A stretch of 64,000 nt of DNA from Macrostomum lignano (GCA_002269645.1 NIVC01002691.1:28555-92554), one strand, 5' to 3'; shown: positions 1 through 64,000, counted from the first letter of the stretch. The notes: generated from the sequence alone by a model not told the origin. Made by a program: numbers and translations.

Positions 1-185
1 TCTCTCCCCCGTCTCTCTCACTTCTCTCTCCCCTGTCTCTCTCACTTCTCTCTCCCCTGTCTCTCTCACTTCTCTCTCCCCTGTCTCCCTCACTTCTCTC
101 TCCCCCGTCTCCCTCACATCTCTCTCCCCCGTCTCCCTCACATCTCTCTCCCCTGTCTCCCTCACATCTCTCTCCCCTGTCTCCC
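1..185. repeat. Pyrimidine-rich minisatellite, ~24-bp unit (CTTCTCTCTCCCCTGTCTCTCTCA), truncated by the window start
   Basis: Direct tandem periodicity visible in the sequence. Confidence 0.9.
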
Positions 186-1092
186 TCAATCTCTTGTTTT
201 CCTCACATCGCGCGCACTGCCTCCGTCACATCTCTGTAAACCCAACAAAGTAAAATACAAATGAATGGCGAATATGCAGCTATGATTTAGCAGCCAGCTT
301 GAAGACAGACTGTAGAGTATCGTGCATGCATAAACTGCTACTTCAAGTAGAGTAATCCAAACACTCGCAGTAAAATTTCTAATAAAACTAGGAATCAAGA
401 TGCCATCGATCTATAACGCAAGAGTAGAATTATGCTATTGATTCACCTAGGACTACACGATTGTTAATTTTGAACAATTTGCCTGTCAGGCACCTGAGTA
501 TACAATCTAGGTTTATGCAAGATAAAGTACACCATTGACAATCAAAGTAAAAATAGAGATTTGGAGTCGCCAAACAAACATCTGGTTGATAAAAAAGCTA
601 AATAAGTTAAACAAGAATAAGCTAAACAAGAATTTTGTTACCGTAATTTTTGTAAACATAATATTCTAACTCATTATTGTTTTCGATCGGTTAGATTATC
701 GATAGAAAACTACTTCAAAGCACAGTCTGATTACGAACGTTATGCAACAATATGCTGTTTTACGAAATGAATAGTCTTATACACATAATTCTAGAATTCA
801 TCATTTTACTAAGAAATTTTTTTGTTGTTTAATTAAAATTAATAAGTAGCTCCTAAAAGTCTTCCCTCAAGCTGCTAGTCGCTGATTGGTTGGCTAATCA
901 GCTGCAGGGGGTGGGGGAGGCCATCTCAGGCCAGTCAGCCAATCAGCTGCAGGAGGGACGAGCCGGAGCTGTCCTGCCCTGCCCTACACCCCCCGACAAG
1001 CCAGCCTGCAGTCGCGGGCCAGATTCGACCATTTATTTTAACTTTCTTACTACAGGCAGAGGCTGTGTGCACCCTGGTGAACTTTAAGCGAC

Positions 1093-1312
1093 ATGTAATC
1101 CCACCTTGCCTGTGCGCCTCGTCTATTCCTCCAGTGTTAAATGAGCGGTGATAATCAGTAAGCGTAACTCCGCTACCATAGACAAACCAACTCATTATCT
1201 CCGCTAGCCATGTATGGCACGAAGCAAAGCGTTGTTTTGTTACGCTACTGATTATTCCGCTCATTTAACACTGGAGGAATAGACGAGGCGCACAGGCAAG
1301 GTGGGATTACAT
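1093..1312. mobile_element. MITE-like palindromic element (~220 bp)
   Basis: 1093-1148 (ATGTAATCCCACCTTGCCTGTGCGCC...AAATGAGCGG) is the exact reverse complement of 1257-1312, with about 20 more imperfectly paired bases inward. No coding capacity; TSD ambiguous (TA possible). Confidence 0.65.
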
Positions 1313-1884
1313 TACTGCCCATTCCACCGACTCTCCTGAGCAGGCACACGAACGCGCGGATCTACAGCAGCCCTAAACTTTATTCAAGATCGTTAAGCAT
1401 GTATACTTCACTGTGCCTTGGGGGTTGGCCCTCAAGGGCATTAATTGCACGAGCAGAGCCAAGCCGAGATTCCAATTTAGCCTCAAATTAATGTGACTGC
1501 ACTTGGAATCGAGCCTGGGCCGCTTGCACATCAGAGCGCCGCAATAGACCCCTAGGCTAGGGCCCCGAACCATTTCCCTATTGCTACTAGAATTAAAGTG
1601 CAAACAATTTGGCCTTCCAAACAAATTTGTTTATGGCAGAACCGCATTCGAGGTTAAGCAAAAAGTGAATCATTGTCAAATCCATTTAAGAAGCTTTTGC
1701 TTCATTAGGAATCCAAAGGTCCAGGAGCTTCCGTTCCCCGAGCTCCTGTGGAATAAATAAGACAGATGGGATAAATTTGATGATTGCCAATTGGAATAAA
1801 ATGGGGACCCCCCTATTCGTGCTAAATCGCGAGTTTCAGAGTACACCGTATACTTTTTTTGTTGTCCTTGGAGCTTCGGCAGCG

Positions 1885-2907
1885 TCAAGACCACCAGACA
1901 GCCGATGCCAGCAGCCGTCTTGCCCGCTCCCTCAGCCGCGGCCTGGCTGCCACCTGGATGTAAAACCCCGCCGAACAGTCCAATGACAGCAGCAGCACGC
2001 CGATGTAGTACAGAGCCAGCCGGACCATCACGCACTCGTTCTGCCGGCGCAACTCCCACAGGAATCTGCCCAGCTGGCAGACGGCAAAGGCCACCGTCAT
2101 GGGAATCAGCACTCGAAGTCCGCCGAGCTTCTTGACGCCGCTGTTGTTGCCGCCGCCGTTGAAGACGCGACTTGAGCCGGGCGGCTGGAAGCTGTTGATT
2201 CTACGGGACACGGAGATCGCTAGAAGGACGTTCGCGGACAGACAGACAGCGATGGGCAGCGCCACCAGAAGGGCGCTCTGCAGCGCGAAGTTCAGCGTCG
2301 GGTGAAAGTCGGTGAAGTCAAAGTACAGCCGCATCCGGCAGGCCTCCAGCCGGCGCGGCAGGCAGATGGTCAGCTCGGCCTTGGAGACCAGAGCGATGCG
2401 GGCGGCAGCGACAAGGGGCAGGATGAGCAGCACGGCGCCGGCGACCCACGGCAGCAGTCGGCAGCTGACTGTGCAGCTGGCATTGTCGGACCGCTTGGCG
2501 AGGCACCAGGCACGGTTCAGGACTGCAAAGATCGTCAGGCACAGCCGGGTGGTGTCAGCGCCAATCTGCAGCATCGACATCGGCGTGTGCACGTAGGCGA
2601 CGTACACCAACCAGGAGCTGGGCACCGCGCTGGCGTACTCGATCAGATGCATCCAGCAGTCGTTGGTGTGCAGCACCAGAGCCAACACGTCGAACAGCGC
2701 CGTCAGCCGCATGATTCGCCAGAACAGCAGCTTCTCGGCTCTCAGCAGGCTGACCAGCAGCAGGTTGCCAACCGTGCCCAGCGCGAACACCAGCAGCTGG
2801 ACGATGCAGAGGGCCACAATGACATAGTCGATGCTGAATGACCGGCCGTGGTCTCTGCCTTCGCTGCTGCTGTTCCGGTACGTCACCAGGATCAGAATCA
2901 GAGCCAT
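1885..2907 (-). CDS. Class A (rhodopsin-like) 7TM GPCR, divergent peptide-receptor-like; first ATG at 2907, true 5' end uncertain
   Basis: Seven hydrophobic segments: TM1 GTVGNLLL, TM2 LTALFD, TM3 ending LNRAWCL (DRY position), TM4 LLPWV, TM5 ALPIAV, TM6 AFAVCQL, TM7 LDCSAGFYI. GC-rich coding-like composition. Confidence 0.7.
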   Translation of the reverse strand: MALILILVTYRNSSSEGRDHGRSFSIDYVIVALCIVQLLVFALGTVGNLLLVSLLRAEKLLFWRIMRLTALFDVLALVLHTNDCWMHLIEYASAVPSSWLVYVAYVHTPMSMLQIGADTTRLCLTIFAVLNRAWCLAKRSDNASCTVSCRLLPWVAGAVLLILPLVAAARIALVSKAELTICLPRRLEACRMRLYFDFTDFHPTLNFALQSALLVALPIAVCLSANVLLAISVSRRINSFQPPGSSRVFNGGGNNSGVKKLGGLRVLIPMTVAFAVCQLGRFLWELRRQNECVMVRLALYYIGVLLLSLDCSAGFYIQVAARPRLRERARRLLASAVWWS

Positions 2908-3285
2908 GATCCGGGTCGACTGAGCTGAGGTCAAACAGGTGTTTTTGTCTCCATTGCTTCTTACCTATACATCTGTGTACAGAGACTGGGCTTATCGTTG
3001 TGATAACGGCTTAACGGGCCCTGATTTCATGATTTACAAGCGCCCTGCCAGCGCCTATCCATGTGAAACTGCAGAGTTCGAGCTTGCCAGACGGAATTAT
3101 TTATAAATGTCAACTCTCGACAAGATAAAACAAAAACGCGTTTAAACAGTTCCGTAAATAGAATATTTGTAATCAGCCAGTGAGATAAAGGTTTCCTTGG
3201 CGGATCAGATTTTTACAGAACTTTTGCGCGTTTTATTTTAGGTCCTCAATCCGGAGGCAATGAAATGTGAAATTTCATATTCTGC

Positions 3286-4302
3286 GGTGGGTCAGTGGGT
3301 TATGGATAGTCACCATTCATGCAGCTTTAGTAGGTCAGTGGGTCATGGATAGTCAGCATTCATACAGATGCAGTGGGTCAGTGGGTCATGGATAGTCAGC
3401 ATTCATATAGATGCAGTGGGTCAGTGGGTCATGATAGTCAGCATTCATACAGATGCAGTGGGTCAGTGGGTCATGGATAGTCAGCATTCATACAGATGCA
3501 GTGGGTCAGTGGGTCATGATAGTCAGCATTCATACAGATGCAGTGGGTCAGTGGGTCATGGATAGTCAGCATTCATACAGATGCAGTGGGTCAGTGGGTC
3601 ATGGATAGTCAGCATTCATACAGATGCAGTGGGTCAGTGGGTCATGGATAGTCAGCATTCATACAGATGCAGTGGGTCAGTGGGTCATGATAGTCAGCAT
3701 TCATGCAGATGCAGTGGGTCAGTGGGTCATGATAGTCAGCATTCATACAGATGCAGTGGGTCAGTGGGTCATGATAGTCAGCATTGGTACAGATGCAGTG
3801 GGTCAGTGGGTCATGATAGTCAGCATTCATGCAGATGCAGTGGGTCAGTGGGTCATGATAGTCAGCATTCATACAGATGCAGTGGGTCAGTGGGTCATGA
3901 TAGTCAGCATTCATACAGATGCAGTGGGTCAGTGGGTCATGATAGTCAGCATTCATGCAGATGCAGTGGGTCAGTGGGTCATGGATAGTCAGCATTCATA
4001 CAGATGCAGTGGGTCAGTGGGTCATGATAGTCAGCATTCATACAGATGCAGTGGGTCAGTGGGTCATGATAGTCAGCATTCATACAGATGCAGTGGGTCA
4101 GTGGGTCATGATAGTCAGCATTCATACAGATGCAGTGGGTCAGTGGGTCATGATAGTCAGCATTCATACAGATGCAGTGGGTCAGTGGGTCATGATAGTC
4201 AGCATTCATGCAGATGCAGTGGGTCAGTGGGTCATGATAGTCAGCATTCATACAGATGCAGTGGGTCAGTGGGTCATGGATAGTCAGCATTGGTACAGAT
4301 GC
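3286..4302. repeat. Minisatellite, 42/43-bp unit (GATGCAGTGGGTCAGTGGGTCATG[G]ATAGTCAGCATTCATACA), ~24 copies
   Basis: Direct tandem periodicity; 14-aa periodicity in the ORF track. Confidence 0.95.
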
Positions 4303-4774
4303 GCTGTGAGTCAACAGCATCTGAGTAGATACATGTAGTAAAGAAAAAGCAATAATGTCCAAAAGTATTTGATACTGCTTATTATTAAAGTGCATTGTAT
4401 TTCCGTGGCCAGAAGAGAAGAGACTTGCCTGCAAACAAAGTGAATAACTATGAGTATTAAAGGGCCTGATTACCTGCACCATGAATCCTGGATTTAGAAG
4501 CTACTTACGTAGTTAAGCATGCATTCAAGGTAATGCGTAAATTTAACGTTATTCAAGACAGTTCTCATGCTGATATACTGCTAACAGTAGTAAATGTGAT
4601 TTGCACTAAAAACTGTTTGAAAACGGATGCTAAATTCAACAGTTCAAGCATTGAGTATTTCAGTTTTAATTTTCACATGTAAAATCCACGAGTCGCAAAG
4701 TAGCATTGTACTACTGCTAGTAGCAAGCACGAGTTAGTAGGCTTTTCTCATGATTCCAGAGCAAAATTGAATCT

Positions 4775-7883
<3,109 letters not shown>

Positions 7884-7954
7884 TCAAGATTGAGGTTGCT
7901 GTATGCGAAAGCTGGAAAGCTCTGTGATTTCCTATGGGCTGTTCTGAATGCATC

Positions 7955-8263
7955 CATGTCTAAAGTGGCGCCTCCCACCATGCCTAAAGTGGCGCCTCTC
8001 ACCATCCCGAAAGTGGCGCCTTTCACCATCCTGAAAGTGGCGCCTCTCACCATCCCGAAAGTGGTGGCACCTCTCACCATCTCGAAAGTGGCGCCTCTCA
8101 CCATGCCTAATGTGGCGCCTCTCACCATGCCTAAAGTGGCGCCTCTCACCATGCCTAAAGTGGCGCCTCTCACCATGCCTAAAGTGGCGCCTCTCACCAT
8201 CTCGAAAGTGGCGCCTCTAACCATGTTTAAAGTGGCGCCTCTCACCATGCCTAAAGTGGCGCC
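7955..8263. repeat. 24-bp minisatellite (AAAGTGGCGCCTCTCACCATGCCT) ~100 bp upstream of the tubulin ATG
   Basis: Direct tandem periodicity; 8-aa periodicity in the ORF track. Confidence 0.92.
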
Positions 8264-9012
8264 AGAACTTAGTGGCTCATAGAGCACCTATTGATATATA
8301 CATAAACATAATTATTATAATGACAAATGCAGCCCTGTCAGTATTGAGCTTACCTTGTCAAAATTATCCGAATTATACACCCTAAAACGGTAATAAAAAA
8401 GGCGAGACCGGAAAGCGAAACTCACAGACGGAGTTGCTTCAAGGGCTATTTATTCGCCTCTCTCTAAATACAGCGAACGATCCACGGGTGCAGAGACTGA
8501 GTTATCCAGACTGGGAAAGAGCCAGCAATTAAATAATCTGAAAGGATCTTTTATTCCGTTGTTTCCAGCTGATAAGCGGAAGGATTCTCGATGTGCACGC
8601 GCAATTGAAAAAAAGAATCTAATCTAGCATGAACAGGATCTGTAATGCATGTAACTCTTTTAGAAACTAATTGATTGATCTTGCGCAGTTCATTGCAAAG
8701 TTATACGGAGCAGGGCATGTCTCTGCGACATTTCCTGCGCTTGCTTTCGCTCTGTTTGCATTTCATGTGACTAAATTGCAGTCAGAATTGACTTCTAAGC
8801 ATGAAGCTTGTATAGAAAAAAAGAAACTTGAAAAATTTCGATCTTTTTAAGCTGGGAAAAGCAGATAAAACCATAGCCTGGTCTGTTCTGTTCCTTTGCT
8901 GTGTCGAAGAGAAGTTTTTTCTTTGACTTTCTCAGTTTTGTAGAAGTTTTTATTTACATTTGATTCTCATATCTGACAGAGCCCAGAGAAAATGAAAGAA
9001 GTAAGGTGGGAG

Positions 9013-9372
9013 AGGCAGTGGGAGGGTATGGGAGCGGCAGTGAGAGGGTATGGGAGAGGGTATGGGAGCGGCAGTGAGGGTATGGGAGCGGGCAATGAGA
9101 GGGTATGGGAGAGGGTATGGGAGCGGCAGTGAGGGTATGGGAGCGGGCAATGAGAGGGTATGGGAGGGAGTAGAGAGGGTATGGGAGCGGCAATGAGAGG
9201 GTATGGGAGCGGCAGTGAGAGGGTATGGGAGCGGCAATGAGAGGGTATGGGAGCGGCAGTGAGAGGGTATGGGAGCGGCAATGAGAGGGTATGGGAGCGG
9301 CAGTGAGAGGGTATGGGAGCGGCAATGAGAGGGTATGGGACCGGCAGTGAGAGGGTATGGGAGCGGCAGCGG
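9013..9372. repeat. ~22-bp G-rich minisatellite (GAGAGGGTATGGGAGCGGCAGT)
   Basis: Direct tandem periodicity. Confidence 0.92.
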
Positions 9373-9940
9373 CAGTCAAAAAGCAGAGTTAATTAGATAA
9401 TTCAACTTTCTGGTCCAACTGTTGCCAGAGTGAGTGAAGGATCACTGCAGCTTACTGTATGTGCTATGCATGCGTGAATAAGATTTCTATATCTGTTAAA
9501 TGTTTATTCTTCACGGAGAAATTGGTGCATTAAAAGAGCTCGTCCCGACCGCAGAGACATCCGGTTTCATTTTTTTTTCTGCTCCAACACTCGAAATTAA
9601 TGGCCTTAATATGCGAGGCTTCTGGGTAAAAAAGCAATTTATTAAAGTTTATTTTTCTTACGCTCGACTGGAACGAATACTCGTAAGAATGACTCATCAT
9701 CTATTGCGCCGGAGTGCTAAATGAACTGAAGCCAATAACCTCAACTGCGCAGCAGCAGCAAACTAATGTTCTTCTGCGATTGACAAAGTTTCAACTAAAT
9801 CACTTGTACAGCAGCTGCAGACACTTTGGAGTGACCTTCTTTGTCTGCTTTACTAACTTTCCTATTGTTTAGAAAACTATAAGGGGTTTTAGAAATATTA
9901 GTTGAAGACTATGGCATCACCTAGAAATAGGAGTCACTCA

Positions 9941-12195
9941 TCTGTAGGATCTGGGAGAGTGACGGGTTCATCCACCTGTAGGATCTGGGAGAGTGACCCA
10001 CCTGTAGGATCTGGGAGAGTGACCCACCTGTAGGATCTGGGAGAGTGACCCACCTGTAGGATCTGGGAGAGTGACCCACCTGTATGATCTGGGAGAGTGA
10101 CCCACCTGTATGATCTGGGAGAGTGACCCACCTGTAGGATCTGGGAGAGTGACCCACCTGTAGGATCTGGGAGAGTGACCCACCTGTAGGATCTGGGAGA
10201 GTGACCCACCTGTAGGATTTGGGAGAGTGACCCAACTGTAGGATCTGGGAGAGTGACGGGTTCATCCACCTGTAGGATTTGGGAGAGTGACGGGTTCATC
10301 CACCTGTAGGATTTGGGAGAGTGACTGGTTCATCCACCTGTAGGATTTGGGAGAGTTACCCACTTGTAGAATCTGGGAGAGTGACCCACCTGTAGGATCT
10401 GGGAGAGTGACCCACCTGTAGGATCTGGGAGAGTGACCCACCTGTAGGATCTGGGAGAGTGACCCACCTGTATGATCTGGGAGAGTGACCCACCTGTAGG
10501 ATCTGGGAGAGTGACCCACCTGTAGGATCTGGGAGAGTGACCCACCTGTAGGATTCGGGAGAGTGACCCAACTGTAGGATCTGGGAGAGTGACGGGTTCA
10601 TCCACCAGTAGGATCCGGGAGAGTGACGGGTTCATCCACCTGTAGGATCTGAGAGAGTGACGGGTTCATCCACCTGTAGGATTTGGGAGAGTGACGGGTT
10701 CATCCACCTGTAGGATTTGGGAGAGTGACGGGTTCATCCACCTGTAGGATTTGGGAGAGTGACGGGTTCATCCACCTGTAGGATTTGGGAGAGTGACGGG
10801 TTCATCCACCTGTAGGATTTGGGAGAGTGACGGGTTCATCCACCTGTAGGATTTGGGAGAGTGACGGGTTCATCCACCTGTAGGATTTGGGAGAGTGACG
10901 GGTTCATCCACCTGTAGGATTTGGGAGAGTGACTGGTTCATCCACCTGTAGGATTTGGGAGAGTGACCCACCTGTAGGATCTGGAAGAGCGACCCACTTG
11001 TAGGATCTGGGAGAGTGACCCACCTGTATGATCTGGGAGAGTGACCCAACTGTAGGATCTGGGAGAGTGACGGGTTCATCCACCTGTAGGATCTGGGAGA
11101 GTGACCCACCTGTAGGATTTGGGAGAGTGACCCAACTGTAGGATCTGGGAGAGTGACGGGTTCATCCACCAGTAGGATCCGGGAGAGTGACGGGTTCATC
11201 CACCTGTAGGATCTGAGAGAGTGACGGGTTCATCCACCTGTAGGATTTGGGAGAGTGACGGGTTCATCCAACTGTAGGATTTGGGAGAGTGACGGGTTCA
11301 TCCACCTGTAGGATTTGGGAGAGTGACGGGTTCATCCACCTGTAGGATTTGGGAGAGTGACGGGTTCATCCACCTGTAGGATTTGGGAGAGTGACCCACC
11401 TGTAGGATCTGGGAGAGTGACCCACCTGTAGGATTTGGGAGAGTGACCCAACTGTAGGATATGGGAGAGTGACGGGTTCATCCACCTGTAGGATTTGGGA
11501 GAGTGACGGGTTCATCCACCTGTAGGATTTGGGAGAGTGACCCACCTGTAGGATCTGGGAGAGTGACCCACCTGTAGGATTTGGGAGAGTGACCCAACTG
11601 TAGGATATGGGAGAGTGACGGGTTCATCCACCTGTAGGATCTGAGAGAGTGACGGGTTCATCCACCTGTAGGATTTGGGAGAGTGACGGGTTCATCCACC
11701 TGTAGGATTTGGGAGAGTGACGGGTTCATCCACCTCTAGGATTTGGGAGAGTGACGGGTTCATCCACCTATAGAATTTGGGAGAGTGACTGGTTCATCCA
11801 CCTGTAGGATTTGGGAGAGTTACCCACTTGTAGAATCTGGGAGAGTGACTCACCTGTAGGATCTGGGAGAGTGACCCACCTGTAGGATTTGGGAGAGTGA
11901 CCCAACTGTAGGATCCGGGAGAGTGACCCACCTGTAGGATTTGGGAGAGTGACCCAACTGTAGGATCTGGGAGAGTGACGGGTTCATCCACCTGTAGGAT
12001 CCGGGAGAGTGACGGGTTCATCCACCTGTAGGATTTGGGAGAGTGACGGGTTCACCGACCTGTAGGATCCGGGAGAGTGACGGGTTCACCCAACTGTAGG
12101 ATCCGGGAGAGTGACAGGTTCACCCACCTGTAGGATCCGGGAGAATGACAGGTTCACCCACCTGTAGGATCCGGGAGAATGACAGTTCACCCACC
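9941..12195. repeat. Minisatellite mixing 26-bp (CCACCTGTAGGATCTGGGAGAGTGAC) and 34-bp (plus GGGTTCAT) units
   Basis: Direct tandem periodicity with two interspersed length variants. Confidence 0.95.
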
Positions 12196-12950
12196 AAAGT
12201 AAAGCTAGTCAAAGTAAATATATTTAAACAAGCATAGATCCTGTAGACCAACTTGGCAGAAAAATTTATAAATCATAAAGGCTGAATCTGAATGATACTC
12301 GTAGATGTACAAACTAGAAACAGTAAACCACAGGTGCAACAGTGTATTGCGCCAAATACAAGCAGCCAGTTAATTATATATATTTTTTGCTTTACAAAGC
12401 AATCTAAAAAGATTTGTTGCAGAGGCAGAAAGGTGAATGGAAAAATATGCAATGCGCAAGTGTACTCGCATAATTTATACCAAGGGCCTATTAAATTTCA
12501 AACAAAAATCTACATACATCTTATAATATTACTGATGACAGAGAAACAGTAGTATGTAATGAAGATAAAGGTGAAACTTATGTTAAATACTCAACTTTTT
12601 ACTAGAAACTCAACCCTTTATAAATACTTCATATTAAATCCCGACAAAATCAAAGGAAACCAATAAAATATACAATCAACTTACACAAACGTCTCAACTC
12701 CTTGGAGTAAGTAGTTAATGTCAGTTTCGAAATCATACTTGTCATAACCTGCCACTATTTTGCAAAATATGTAATCGAAATGTCAAGACCAACTATGAGT
12801 TTTTTGTTTATAATTTACAATGCAAAAAGAACAGGCAATATTACAAAATAGTATAAGAACATTGTTCGGTTAAGAATTGTGTTAACAATGACACTTGTAA
12901 TATTTAGGAACTTGAAGCAAAAACAGGAACCTAAACGCCTGTGGACAGTG

Positions 12951-13550
12951 CGGGCTGTGACTGAAGGCCTGAAGACAGAACGGGGCTGCGACTGAAGGCT
13001 CTGAGGACAGGGCGGGACTGTGACTGAATGTTTTGAGGACAGGGCGGGTATGTGACTGAAGGCTCTGAGGACAGGGCGGGTATGTGACTGAATGTTTTGA
13101 GGACAGGGCGGGACTGTGACTGAATGTTTTGAGGACAGGGCGGGTATGTGACTGAAGGCTCTGAGGACAGGGCGGGTATGTGACTGAATGTTTTGAGGAC
13201 AGGGCGGGACTGTGACTGAATGTTTTGAGGACAGGGCGGGTATGTGACTGAAGGCTCTGAGGACAGGGCGGGACTGTGACTGAATGTTTTGAGGACAGGG
13301 CGGGACTGTGACTGAATGTTTTGAGGACAGGGCGGGTATGTGACTGAATGTTTTGAGGACAGGGCGGGACTGTGACTGAATGTTTTGAGGACAGGGCGGG
13401 TATGTGACTGAAGGCTCTGAGGACAGGGCGCGACTGTGACTGAAGGCTCTGAGGACAGGGCGGGACTGTGACTGAAAGCTCTGAGGACAGGGCGGGACTG
13501 TGACTGAAGGCTCTGAGGACAGGGCGGGACTGTGACTGAAGGCTCTGAGA
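12951..13550. repeat. 32-bp minisatellite (GACTGAAGGCTCTGAGGACAGGGCGGGACTGT)
   Basis: Direct tandem periodicity with two dimorphic sites. Confidence 0.93.
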
Positions 13551-14239
13551 ACGGGTATACCCTGCACATGCGTGCCTAACTATCAAGATAAAATAAGAAC
13601 ACAAAAATCAGATTAAAGCAGATTAGGTCTAGTTAAAGTCCAATAAACAAAATGCTGCTTAGTAATTCAATAACAACCAGATTTTGATTAAAATTGAATT
13701 CAATGTCAAATACAGTACAGCCATGTCACACACTACTTCGAGTATTATCTGGTGCATCCAGAGGGTCATTAAAAAGATTGATACCATGCCAATCTAAATT
13801 ATAAAGGAAATTGATTGATAAATATCATATAATAAGATTTACAAGGAAATTAGTTCGCTATTTTGCTTACTATTAAGTAGCAATCAATGGTTATTCGACA
13901 AAAATAGTTTGTTTTTGTTACTTTTTAAATAGGCGCCAAAATTCGGGTTATAGCTAGCAACAAACAAATTTACTGATTGATTTCTGACTGAAGTTTAGCG
14001 CCAATTTCATCCCAGGTACTAAAATAACTGTGCCACTCACAATTAAAAATGTTAACAGCAGAGCGTCTACTTATTCTTCAGTAGCTTGTCTGTGCAGTGT
14101 AACTTATTTTAATGTGAGAGTTATAATTTCCTTTCCTTCCTCGCAGGGTTTGTACTTTGTAGTCTCAAAAGCATATATGGGGTTGCGAATGAACAAGCAT
14201 TTAACTCGATTAAACTCGGACACAAGTAAAGCAAGACGG

Positions 14240-14410
14240 ACGAATCTCAGTCTAGGGGGGCAGGCCCAGTCTAGCTCAGCCAATGAGAGGGCAGTAAGGA
14301 GAGAGGCCCAAGTCAGACAGACGAAACTCAGTCTAGGGGACAGGCCCAATCTGGCTCAGCCAATGAGAGAGCAGTAAGGAGAGAGGCCCAAGTCAGACAG
14401 ACGAAACTCA
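14240..14410. repeat. ~80-bp tandem repeat (AGTCTAGGGGACAGGCCCAATCTGGCTCAGCCAATGAGAG...GAAACTC), resuming at 15506-15600 after an insertion
   Basis: The unit GAAACTCAGTCTAGGGG is split at 14410 and continues at 15506. Confidence 0.85.
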
Positions 14411-15505
14411 GAGCCTCTTCATATCGCCGGTTCGAAAAACGGAACCGGTTCCGAACCATAAATGCGCAACCCCGGGAATCACCCGGCCGTTTCTATTGGC
14501 AACACACATGTAAGTCGCTATTGGCTGAGAGCAGTCACGTGACTACTATTCTGTCCAATATAGCGACACACGTGTGTGTTGCCAATAGAAACGGCCGAGT
14601 GAATCCCAAGGTTGCATCCAAGCATGCTCCGAACCGGTTTGACGCACATGAGCCTCTTCACGGCAATTGGTCTTAGAACCAGAATAAATTCGAGTTCTAG
14701 AACCAGAACCAGTGTGAAATGAGGAGCTTCGAACCCATTTTATGTTTGACAGTCTTTACAATTTAATTTTGTCGTTCTTTGACTTTGTTTCCTCTTGGAT
14801 ATGACAAAAAAGGAATAATTATATAACAACAATAAAAAATTGACGATTTCAAATATATTTAACTGTTAAAGTGTAAACATGACAACGGTTCGAGAAAATT
14901 TCTCGAACCATATTCCAGAACCAGAACCATGTTCGTTCCGGAACTGATTCTGTTTTTCGAACCATCGATATGAAGAGCATCGAACCGGTTCGGAACCGGT
15001 TCCGTTTTTCGAATCGGCCATATGAAGAGGCTCCTTCGATATGATATGAATGATATGATATGATATGATATGATATGATATGATATGATATGATATGATA
15101 CGATATGATATGATTCGATATGAAGAGCATCGAACCGGTTCGGAACCGGTTCCGTCCCTCGAATCGGCGATATGAAGAGGCTCCTTCATATCGATGGTTC
15201 GAAAAACAGAATCAGTTCCGGAACATGGTTCTGATTCTAGAATATGGTTCGAGAAATTTTCTCGAACCGTTGTCATGTTTACACTTTAACAGTTAAATAT
15301 ATTTGAAATCGTCAATTTTTTATTATTGTTATATAATTAGTCCTTTTTTGTCATATCCAAGAGGAAACAAAGTCAAAGAACGACAAAATTAAATTGTAAA
15401 GACTGTCAAACATAAAATGGGTTCGAAGCTCCTCATTTCACACTGGTTCTGGTTCTAGAACTCGAATTTATTCTGGTTCTAGAACCGATTGCCGTGAAGA
15501 GGCTC
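14411..15505. mobile_element. Composite non-autonomous foldback/MITE insertion with GAGCCTCTTCA termini and nested palindromes
   Basis: Starts GAGCCTCTTCA, ends TGAAGAGGCTC, flanked by duplicated TCA (or CTCAG). Internal foldback 14650-15505 has ~320-bp inverted arms; a second palindrome lies at 14466-14615; an (ATATG)n centre lies at ~15040-15115. Confidence 0.8.
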
Positions 15506-16012
15506 TCAGTCTAGGGGACAGGCCCAATCTGGCTCAGCCAATGAGAGAGCAGTAAGGAGAGAGGTCAAAGTCAGACACGAAACTTAGCCTATGGGGGCAG
15601 GCCAAATCTATCTCAGTCATCGAGAGAACAAACAGTAAGGAAAGAGAGAATTCAAAGTCAGAACACAAATCGGGCAAGAGGAAAGCTAAAACTGTTTATC
15701 GGCCAGGCTAGGGCCCGGGGCGCTACCCCTTTTCTCTCTTGCTCGCTGTACACACACAACTGGATTTGGGTGCAGCTTCAAACAGGATGAATTATGCCAA
15801 CTTAATTGGTCAGCTTTTAGAAAGCCAAAACTTTAAATATATTGTAAAATCTAATCGACTTCGAATTTTACGGTTTAATGTAAGACAAAAAACGCTCATT
15901 TTTTCTACTGAAAAAGAGTAGATAGAAACGCATTTTCTGCAAGTAACACATCCAACTATTCTGGTTTTATTCGATAAATATTAATAGTAATAATCGTCAT
16001 AATTTACACAGT

Positions 16013-19000
16013 TCAAGCCGTTGCCTCTTGATTTTGACCTTCTTTGTCATCCGACTCCGACTGCTGCTGAGACTGAAGCAGCAGCAGTTTGCTGGGATTA
16101 AAGTACAAATTCGAGGATCTGTACACCAGAGCCCAGATGTACGGTATAAAGAACTCGTCTGGCGATTCCTCTTCAACGTATTTGTACTTTGGTTCGGGGA
16201 ATTTTTTCAGCCTATCCCGACGAAAGCTGCGACTTCGTTCTTCGATGACTCGCATGACCCGGTGCTCGGAGAGCTGATTCTGATGCTCAGAGCTGCTCTC
16301 GCCCAGAGCCGAAGTGAAATGATGCATCACTGTGCCCAAGTTCTGCAGAATGTCTTGGAAAGCAGGATGAGTAGAGAATGGCTGATACAGCTCCCTCTGG
16401 TGCAGCTGGGTATACACCAGGTGGGGATTCTCCGCCAACCGGTGGGTCAAAGCGTTATTAACAATCTCAAGGATGCAGCGCATCAGATCCTCAACTGAGG
16501 CCCGGTCAGCCTCCAGCTCAGCCATATTGGCTGGCCTACTCCGCATCTCATCAACCAGTTTCTTTTGCTTCTTGGCCAGGTGAGCGAACAGGCCAAGTAG
16601 CTTCTGACAGGCGTACGGATGCAGGCCGGCAAAGTATGTAGACATGTTAGCCAGAGCTGCCAGGCAGTTGGTGTGCAGGTATTTATCGCGAGTCCGGCCA
16701 ACATTCAGCTGAACAGTGCGGCAAAGTACAATGGCTAGCAGGCTGCCCAGAGACACCAAGCCAAGATGACGCTCGGTGAACCAGCCCGACACGCTGGCTG
16801 GCTGCAGCTGGATCTCGTGAACTCTGGTGCAGAACTGCTGGCACTCGGTTAGCATTAGCAGTACGATTAGGGCCATGTACACCTGTCAGGCGGCCGGGGT
16901 TTTGTGATTAGGGTTAGTCCTACTGTTGGTCTGTCTGTCTCTGTGTTAGTTTCTGTCTTGTCTGGTTTTAGTGTCTGTCCTTATTGTCCGTGTTGTCTTG
17001 TCTTTGTGCCTGTTCTTAATGTCCGTGTTGTCTTGTCTTTGTGCCTGTTCTTAGTGTCCGTGTTGTCTTGTCTTTGTGCCTGTTCTTAGTGTCCGTGTTG
17101 TCTTGTCTTTGTGCCTGTTCTTAATGTCCGTGTTGTCTTGTCTTTGTGCCTGTTCTTAGTGTCCGTGTTGTCTTGTCTTTGTGCCTGTTCTTAGTGTCCG
17201 TGTTGTCTTGTCTTTGTGCCTGTTCTTAGTGTCCGTGTTGTCTTGTCTTTGTGCCTGTCCTTAATGTCCTTGTTGTCTTGTCTTTGTGCCTGTTCTTAGT
17301 GTCCGTGTTGTCTTGTCTTTGTGCCTGTCCTTAATGTCCTTGTTGTCTTGTCTTTGTGCCTGTCCTTAGTGTCCGTGTTGTCTTGTCTTTGTGCCTGTCC
17401 TTAATGTCCTTGTTGTCTTGTATTTGTGCCTGTCCTTAATGTCCTTGTTGTCTTGTCTTTGTGCCTGTCCTTAATGTCCTTGTTGTCTTGTCTTTGTGTC
17501 TGTTCTTAGTGTCCGTGTTGTCTTGTCTTTGTGCCTGTTCTTAGTGTCCGTGTTGTCTTGTTTTTGTGCCTGTCCTTAATGTCCTTGTTGTCTTGTCTTT
17601 GTGTCTGTTCTTAGTGTCCGTGTTGTCTTGTCTTTGCGCCTGTCCTTAATGTCCTTGTTGTCTTGTCTTTGTGTCTGTTCTTAGTGTCCGTGTTGTCTTG
17701 TCTTTGTGCCTGTTCTTAGTGTCCGTGTTGTCTTGTTTTTGTGCCTGTCCTTAATGTCCTTGTTGTCTTGTCTTTGTGTCTGTTCTTAGTGTCCGTGTTG
17801 TCTTGTCTTTGCGCCTGTCCTTAATGTCCTTGTTGTCTTGTCTTTGTGTCTGTTCTTAGTGTCCGTGTTGTCTTGTCTTTGTGCCTGTCCTTAATGTCCT
17901 TGTTGTCTTGTTTTTGTGTCTGTTCTTAGTGTCCGTGTTGTCTTGTCTTTGCGCCTGTCCTTAATGTCCTTGTTGTCTTGTTTTTGTGTCTGTTCTTAGT
18001 GTCCGTGTTGTCTTGTTTTTGTGTCTGTTCTTAGTGTCCGTGTTGTCTTGTTTTTGTGTCTGTTCTTAATGTCCGTGTTGTCTTGTCTTTGTGCCTGTTC
18101 TTAGTGTCCGTGTTGTCTTGTCTTTGCGCCTGTCCTTAATGTCCTTGTTGTCTTGTCTTTGTGTCTGTTCTTAGTGTCCGTGTTGTCTTGTCTTTGTGTC
18201 TGTTCTTAATGTCCGTGTTGTCTTGTCTTTGTGCCTGTTCTTAGTGTCCGTGTTGTCTTGTCTTTGCGCCTGTCCTTAATGTCCTTGTTGTCTTGTCTTT
18301 GTGTCTGTTCTTAGTGTCCGTGTTGTCTTGTCTTTGTGCCTGTCCTTAATGTCCTTGTTGTCTTGTTTTTGTGTCTGTTCTTAGTGTCCGTGTTGTCTTG
18401 TCTTTGTGTCCGTGTTGTCTTGTCTTTGTGCCTGTCCTTAGTGTCTGTGTCGTATAGTCTTAATGTCTGTTTGCCTGCCCTAGTGCTGTTTGTCTTGCCA
18501 TATTGTCTATTTTGTCTTTTATTCTTGCCTGTTTGTCCGTCTTTTTTTCCAGGTATCTCTCTGATTTGTCTTAGTGTCTCTTTTATTTAATTTTAGTGTC
18601 TTCGAGCCTTAGTGTTTGTCTGTCTGTCAATCCGTGTTCAACCGCCCACCCCCGCCTCTCACCTGATGCGAGCTCTTCTGAGCCTCAGAGTGCAGAGTTC
18701 GCAGTATGGGCAGCAGCAGGCCAGCGAGCTGGGAGTCGTCTCCGCCCTGCCTGCCAACGTAGCCCCTGAACTGCAGACCACCGGCCGAGTGCAGCAGCAG
18801 ATACAGCATCAACAGGGCTTCATCTCTAGGCAGCCTATCGCAGATGGCCTTCAACAATAGATTGAAATCTACTCGGAAACTAATCAGATTACTAGCGGCT
18901 GATGACAAATGCTCAACATTGCCCGGATCATTGGCATGGGCGCAGCTGAGCAGGGCCTCTCGATAAGGATTGCGGAACCGCCTGGCCCCGGCGCAGTGAT

Positions 19001-20006
19001 TTGCCAGCACCAGAGACAGCAGGCAGCTCTGGTCGGCCAGCAGGCCAGTGCGGAGCTGAGCTCGCTGCTCAGCAGCCGGGTTCGAGCCGTAGCCCAGAGT
19101 GACCATGGACCACAGGCCGGATGCCAGACTATTATACAGGCCGGCTGATCCACCAGCATTGACCAGCATTCTATCGGGAGCTGGCGGCCGCTGCACATAG
19201 TATTTCAACAGCACCTCCATCAGGCGGAAGGCGTGCATAGAGCAGCGGCCGGTGTACAGGATCTGGTAGAAGGTCAGCTTCTCAGCCGGCTCAGTTCGGT
19301 ACATCTGAACGCTGAGCAGCACTAGCAGGCTGCACACGCTTTCGTACACAACAGGAAATGTTGACTCGCGAACCGGGAGCACCACTAGCAAGTGTACAAG
19401 AGCTTCTATCAGCTCTTCAACCATGGTGGCGTCCGCCTCGGATGAGGAATTCGATTCGTCGCTTCCGTCGCTTTCGTCACCGCTGTTGTCGGCCTCTTCA
19501 AGGTCGCGCTTGCTGGTGGCAGCTGAGGCGTCGCCCTGACTCTGGCGCTGCTGATTGAGCAGCCTTCGCTGATGCAGCTGCTTGTCTGGACAGTGCTCAA
19601 TCTGACTCAGCAGCAACTCATCGCTCAATTGCTCAACCAGGTGTTTAATTATGCAACGCGAGATGAACAGAGCATTGTAGAGCTGCATCAGGAAAATGTC
19701 ACTTTGACGCCCATCAGCCAGTGGTTCGAGTACAAACTGTTGCAGATTGGAAACCATGGTAACTAATACTCTGAGCAGGCTATTGAGATTGCCAGATGAG
19801 ACATTATTAACAGTGAAAGTGGTTAGAAGGTTGGCCGTTTGTTCCTCGAGCAGTTTAGCATCTGTACTGGTGACTGGCGGTACAAAAGCATAGCTAAGCA
19901 GCTGGTTCCAATAGGGATCATTGCTGGAGATGGGCTGCTTGCCGCACAGTCGGATTAAGTACTCATTTGAGGACAGCTCTGCCAGTGAGCTACTGTTGGC
20001 ACCCAT
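16013..20006 (-). CDS. DYM: Dymeclin, ~737 aa, join(complement 18663..20006, 16013..16882)
   Basis: N-terminus MGANSSSLAELSSNEYLIRLCGKQPISSNDPYWNQLLSY (MG myristoylation-type start) and motifs SSHQ|VYMALIVLLMLTE, RDKYLHTNCLAALANMS and PKYKYVEEESPDEFFIPYIW match dymeclin as recalled. Phase-0 intron CAG|GTGAG (18662) to GACAG|GTG (16883). Confidence 0.95.
16975..18440. repeat. 35-bp minisatellite filling the dymeclin intron (GTGTCCGTGTTGTCTTGTCTTTGTGCCTGTTCTTA)
   Basis: Direct tandem periodicity, about 40 units. Confidence 0.95.
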
Positions 20007-21651
20007 TGTGGCTGCAATGTTTTAGTGGTAGCAAAATGTTACACTTTCATAATCTTGCTAAAGTCCCGATCAAATCCTTAGCTAAATGACTCAACTGATT
20101 TTCATGAAACTGGCACTATTCAATCAGAGTTTTTCTGAATTTTTTAGAAATTTTCAGAATTTTTTATTCTGATTGCATCATAACTGAATTGTGACTCAGA
20201 CTTAAATTGTATCACAGTATTGAAAATATATTCTTTGGGGAATGCTAAGATGTTAAGGCTCATGGAAAATATCTCACATCAAGGCTTGGGAGGAATTGTT
20301 ATAATGCATATGATTCTTAGGGAGAACTGATAAGATATCAAGAGCCCTATTTTAGCCAAGGTCTAAACTGCACCAGATGCCTCCTTTTCCCATGCTAAAC
20401 CATACCAACATGCCAGATTGCCAGACTATGCCTATACTGCTAGTGGATTATCTATACTAGGCTTAGATATTGTCCACAATAATGTAATGGTCATTGGCTG
20501 CAATAAGGATGCCACGGCTTTTGGGAAAGAATTACTAAGATGTCAAAGCTTATTAAGGGAATTGCTAAGAGGTGAAGGCTTGCTGGAGGAATTGCTAAAT
20601 ATCAAGGCTAGGGAGATCTACTAAGATATCAAAAGGCTTGGGAGGAATTGCAATGATGTCAAGGCAAATAAAATTCATATAATAATTTTTGTATCTTGCT
20701 TTTTGGCTACCCTAAAAGAGGGTACCAGATTGCTAATATTATAAAAAATATATAATGGTAATGAGCATATAGATATGCATTACATTTAGTATTATAAATA
20801 TTATAATATTAGTAATAGTTAAATAATAAGGCTATAAGTATTGTAATTAAAAATAGAGAAACATGTTTTAAATATATTGATACAATGGTAAATTCTAGTC
20901 TCTAGTGGTTCTTGTTATTGACCTTAACTAGATCAAACTTAATGTAAATTATTTTTTCCAATTTATACTTTGTATCCAGGGTTAGCCAATTCTAGCCGGT
21001 AGGCTATACTAGCCTACAAAGCCCCTCTATCTAGGGCTTAGCCTTTGGGTCCTTTGTAACTTCACAAAAGCAATCTGACCTACTCAATATTTGTTTCTTC
21101 TTAGCTTTTTTATTTTTCAATTTTTTCTTATTTCCATTTCTCTTTTCTCTCCTCAACTATTTCAACTCTACCTATTTCATCTTTTATCTTTTATTTTATC
21201 TTCTTTTTCCTTTATTCTGTTCTAGATATTGTCTTTTTTATTATTTTGTCCTTCTTTCTCCCTATTAGAATAAGTAGACAAAAGGTGTCTGACCATCTAT
21301 ATCTATATTAATATCAAGGCAGTAGTGTTGCAATATGGTGCAGTTCTTGGGTAAATGGCAAGAGTAACTATGACTGTCTTATTAAAGCTAGATGTCTCAT
21401 TATTGAATTAGTACTTTGTCTATTTTTGGTATAAAAGTTAACATGTTCTGTGTTACGTTGCATTTTTGAGCTATGATTCTAGACCCCATTTCATGTGTAC
21501 ATAGATTTTCTATACTTTTTCCAATAGGGTCTCTTTTCTTTTCTCTCTCTTCTCCTCTGGCCTTCAGCCAATGTCATGCACTAGCTACTAGTGACTAGCC
21601 ATAGTCCAGATCATAGCGGGTATATGCCGGAATGAAAATTCATGTTTTTTT

Positions 21652-21772
21652 CAATTTTATACTAATTTTATACTATACTAACATACTAACATATTTGTAT
21701 ACTAACAATTTTATACTAATTTTATACTATACTAACATACTAACATATTTGTATACTAACAATTTTATACTA
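21652..21772. repeat. ~54-bp AT-rich tandem duplication (about 2 copies)
   Basis: AATTTTATACTAATTTTATACTATACTAACATACTAACATATTTGTATACTAAC is repeated. Confidence 0.8.
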
Positions 21773-21997
21773 AAATTAAAAAAATATTATGCTGAGCCTA
21801 GAGTTGCTTATAGGCCAGTTTTTTAGAGAATATATTCTTTGTAATAAAAGAGTTTTACTAAACATCACAACAGCATTTTTTGCTAAAAACTGATATTATT
21901 TGTTTTAATTTTGTTTTTCTCATAAATTGCACTAATATTTTTATTTTAGTTTTTGATTATTTTTAAAAGAGCTCAAATGTGTATGCCAACTGTGGGT

Positions 21998-23205
21998 CTT
22001 AGTCATTTTGTCAACTGGCCATTTCATCAACTCAGTTTTTGCATTGGTCATTTCATCAACTAGCCAATGAAGCAGTCTCAAACCTCGGTCACTTTGTCAA
22101 CTGACCAACGGGGAGTTCCCCAACATTGGTCACTTTGACAACTGCCAATAAACTATCCCCCATGGCCACAAAACAACTAAAACTTGTAACTAAAACTAAA
22201 ACAACAGCTTGTAATATTGTATATATGCTCAGCTCACTCACTCACCTGAACAGGGTTTTAAATGTACATCTCTCCTATGTACAGCTGCTTATCAGTTTTA
22301 TTAGACTAAGAAAAATAAACTTAAAAGACAAACTTGCATTGCATTACACACTAATTTTTGGACTGACCAAGAGCCCAGAGGCTTAAAACTGGTAGCCTAT
22401 ATACTTGTACTAAATTTTAACACTCTTCTCTCTCTCAACCTTTCTCTCTTTCTCCCCCTTCTCTCTCTCTTTCACTTTCTCTATATCTCTCTCTCATATC
22501 AGGCATTTACTAGCATTGGCAGCATACAATTCCTCCAAAAGACCTTGTTCATCCCCCTCTGCTAGCTTGTGCATGATATGCTTCGAGAGCATTACTGGAT
22601 ATCAAGATTCGCTGTGGGGGATCAGCTTTGGTTGACTGCGCACAGCAGGGTAGAGGGGTGGGAAGGCGCACATTACAATCCACCAATTTTTACGACTCCA
22701 CAAGGGACTATTAGCAGTCCTCCCAATGCGTTTTGATAGTATGAATGCCCACCATGTATGTGAACACATGTACTATATGCAGATTGCATAAAACACAAAT
22801 GCTCAAGATTCATTGATGCCCGGACATATATAAGTATGAGTATGTAAGGGTGATGCATTTGAATCTAGAATATTCGCATCAGAATATTTAACCTATTGAA
22901 TACATCTATAATGGGCATGCAATTAACATTTATACTGTACACTGTAACAAAATTGCAAAGTTTGATCATTTCAAATAAAATTAGGTAATTATTAAAACAA
23001 ATTCATTGATATAACAACTATTGTAAACTATGCTGCTGTATGAACTATATATCATTGATACAATGATAATTTTGGTCATTTTGTCAACAAGCAAATGAGG
23101 AGGACCTAGGCACTGGTCACTTCGTCAACTACCAGTAAAGTTGCCTTGATACTTTGGTCACTTAGTCAACCGAGTTGACGAAATGCCACTTGATGAAATG
23201 ACCAT
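21998..23205. mobile_element. Possible decayed non-autonomous DNA transposon(s) with clustered GGTCA(C/T)TT(T/C)GTCAACT motifs
   Basis: Motif clusters at ~21998-22145 and ~23072-23205; the last two copies are inverted. No termini identified. Confidence 0.35.
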
Positions 23206-25759
23206 CAATTGCCAACTATGCGTATTTCATATTGAATCTAAAAATTCTATGCCAAATGTATGCCAACATTGTTAGCAAGAGCAAAAATATGCTGGAATTT
23301 TCTGGCATAAAGACCATCTTCCAGACTATGGGTAATTAGCATATATGCCTAACCTCAAAATTTCACTTGTCTAGTGCAACTTAGTTTTGTCCAGATTTGC
23401 AACTTATAAGTCCTTCTAATTGCAACTTAGTTCCTCTCAATCAAAACTTAATTCCCTTGATTGCAACTTAATTTTCATTTTTTATATGACTTTTCTAGCT
23501 TTTTTCTTTTTTTTCCTTTTCCTCTTTCTTTTCCTTTCTTTTTTTTCTCTCTCCTTTTTTCTTTTTCTCTTCCTCTCTTTTTTTCCATCAATTTTTGCAT
23601 TTTTTGCATTTTCAATTTTGCAATTTTGAAACTGCAAAATTGCCAGCAGCCATTTGCATTTTACCTGTCCACTTTAAATAGGTCAGATAGGTATTAGGCA
23701 TGTATGGTAATTAGGTTCTCTATCTAGTATCTGGCCACTAAGATAAAAATTTTGTAGAGCAGAGGCCTACCTCTGCTCTATATAGGCCTAGCCTCACATT
23801 ATTATCTACACACTTACATAAAGTTAGTTACTCAAGAAATGATAGTATAGTCCTATAAGCATTTGTTTTACATGTTAAATAGAACCATTGTGCTATTTAT
23901 ATTGTCACCATAGCAATAAATAGGCCTGGCAATTGGCCAACTGAAAAATTAAATAATAGACAGCTTGTTCTCTAAAATAGAGTTTTTTATAATGCATATA
24001 ACTTTGGCAATTGTTTTTTTACTCATTACTGACATGACACTAAACTGACAAAATATGATAGGTAATTGGCCTATTATTCTAGATGATTTTTTTAAACCAA
24101 AAGTTTAATTTTATTGGTGCTGGCAAAATTATAACTGAATAAGCACTGTCATTACATTACAATTCTTGATATGTTGTCGTGGTTGCATTTTCAACCTTAT
24201 GTGTATGGCTTGAGCGGGCTTGAGTTGAGAATTTAGTTTCAGTTTCAGATAATCAGATAAAAAGTAAACAGTAATCATTCCGACATTCGTATCTGAGAAA
24301 ATGTAAGTAGAAAAAAGAAAAAATTAAAAAAACAAATAACTTACTTTAATATACTACTTGCTATATAGTATACTGGATAGGCCTTTTAGATTGAGCCTTT
24401 TCGAATTCAGGGAATGTTTGCCGTAGATCGGATTGGATGCCTGCCTAACGCTAACGTTAACGTCGACTAAAGCTATGACCGGATTTTCAGTTAGTAGTAG
24501 TAGTAGTAAGTTGGCTCAGGCAAGAAGCCTGTTTGGCCAGTATATTTCTGTGTATTTAAGTTATTTTAGCATTAGTTGTTTAATTACGATTAAGTTCAAA
24601 AGGTTAAATTTGTTCAAAAGGTTAAATTTTTACACCAGTTACGATGCGAGTTACGATATTTGTAAAATTATTAAGGTATTTGAAAGAGCGTTTTTTGTAA
24701 AAAGATATAGTATTTTGCAAGCGCGCAATATTTCAAAGCGTGAAAAACGAACGAAAAATGAACAAAAATGTGACGTTGCCAGTTTAAGGTGGTCCCGAAA
24801 AGGGCCGTTGGACTGCTGTTTCTCTATAGTTTCAACCCTTCAGTTTCACCGTTTCAACTAAACTGTTCCATTTGTTTATTGCGACGTTTACTTGTAGTAG
24901 TGCCCAACGATTTTGTGGCAATTTCTAATTCACTGTATATTTTGCTATCCTCTCTCGCGACCGTATAAAATTGGCACGATCGATAATTTTAAGTTCTCTC
25001 GCCAGCCAATGAAATCACTCGTGCTCGCGCTACCCCCCTCTGCGCTCTTTTATTAAACCCCCCCCCCCCGCCTGGCGGCAGGCACTCCTCTCTCCCTGTC
25101 TGTCCTTGGCCTTGTGTGTGTTTTTGCGTTCCTGTCTGGCTGCCTCGAGCCTCCTTATTTCTCACCACGGCCCCTCTGCCTGGGCCAGCCTGCTCACACA
25201 CTTACTTGACTGTCTCACGCCACGACCGACGCCAACTCGCCACTACGTTTCACTGCCTTCACTGTGCTCATAGCCTCTGCTCTCGTCACATCGCCATTGT
25301 GTCATTCGCCTGCCACTTGACTTCATATCCAAATTATATTCAACCCATTGTTGCAGCCGCCAGTGCCCAGAAAGCTATAGTCTGTTTATTGCCAGTAACA
25401 ACCAAACTTAGTACTGATATTAACAATAAAGACAACTACGGCAGTTCCTGCCTTTATCGCCAAGTGCTCCGCTACACCATCCACTTCGCCTAAGTTGACT
25501 TCAACTTCAACTTATTTTGGGACTAAAACGGCCCTTTTAAGGGTCACGGTCAACATCAAATAACGTGACAAAAACGAACTTCGAAAGAAATTTACGTTAA
25601 ACGAATAGCGACAATTTAAATAGGTATTAGATAGGAAACTAATTAAATATTAATTAAATGCTAATTAAATAGGAAATTAAAAAGGCAGTAAATGAATAAA
25701 CAAAAGAAAAGCGGATTTATTACACTGCTGATATGTCTGTTTCAGTTTGCATAACTGTT

Positions 25760-28700
25760 TTAGCTATTCATGACTTCATATATTTTAGCTACACCAGTGA
25801 GCTCTTTTCTGACTCTTTTTTCATTTGTAGCATATCCTAACTTGTGTACTTGCTTGTCATTTAAGAGGTACTGACAGAAGTATTTTTTTCTGATCTTTTC
25901 AGTTTGTGGACATTCGGTCAAGTAGTGTAGGATATCGGAACCATTTCTCGCTCCACACAGTCTGCATGCTTCATGAGAGAAAATGTTGGGTGTAATTTCG
26001 CATTTCAGTTTTAGGAGGGTTGTTAAGAATTTTTTGTTTCTAAAAGTGCATGGAAAGTAATCTGAAAGGTCGGGCCTGCAGATTTTTTTGTAGAGATAGG
26101 CGTTTTTGTAGAGTTTAATATGTTGCTGATTCTCTGGCTTTTGGCTAAGTTCTCTTTCTCTGTGTATCTTGAGGTGCTTTTTCACTAGGTATTTCTCGTT
26201 ATTAAAGCTTTGGGAAAGTTTATCTTCAGTTAGTGCTTTTAAGTCTATACTTTCCAGTTTCTTTAGTACATTTGTTTTCCATGGATTTTTTTGGCTGGTG
26301 TTTGAGTAGAAAATTTCTAGAGTCGTTTGGCAGAGTTTTTTGTGTCTAATCTTCAGCCAGTAGATGAGGTAGGTTTTAGCGATTCGTTGAGAGATTGGAG
26401 TAAGCTCAAGTTCTGATGATATCACACTGTTGCTAGCAAATTTTGGTAGATTGAGGAGATATTTGTAGAATTTCAGCTGAATATTATCAATAGCTTTTGT
26501 ATCAGACATGGTAGCCAGAGGGCCCCAGAGCTCACAACCGTAAGTGATAACGGGGGTAACAAGCGCGTCAAATAGTCTGCGAATGAGTGTGATGTCTAGG
26601 GACGTATTCTTTACCCTATGGAGTAGGGAAAACATGGCTGTATATCCCTGCTTAGTTTGGTGTTCAATACATTTTTTAAAGCTGTTTTTTGGTTCAAAAA
26701 TAATTCCCAGGTATTTAAATTCATTTACTTCCTCTATTTCTTGGTTGTCGTAGTATATTTTTGTAGCAATGCTTTCTGCGTCGTTTTTTTGTCTGGTATT
26801 GCCCTGCATGAACTTTGTTTTGCTTGCATTTACTTTCAAGTAATTTTGTTTGCAGTCATTTTCCATAGTCGTAAATGTGTCTTGAAGTTCGTCTTTGTTT
26901 TTAGCTAGAATGGCTTGATCGTCTGCAAAGAGTAGGATGAGTGGGAAAGCAGATCTCGTAAGAGAGCGCCTAGCGCTAGAGAGTTCAAGATATTCAACAA
27001 TGTCGTCAATATATAGTTCAAAAAGGATGGTAGAGAGAGGGTTGCCTTGAAGAACACCTTTTGATATTGGGATTGGCTGGGTTTCATCATCATCATCATC
27101 ATTTTTTAGAATGAAGCAGGCATTTTTATGCATGTTCTTGATAAGTTCCGTCATTTGACCTTTAATACCCTGGTTATCCGTTTTGTGCCAAAGGGTCGGT
27201 TGATTTAAGCTATCGAAGGCTTTTTCATAGTCAACAAATCCAATAAAGAGTTCTTCTTTGTTGTAGATGGATTGGTTTATAATGTTGTAAAGATTAAAAC
27301 ATTGGTCGATTGTGCTGTGATTGGGCTTGAAACCGTATTGGTATTTTGATATAAGATTGTTTGCGTATGCTAGGTTTTCGAGTCTGGATTTAATAATTTG
27401 GCAAAAGAGCTTGCCAAGAATTGGTTGAATGCAGATTCCTCTGTAATTGTTGGGGTCGGCACTGCTGCCTTTGTTTTTATAAATCGGATGAAGTGTATTT
27501 GTTATCCAACTAGTTGGGAAGGTTCCTTGTTTGAGTGCTTCGTTGAAAAGTGAGCATAGGAGGTCAGCAAGTTCGTTCTCGAGGTATTTGAGTGTTTCTA
27601 CATATACTTTATCGTGCCCAGGTGCTTTGTCGGTTTTGAGCTTTTTAATATGTTTTATAACTTCTTCTTTGGTGAATGGGGCATTGAAATCCTCTAAATC
27701 AGCCAGAATAGGGTTGTCAAGGTGAAGATTGTATGAAAGTCTAATGCTGCTGTCTTGTTCAGTTACAAGATTTTGAAAGTGTATGATAAATTTTTCATCA
27801 ATTGTTACTCTGTTGTTTGAGGGATTTGGTGTTTTTAATAAGTTCCAAAGTTGTTTTGTATCGTTTTGAATAAAGGCTTGGTTGATCATGTTGTCTGCAC
27901 AGAGAGTTGTTTCAAATTTCCATGAAGTGAGCTTTTTTTCGTATGCTTTTTTGAGTTGTACTTTGCTTGAGAGGTTGTTGGGAGTAGGGAAGGTTTTATA
28001 TCTTCTGCAGGCATGTCTAGCAGCGTTTCTTAAATCTTTAAGGAAGCTAGGCAGTGTTGAGCATAGTGGGTTCTTTATCTCTACTGTGATGTTGTTTTGA
28101 ATTTGTCTAACTTTTCTACTTAATTCATTTATAAAAGCTGGGTTTTGTATGTCTGGATTTGTGATTTTGTCATTCATGTTTTTCAGGTCATTTGCGAAGT
28201 TATTGATATGTTTTTCTTGTTGCAGGTTGGGTTTATGTGACTTTTTTAGGACTCTGTATCTCGTTTTCGAGTTATTGGTTGCTTGTTTAGTTTCTGTGAT
28301 TTCCTCTGTGAATTCACTTGATAGGGAGAGCACTATTTGGTTGTGGTCGCTAAAGTAGGTGTGATTCTTTACTTTAAAGTCTTCGAGGTGTTGGAGTAAG
28401 CTGGTAGAGACGAAACAGAGATCTATAACAGAGGAACCAGATTTTGAGAGAAAGGTGAATTCACCATTTGTGTCTGATAATGATCTACCATTGATTAGAT
28501 GCAGGTTGTATGAGTCAGTAATCTGGTTAAGTAGTCTACCATTTTTGCAGGTTTTCTTGTCTTGGCTTTGTCTAGTAAGTGAGATGTTTTTTGCTCTGGT
28601 GGTATATATTGAATTTAAATCTATGTACGAGGTATTGTATATATGAGCATTGAAGTCTCCAATAAGGAAGATGTTTTCTTCGGAGTGGTAAGCATCCAGG

Positions 28701-29362
28701 AGAATTGTTAACTGTTCCCAATTTTCTTCTTCATAATATTTTGAAGACAGTGGGGGTATATAGGCGTTTATTAAGGTAAAGCTTTTGTTTTTATCCTTTT
28801 TGTGTTTAAAATTTAGTGTCAAGAAGTTTTTATAATGTTTGAATGATTCTGTAACATTGTATTGTGTATCTAGTGACTTTTTGTAAGCTGTTAATAATCC
28901 ACCAGAAGCTCTGCCAATGAATTTACAGCCTTTTTTGTTTGCAGGCTTTTGGTATGTCATGTAGTTTTCAGACAGGTTGTTGATTTTGAGTCGCTTGTTT
29001 TCATTTTTTGTGTCTATTATCCAAGTTTCTTGAAGGCAGAGAATATTATTCTTAAAAATTGATTCAGTTTCCAGTAGTTCAAGTTTGGGAATCATCACAG
29101 AGTCTTTTATTGTGTAAAGTCCATTGATATTCCAGCTGCTAATAGTAAATTTTTCTTTATCAATTTTTTGGATAATATTAAATTCAAGGAGTTTTGATTT
29201 GATATTGTAAGGAATTTTTTTGATCTTTTGAGCATTGTTATTTCTAATAGAAATGAGGTACTCTCTAGTGTATTGTATCCGCTTTTCATTTGCCTGGATA
29301 ATATTTTGACTATTTTGACCATTAAGTGTTGGGGTATTTAAGTCACAGTTTACAGAGGAAGT
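25760..29362 (-). CDS. LINE ORF2: AP endonuclease, reverse transcriptase and C-terminal Cys/His motif (open frame of 1200 codons)
   Basis: APE motifs SSWNING, LCLQETW, IGDFNAH, SVIDL, FSDH; RT motifs KAPGHD, QYGFK, FVDYEKAFDS, GVLQGNPLS, LFADD, FKYLG; C-terminal CRLC...HYLTEC. Manual translation shows no stop between 29362 and 25763. Confidence 0.95.
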   Translation of the reverse strand, partial: TSSVNCDLNTPTLNGQNSQNIIQANEKRIQYTREYLISIRNNNAQKIKKIPYNIKSKLLEFNIIQKIDKEKFTISSWNINGLYTIKDSVMIPKLELLETESIFKNNILCLQETWIIDTKNENKRLKINNLSENYMTYQKPANKKGCKFIGRASGGLLTAYKKSLDTQYNVTESFKHYKNFLTLNFKHKKDKNKSFTLINAYIPPLSSKYYEEENWEQLTILLDAYHSEENIFLIGDFNAHIYNTSYIDLNSIYTTRAKNISLTRQSQDKKTCKNGRLLNQITDSYNLHLINGRSLSDTNGEFTFLSKSGSSVIDLCFVSTSLLQHLEDFKVKNHTYFSDHNQIVLSLSSEFTEEITETKQATNNSKTRYRVLKKSHKPNLQQEKHINNFANDLKNMNDKITNPDIQNPAFINELSRKVRQIQNNITVEIKNPLCSTLPSFLKDLRNAARHACRRYKTFPTPNNLSSKVQLKKAYEKKLTSWKFETTLCADNMINQAFIQNDTKQLWNLLKTPNPSNNRVTIDEKFIIHFQNLVTEQDSSIRLSYNLHLDNPILADLEDFNAPFTKEEVIKHIKKLKTDKAPGHDKVYVETLKYLENELADLLCSLFNEALKQGTFPTSWITNTLHPIYKNKGSSADPNNYRGICIQPILGKLFCQIIKSRLENLAYANNLISKYQYGFKPNHSTIDQCFNLYNIINQSIYNKEELFIGFVDYEKAFDSLNQPTLWHKTDNQGIKGQMTELIKNMHKNACFILKNDDDDDETQPIPISKGVLQGNPLSTILFELYIDDIVEYLELSSARRSLTRSAFPLILLFADDQAILAKNKDELQDTFTTMENDCKQNYLKVNASKTKFMQGNTRQKNDAESIATKIYYDNQEIEEVNEFKYLGIIFEPKNSFKKCIEHQTKQGYTAMFSLLHRVKNTSLDITLIRRLFDALVTPVITYGCELWGPLATMSDTKAIDNIQLKFYKYLLNLPKFASNSVISSELELTPISQRIAKTYLIYWLKIRHKKLCQTTLEIFYSNTSQKNPWKTNVLKKLESIDLKALTEDKLSQSFNNEKYLVKKHLKIHRERELSQKPENQQHIKLYKNAYLYKKICRPDLSDYFPCTFRNKKFLTTLLKLKCEITPNIFSHEACRLCGARNGSDILHYLTECPQTEKIRKKYFCQYLLNDKQVHKLGYATNEKRVRKELTGVAKIYEVMNS

Positions 29363-30034
29363 TCAGTAGGTTTTAATGAAGGGAACTCCCCTCTTATAGC
29401 CAATTCGGATGTTTTTCTCACCATTTTCTTGACGAGTCTTAAGCTCTTTAACAATCTTCTGCTTATATGCCCGTTCCTTTTCTGTTAAGTCGTTCTCGAT
29501 CCGAATACGGGAGTAGGCAGAGCCAGTTTCGCGCAGGTTTCTCAGATTACCGAAGAAGGCCGCTTTGTCGCTATCGTTGACCAGCCGAACAACGAGGGGC
29601 CTTGGTCGATTGCTGAGAGGTTGTTCGCGACCGATCCGCCTGGTGGCGACAATTGGGACAGTTGCGGGGGACACTTTGAGCCCATCCTGCATAAAGTCCT
29701 CGAGCTTAGCGTCTTCTTGGAGTCCAAAAACTATGATGTTATTCTTCTTTATACCGCGCTGCCTGACTTCCTCCACGATTTCATCAAAGCTGATGTCGTA
29801 GGTGACAGTTTGCTTCCCACTCTCAATCGACTCTAGCTCTTCTATGCGTTCTTCGAGGGCCGTCAGCTTGACTTTGAGGTCTTTAAGCAGCTCCATGCTG
29901 TTAAGTAGCGCGCGGGCATGGGTCTTGCAATCTCGGCAAGTCCATATGAGACCATTATCGCTAGGGCCATTTGCGATGGCGGTGAAAATTGGCTTTGCTA
30001 GGCCGGAGCAGGACTGGTGGCACCAGCGGTGACA
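29363..30034 (-). CDS. LINE ORF1 (partial PHD finger, coiled coil, L1-like RRM/CTD region); first ATG at 29896
   Basis: KKNNIIVFGL, RRIG, RPRPLVVRL, IENDLTEKER and IGYKRGVP are typical of CR1-group ORF1. The upstream in-frame sequence reads CHRWCHQSCSGL...IWTCRDC. Confidence 0.85.
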   Translation of the reverse strand, partial: CHRWCHQSCSGLAKPIFTAIANGPSDNGLIWTCRDCKTHARALLNSMELLKDLKVKLTALEERIEELESIESGKQTVTYDISFDEIVEEVRQRGIKKNNIIVFGLQEDAKLEDFMQDGLKVSPATVPIVATRRIGREQPLSNRPRPLVVRLVNDSDKAAFFGNLRNLRETGSAYSRIRIENDLTEKERAYKQKIVKELKTRQENGEKNIRIGYKRGVPFIKTY

Positions 30035-30322
30035 GCTTCTCGGTTCAGTTCCGAAATTTAAATTAATTCACTCCGGATTGCCTCTAAATAGTTAGTGTAT
30101 AAACAAAGTAAAAACATTTCTGCTCCAATTGCACTTAAACAGCAAATAAAAAAGCATTGCCATTGCAATAAATATTTAAATTATATTATTTTTGATGATA
30201 GTTTTACATTTTATTGCAATTTTTTCGTCAGTCATTTTAGCGCGCATATGAAACTTATGCATACGAAATTCAAAAGCACATTGCTTTCGAATTGCAAGCT
30301 TGGAGAATGCCTAAGGCAAAGG

Positions 30323-30502
30323 CAGTGGCGCAACCAGGTGGGGGGCGGGGGCGGTCGCCCCCCTCTTATAGGCGCGGAGACCCAAAAAATCAAAGAATCA
30401 GAGGGGGGACCAAGCGAATTTTCGCCAAAACAGAGCCACCCCTCTCCCGGGACTTTACCCTCCAAAATCCGCCCCCTCATAAAATTTCTGGTTGCACTAC
30501 TG
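30323..30502. mobile_element. 180-bp MITE with imperfect 15-bp TIRs (CAGTGGCGCAACCAG / CTGGTTGCACTACTG)
   Basis: Inverted termini with a G-rich/C-rich interior; no clear TSD. Confidence 0.6.
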
Positions 30503-30959
30503 AACGAAAGTTTCCTTACACACCCTCTCTTCAATATAAATTTATAATTATATTATATTTCAATATAAAATTATAATATTTTACATATTATAATTATAAT
30601 TTTAATTTTAATTTTAATTACATGTACATATAATTATATAATTAAAAAAGATATTTAATTTATCTGCACTTTCTTTGAAAATTTAATCTCATAAGAATAA
30701 AATATAAGCATAAAAGTCATGCTCAAATGTCTTTTGCTGAGCAAAACTGTCACTCTATAATGATGGTATTAAATATTTACGCGTAGATGAACTTTGTTTT
30801 TGTTTTTAGTTACTCTTAAGACTAGAAAAAAAATTACCTGGGACTATATGAAGTATAACTTGTTTTAACTAATTGTTTTACTTAAATGAATAAAAAATAT
30901 ATACACTGTAAAAGTTAGCTCATAACAGCAACAACAACAACAAATTATGCAGCTAGCAA

Positions 30960-31400
30960 TCAAAGTCACAGAGCAGGGTGCTTCAGATGGCGCGCCGCAG
31001 AGCCTGAGAGCGGACGAAGTCCGCCCCGTTGGCAGTGTCGGGCGCCCTGGCGTCGCGTACGTAGGAGGCAGTCCACGTATCGACGGGTTTGGGCCTGACC
31101 CCGCCTGAGCGGGCCCTGCAGAGTGAGCAACAGGACGTCCTGAACAGGTTGGCGTGTTGACAACCAGTCCGACGCTCAATGCCACCTTGACCAACCTGTC
31201 GATCTGGCGGGATGCCACCTTGAACGGACGAGGACAGGAGGGCGAGTTCGTCGGCGTAGCCAAGCAAATAATAATAAGGCGCTTTTCGCCGTGGCGGCGA
31301 CCGATGCGTCTGCGCAGCGCAGGAAGCCGTCGTTAGTCGAGGAGACTGCGGTCCGAAGCACCCAGTGGCAGCAGCACGAAGAGAAACGGCGCCAAAGTGT
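30960..31400 (-). pseudogene. Decayed RTE-like LINE reverse transcriptase fragment
   Basis: Across frameshifts: GDTLAPFLFVLL, WVLRTA...DGFL, RRRIGRRHGEKRL, LGYADELALLSSSV, RQIDRLVKVALSVGLVVNT. Confidence 0.75.
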
Positions 31401-32009
31401 CGCCATGCAGAACTCCTGATGAAGTGTCGAACTGATGATGATTTACATGTATGTAATCGCCCTACTAGTGAACCGTCTTCTCATGGGGGAAGGATCAGAT
31501 CGTATGACTATGGATGGCTGCCAGCCGTCTATGACCAGACTATGACCGACAGATCGCCCTTCAGGTTGTCCCGCCCATGCATATTGATCTAACAATTTTT
31601 GGTAGTGCTATATTAGAGACGCGGTAAGGACCCAAATGTGCCCCATCGATAGCTAAGTTGCAAATATTGATCATCGGGTTATTGCATGACCCACTGGCTG
31701 CCACCACTCTGTGACCTGGCGAACCTGGATCTACGGTATGACCAGACCTGGCGAGGCCGGAGCCCCGCCTGGGATGGGTATCAAGGGTTGGAGCTAGCGG
31801 CGAGCAGCATGCAGCCGAATAGCTATAATAGGAATCTGCTTGGGCACAAATCGGGAACTCCGGGATCATACAGACGGATTTTTATCAGGGGATCCTTTTA
31901 AGGCTGTGATGACATACGGTTCAGATTGCAAAAAGTACATGTAGTGTATAGAGAAAACGTAGAACAGCTATACATGTACATCTAGTTTGGATTGATCAAT
32001 GGGTTCGGG

Positions 32010-32290
32010 CCTGGCTCCTCATATGAAAGGTTTTCCTCTCCACATGGAGCACCAGACCGCTGATGTGATGAACCACTGCTGGCAGCGTGCGTCTGCGTCG
32101 TGGCATGTCAGGTCCGCTGATACGTCAGCAGACACAGTCAACATCTCGGTCTTCAATATGCTGACAACGCTTGAACCCACCTCTTTCTGTGCTTTCAACA
32201 GACGAGAAAAAGAGGCTGAGGTCGCCAGCGTTGCCAAACAAGCTTAGGTGTTTTTTGCCGCTGTGGCGAACGATGCGTCTCCACAACAGA
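32010..32290 (-). pseudogene. Second, more decayed RTE-like RT fragment
   Basis: Nucleotide similarity to 31250-31320; translations FGNAGDLSLFFSSVES and VGSSVVSILKTEMLTV. Confidence 0.55.
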
Positions 32291-32304
32291 TAAAAAAAGC
32301 AGGA

Positions 32305-32500
32305 AGAAATCTCTCCATTTCAGCATTCGAGGTGTGCCACGAAGCTCACAGATGTTCAATTGAAAAGATATTTTTGGTGTAAGGTCTACTCAGATGTTAT
32401 ATTGCAAAAATGCTTTTAGTTTAATTTTAAAAAGATTTTCCTTGCTGTAGTATGCATTTGATTTTTTTGTACAGTCACCATCTACGTCGTAAATTCTAAA
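32305..32500. repeat. 197-bp tandem repeat, unit 1 (units 2 and partial 3 lie at 35474-35834)
   Basis: Near-identical CTCCATTTCAGCATTCGAGG...AATTCTAAA units on both sides of the Chapaev element. Confidence 0.92.
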
Positions 32501-35469
32501 CACGCCTATGCAGAAGCTGAAAAATGGGGAAAGAAAATTCCCTAAGAAACTAATGCTTTTCCCAGCCCCAAGGACCTATGCAGATTTCAAAAACAGTGTC
32601 AGACAAATCTAATCGCCTTGTCAAAAATGGTAATATGAATTTTTATATTATATGCAAATTACATGTAAGATGATAGATATTTAAGGCGAAACCCATCGAT
32701 AATATTAATGTTAATATAAGTTCGTAGTTTTAATATTATTTTTAATCATTAAAGGAACGTGCAAATGTATTAGTATTAATATTATAAAATGAGAACCATG
32801 CACTTATTATTGCTAATGTCCGTATGGAATAAAGTGCGCATGGATATTAAGTACACAAGCTAAATCCTAGAAATCTTGGCAGGCATGAAAATGCTTGACA
32901 TCAAATATGGCTGGAATTGTAGCTAACAACTGCGCGCAGCAGGCATTCTGCATACTGCAAATGCCCCAGAGGCCTGCAAAACCGCTGCCACGTCGAACGA
33001 AAGTCGCTGTGTGCAGACTCGACTGCCTGCTCACTGAAGGTCCCAAGGCCTGAGTTGAATCGCTCGCAGAACTCCGGAACATGGTGGAAAAGGGCGTGCA
33101 TCTTAGGTGTCGGCACCAGCTTCAGTTCAGCGCAGCAGGATTCCAGCTGGGCAATCTTCTGGCAAAAGTCGCTCATCAGCTGTTGCCCAAAGCATGCTTG
33201 GCGAACAGCATCGAATGCCATGAGAGCAGACGCATAGCCCTGGAGCCTTGATGGCAGGTTGCTCTTGAGCTCTTGAGCTTTAAGCAGCAATCTGACACAC
33301 GCAGGGCCTTCCAGACACCCGCCGTGGTACTGCTCGCGACAGATTCCAGCTGAATGCGCCCACTTGTATGCCTTGTCGTCGCCTCAAGCTGAGTTCAGCT
33401 GATCGAGCAGTTTGTTGGTCACACCAAGCATGATGTGCAGCTCTGGTGGTGGCACGAGGTCCAGCATTGGCGTAGAATCAGCCCCAGGGAGAAGAGGCTG
33501 TCTGACACAGCTTGCGTAGTTTCTTGCCAGTCGCTGGCAGCTACCAGCAGCCTCGAATGCCGTGGCCATCCGACGAATGGATCCAAGGGTTCTTATGGAA
33601 CCGGCAACTTGCCACGGCGCCTGCCCCTCACAGTAGAGACAAGGATGAGCTGCGGCATGACTTTGAAGGCCACACAGGATGTTGGCTAGCTTGAAGTCGC
33701 AAGCGACTGTGAACTTAATCGATGTCAAGTCTAGCTCATCTAGAAGTGCTCGCACATTTGCATAGTTCTCCTGGACATCCTCAGCAATCGCGATGATAAA
33801 CAGTTTTTTTACGCCAAAGTTGCTTATTCGCGACTCCCTGCTCAGCTTCTTAGGTGTGGACTCTGCCTGTGGTTCGGTAGGCAGTACTGGGGCGACACTA
33901 AGGCAGATTTTTAGCGAGCCACCACCTCCGTCCATCCCCAGCTTCAATCTCACATCGAACTCACTAAATCCTCGCTTTGAGCAAATGAAGCTCAGCAGTC
34001 CCTGCAGATCGGGGCATATGACGGAACATCTTGTGGTATCAGTAAAGCTGCCACCTGAGGACTTTTGAGTGAATTTGAGCTGCCGCATCTCAAAAAAACT
34101 CTCCGCGATGCTGCCTGCGGCTGCCAGAGCTGCCCGCAGTCCGGGTTGCACGGCCTTACGACTGCCCTCCGCCTGCCTGATAATTGTGGCTGCCATGTTT
34201 GTCTGCCGGTCACTCAGATTGAGAGATGTCTTTAACGTTACTAGTGTCTCGGTCCTCAGCGCTCTCTGCTCATTTGAATCACTTGCATGCCTCAGCTGCA
34301 TTGGTGGGCCACCGGTGGCGCTGGAAATAGAAGCCGTTGATCCATGTCCTGATGCTGCTGCTGCTCTTAGCTTTTCACGCATCACGTCATGAGCGATGTG
34401 CTCTTTTGATGTAGGGCTGAGCGTGCGCAGGTACTGCAACTTGCTGGAGACGCTGCACTCGTGCCTTAGGCCTTTGCCCACAAGTGAGTGGCACCTAGTG
34501 CAGCGCTTCTCCGAGTCTCTGTCCTGGCTTCGAGTTGTTTCTGCAGGTCGTCCTTGGGGCAATTTATGGTTGGCCCGGCTGCTGTCAGACATGTATGGGT
34601 GCCAGACCGCCACCCGCTTGTTTGATGGGCTGGAAACTACCTGGCAGATACAGCAGGAGCAGTGCGGATGCTCACGTGTGAGTTGTGGCAAAACCTCCAA
34701 ATCTGCAACAATTTGAAGGTATGGCAGTCGAGCAGGCAGTTCTTGCGGTACAGGTGACGTCTGTGACTGCAATTTCTTGATGCAGCAGCTGCACATGCCT
34801 CCTGGCAGAGTATTACGGATGTAGGCATGACAGAATTCTGACAGGATAAATTGCTCGATGAGTTCTGCCTGAGCAGCTGAAATAACGCGATCGGCTTTGC
34901 GGAAGCAGAGGATGCAGCACCAGATACGATTCTCTTCATGTGTGCGTCGAAAGTTTGGCATCGCGAGGCCAGAGAACTGATTTGAGTACTGAGGGTAATT
35001 GTTTCAATTGACTGCAACTTTATTTTCAAAGGAAGTCTGCGTGTTAGCAAACTTGTGATAAGAGGCATGTTCTACTTTATGAATGTACATAGTCTGTTCA
35101 TTGTTTCTCAATCCCTTAATCACAATAGATCTCAATAAATATGTACATTTGAGTTGTCTGCCAAAATTTCTATCTAATAATGTACAGCATTATATAACGC
35201 CCTTAAATTTATGCTCTAAACTTTGCAATTGATGCCTGCTCTTGTTACGCAATTGTTTTCAGTACTTGCAATGGCGCAACTGACGAATCTAATACTGAAC
35301 ATGCAGCTGAGAACACATAATTTCAATTTTCCATTCTATTATTTTTGGACAAGGCGATTAGATTTGTCTGACACTGTTTTTGGAATCTGCATGGGTCCTT
35401 GGGGCTGGGAAAAGCATTAGTTTCTTAGGGAATTTTCTTTCCCCATTTTTCAGCTTCTGCATAGGCGTG
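32501..35469 (-). mobile_element. Full-length Chapaev-type DNA transposon (2969 bp), ~122-bp TIRs starting CACG, 4-bp TSD TAAA
   Basis: TIRs 32501-32622 and 35348-35469, first 76 bp identical; TAAA at 32497-32500 and 35470-35473; transposase ORF inside. Confidence 0.9.
32901..34961 (-). pseudogene. Chapaev/Transib-RAG1-like DDE transposase, 686 codons with one in-frame TGA at 33384-33386
   Basis: N-terminal H-x7-C-x2-C-x33-P-x3-C-x2-C zinc finger; GMDGG (D1), ACDFKL...HPCLYC (D2), PPELHIMLG, YHGG, PKMHALFHHVPEF, FSEQAVESAH (E). The two ORF-track pieces are in one frame, linked by ...LNSA*GDDKAYKW... Confidence 0.88.
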
Positions 35470-35473
35470 TAAA

Positions 35474-35834
35474 GAAAATTCACTCCATTTCAGCATTCGA
35501 GGTGTGCCACGAAGCTCACAGATGTTCAATTGAAAAGATATTTTTAGTGTAAGGTCTACTCAGATGTTATATTGCAAAAATGCTTTTAGTTTAATTTTAA
35601 AAAGATTTTCCTTGCTGTAGTATGCATTTGATTTTTTTGTACAGTCACCATCTACGTCGTAAATTCTAAAGAAAATTCTCTCCATTTCAGCATTCGAGGT
35701 GTGCCACGAAGCTCACAGATGTTCAATTGAAAAGATATTTTTAGTGTAAGGTCTACTCAGATGTTATATTCCAAAAATGCTTTTAGTTTAATTTTAAAAA
35801 GATTTTCCTCGCTGTAGTATGCATTTGATTTTTT
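35474..35834. repeat. 197-bp tandem repeat, units 2 and partial 3
   Basis: 35474-35670 repeats at 35671-35834 and matches 32305-32500. Confidence 0.92.
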
Positions 35835-36415
35835 GTTTATTTATTTTCGTGGAACTGAACGTGGAACTGAACGTGGAACTGAAAATCCGGTCATACTAAA
35901 GCTTTGTAGAAAAAGGTAAATTTAAAAAAATTACATATTACGTACGATGTAGAATAACACTACGCATGTTATCAGAAAATATATGCATATAGTTGGAATT
36001 AACTAGTTCAACATAATATTAAATTTCTTATATCAAAGAGAGATAATTTAATTTTAACTGGGTTTGAGTGCAGACTAGACCTGTATTGTAATGCATTTTT
36101 AATTAAATAAATAATTAAATTTCAAACCAAAATCTTTCTCGTTCGGTCTAATAAATGATCCATTTTTCAATTGTTAAAAAAGACCTGACCTGAATAGTGA
36201 TAGGCATGATAAGTTTCAATTATAGTGGTCATTCGTGATACTGATAGCAACACGGGATTGACATAATCGATACGACGATATGTATAATGTAATGTATGAT
36301 TTACTGTGGTCGTGGATAAATACTTACACTCAGACTCAGCTCAGTTAGTCCAGTACCAGTCATGTGCATTGTGTAGCAGTGTAGGCAGTAGGCATATATA
36401 TTATGGTGCTCTTAC

Positions 36416-39400
36416 CATAGTTGCCACCCCTGCTCAAATTTTGAGCAATTGCTCAAAAAAATTTAAGCTGCTCAAATGCTCAATTTTATTTGGTTCTGCT
36501 CAAAAAAGTAATTATTTTTTTGCTTGTCTATTTTTTACTTCTATTGCTAAAAAGTCATTCTAAATAAAGTAAGAAAGGTCAAAATGATTCTTGTTCCTTC
36601 TTTTTGGGTCATTAGTTTTGTAATTTTCTCTATAAACTTATACGTATAAGTCTATGTATAAGTATATTATATGTATAAGTAGTGAAAGTACTAAAGTGGG
36701 AATCTAGGGAAGTAGTAGTTTAGGTACTACGCTCGTATAAAATTCAAGTCACATTTCAGCCACATTCTAATGCCCACTGATCGAAAAACGAAGTGGAATG
36801 CTACCTGGTTATCTGAACATGACCATTCTGGGGTCAAAATATCACGATGGTGCCAGAAAGACGACGACAATGACGATGAAGCCACATGTAGATTGTGCAA
36901 CCGTGGAGTAAATTTTCGTCAACATGGCATTGCTGCTTTGCGACAACATGCTGATGGTGCAAAGCACAAGGCTCTTTCTCGGGCTATGGTTGCTGCTTAC
37001 AGTCAGCAAAAAATCAATGCTTTTTTCCCAATCACTCCATCTGAGAACCAACAACTAAAAAAAGTGGAGGCAGAGGCATCTTTGCCCCAACAGACCATGG
37101 CGGCGAGCCTACGATTCGGACTGCTTGTTGTTCGGAAAGACCTATCATTCAAAACTATGGACGAAATTTCTGAAACACTGCCTGTTGCTATTCCTGATAG
37201 CAGTGTTGCTCAGAACTTTTCATGTGGAAGAACCAAGACAACGTACCTGGTCACTGATGCACTTGCCCCACATGCTAAGGAGGAAATGTTTAAGAGCCTT
37301 CGTGACTCTCCCTTTTCAATTCTGCTTGATGAGGGCACGAAACGTGACCGCTGCTGGCTGGTTTTACTGGCCCGCACTTTCTGCATTGAAAGGCAGAAGG
37401 TAATTCTTGTCTACATTGGTTCAGAGGAGCTTAAAAATTCATCGGCGTCAAATATGAAGGACACAGTTTTGTCGTTGCTATCCCAAGCCAAATTGCCTGC
37501 AAGGAATGTTATTTCCGTGATGACAGATTCCTGCAATGCAATGAGAGGTATGCGAGATAGCTTGATGAGTAATCCTTGTTGACAAAGATCCTGTCCCTAA
37601 AATAATTCACCTTTCACATTTCAGGCATCCACAATGGACTTCTCACCAAGCTGAAAGATGCTATGCCGCAGCTTATTGATGTTGGAGGCTGCAGTCTCCA
37701 TCATGTACATAATAGTGTTCAATATGCAACTAAGGCATTTGACAGCACTGGCGAGGCTGAAGGACTGATGGATGATGTCTATAACTATTTCCGATTTGTG
37801 AAAAGGCGCGGAGCATTCCATGAGGTATGAATTTAAACTTTGCTTAATCTTGAATGTGCTTTTCTTCCCTGACAAAAATTAAAATTTTTAGATTCAGGAT
37901 GCACTGGACCTGGCTGAACACGTGTTCATCCGCCGAGTCGAAACTCGCTGGCTCCAGATTCTAAACGTCATTCGACGGATTCTAGAGCAATGGGAGGCCC
38001 TGAAGCTGCACTTTGAGAAAGCTAGTGCCTCAGAACTGGACAACATTCGGGCACGACGAATCAAGCTGGCCCTTACTGATGAGATGCTAGCCAAGCTCCA
38101 GTTCTTAAGCCAAGTGCTGCCAAGATGCGAAGCATTCGAGAAAATTTTTCAGCGGGAGAGCACTCAGGTTCACCACTTGGCTTCTTCGCTGGAAAAGCTT
38201 TTTAGTGACATTCTTCTTTGCTTCATGCGGAGTGAAGTTGTTGAAAACAGCCGCTCTCTTTCAGACCTGGTTGACAGGGCTACTGATCGCAACAATCAAC
38301 TAATGAACAAAGATCTAATCATCGGCTCGGCCACCCGTGAGACTGTTGCACGGTTACGTCAGATGGAGCAGATTGGCTTTTTTAAGTCAGTTCGCTGCTT
38401 CTTTTCTGAAATTATTAGTCGACTGTTTGCCTACTTACCTTTCAACAACAAGGTGCTTTCTGGCCTTCAGTTTGTGGATCCTGAATACATGTTGGGATCA
38501 GACTTCAACTTTGACAACAGCATTCTACGTGTTGGGCGTGCTATGAGCACAGTCATTTCTGCCGACTTGCTGGATGATATCCGGCTGGAAGCTACAAGGC
38601 TTCGACTGACCTGCCCAACTGAGAAAGCAAAGGAGACACCAGAGGCTTTTTGGGCACAGCTTTCTGTTGAAGATTATCCTCATCTTTCTAAACTAGGTCG
38701 TGCTGCCTGCTGCATACCGCACGGTAATGCAGATAGTGAACGAGTTTTGAAATGGGTGGCCAACAACTTGACCAAGCAGCGCAATAGGCTAGGAGAAGTT
38801 ACGCTGGACTCGATTTTGGCTGTGAAAGTTTGGATGAAATGCAACAGCACTGGCCCAGCCAAGGTCACTATTGATTCTAACCTGCTGGACACAGCTTTTC
38901 AAGCCAAAAGCAAAGCCGATGAGCGACGACGAGCTAAGCAAAACGAAAAGGCCATGAAGCGACTTCAGCAAGCACTGGAGGAGCAGCGACGACTGGTTAC
39001 TGAAAAGGAGAAAGAGCTCCAGCAGCAGAAGCAACAAAAGCAGGCAGAGGCCCAAACAAAGATTGACGAAATGCGCAAGAAGGCTCAGGACATGCTCGCA
39101 CTTGCTGATAAGGAGGAGCATGCCCTACGCAAGCGGCATGGTGACAGTGAAGAAGCAAAATCAAAGAAGAAGAAGAAATGACTATGTTTGTACATTTTAT
39201 CAGCTTAAAATTTACTGAATGTTTGTAGTAACTATAACTCTAAGCTTCATGCTGTAGTCTTTATTGTCTGAGGTGCTTCTTTTTATTTTTGTCTGCGCAA
39301 CTTGAAACAATTTTCCTTGTACATGTAAACCATTTTTGTTTTCGAATTTACTAAATGTCTGTCATAGTGAAAAGAAAAACTGGTTTGTGGGAAGGATGCG

Positions 39401-39467
39401 AGTTTTTGACCTGCGCTAAAAATTAGTCCTTGCGCTACTTTTCTTCAAAAACTGGGTGGCAACTATG
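36416..39467 (+). mobile_element. Apparently intact hAT DNA transposon (3052 bp), 14-bp TIRs CATAGTTGCCACCC, 8-bp TSD GCTCTTAC
   Basis: TIRs at 36416-36429 and 39454-39467; identical TSD at 36408-36415 and 39468-39475. Confidence 0.95.
36770..39181 (+). CDS. hAT transposase, ~755 aa, join(36770..37547, 37625..37824, 37892..39181)
   Basis: BED-like CRLC...QH...KH, LLDEG, TDSCNAMRG, GGCSLHH, ETRWL, C-terminal IPHGNADSER...QRNRL. Two short GT-AG introns restore one frame; an alternative acceptor at 37897 is also in frame. Confidence 0.9.
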
Positions 39468-40879
39468 GCTCTTACTCTCATAATTAAAATCTGCTCTGCT
39501 CCCTCATTTATATTTCTAATCTGCCTCGGGACTCTGTTTATAAGCCCTAGGCCCTAATATAAGCGTTTTAGGCTAGGCCTAGTATTAAATTATTAATATC
39601 AATGATCGATTAGGCCTATGCTATGTTCTCTTAAAATGGTTAATTATATGCTTTTATTAGGCCTAGTAAGTAATATTTATTATATATAGGCCTAATTGGT
39701 AGCATAAATATTTTATTATTCTTGCTTGGTTATATATTGTATATAAATTTGCTAGTAGCATATATTATATTTAGCCTAATATAAATAATAAGTAGTATTA
39801 AGCCTATAGACAATAGGGTGCCAGTCATTTCCTCTGCTGACAGTTCATCTGCTAAGTAGACAAAAAGTTTTCTATTTCTAAAACTGTTTATCTACCAAGA
39901 AAGAGGAGTGGGGTAGGGAGTTGCCTAACCCACAACCTCTTCATTAACATTGTTAAACTGCTACAGGGATGGTTGGTCTCTTCAAAATGAATCTCTTCAA
40001 AATATGTTATCTATGCTGACTATTGAGCCATTGAGGTGGAAGGCCTTTTTGTTTCAATAGATAGAATGGCAGCAAAGATTTTGCACTGCATTGTGCATAT
40101 ATTTATACAAGTGAAAACAGCGCGAGATTATTGAGGGGCCAAGGAAGGTGCGCACATGTGGCATGGCATGATTGGCTATGCCAACCCCCCTTGGCTTAGC
40201 AAGCCGGCTAGCACGGTGCGCCACCATCCCACCTCAGCTAGACAGAGGTTAGTGGGAGGTTTCCAGTGCGGCTGCACTGGTGCTGCCAGTCGCATAGTCT
40301 GGCCGCCACACTATGCATTATATATAGTGCCTACTAGAGATTTTTTCAATTTTTAAATGTATGCCCTAGATACGGCTATAGTAGGGGCCTATAGAGCAAA
40401 TTCAAGTTTACTAAGGAGAAAAGTTGTTTAGAGAGTGGGACAATGGTATGTGACAGCTATAGATGATTTGAAAGCAAGTAAAAATTGTTTTTTTTCATAT
40501 TAGGATCATTTATCTACAAAGTGTATTGCGCGATTATTTTTTAGATTAAATTTAGTTTGTTTTATTTGCAATATTTTGCTATAACAAATATACCTTGAAT
40601 TATAAATTGAACAAGCTGTTGAAACCCCGGATTTTGAACCTAGACAATTCCAATCCCCAGAATTTTTTTGCATATATTCTGAAATCTGAGGCCATACTCA
40701 AACAAGACTTGTTAATAGTTATAGTAGGATAGAGGTAAACATAAAATCTAGTACATTTGTGTAAAATTAGGATTTGAGCAAAACATTTGATTTTGTAAGC
40801 TGGGGTGCTACGGAGAATGTCAGGCAGTGTCTGTATTTTGGCAAACTCTGGCCTCTGCCTCTGACTGACCCTATATCCC

Positions 40880-41270
40880 TTAGATCCTTTGAAACATATC
40901 TTCTCTTCTTTTTCCTCTCTTCTCTCTTCTCTCTTGTCTTTCTTTTCTTCTCTCTTGTCTTTCATCTTTCCTTCTTCTTTCTCTCCCTCCCCCCCCTCTC
41001 TCTCTTTCTCTTTCACTCTCACTCTCTCTCTCTCTCTCTCTCTTTCTCTTTCACTCTCACTCTCTCTCTCTCTCTCTCTTATCTTTCCTCTCTTATCTCT
41101 TCTCCTCTCTATTTCTCTCCCCTCTCCATTCTCCTCTTTCCTCTCCTTTATCCTCACTTACTTCTCTCTCCCTTTGTCTATCCTCTCTCCTCTCATCTCT
41201 AATCTTTTCTCCCTTATCTCTCCTCGATCTGTACTCTCTACTCTCCCTTCTTTCATCTATTCACTTTAAT
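40880..41270. repeat. (CT)n / pyrimidine-rich low-complexity tract
   Basis: Composition seen directly. Confidence 0.85.
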
Positions 41271-41859
41271 AGACTTAGACAAGATACAGCTACAACTTGC
41301 CTACCAGCACTTTTCAATGTTTGCAATTGATGGGCTTGAAGAACCCCCGAGGTAGCCTGCTGAGCTAGCAGATCTGCCAAGGCATATAGATTTAGGTTGC
41401 CATTTCTTGCTTTCTTGTTGAGGGCCATGTGCTATCCTTTGATGATTGTTAGTATGCTCTCTCTTGCAGTAGACTAAAAGCTCTTCGTGACTCCAAATGC
41501 TACTATAGAGCCACATTGTGTCTAAGTAGCAGCAGAGTGCTACCAGTGCTTCAGATCAGTTTGCCTCTTTAGCGAGAGTGCTAAACACCACGTAGATATG
41601 TTTGGCAAGAAGGTGGATTAGCATTATCAACTTTCGGCAAAAGAGTCTTCTGCCTCTGTCTGCTGCTCAAGTATATATTGCAAAACTTCTATGTAATCAT
41701 ACTTTGATTTTCCCGACATTAGTGCAAAGAAGAGAGGCACTTGTTTTTGCTTTCTATCCTTCTGAAGAAGTCCATGAACTGAAACGAGAAAAAAAGCTAG
41801 ATGATAAATAATTACCACATTTTGTGAGTGAATGGGGGTGATAGTAAATTAACCTGATT

Positions 41860-42706
41860 GAGTGGTTGACTGGGTAAAAGTGAATTAAGTGGGTGAGTGG
41901 CTGGCTGAAAGTGAATTAAGTGGGTGAGTGACTGGGTGAAAGTAAATTAAGTGGGTAAGTGGCTGGGTGAAAGTGAATTAAGTGGGTGAGTTGCTGGGTG
42001 AAAGTGAATTAAGTGGGTGAGTGGCTAGGTGAAAGTGAATTAAGTGGGGTGAGTGGTTGGGTGAAAGTGAATTAAGTGGGTGAGTGGCTAGGTGAAAGTG
42101 AATTAAGTGGGTGAGTGGTTGGGTGAAAGTGAATTAAGTGGGTAAGTGGCTGGGTGAAAGTGAATTAAGTGGGTGAGTTGCTGGGTGAAAGTGAATTAAG
42201 TGGGTGAGTGGCTAGGTGAAAGTGAATTAAGTGGGTGAGTGGCTGGCTGAAAGTGAATTAAGTGGGTGAGTGGCTGGGTAAAAGTGAATTAAGTGGGTGA
42301 ATGACTAGGTGAAAGTGAATTAAGTGGGTGAGTGACTGGGTGAAAGTTAATTAAGTCAGTGAGTGGCTGGGTGAAAGTGAATTAAGTGGGTGAGTGACTG
42401 GGTGAAAGTAAATTAAGTGGGTGAGTGGCTGGGTGAAAGTGAATTGAGTGGGTGAGTGGCTAGGTGAAAGTTAATTAAGTGGGTGAGTGGCTGGGTGAAA
42501 GTGAATTAAGTGGGTGAGTGGCTGGGTGAAAGTGAATTAAGTGAGTGAGTGACTGGGTGAAAGTAAATTAAGTGGGTGAGTGGCTGGGTGAAAGTGAATT
42601 AAGTGGGTGAATGACTGGGTGAAAGTAAATTAAATGGGTGAGTGGCTGGGTGAAAGTGAATTAAGTGGGTGAGTGGCTAGGTGAAAGTTAATTAAGTGGG
42701 TGAGTG
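41860..42706. repeat. 31-bp minisatellite (GGGTGAAAGTGAATTAAGTGGGTGAGTGGCT), ~27 copies, inside the MULE
   Basis: Direct tandem periodicity. Confidence 0.95.
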
Positions 42707-44051
42707 TGATCAATGTGTGGATGATGTATGGAGTGTGGATGATAATGTGATCAATTTTACCTTGCTTACCTTTTCCTATTTATAGCGGGAGCAAATTAAT
42801 CCAGTTAAATAAAGCATTGTCTTCTAGAATCTGACAATACTCCTTTTGGCTTATGCCTGAACCACATATTCGGTGCTGCCATTGACTGCAATCATCACAA
42901 TGCAAAGCTTGCTGTTGAGTGCTCACACACTTTCTACAAATGACACATGTCTTGCATCCGAGAAATTTTGAATGAGAATAACTATTTGCCAATATTTTTA
43001 TTGTTATCAAATTTTTAACAATTTCTGTTCCACTAGTTTTAGTTAAGCTTTCTTATTTTAGGTGTATATTGTAAAATAGTTTGTTATAATGATGAAAGAC
43101 CCATATATATGCAGATGCAGCACTTTATAACTATGTTAATGGACAGAGTTGTCCAGACAGAGGCAGCTCATTAGTCCCCTAGCTCCCTAGTCCCCATCCC
43201 ACTCCTCATCCCCACCCCATTTCCCAGCAGACAAACAGTTTTAGAAGGAAAAGGGCATTTTGTCTACTCAGCAGACGAACTGTTGGCAGACAAATGAACT
43301 AGAAACCTAGAGGATAGTAGGCCTATTGTTTCATCTTATTCTTAGACTATATCTATCTAAGCATTTTGGTTACTTTTATAAAGAATTTCTCTAAATTTAG
43401 CCTAGGCACTAAGATAAGATCAAAGAGAAAATTATGGCTCTTAGGCATTATAGGACCCCTATACTGCTCAAAGTGATTCTGCTTAGACTATTTTTAGATG
43501 TTTCTCATTCTATAAACAATCATCAATTCTCCTAGATCTAGTGCTTAGGGCAGGCCTAGGGTTTTTTATATTTTAGGCCTATCAAAATTAACCATGTCTT
43601 AAAATTCTACTTGGAACAATGGTTTTCTTACTAAACTATGGTTTAAAGATCTTGCAAAGACCAAGCTTTTCAAGTTCCTAAAAGAATATAAAAAGAGCAT
43701 TGTGGCAATCTTTTCTTTGTGCATTTTATATATTTTTTCTTTATTTTTTATAGTTTTTGTTAATGGATAAATACTAAAAATAATAGATTCATAGAATGAT
43801 TAATAATTTTCAGTAGATAGATTGTCAATTGTCAACTAGTGAAACTATTAATCAATTAGTAGTCCTACATATAGATCTTAAGCAACAATAATCAATAATT
43901 ATAGTTGTAAATACCAATAAGCCAGTCATGGTTTTGGTAATATACTGCAATACAGTGTTAGGCACCATTACTAAAAATCTTAACTTCTATTAATGTCAAA
44001 AGCATTAACATTAAAACAAAAAATGTTAGCTTATCAAATCTTAGTTTCATT

Positions 44052-44595
44052 AGAGTCCAGGTAAGGTACACCGTTTGAGGAGAGTCAGGAAAATGAAAGC
44101 AAAGGCAAACATTCCCATTTTATCTTTGATAATACAAAATTATGAAATTATAATTTATTAGTCAATTTACGCGCGACATGTTTCGCCGAACACCCGGCAT
44201 CTTCAGGCAAGGCAATAATATATTTTCAGAGAGATAGTAAATTGTTTAAAGTCTAGTTGGCCAAAAAGATTGTAAGAATAGGTAACTGAGTTAGATGGCC
44301 CTAAATAAGAGGCAAGTGCATGGGGTCAGAACACCTTTAGATGGACACTCGCCCCTCTACTACCAAGTTGGATGTTCATGATGGGCTTTAGCTGTTTAAT
44401 GTACAACGCCTCAAGAGTAGACAACTTCAAACTCTGGTGATTACAATCAATAATTTCAAATTTCTCAGCATTTCTAACTTTAGCACATTGATTGCACATC
44501 AGGAGGTGGTTGTACACAGTGCTAGCTCTTATACAATGCTCCTTTACCCTTGTGTGTAGGTTACCTATACTGCTCAATGCTTTCATTTTCCTGAC
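44052..44595 (-). mobile_element. Penelope-like element 3' fragment (GIY-YIG endonuclease C-terminus plus pLTR-type tail), copy 1
   Basis: LHTRVKEH...STVYNH...LEALYIKQLKPIMNIQ...LKVF at 44326-44586; CTGAAGATG...CGAAACATGTCG...AATAAA downstream; flanked by TTAGTTTCATT direct repeats. Confidence 0.82.
44165..44215 (-). ncRNA. Putative minimal type-I hammerhead ribozyme in the Penelope-like tail, copy 1
   Basis: CUGAAGA-U-[GCCGG GUGU UCGGC]-GAAAC-AU-GUC; palindromic stem III ACAUGU; weak stem I. Confidence 0.6.
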
Positions 44596-45856
44596 TTAGT
44601 TTCATTTAGTTAACTGAAAGTTAACTAATAATAATTAATAAACAATAGTCTATTATAGTTAACATAGAAAATATAGAAATCTTGCACTTTTTATAAAACA
44701 GATTTCATAATGCACTGTATTTGCTTTTCTATATTTTTAGCAAAACACAAAAAGTCATTCAAGCAATTTACAAGCTAAAAAATACTAATTGTAAAAACTT
44801 GTATACATCTAAATAGGCCTATACTAAATCTAAATATACTAAATCTCTAATATTTGTATGTCCATAATGCTCTAGAGATTGCAATTCTTCACCGATTTTG
44901 ATCGTGTTTTCGCCAAAAGATTCAAAATAATACTACTAAAAGTAAGCATACAATAAAGAAGTACCTTATTTATTTTAAATTGAAAGCTAATTAGTTAATA
45001 ATAAGATATTAATATGAAGGTTGTTTTAGTAGCATTAGCAGGTGAAGCAGAAAGTTACAAAAAATTAGGAAAGAAGTGAATCAAAGCAATAAATGGATGC
45101 TCACAATTGAGCAGTGTGAGCAATAAACTTCACAATTTTAATTAATTATTAAAGTTTATTAATAAAATGTTGTTACATTTGCACGATCATCATCATAAAC
45201 AAAAAGATTAATCAGGCACTTAGGTAAATTCAGATACATTCATAATGTTGTAACTTCTTTTTAAAATCTTTTTCTTTGTCTTTGGTCATTGACATTGTCA
45301 TTAATGTTAACAATAAATTTGTTCTTAACTTACAAAATTATTAATAAAATTTTGTTAATCTATTAGTGTAAAAAATCTTAATGGTAGTCTGTTAATTCTA
45401 ATAAAATTATTAACACTTATTAAGGCTTATTAAAGGATTAACACTTATTAATAGACTGGTGCCCAACACTGCTGCAACAATTAAGTTGCATGACTGCTTG
45501 AGTTATGAGTCTGCTGTATCTGTCTATCTTCTACTCAACTAATAGTTAGACTCTGTGCTATAGATAAATCAATTAGCTACATCATTGTACTCATATTTGA
45601 ACTGCAAATTTAAAAGAAATCTTTAATTGTGCAAAAGTAAACAATCAAAAATTTGCACCCAGGATGCCAGATGACATTGTGATTCTGATTGCTTTTTAAC
45701 CCAGTTACAAACCTATTGATTAAAAGTACATCAGCTCATTGAAATCTTGCATTGTCTGTAAGATAAGTATTGATATACTTGTTTACACTATATTAATGCT
45801 AAACATTTCAGAGAATATTAAAATCTGCTGAGTAACATTAATCAAGCTGCAAAATA

Positions 45857-48800
45857 ATGGCAATGTTACACCACTTGCTGTTTTCACTTTTGGCTGGCGC
45901 TGCTCTGATGCAGCTGGTGCTGGCGAATCCACTTGACTCGGCAAGCCTGCCTGCTGGCTGTCCACCAGCTGGCTCGCAGCCCACCATTATGCCTGGCACA
46001 CTGCCAAACAGCACCGCCTATCTTGACTATGTCCTAGCCGAGACAGGTCAACGAGTGCAGTTTTATTACAATCAAAGTCTCGGCTTGGCCGCTCAGCTAG
46101 TTAGAAATTCAGCTAGCGACACTGCCGGCCCTGATGAATACCAGCTTTATGACCATGCTCACGGTCAAGATGTGAGCCATATGCTCAACTGGCCAACTGG
46201 CCGGTGCAATGTCAGCAATGCTACTGGCCTGAGTGACTCGCTGGCCGAAATTCGCAATACTGTCTTTTTGAATAGTAGCGCCTCCCCCTGTCTGCTGCTG
46301 CTGCTGGCTCCTGAACTGGCTGACGCTCATAACCACAGCGGCAAAGGTGGGCAGCCGCTGAGCACTCTGGCCTGGGAGAACAACACCGCCTGTTTCAATG
46401 GGACCAAAGCGCATGATGGCCAAGTCTGGCGAGTCAAAATTCAGCTTTTCGGAGATGCTAAGGTGAAGCTTTTGTGTTAAATATTCATTTTGCTTGGTGT
46501 TAAAAAGGGCCGTTTTACATCAACTGGATGTTTTTAAAAAGGCGGTTTAACCCGCATCGAATATATGTTTTCAAAAAAGGCCGTTTTATTCGCTATCGAA
46601 TAGGTGTTCTAAAAGGGCCGTTTTACAGATACTAAGTAAATCTTTTGCGTTATATAATCATTTTGCTTGGTGTTTTAAAAAGGGCCGTTTTACCACCATT
46701 AAATAGGTGTTTAAAAAAACCGTTTTACATCTACTGAATGTTTTTTAATAGGTGTTCTCAAAAGGGCCGTTTTGTTCTTATCAAATAGAAGTTCTAAAAA
46801 GACGATTTTACCGTATTGACTAGTGGGTGTTCTAAAAGGGCTGTTTTGGCCTATCAAATAGGTGTTCTGAAAAGGGCCGTTTAAATCGCTAACAGTTTCA
46901 GGTGTTTAAATTTCCAAGAGTGACCTAGGTGATTTTTGCACTCACCCCACAGGCCGATGTGTCGAGCGTTACCTTCGAACTGCTCTCGCCACCAACAAAG
47001 GAGAATGCCACGTCGTGGACTGTGTCGGAGCGTCGCACCTATCGATTCTTGGCCAGCCAGCGTGGCGCGCCTCCGCCAGGCGCGATTTCAGCTCTGGCCA
47101 ACCCGCCATCGTTTGTAGCCTGCGGCGCCGCCCGCGAACGGGACAGCCGGCCACCAGCTGTGCCAAATTCCATGCTTAAGAATCTTCGCCTAGCAACCAC
47201 CGATAAAAGTTCTGCTTTAGTTGTCGAGGATTGCGCCGCCAGCGCACTCGAATTGGCGCCTCAGATTGGCGCCAGGCTGCGCCAATTCTATGGCCCGAAC
47301 CGCTTGAGACTGGTTGCCGACCGAGCTCTGGCTGGGGTTGAATTTGTGCAAGATTTGGAGGCCGGAAATTGCAGTTTGGATTGGGTGGACAAGTCCGCAC
47401 TTGGGGGGCCGCTGCCATTCAATTTGAGCGCTGACGGCTGGCTGTGGACTGGGGAAAGCGCCGAGTTTCAGGTGATTTTGTTATTAATGTGCGCACGGCT
47501 GTTCAGTCCAAGGACTGGGGAGGAGGGGGGTCGCCACACACACCCTCAATTACCCCAGCTAATGCTGGCACCCATTTTACACCTGGGGTAAACTGAAGCA
47601 ATGTAGAGTATCTTAAGTGTCTTGCTCAAGGACACAAATTGTTCCGAGTGGTCGAGAATCGAACCCCCGACCTTCCAGTCGTGAGTCCGACCCTCTAACC
47701 ACTAGGCTAGAACCCGTTCTAACCTAACCTAAGGTATTAGATTAAATAAATTTAATCTTTCAACTGCTACTATTGCAAACTTTTCCTCTGTGTATTTTCA
47801 ACTATTGAATTTGTCTTTGGTTATTCATCCGAAATTGAAGATATTCTAACAAATAAATCAACAGGGTCGCCAAGGCTGCCGCCGTTACCTGCGATTGGCT
47901 GCGAATTCCCTAATAGACTACGAAGTGTACTTTTGCGGCGGCACAAACTTTACCAATCTGGTAGGCTACAGTCGGCGGCGTCGTCATGGCAGCAACCACT
48001 CGGCGGTTGAAGTGGCCAACTATCTGGTGACAGAGATTGATAGCGCCACCGAGCGGCCCATTGAATACGACTTGACCGCCTGCGCTTTGCTGCCTGGCGG
48101 AGGCGGCGCCAAACGGCTGTTGATGCGGGTTTTGGCCGCCTATCATGTGGTGTGTGTCACTTCCGGTTTATGAGGCTTAAATAGTGTGTCACTTCCGGTT
48201 TATGAGGCTGCATTAGTGTGTCACTTCCGGTTTATGAGGCTGCATTAGTGTGTCACTTCCGGTTTATGAGGCTGCATTAGTGTGTCATTTCCGGTTTATG
48301 AGGCTTTTTTAGTGTGTCACTTCCGGTTTATGAGGCTTTTTTAGTGCGTCACCCGGTTTATGAGACTGCATTAGTGTGTCACTTCCGGTTTATGAGGCTG
48401 CATTAGTGTGTCACTTCCGGTTTATGAGGCTGCATTAGTGTGTCACCCGGTTTATGAGGCTGCATTAATGTGTCACCCGGTTTATGAGGCTGCATTAGTG
48501 TGTCACCCGGTTTATGAGGTTGCATTAGTGTGTCACTTCCGGTTTATGAGGCTGCATTAGTGTGTCACCCGGTTTATGAGGCTGCATTAGTGTGTCACCC
48601 GGTTTATGAGGCTGCATTAGTGTGTCACCCGGTTTATGAGGCTGCATTAGTGTGTCACCCGGTTTATGAGGCTGCATTAGTGTGTCACCCGGTTTATGAG
48701 GCTGCATTAGTGTGTCACCCGGTTTATGAGGCTGCATTAGTGTGTCACCCGGTTTATGAGTCTATTATTTTGTGACTTCCGGTTTATGAGGCTTAATTAG

Positions 48801-49597
48801 TGTCACTTCCGGTTTATGAGTCTTTATTAGTGTCACTTCCGGTTTATCAGTCTATTATTTTGTCACTTCCGGTTTTTGAGGTTTAATTAGTGTCACTTCC
48901 AGTTTATGAGTCTTTATTAGTGCCATTTCCGTTTTATGAGGCTTTATTAGTGTCACTTCCAGTTTATGAGTCTTTATTATTTTGTCACTTCCGGTTATGA
49001 GGCCTAATTAGTGTCACTTCCGGTTTGACTATTAGTGTTACTTCCAGTTCATAAGACTAATTAGTGTCACTTCCGGTAAAACTGTCTTTCCTCTCACTGC
49101 AGGTCGCCAACAGCAAACCTGCCGATTTAACCGCTTTGGTTCGTTCTACCGTTACCAAGGCAACCGGGATCTCTCCCCTACGCTTAGCTCAGATATCCGT
49201 TGCTAAGGACGTCAACGCCAGCCTTAGCCAGGTGTGGCTGACCCTGCTGGGGCCGCCTACAAACGCTAGCAGTTCCGCCGGCGCCGCCAAGCCTTTGACG
49301 CTCGATGCCAGCTTGAAGAAACTGCTGCTTGCCGCCTCTGCCAGTGGATTGGATTTCAAGGTCGGCGACTGGCCCGTTGCCAGCCTGGAGCTGGGCAGCA
49401 ACGCTACCGACACTGCTGGTCGCGGTGGCGGAGGCGGCGGCGGCGGCAGCACGGTGTACATTCACGACGGTCACTCTGGCGGAGCCATGGCTGCCCTGGC
49501 CTTCTTCATGCTGCTGCTTGGCGGCGGTGGCGGCGTCCTTGGCGCCTGGTGCGTCTGGAAGCGGCGGCCAAACATGCCGTACTATGTGCAGGATTGA
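45857..49597 (+). CDS. Type-I membrane glycoprotein with ependymin/LolA-like motifs, ~634 aa, join(45857..46462, 46953..47471, 47865..48149, 49103..49597), copy 1
   Basis: Signal peptide MAMLHHLLFSLLAGAALMQLVLA; many N-x-S/T sequons; three phase-0 GT-AG introns giving one frame; TM AMAALAFFMLLLGGGGGVLGAWCVW; tail KRRPNMPYYVQD. The fold assignment is inference. Confidence 0.8.
46500..46885. repeat. Degenerate repeats of an AAAAGGGCCGTTTT motif in intron 1 (also at 53316-53701)
   Basis: About ten imperfect motif copies at irregular ~35-60-bp spacing. Confidence 0.75.
47480..47709 (-). mobile_element. tRNA-derived SINE in intron 2, copy 1
   Basis: A box TAGCCTAGTGG, B box GGTTCGATTC, core GTGTCCTTGAGCAAGACACTT and GTGTAAAATGGGTGCC; an independent homolog lies at 62014-62158. 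Confidence 0.85.
48150..49075. repeat. 30/32-bp minisatellite filling intron 3 (TGTGTCACTTCCGGTTTATGAGGCTGCATTAG), copy 1
   Basis: Direct periodicity starting at the donor and degenerating toward the acceptor. Confidence 0.93.
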
Positions 49598-49999
49598 TGT
49601 ACTATGTGCAGGATTGATGTACTATGTGCAGGATTGATGTACTATGTGCAGGATTGATGTACTATGTGCAGGATTGATGTACTATGTGCAGGATTGATGT
49701 ACTATGTGCAGGATTGATGTACTATGTGCAGGATTGATGTACTATGTGCAGGATTGATGTACTATGTGCAGGATTGATGTACTATGTGCAGGATTGATGT
49801 ACTATGTGCAGGATTGATGTACTATGTGCAGGATTGATGTACTATGTGCAGGATTGATGTACTATGTGCAGGATTGATGTACTATGTGCAGGATTGATGT
49901 ACTATGTGCAGGATTGATGTACTATGTGCAGGATTGATGTACTATGTGCAGGATTGATGTACTATGTGCAGGATTGATGTACTATGTGCAGGATTGATG
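49580..49999 (+). repeat. Perfect 20-bp VNTR (TACTATGTGCAGGATTGATG) x21 containing the gene's last five codons and stop
   Basis: The first unit encodes YYVQD*; 420 bp equals 21 units. Confidence 0.95.
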
Positions 50000-50114
50000 T
50001 CAGCGGGGCAGGGATTGACTGACTCGGTGATGTAGAGAATAATCTGGTGGGGAAGTTGCGTTTTAGTCTCTCAGTGAGTTTTGGGATTCCAGTGGGTTTA
50101 TTTTTTATAAAGAT

Positions 50115-50545
50115 GGGATTCAGTGAGTTTATGGTTTTAGGTAATGGGATTCAGTGAGTTTATGGTTTTAGGTAATGGGATTTCAGTGAGTTTATGGTTT
50201 TAGGTAATGGGATTCAGTGAGTTTATGGTTTTAGGTAATGGGATTTCAGTGAGTTTATGATTTTAGGTAATGGGATTTCAGTGAGTTTATGGTTTTAGGT
50301 AATGAGATTTCAGTGAGTTTATGGTTTTAGGTAATGGGATTTCAGTGAGTTTATGGTTTTAGGTAATGGGATTCAGTGAGTTTATGGTTTTAGGTAATGG
50401 GATTTCAGTGAGTTTATGATTTTAGGTAATGGGATTTCAGTGAGTTTATGATTTTAGGTAATGGGATTCAGTGAGTTTATGGTTTTAGTTAATGGGATTT
50501 CAGTGAGTTTATGATTTTAGGTAATGGGATTCAGTGAGTTTATGG
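50115..50545. repeat. 31/32-bp minisatellite (GGGATT[T]CAGTGAGTTTATGGTTTTAGGTAAT), ~13 units, ending at the duplication junction
   Basis: Direct tandem periodicity. Confidence 0.93.
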
Positions 50546-50867
50546 ATATTTTTTCTTTATTTTTTATAGTTTTTGTTAATGGATAAATACTAAAAATAAT
50601 AGATTCATAGAATGATTAATAATTTTCAGTAGATAGATTGTCAATTGTCAACTAGTGAAACTATTAATCAATTAGTAGTCCTACATATAGATCTTAAGCA
50701 ACAATAATCAATAATTATAGTTGTAAATACCAATAAGCCAGTCATGGTTTTGGTAATATACTGCAATACAGTGTTAGGCACCATTACTAAAAATCTTAAC
50801 TTCTATTAATGTCAAAAGCATTAACATTAAAACAAAAAATGTTAGCTTATCAAATCTTAGTTTCATT

Positions 50868-51411
50868 AGAGTCCAGGTAAGGTACACCGTTTGAGGAGAG
50901 TCAGGAAAATGAAAGCAAAGGCAAACATTCCCATTTTATCTTTGATAATACAAAATTATGAAATTATAATTTATTAGTCAATTTACGCGCGACATGTTTC
51001 GCCGAACACCCGGCATCTTCAGGCAAGGCAATAATATATTTTCAGAGAGATAGTAAATTGTTTAAAGTCTAGTTGGCCAAAAAGATTGTAAGAATAGGTA
51101 ACTGAGTTAGATGGCCCTAAATAAGAGGCAAGTGCATGGGGTCAGAACACCTTTAGATGGACACTCGCCCCTCTACTACCAAGTTGGATGTTCATGATGG
51201 GCTTTAGCTGTTTAATGTACAACGCCTCAAGAGTAGACAACTTCAAACTCTGGTGATTACAATCAATAATTTCAAATTTCTCAGCATTTCTAACTTTAGC
51301 ACATTGATTGCACATCAGGAGGTGGTTGTACACAGTGCTAGCTCTTATACAATGCTCCTTTACCCTTGTGTGTAGGTTACCTATACTGCTCAATGCTTTC
51401 ATTTTCCTGAC
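50868..51411 (-). mobile_element. Penelope-like element 3' fragment, copy 2
   Basis: Matches 44052-44595 at +6816. Confidence 0.82.
50981..51031 (-). ncRNA. Putative minimal hammerhead ribozyme, copy 2
   Basis: Matches 44165-44215. Confidence 0.6.
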
Positions 51412-52672
51412 TTAGTTTCATTTAGTTAACTGAAAGTTAACTAATAATAATTAATAAACAATAGTCTATTATAGTTAACATAGAAAATATAGAAATCTTG
51501 CACTTTTTATAAAACAGATTTCATAATGCACTGTATTTGCTTTTCTATATTTTTAGCAAAACACAAAAAGTCATTCAAGCAATTTACAAGCTAAAAAATA
51601 CTAATTGTAAAAACTTGTATACATCTAAATAGGCCTATACTAAATCTAAATATACTAAATCTCTAATATTTGTATGTCCATAATGCTCTAGAGATTGCAA
51701 TTCTTCACCGATTTTGATCGTGTTTTCGCCAAAAGATTCAAAATAATACTACTAAAAGTAAGCATACAATAAAGAAGTACCTTATTTATTTTAAATTGAA
51801 AGCTAATTAGTTAATAATAAGATATTAATATGAAGGTTGTTTTAGTAGCATTAGCAGGTGAAGCAGAAAGTTACAAAAAATTAGGAAAGAAGTGAATCAA
51901 AGCAATAAATGGATGCTCACAATTGAGCAGTGTGAGCAATAAACTTCACAATTTTAATTAATTATTAAAGTTTATTAATAAAATGTTGTTACATTTGCAC
52001 GATCATCATCATAAACAAAAAGATTAATCAGGCACTTAGGTAAATTCAGATACATTCATAATGTTGTAACTTCTTTTTAAAATCTTTTTCTTTGTCTTTG
52101 GTCATTGACATTGTCATTAATGTTAACAATAAATTTGTTCTTAACTTACAAAATTATTAATAAAATTTTGTTAATCTATTAGTGTAAAAAATCTTAATGG
52201 TAGTCTGTTAATTCTAATAAAATTATTAACACTTATTAAGGCTTATTAAAGGATTAACACTTATTAATAGACTGGTGCCCAACACTGCTGCAACAATTAA
52301 GTTGCATGACTGCTTGAGTTATGAGTCTGCTGTATCTGTCTATCTTCTACTCAACTAATAGTTAGACTCTGTGCTATAGATAAATCAATTAGCTACATCA
52401 TTGTACTCATATTTGAACTGCAAATTTAAAAGAAATCGTTAATTGTGCAAAAGTAAACAATCAAAAATTTGCACCCAGGATGCCAGATGACATTGTGATT
52501 CTGATTGCTTTTTAACCCAGTTACAAACCTATTGATTAAAAGTACATCAGCTCATTGAAATCTTGCATTGTCTGTAAGATAAGTATTGATATACTTGTTT
52601 ACACTATATTAATGCTAAACATTTCAGAGAATATTAAAATCTGCTGAGTAACATTAATCAAGCTGCAAAATA

Positions 52673-55600
52673 ATGGCAATGTTACACCACTTGCTGTTTT
52701 CACTTTTGGCTGGCGCTGCTCTGATGCAGCTGGTGCTGGCGAATCCACTTGACTCGGCAAGCCTGCCTGCTGGCTGTCCACCAGCTGGCTCGCAGCCCAC
52801 CATTATGCCTGGCACACTGCCAAACAGCACCGCCTATCTTGACTATGTCCTAGCCGAGACAGGTCAACGAGTGCAGTTTTATTACAATCAAAGTCTCGGC
52901 TTGGCCGCTCAGCTAGTTAGAAATTCAGCTAGCGACACTGCCGGCCCTGATGAATACCAGCTTTATGACCATGCTCACGGTCAAGATGTGAGCCATATGC
53001 TCAACTGGCCAACTGGCCGGTGCAATGTCAGCAATGCTACTGGCCTGAGTGACTCGCTGGCCGAAATTCGCAATACTGTCTTTTTGAATAGTAGCGCCTC
53101 CCCCTGTCTGCTGCTGCTGCTGGCTCCTGAACTGGCTGACGCTCATAACCACAGCGGCAAAGGTGGGCAGCCGCTGAGCACTCTGGCCTGGGAGAACAAC
53201 ACCGCCTGTTTCAATGGGACCAAAGCGCATGATGGCCAAGTCTGGCGAGTCAAAATTCAGCTTTTCGGAGATGCTAAGGTGAAGCTTTTGTGTTAAATAT
53301 TCATTTTGCTTGGTGTTAAAAAGGGCCGTTTTACATCAACTGGATGTTTTTAAAAAGGCGGTTTAACCCGCATCGAATATATGTTTTCAAAAAAGGCCGT
53401 TTTATTCGCTATCGAATAGGTGTTCTAAAAGGGCCGTTTTACAGATACTAAGTAAATCTTTTGCGTTATATAATCATTTTGCTTGGTGTTTTAAAAAGGG
53501 CCGTTTTACCACCATTAAATAGGTGTTTAAAAAAACCGTTTTACATCTACTGAATGTTTTTTAATAGGTGTTCTCAAAAGGGCCGTTTTGTTCTTATCAA
53601 ATAGAAGTTCTAAAAAGACGATTTTACCGTATTGACTAGTGGGTGTTCTAAAAGGGCTGTTTTGGCCTATCAAATAGGTGTTCTGAAAAGGGCCGTTTAA
53701 ATCGCTAACAGTTTCAGGTGTTTAAATTTCCAAGAGTGACCTAGGTGATTTTTGCACTCACCCCACAGGCCGATGTGTCGAGCGTTACCTTCGAACTGCT
53801 CTCGCCACCAACAAAGGAGAATGCCACGTCGTGGACTGTGTCGGAGCGTCGCACCTATCGATTCTTGGCCAGCCAGCGTGGCGCGCCTCCGCCAGGCGCG
53901 ATTTCAGCTCTGGCCAACCCGCCATCGTTTGTAGCCTGCGGCGCCGCCCGCGAACGGGACAGCCGGCCACCAGCTGTGCCAAATTCCATGCTTAAGAATC
54001 TTCGCCTAGCAACCACCGATAAAAGTTCTGCTTTAGTTGTCGAGGATTGCGCCGCCAGCGCACTCGAATTGGCGCCTCAGATTGGCGCCAGGCTGCGCCA
54101 ATTCTATGGCCCGAACCGCTTGAGACTGGTTGCCGACCGAGCTCTGGCTGGGGTTGAATTTGTGCAAGATTTGGAGGCCGGAAATTGCAGTTTGGATTGG
54201 GTGGACAAGTCCGCACTTGGGGGGCCGCTGCCATTCAATTTGAGCGCTGACGGCTGGCTGTGGACTGGGGAAAGCGCCGAGTTTCAGGTGATTTTGTTAT
54301 TAATGTGCGCACGGCTGTTCAGTCCAAGGACTGGGGAGGAGGGGGGTCGCCACACACACCCTCAATTACCCCAGCTAATGCTGGCACCCATTTTACACCT
54401 GGGGTAAACTGAAGCAATGTAGAGTATCTTAAGTGTCTTGCTCAAGGACACAAATTGTTCCGAGTGGTCGAGAATCGAACCCCCGACCTTCCAGTCGTGA
54501 GTCCGACCCTCTAACCACTAGGCTAGAACCCGTTCTAACCTAACCTAAGGTATTAGATTAAATAAATTTAATCTTTCAACTGCTACTATTGCAAACTTTT
54601 CCTCTGTGTATTTTCAACTATTGAATTTGTCTTTGGTTATTCATCCGAAATTGAAGATATTCTAACAAATAAATCAACAGGGTCGCCAAGGCTGCCGCCG
54701 TTACCTGCGATTGGCTGCGAATTCCCTAATAGACTACGAAGTGTACTTTTGCGGCGGCACAAACTTTACCAATCTGGTAGGCTACAGTCGGCGGCGTCGT
54801 CATGGCAGCAACCACTCGGCGGTTGAAGTGGCCAACTATCTGGTGACAGAGATTGATAGCGCCACCGAGCGGCCCATTGAATACGACTTGACCGCCTGCG
54901 CTTTGCTGCCTGGCGGAGGCGGCGCCAAACGGCTGTTGATGCGGGTTTTGGCCGCCTATCATGTGGTGTGTGTCACTTCCGGTTTATGAGGCTTAAATAG
55001 TGTGTCACTTCCGGTTTATGAGGCTGCATTAGTGTGTCACTTCCGGTTTATGAGGCTGCATTAGTGTGTCACTTCCGGTTTATGAGGCTGCATTAGTGTG
55101 TCATTTCCGGTTTATGAGGCTTTTTTAGTGTGTCACTTCCGGTTTATGAGGCTTTTTTAGTGCGTCACCCGGTTTATGAGACTGCATTAGTGTGTCACTT
55201 CCGGTTTATGAGGCTGCATTAGTGTGTCACTTCCGGTTTATGAGGCTGCATTAGTGTGTCACCCGGTTTATGAGGCTGCATTAATGTGTCACCCGGTTTA
55301 TGAGGCTGCATTAGTGTGTCACCCGGTTTATGAGGTTGCATTAGTGTGTCACTTCCGGTTTATGAGGCTGCATTAGTGTGTCACCCGGTTTATGAGGCTG
55401 CATTAGTGTGTCACCCGGTTTATGAGGCTGCATTAGTGTGTCACCCGGTTTATGAGGCTGCATTAGTGTGTCACCCGGTTTATGAGGCTGCATTAGTGTG
55501 TCACCCGGTTTATGAGGCTGCATTAGTGTGTCACCCGGTTTATGAGGCTGCATTAGTGTGTCACCCGGTTTATGAGTCTATTATTTTGTGACTTCCGGTT

Positions 55601-56413
55601 TATGAGGCTTAATTAGTGTCACTTCCGGTTTATGAGTCTTTATTAGTGTCACTTCCGGTTTATCAGTCTATTATTTTGTCACTTCCGGTTTTTGAGGTTT
55701 AATTAGTGTCACTTCCAGTTTATGAGTCTTTATTAGTGCCATTTCCGTTTTATGAGGCTTTATTAGTGTCACTTCCAGTTTATGAGTCTTTATTATTTTG
55801 TCACTTCCGGTTATGAGGCCTAATTAGTGTCACTTCCGGTTTGACTATTAGTGTTACTTCCAGTTCATAAGACTAATTAGTGTCACTTCCGGTAAAACTG
55901 TCTTTCCTCTCACTGCAGGTCGCCAACAGCAAACCTGCCGATTTAACCGCTTTGGTTCGTTCTACCGTTACCAAGGCAACCGGGATCTCTCCCCTACGCT
56001 TAGCTCAGATATCCGTTGCTAAGGACGTCAACGCCAGCCTTAGCCAGGTGTGGCTGACCCTGCTGGGGCCGCCTACAAACGCTAGCAGTTCCGCCGGCGC
56101 CGCCAAGCCTTTGACGCTCGATGCCAGCTTGAAGAAACTGCTGCTTGCCGCCTCTGCCAGTGGATTGGATTTCAAGGTCGGCGACTGGCCCGTTGCCAGC
56201 CTGGAGCTGGGCAGCAACGCTACCGACACTGCTGGTCGCGGTGGCGGAGGCGGCGGCGGCGGCAGCACGGTGTACATTCACGACGGTCACTCTGGCGGAG
56301 CCATGGCTGCCCTGGCCTTCTTCATGCTGCTGCTTGGCGGCGGTGGCGGCGTCCTTGGCGCCTGGTGCGTCTGGAAGCGGCGGCCAAACATGCCGTACTA
56401 TGTGCAGGATTGA
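52673..56413 (+). CDS. Type-I membrane glycoprotein with ependymin/LolA-like motifs, copy 2, join(52673..53278, 53769..54287, 54681..54965, 55919..56413)
   Basis: Exon translations in the ORF track are identical to copy 1. Confidence 0.8.
54296..54525 (-). mobile_element. tRNA-derived SINE, copy 2
   Basis: Matches 47480-47709. Confidence 0.85.
54966..55891. repeat. 30/32-bp intron 3 minisatellite, copy 2
   Basis: Matches 48150-49075. Confidence 0.93.
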
Positions 56414-56635
56414 TGTACTATGTGCAGGATTGATGTACTATGTGCAGGATTGATGTACTATGTGCAGGATTGATGTACTATGTGCAGGATTGATGTACTA
56501 TGTGCAGGATTGATGTACTATGTGCAGGATTGATGTACTATGTGCAGGATTGATGTACTATGTGCAGGATTGATGTACTATGTGCAGGATTGATGTACTA
56601 TGTGCAGGATTGATGTACTATGTGCAGGATTGATG
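56396..56635 (+). repeat. Perfect 20-bp stop-codon VNTR x12, copy 2
   Basis: 240 bp equals 12 units; the downstream offset to copy 1 drops from 6816 to 6636. Confidence 0.95.
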
Positions 56636-56750
56636 TCAGCGGGGCAGGGATTGACTGACTCGGTGATGTAGAGAATAATCTGGTGGGGAAGTTGCGTTTT
56701 AGTCTCTCAGTGAGTTTTGGGATTCCAGTGGGTTTATTTTTTATAAAGAT

Positions 56751-58325
56751 GGGATTCAGTGAGTTTATGGTTTTAGGTAATGGGATTCAGTGAGTTTATG
56801 GTTTTAGGTAATGGGATTCAGTGAGTTTATGGTTTTAGGTAATGGGATTTCAGTGAGTGTATGGTTTTAGGTAATGGGATTTCAGTGAGTGTATGGTTTT
56901 AGGTAATGGGATTTCAGTGAGTGTATGGTTTTAGGTAATGGGATTTCAGAGAGTGTATGGTTTTAGGTAATGGGATTTCAGAGAGTGTATGGTTTTAGGT
57001 AATGGGATTCAGTGAGTTTATGGTTTTAGGTAATGGGATTTCAGAGAGTGTATGGTTTTAGGTAATGGGATTTCAGTGAGTGTATGGTTTTAGGTAATGG
57101 GATTTCAGTGAGTGTATGGTTTTAGGTAATGGGATTTCAGAGAGTGTATGGTTTTAGGTAATGGGATTCAGTGAGTGTATGGTTTTAGGTAATGGGATTC
57201 AGTGAGTTTATGGTTTTAGGTAATGGGATTTCAGTGAGTGTATGGTTTTAGGTAATGGGATTTCAGTGAGTGTATGGTTTTAGGTAATGGGATTTCAGTG
57301 AGTGTATGGTTTTAGGTAATGGGATTTCAGTGAGTGTATGGTTTTAGGTAATGGGATTTCAGTGAGTGTATGGTTTTAGGTAATGGGATTTCAGTGAGTG
57401 TATGGTTTTAGGTAATGGGATTTCAGTGAGTGTATGGTTTTAGGTAATGGGATTTCAGTGAGTGTATGGTTTTAGGTAATGGGATTTCAGTGAGTGTATG
57501 GTTTTAGGTAATGGGATTCAGTGAGTTTATGGTTTTAGGTAATGGGATTTCAGTGAGTGTATGGTTTTAGGTAATGGGATTTCAGTGAGTGTATGGTTTT
57601 AGGTAATGGGATTCAGTGAGTTTATGGTTTTAGGTAATGGGATTTCAGTGAGTGTATGGTTTTAGGTAATGGGATTTCAGTGAGTGTATGGTTTTAGGTA
57701 ATGGGATTTCAGTGAGTGTATGGTTTTAGGTAATGGGATTTCAGTGAGTGTATGGTTTTAGGTAATGGGATTTCAGTGAGTGTATGGTTTTAGGTAATGG
57801 GATTTCAGTGAGTGTATGGTTTTAGGTAATGGGATTTCAGTGAGTGTATGGTTTTAGGTAATGGGATTTCAGTGAGTGTATGGTTTTAGGTAATGGGATT
57901 CAGTGAGTTTATGGTTTTAGGTAATGGGATTTCAGTGAGTGTATGGTTTTAGGTAATGGGATTTCAGTGAGTGTATGGTTTTAGGTAATGGGATTTCAGT
58001 GAGTGTATGGTTTTAGGTAATGGGATTTCAGTGAGTGTATGGTTTTAGGTAATGGGATTCAGTGAGTTTATGGTTTTAGGTAATGGGATTTCAGTGAGTG
58101 TATGGTTTTAGGTAATGGGATTTCAGTGAGTGTATGGTTTTAGGTAATGGGATTTCAGTGAGTTTATGGTTTTAGGTAATGGGATTTCAGTGAGTGTATG
58201 GTTTTAGGTAATGGGATTTCAGTGAGTGTATGGTTTTAGGTAATGGGATTTCAGTGAGTGTATGGTTTTAGGTAATGGGATTTCAGTGAGTTTTTGGTTT
58301 TAGGTAATGGAATTTCAGTGAGTTT
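56751..58325. repeat. 31/32-bp minisatellite, ~49 units, mostly the GAGTGTATG variant
   Basis: Direct tandem periodicity. Confidence 0.95.
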
Positions 58326-59139
58326 AGTTCCGGTCTTATTTTTGAGATTCTTGAAATGAGGATCTGTCAACGAGAACTGTTTTAATCAAAATAATTAACA
58401 ACTGTCGCACGCTAACGCCAACCCTTCGTATTATTCTTATTTATAATGCTTTTCATGTTCACAGAAACTATATTTCTCATTTTCTGGTGAGCAGATTTTT
58501 GAATTCCATGAAAAATATTATTGTACATCCAGCCAGCGCTTCTATTGCTGTATTGCATTGTAAATTATTCTGTCTAAACTGACAATAATCCCGACGCGTT
58601 TTAATCAAAAATCCCAAAATCCCATTTTTGTGTCTATTATTCGTTAAAGTACTCGTATTTTCTATTACTGACTATCCTTTACTACTTACTTCGATGCGAT
58701 GCGAGTAGTATAGCCATTCAGTTTGGTGGCGTATTAATTCCTTTATTTTCACAGCTGATCGCTTAACCAGACTACTGACATTTCTTTTTTCTGCAGTAGT
58801 ATCAAAGGCGTTGGCGTCCATCTCGTCAGTCTATATTATTTTTCTTTTTTGTATTTAGTCTACCAAATCTATCAATATTTTGTGTTTATCCAGAGTAGGA
58901 AGGAGTGTTGGCTTTTGTTTTAATGTTGTTTTTTTCCCCAAGTCATTTATTTATTTACTGTAAACTCGCACCCGCTTTAACAAAATAAAATAGGTCGTGT
59001 GTCTGCTGCACCAAAACGAATCCAGCAGTTCTACTTTAATCGGCTATTTACCAGCTCATGATTAGTTGAATCGTTGCTGTTTTCAATTTCAATTTTGTTT
59101 TTCCTTTATGTCCGTCTTGCATGGTTCACAATTTTGCTC

Positions 59140-60045
59140 ACTGCCGCTCTCTCCGTAGCCTTTTCCGCTCTCTCCCTGTTTATTTTCGCTCTCTCCCTGT
59201 TTCTTCCGCTCTCTCCCCGTTCCTTTCCGCTCTCTCCCTGTTTCTTTCCGCTCTCTCCCTGTCCCTTTCCGCTCTCTCCCTGTTTCTTTCGCTCTCTTCC
59301 TAGACTTCCGGTCTCTCCATGTCCCTTTCCGCTCTCTCTCTGTTTCTTTCCGCTCTCTCCCTGTTTCTTTCCGCTCTCTCCCCGTTCCTTTCCGCTCTCT
59401 CCCTGTTTCTTTCCGCTCTCTCCCTGTTTCTTTCCGCTCTCTCCCTGTCCCTTTCCGCTCTCTCCCTGTCCCTTTCCGCTCTCTCCCTGTCCCTTTCCGC
59501 TCTCTCCCTGTTTCTTTCCGCTCTCTCCCTGTTTCTTTCTCTCTGTCCCTTTCCGCTCTCTCCCTGTTTCTTTCCGCTCTCTCCCTGTTTCTTTCCGCTC
59601 TCTTCCTAGACTTCCGGTCTCTCCATGTCCCTTTCCGCTCTCTCTCTCTGTTTCTTTCCGCTCTCTTCCTAGACTTCCGGTCTCTCCATGTCCCTTTCCG
59701 CTCTCTCTCTCTGTTTCTTTCCGCTCTCTTCCTAGACTTCCGGTCTCTCCATGTCCCTTTCCGCTCTCTCCCTGTCCCTTTCCGCTCTCTCCCTGTCCCT
59801 TTCCACTCTCTCCGTCCCTTTCCGCTCTCTCCCTGTCCCTTTCCGCTCTCTCCCTGTCCCTTTCCGCTCTCTCCCTGTCCCTTTCCGCTCTCTCCCTGTC
59901 CCTTTCCGCTCTCTCCCTGTCCCTTTCCGCTCTCTCCCTGTCCCTTTCCGCTCTCTCCCTGTCCCTTTCCACTCTCTCCGTCCCTTTCCGCTCTCTCCAT
60001 GTCCCTTTCCGCTCTCTCCCTGTCCCTTTCCGCTCTCTCCCTAGC
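59140..60045. repeat. ~21-bp pyrimidine-rich minisatellite (CCCTTTCCGCTCTCTCCCTGT)
   Basis: Direct periodicity with indel variants. Confidence 0.92.
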
Positions 60046-60499
60046 CTTTTCGGCTCTCGTCTTGCCCTTTTCTACCTCTACAGTCAGAGGGAAATTTTGC
60101 ACTTTTATTCTGTCTGCAGTCTTTTCTTGGCCGTCGGCTAATGAAATTGAGTTCACGGTAGGCAATGCAGATATTTCGATATTAGATTCGGCATCGGCTA
60201 CGGTTTAGCAGTTTCACGGTTTCATAGAATTGCAGCTGGCCTTGCTAGTTAATAAAGCTGATTAACTGTCTCTTTGTGGTCTGATTCTTCTGAAAGGTTA
60301 GAATAGCTGATAATACAATTAATTATTCTCCGTGTAGCTAATCCTGGATTCAGCCTGACTAGAATTTGTGTCTCCCCTAATTGCATCAAGGAATTCCCCC
60401 AATTCATTAAGAAGACTTCGAGATTCTTCAGAGATCGAACAAAAGAACGCCTTTGGCTAGTCAGGGTATGGCTCTCTCCAGGCTCAATGGGCTGAAACG

Positions 60500-61160
60500 A
60501 CAAGCAGACAGACACTAAGACAGACAAGCAGACAGACACTAAGACAGACAAGCAGACAGACACTAAGACAGACAAGCAGAGACACTAAGACAGACAAGCA
60601 GACAGACACTAAGACAGACAAGCAGAGACACTAAGACAGACAAGCAGACAGACACTAAGACAGACAAACAGACAGACAGACAAGCAGACAGACACTAAGA
60701 CAGACAAGCAGACAGACACTAAGACAGAAAAGCAGAGACACTAAGACAGACAAGCAGACAGACAAGCAGACAGACACTAAGACAGACAAGCAGACAGACA
60801 CTAAGACAGACAAGCAGAGACACTAAGACAGACAAGCAGACAGACACTAAGACAGACAAACAGACAAGCAGACAGACACCAAGACAGACAAACAGGCAAG
60901 CAAACAGACAAGCAAACAGACAGACAGACAGCCAGACAGCCAGACAGATGGGCAAATAGGCAGACAAACAGACAGACAGGCAGGCAGACAGACAGACAGC
61001 CAGACAGCCAGACAGATGGGCAAATAGGCAGACAAACAGACAGACAGGCAGGCAGACAGACAGAGAGACAGACAGACAGACAGACGGGCAAATAGGCAGA
61101 CAGACAGACGGGTAAATAGGCAGACAGACAGAGAGACAGGCAGACAGACAGACAGACACA
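60500..61160. repeat. 24-bp minisatellite (CAGACAGACACTAAGACAGACAAG) decaying into (CAGA)n
   Basis: Direct periodicity. Confidence 0.9.
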
Positions 61161-62013
61161 GACATCGGCATACAGTCATTCACTAATGCAGGCAAAAACA
61201 AACGAACCGACATGCAGACGCGAATACAGACTTAAATGCTATACATGGTACAGACAGACAGGCAGGCAACATCCGATGCAAAATATGATTCGAGCGCAAG
61301 AGACTGATTAACTACTCGAAGCAACAGAAGACTCGGAGGCTAAAGCAGCGCTCCTCTATGCGCAAAGCCGATCAATCAGGGAAACGCATGATATGGAAAA
61401 TTTCGATTGACAGAATTGCTAATAAAATGAAACTATGTATCTGTGAGTTTCTATAGCTTCTGACTATTAAACTTCTGCATGCTGTATGGTACGAATCGCT
61501 TCAATGAACAGCAATGCAGTATATAACAGAGTCGAGAGAATCGGTTCACTCGGATTTAATTTAAGTCCTCACGGTTAGTTTGAACTCGGGCTCTGAAATA
61601 AAAGTCCGAGTCGTACTTTCTACAGATTATGCCTGGGTAAATAAACATTCATTTCCTATTTTTTAGCTATCTAAAAGATTCAGAAGAAGTTCTAGAAGAG
61701 AGAGGAACGAGGGGAGATTAGAGAGAGAGGAGAGGAGAGAAAGTGAGAGAAGAGACAAGCCTTGCGTGGGCCGGATTGATATATTGTGAAGTTTCAAAGG
61801 ACCCAAAGTCTCAGTGAGGCATCAGTGTTCCTTCTGGAAGTTATGAGCATATTCGCTGCAGTCCGCGGTCTTTCACAAGAAGATCCATGTACAAAACGAT
61901 TGCTATACTATAGAGACTTTTTCACTTCATTGTCAGTTGATAGCAAATTGGGAGAAGCTCCGTGTTGATGGAGCACCATGATGCTGTCAACAGCTGTCGC
62001 TGTTGGTGCTTCA

Positions 62014-62158
62014 TGATGGACTGCAAGACGCTTAACTCTGCATTGCTTCAGTTCACCCAGCTGTAAAATGGGTGCCAGCATTAGCTGGGCGGTAATTGAG
62101 GGAGTGTGTGGCGACCCCCCCCCCACCCCAGTTCTTGGACTGAACAGCCGTACGCAGC
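62014..62158 (+). mobile_element. 5'-truncated copy of the same tRNA-SINE family
   Basis: GCAAGACGCTTAACTCTGCATTGCTTCAGTTCACCCAGCTGTAAAATGGGTGCCAGCATTAGCTGG...GGACTGAACAGCCGT matches the reverse complement of 47490-47630. Confidence 0.8.
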
Positions 62159-62409
62159 ATTCAGATGCGCCGTGCAATAGCTGCGGCTGAGCTGTCGGTT
62201 GCACATCTGCCCAATAGGGCAGGTGTAATGAATTATTATTATTATTATTATTTCCATGATATATTATCAGTTCGGCGTTGGTCTACTTGTGAATGGCGGA
62301 CACCACCAGCTCGGTGGTGTGAGAAAGTGTTGCAGATGTGTTGCAGATGTTGCAGCCATTTTAATTACCAGGATCAACAGGTAGTATCAGGAAAATTTTA
62401 TCGCCTTCC

Positions 62410-63090
62410 TTCGTAACTATTCTGCATAGCAACCAATTCTGCCTTCGTAACTATGCTGCATAGCAACCAATTCTGCCTTCGTAACAATGCTGCACAGCAA
62501 CAATGATTTAAATCTTAGTAACAATGCTGCATAGCAACCAATTCTGCCTTCGTAACAATGCTGCATAGCAACCAATTCTGCCTTCGTAAAAATGCTGCAT
62601 AGCAACCAATGATTTAATTCTTAGTAACTATGCTGCATAGCAACCAATTCTGCCTTCGTAAAAATGCTGCATAGCAACCAATGATTTAAATCTTAGTAAC
62701 TATGCTGCATAGCAACCAATTCTGCCTTCGTAAAAATGCTGCATAGCAACCAATGATTTAATTCTTAGTAACTATGCTGCATAGCAACCAATTCTGCCTT
62801 CGTAAAAATGCTGCATAGCAACCAATGATTTAATTCTTAGTAACTATGCTGCATAGCAACCAATTCTGCCTTCGTAAAAATGCTGCATAGCAACCAATGA
62901 TTTAATTCTTAGTAACTATGCTGCATAGCAACCAATTCTGCCTTCGTAACAATGCGGCATAGCAACCAATGATTTAATTCTTAGTAACTATGCTGCATAG
63001 CAACCAATTCTGCCTTCGTAAAAATGCTGCATAGCAACCAATGATTTAATTCTTAGTAACTATGTTGGATAGCAACCAATGCTGCCTTAG
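62410..63090. repeat. 34/38-bp minisatellite forming a 72-bp higher-order repeat
   Basis: ATGCTGCATAGCAACCAA followed alternately by TTCTGCCTTCGTAAAA or TGATTTAATTCTTAGTAACT. Confidence 0.92.
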
Positions 63091-63516
63091 TAACTATTTT
63101 ACTACGAAAATACAAATGTAATAAAATGAAAATTGCAAGAGAGTAGCAATATGACTTTCTGTGACGAAAGATATGCTTGCAAGCAAATTAAACAGCAAAC
63201 TCGTATTTCAAGTTCAGCGCTCTATTTCAGAACTGCACAACTTCAACATATCCGGTATGAAGAAGCTCAAGTATTTTTACACGCTTAGATTGTTTGCTTA
63301 TGTCATGATGTGAGATTATAGAAAACTATTCAGAAGTACATGGCTCACTTGTAGTTGGGCTGCATTGGTTTGTAGGGCGCAAAACAAAAGTTTACGGATT
63401 ACTGTGATAGCTGACAGTATTACAGGTTTCAACATTTGTACGTGTGAGGTGTGGATGCGGTGTCCGTAGATAGAAGCCATCAGCTGTTCTGGGACTAATT
63501 CTTGTCAGCTGCTAGA

Positions 63517-63670
63517 CTAGAGTGTCACCTGTGTTAGACTAGAGTGTCACCTGTGTTAGACTAGAGTGTCACCTGTGTTAGACTAGAGTGTCACCTGTGT
63601 TAGACTAGAGTGTCACCTGTGTTAGACTAGAGTGTCACCTGTGTTAGACTAGAGTGTCACCTGTGTTAGA
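63517..63670. repeat. Perfect 22-bp tandem repeat (CTAGAGTGTCACCTGTGTTAGA) x7
   Basis: Direct periodicity. Confidence 0.95.
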
Positions 63671-64000
63671 CACGAGTTTCTCGGCCCTGGTTAGATGTAC
63701 TCGTGACTGATTTAAATTGAGGGCTAGTTCATTTGTTGGCTGTTCTCAACGCCTAAAAACATTTCAACTTTCCTACTGTCAACTCACAGCTGAGTGCAGC
63801 TTTAGAATATGCAAATTTCATGTGCAATCATTATACATGCTTGTAAAAGACATTATCTCTGATATCTATGCATTGCATAGGGGCTAAATGAGATTGAGAA
63901 TATCTCACAAGAATTCTGTACTTTTATCAGCTCAGCCATGCGGACGCACTCTTAACGATTATCTTCACGGCGCTTCAGGAACTGCGGGTCCACCGCTGTC

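Follow-up and report, generated by a model that had tools for sequence, protein, structure and literature searches.

Structure and insertion site of the element

The window (the whole 64,000-nt stretch of Macrostomum lignano DNA that was analyzed) contains a 2,969-bp transposable element at positions 32501–35469. The element consists of two long terminal inverted repeats (TIRs), two A+T-rich regions and one transposase gene on the minus strand. The surroundings are rich in transposons: a non-LTR retrotransposon is located to the left of the element, and 950 bp to the right there is a complete hAT element. The window also holds a tandem duplication whose copies are 99.98% identical. A dymeclin exon in the window (18627–20006) shares 99% identity with a protein of Macrostomum lignano, its next best match reaches 39%, and the window is on this ground assigned, almost certainly, to that flatworm.

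The left TIR (32501–32627, plus strand) begins with CACGCC and, with respect to the transposase gene, occupies the 3′ end. It pairs with the right TIR (35343–35469, minus strand), which terminates in GGCGTG. Each arm is 127 bp long, and the two arms are identical at 125 of the 127 positions, with two mismatches. The original prediction was correct in giving the TIRs a CAC start, but its length of ∼122 bp is too short. In the window, the first 29 bases of the element have exactly two occurrences, one per end and oppositely oriented, and no occurrence is expected in shuffled sequences. The element tips read CAC...GTG, with CACGCCT as the terminus. The left TIR is separated from the transposase gene by an A+T-rich untranslated region downstream of the gene (32628–32900, minus strand), and a second A+T-rich region upstream of the gene (34962–35342, minus strand) is the presumed promoter and 5′ untranslated region. 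The GC content is 0.32 over element positions 1–400 versus 0.54 in the coding part.

The element is flanked on both sides by a perfect target site duplication (TSD) of 4 bp, TAAA (32497–32500 and 35470–35473), and it interrupts a 197-bp tandem repeat. In silico removal of the element together with one TAAA restores an uninterrupted 2.8-unit array of the 197-bp repeat with a 98% match. The next 197-bp unit contains TAAA at its junction (35667–35670) without an insertion, and the restored junction differs from this natural junction by one base. The natural junction represents a paralogous empty site and thus fixes the element boundaries and the 4-bp TSD exactly, in agreement with the TSD length originally assigned. 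The structure of a cut-and-paste element and a 4-bp staggered insertion are directly observed at this locus.

Transposase reading frame

The transposase is encoded on the minus strand by a 686-codon frame that runs from 34961 to 32901. The start codon (34959–34961, minus strand) opens an N-terminus, MPxxxRTHEE, that is common to homologs. The frame contains no frameshifts or indels over its 2,058 coding bases, and its only in-frame interruption is a TGA at codon 526 (33384–33386, minus strand), as originally predicted. This is the only long frame, and no other ORF of at least 150 residues is found inside the 2,969-bp element. Codons 277–525 upstream of the TGA (33387–34133, minus strand) encode the N-terminal part of the catalytic core, including D344 (33930–33932), the invariant E398, D422 (33696–33698), C441/C444 and L508/H509. 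The C-terminal piece of the frame (32901–33383, minus strand) consists of codons 527–686 and the natural stop codon TGA (32901–32903) and holds H622, H627 and E648 (33018–33020). The truncated product of 525 residues ends before H622, H627 and E648 and therefore cannot be a catalytically active enzyme. The element copy could still be mobilized in trans by an intact sibling.

A search of 5.8 billion proteins yielded seven homologs with 30–51% identity. The transposase is colinear end to end with homologs of 660–710 residues, which align, uninterrupted at the stop, from the common MPxxxRTHEE start to a common YNSxHI end. The linker across the two ORF pieces, a potential weak point of the original prediction, aligns gap-free to the homologs. 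Six homologs span the codon-526 column, and three of them, with the two closest among these, have Trp there; Trp is also the commonest residue in this column of the 79-sequence family alignment (23 of 78 members). A change of TGG to TGA is a plausible origin of the stop, as had been suggested. The transposase deviates at 4 of 84 strongly conserved columns, compared with a family median of 6, and the protein, stop aside, therefore looks as sound as its relatives.

The long open frame is the sole point that would speak for a host gene domesticated from a transposase and no longer mobile. Such a gene is contradicted by the intact inverted ends, the TSD and the empty paralogous site, and the premature stop in the frame also counts against it, which makes domestication exceedingly improbable.

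Family size and relatives

An eight-sequence profile was compared with 1.84 billion cluster representatives (50% identity) and matched 8,971 of them at E ≤ 0.001 and 1,353 at E ≤ 1e-30. Many of the 8,971 proteins contain 650–710 residues and match end to end, and many have intact frames. The Chapaev-type family is large, and public data grouped at 50% identity contain about 9,000 of its clusters. The description of the family as rarely described is accurate in that it is little studied, but with 8,971 clusters it is not rare in sequence data. The family is abundant and has many open frames, and the copy in the window is therefore convenient rather than unique. In the protein collections searched, the best match is 45–51% identical to the window transposase, and a further word-indexed homolog search with the family alignment returned nothing new.

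A scan of metagenome contigs identified 22 loci that encode relatives, and most of these contigs end inside long inverted repeats. Long inverted repeats, from 54 to more than 260 bp, are common among the family loci. Two loci contain complete but degraded elements. The first (L014; 2349–5309, 2,961 bp) begins with CACAGGT and is flanked by a 4-bp TSD, TTAT, and the second (L020; 2479–4370) begins with CACTGAG and is flanked by a 4-bp TSD, TGGT. The ends of L014, L020 and the window element have a CTGAAAA(A)TGG-like motif in common. The contig of the closest full-length homolog (L001, 45% identical) stops inside the left inverted repeat, so that no TSD is readable, and no CAC...GTG pair with a duplication is present on contig L002. 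Exact searches gave no match of the 29-base tip in the metagenome contigs, no record or contig for the 525-residue product in the protein collections and no contig for the neighboring hAT ORF.

N-terminal Chapa domain and zinc knuckle

The N-terminal region of the transposase contains a Chapa domain (34644–34940, minus strand), which resembles the RAG1 N-terminal zinc domain (NZD). The domain presents eight zinc ligands, H8, C16, C19, C57, C60, C101, C103 and C106, in a pattern consistent with the “type I” scheme, where one N-terminal and three C-terminal ligands hold the second zinc. After the Chapa domain comes a C2HC zinc knuckle, C154-x2-C157-x9-H167-x-C169 (34455–34502, minus strand), that is nearly invariant in the 79 sequences and invariant in alignment A3. 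The second finger anticipated from the sequence is hence present, but its histidine and last cysteine are spaced as H-x-C and not as H..C.

A hidden Markov model (HMM) of family residues 1–175 was scored against the Chapa-domain references of PMC4411706 Additional file 5, which were retyped from machine-read text with some errors. The Chapa domains of Chapaev-2_HM, Chapaev-1_AA, Chapaev-5_HM and Chapaev-1_HM scored 80, 55, 47 and 46 bits, respectively. The N-termini of the sea-star and sea-urchin RAG1L proteins scored 27 and 18 bits, respectively. The RING-bearing Chapaevs, Aplysia Chapaev, Chapaev3 and human RAG1 all remained below 15 bits, with the Chapaev3 N-termini at 11 bits or less. These scores place the element with the RING-less Hydra and Aedes subgroup of Chapaev. 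The eight ligands and the 46–80 bits to four Repbase Chapaev elements bear out the Chapa-type N-terminal zinc finger of the original prediction.

When the first 175 residues were modeled alone, the model was confident, with a pLDDT of about 90 over residues 10–90. No similar solved structure was found for this N-terminal model in the PDB copy searched, from which the NMR entry of the RAG1 NZD is evidently absent. The RAG1 NZD has been reported as a fold with no solved homologs, in agreement with this result. The Chapa zinc domain is common to Chapaev, RAG1 and RAG1L but is absent from Transib (PMC4411706; bioRxiv 10.64898/2026.01.24.700457).

Catalytic core

Residues D344, D422 and E648, which form the DDE triad, are invariant in the 79 family members, as are C444 and H509, and the C441, H622 and H627 residues are at least 90% conserved. 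The complete triad of the original prediction is thereby recovered. The core also contains a C(2)C motif (C441-x2-C444), an LH motif (L508-H509) and an H(4)H motif (H622-x4-H627), each at least 90% conserved.

A Pfam scan of the transposase identified no family at E ≤ 10, and searches of the PDB sequences with the single sequence and the eight-sequence profile gave chance-level matches only. The 79-sequence profile was required to reach RAG1 in the PDB, where the shallower queries fell short. At E ≤ 10, this profile matched four PDB sequences only, three from RAG1 and one from amphioxus RAG1L, with E values of 9.4e-5 for zebrafish RAG1 (3jbw_A) and 8.2e-4 for the amphioxus protein (6b40_A). 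In the profile alignment, D422 is paired with the Asp of RAG1 ‘YDEK’, C441/C444 with ‘CTLC’, L508-H509 with ‘LHC’, H622/H627 with ‘HKTLAH’ and E648 with the Glu of ‘NES’. The aligned RAG1 residues are presumably D708, the zinc ligands C727, C730, H937 and H942, and E962. A Cys2/His2 zinc site, composed of C441/C444 and H622/H627, sits in the interval from the second Asp to the Glu.

An AlphaFold2 model was built from the eight-sequence alignment. The full-length model has a poor N-terminus but is confident over residues 277–686, with block pLDDT values mostly of 80–95. In the model, a strand ends at D344, D422 comes directly behind a strand and E648 is part of a helix, the arrangement anticipated for an RNase-H fold. 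A Foldseek search of the PDB with this model gave 19 matches at E ≤ 0.001, all of which are RAG1 or the Helicoverpa zea transposase HzTransib. The best match is RAG1 (9jpu_A, E = 2.4e-11), and HzTransib is represented by 6pqx_A (E = 6.1e-8), 6pqr_A (E = 2.2e-6) and 6pqn_A (E = 5.6e-6). The next match beyond the RAG1 and HzTransib set has an E value of 0.04. The sequence and the model together show an RNase-H-fold core with a DDE triad of the RAG1/Transib type, for which catalysis is predicted. The RAG1/Transib-like character originally assigned to the transposase withstood both the HMM and the structure comparison, which matched RAG1, RAG1L and HzTransib and, at E ≤ 0.001, nothing outside this group.

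Classification of the element

Chapaev is reportedly assigned to the CMC group by some authors and to the Transib superfamily in a broad sense by Kapitonov and Koonin. Chapaev is characterized by 3- to 4-bp TSDs, by CAC/GTG termini that do not vary and by the DDE, C(2)C, LH and H(4)H motifs (PMC4079192), and shared C(2)C and H(3–4)H motifs have also been described (PMC12730594). The window element exhibits all of the hallmarks in the literature, namely, CAC/GTG termini, a 4-bp TSD, DDE, C(2)C, LH, H(4)H and the Chapa domain, and the original assignment to Chapaev stands on each of them. The locus very probably represents an autonomous-type Chapaev DNA transposon that is inserted in the Macrostomum lignano 197-bp repeat and encodes a RAG1/Transib-like transposase with one nonsense mutation. 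This placement is based on the N-terminal domain, termini, TSD length and motifs rather than on a core phylogeny.

Chapaev-1_HM, Chapaev-2_HM and Chapaev-5_HM of Hydra and Chapaev-1_AA of Aedes (Kapitonov and Jurka 2007; Kapitonov and Koonin 2015) have the same CAC...GTG tips and a 4-bp TSD. They also exhibit the same Chapa ligand pattern, H-x7-C-x2-C ... C-x2-C ... C-x-C-x2-C, and likewise lack a RING finger and contain a short Cys-containing segment after the Chapa domain. Their DDE cores, likened by motif, similarly contain C(2)C, LH and H(4)H. The host differs, and the window element resides in a macrostomid flatworm. Chapaev3 elements (Garfield, Merrow and Conan; Zhang et al. 2014, PMC4079192) belong to the same wider group and share the CAC/GTG tips and the C(2)C, LH and H(4)H motifs, but their TSD is a 3-bp TWA, inserted between A and T, in contrast to the 4-bp TAAA of the window element. 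Chapaev3 was rejected on this difference in TSD. EnSpm/CACTA was also rejected, given the CACGC termini instead of CACTA, the TSD of 4 bp instead of 3 bp and the absence of any Pfam match at E ≤ 10.

HzTransib and other Transib proteins display the same core fold (6pqx_A), the DDE triad and, after the second Asp and ahead of the Glu, a Cys2/His2 zinc site, and Transib ends also start with CA. HzTransib was reached by fold comparison only, as its sequence similarity is too low for the 79-member profile. Transib elements differ from the window element in their 5-bp TSD, in their CACAATG-like ends, which resemble recombination signal sequences, and in the lack of a Chapa domain or NZD. The terminal heptamer CACGCCT has only CAC in common with the CACAATG-like ends. 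Transib proper, or a separate unnamed CMC/Transib lineage, would account for the fold matches to RAG1 and HzTransib, and Transib relatives can have 2- to 3-bp TSDs and variable ends (preprint 10.64898/2026.08.26.747230). Such an origin is nevertheless very unlikely in view of the 4-bp rather than 5-bp TSD, the CACGCCT tip, the 46–80 bits to the Chapa domains of Chapaev-1_HM, -2_HM, -5_HM and Chapaev-1_AA and the reported lack of a Chapa domain in Transib transposases.

RAG1 gives the best structural match of the window transposase (9jpu_A), RAG1 and the RAG1L protein of amphioxus ProtoRAG are its sole profile matches in the PDB, and the catalytic Asp and Glu residues and the four zinc ligands are aligned. 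The N-terminal two-zinc domain of RAG1 and RAG1L is related to the Chapa domain of the window element. The window element differs from RAG1/ProtoRAG in that it has no RAG2-like partner gene, RING finger or recognizable nonamer-binding region, its TSD is 4 bp instead of 5 bp, and the protein identity is about 12–16%. A RAG/ProtoRAG transposon was rejected because the element contains no RAG2-like gene.

Age and activity

The original prediction overstated the case for a very young Chapaev copy that one substitution could revive, although both points are plausible. It is conceivable, but on balance doubtful, that a Chapaev lineage is active or was very recently active in Macrostomum lignano, with intact siblings that encode Trp at codon 526. 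The alternative that the copy is not especially young, but an inactive relic whose frame was preserved by chance and which has no intact sibling in the genome, is likewise rather unlikely. In cut-and-paste elements, the similarity of the two TIRs to each other does not measure age, and 2 of the 127 positions have already diverged here. Both relatives whose termini could be recovered (L014 and L020) are degraded, and the protein collections hold neither the 525-residue product nor close copies, with the best match at 45–51%; however, this absence is probably due to repeat masking of the host annotation and not to genomic absence. The perfect TSD, the junction only one base off the natural unit junction, the 2,058 coding bases free of frameshifts and indels and the few departures at conserved columns all argue against a relic.

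If the TGA at codon 526 arose from faulty sequencing or assembly, or were specific to one allele, the copy in the animal would be intact and autonomous. The TGA is the sole stop in a frame that is otherwise well preserved, with deviations at 4 of 84 conserved columns. It falls where Trp is the commonest residue and a single transition separates it from TGG, and the 99.98% identical tandem duplication is a hint of possible imperfections in the assembly of this repeat-rich region. However, the sequence around 33384–33386 contains no sign of error, and a single nonsense change is the usual first lesion of DNA transposon copies. An artifactual or allele-specific stop is improbable, and the TGA is plausibly a real lesion of the Chapaev copy.

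Implications and proposed mechanism

The literature search yielded no account of Chapaev in Macrostomum, and the flatworm entry in PMC4411706 Additional file 5, Chapaev3-1_SM from Schmidtea, is a Chapaev3 element. Macrostomum lignano is a model flatworm with stable transgenesis (PMC8717057), and a transgenesis-capable host adds value to the element for experimental work. The two ends of the element are defined, its insertion site is proven and its frame is full length apart from one lesion, which provides a substrate and enzyme pair for biochemistry. To our knowledge, Chapaev transposases are the only ones that combine a RAG1-like catalytic core with the RAG1 N-terminal zinc domain, and we know of no biochemical study of them. 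If the lineage is active, it would be the first experimentally tractable Chapaev, and the role of the RAG1-like zinc domain could be tested in a moving transposase. Knowledge of RAG evolution is unchanged by the element, which adds a clean member to a family already known and widespread and is of modest interest as a start for the first Chapaev biochemistry.

The element was inserted into the 197-bp tandem repeat and probably gained one nonsense mutation later or was copied with it. Its single gene encodes a 686-residue transposase composed of the two-zinc Chapa domain, the C2HC knuckle and the RNase-H-fold core. By analogy with RAG1 and HzTransib, the transposase would bind the long inverted ends and nick the DNA at the boundary between CAC and the flank. 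The element would then be released via a hairpin on the flanking DNA, and the freed 3′-OH ends would join the target with a 4-bp stagger, generating the TAAA duplication. Each TIR contains two copies of CCTATGCAGA at a distance of 70 bp, located at element positions 5–14 and 75–84 in the left TIR, and these paired copies may serve as binding sites.

Sequence motifs in the Chapaev inverted ends

The inverted ends of the window Chapaev element contain a 10-bp motif, CCTATGCAGA, at positions 32505-32514, 32575-32584, 35386-35395 and 35456-35465. Each inverted end carries two copies of the motif at a spacing of 70 bp, and the inner copy of the right end contains one mismatch. A CTGAAAA(A)TGG motif is located close to the Chapaev tip and is common to the window element and its relatives on two metagenome contigs, L014 and L020 (JAAUXU...). 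The CCTATGCAGA copies and the CTGAAAA(A)TGG motif are possible candidates for transposase binding sites.

The L014 (2349-5309) and L020 (2479-4370) relatives are degraded, with transposase frames that are disrupted at several points. Both relatives have CAC tips, along with 4-bp duplications of TTAT in L014 and TGGT in L020.

The insertion target of the window Chapaev element is a 197-bp tandem repeat (32314-32500 and 35470-35834) that comprises 2.8 units with 98% identity. The repeat array is followed by three copies of CGTGGAACTGAA.

Neighbouring transposable elements

A hAT element at 36416-39468 is complete, with a length of 3,053 bp; it has inverted ends of 14 bp, CATAGTTGCCACCC, and an 8-bp duplication, GCTCTTAC, without mismatches. 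Its transposase is divided into two separate ORFs (36770-37582 and 37922-39181), the latter of which matches the hAT dimerisation domain. On the minus strand, a non-LTR retrotransposon (25760-29896) contains an open ORF of 1,112 residues with endonuclease and reverse-transcriptase domains and, upstream of it, a second ORF of 177 residues. The retrotransposon has a higher A+T content than the host genes.

Tandem duplication, minisatellites and host genes

Two copies of a tandem duplication (44685-49820 and 51501-56636) repeat every 6,816 bp and share 99.98% identity across 5.1 kb. The duplication contains several minisatellites and three identical ORF pairs, for which a Pfam search returned no match. 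It may exist in the genome or may have arisen during assembly.

Minisatellites are unusually abundant in the window; their periods span 12-42 bp, and their arrays are 0.5-1.7 kb long. Minisatellite-rich stretches are found at 3500-4400, 10000-12300, 12800-13700, 16800-18500, 41700-42800 and 59000-61200. Two host genes are located on the minus strand. The dymeclin gene (16013-20006) consists of two long exons and exhibits 99% identity with a Macrostomum lignano protein, a match that marks this flatworm as almost certainly the host. The beta-tubulin gene (4775-7853) has an intron filled with a 20-bp minisatellite (∼5616-7200), which generates long spurious ORFs on both strands.
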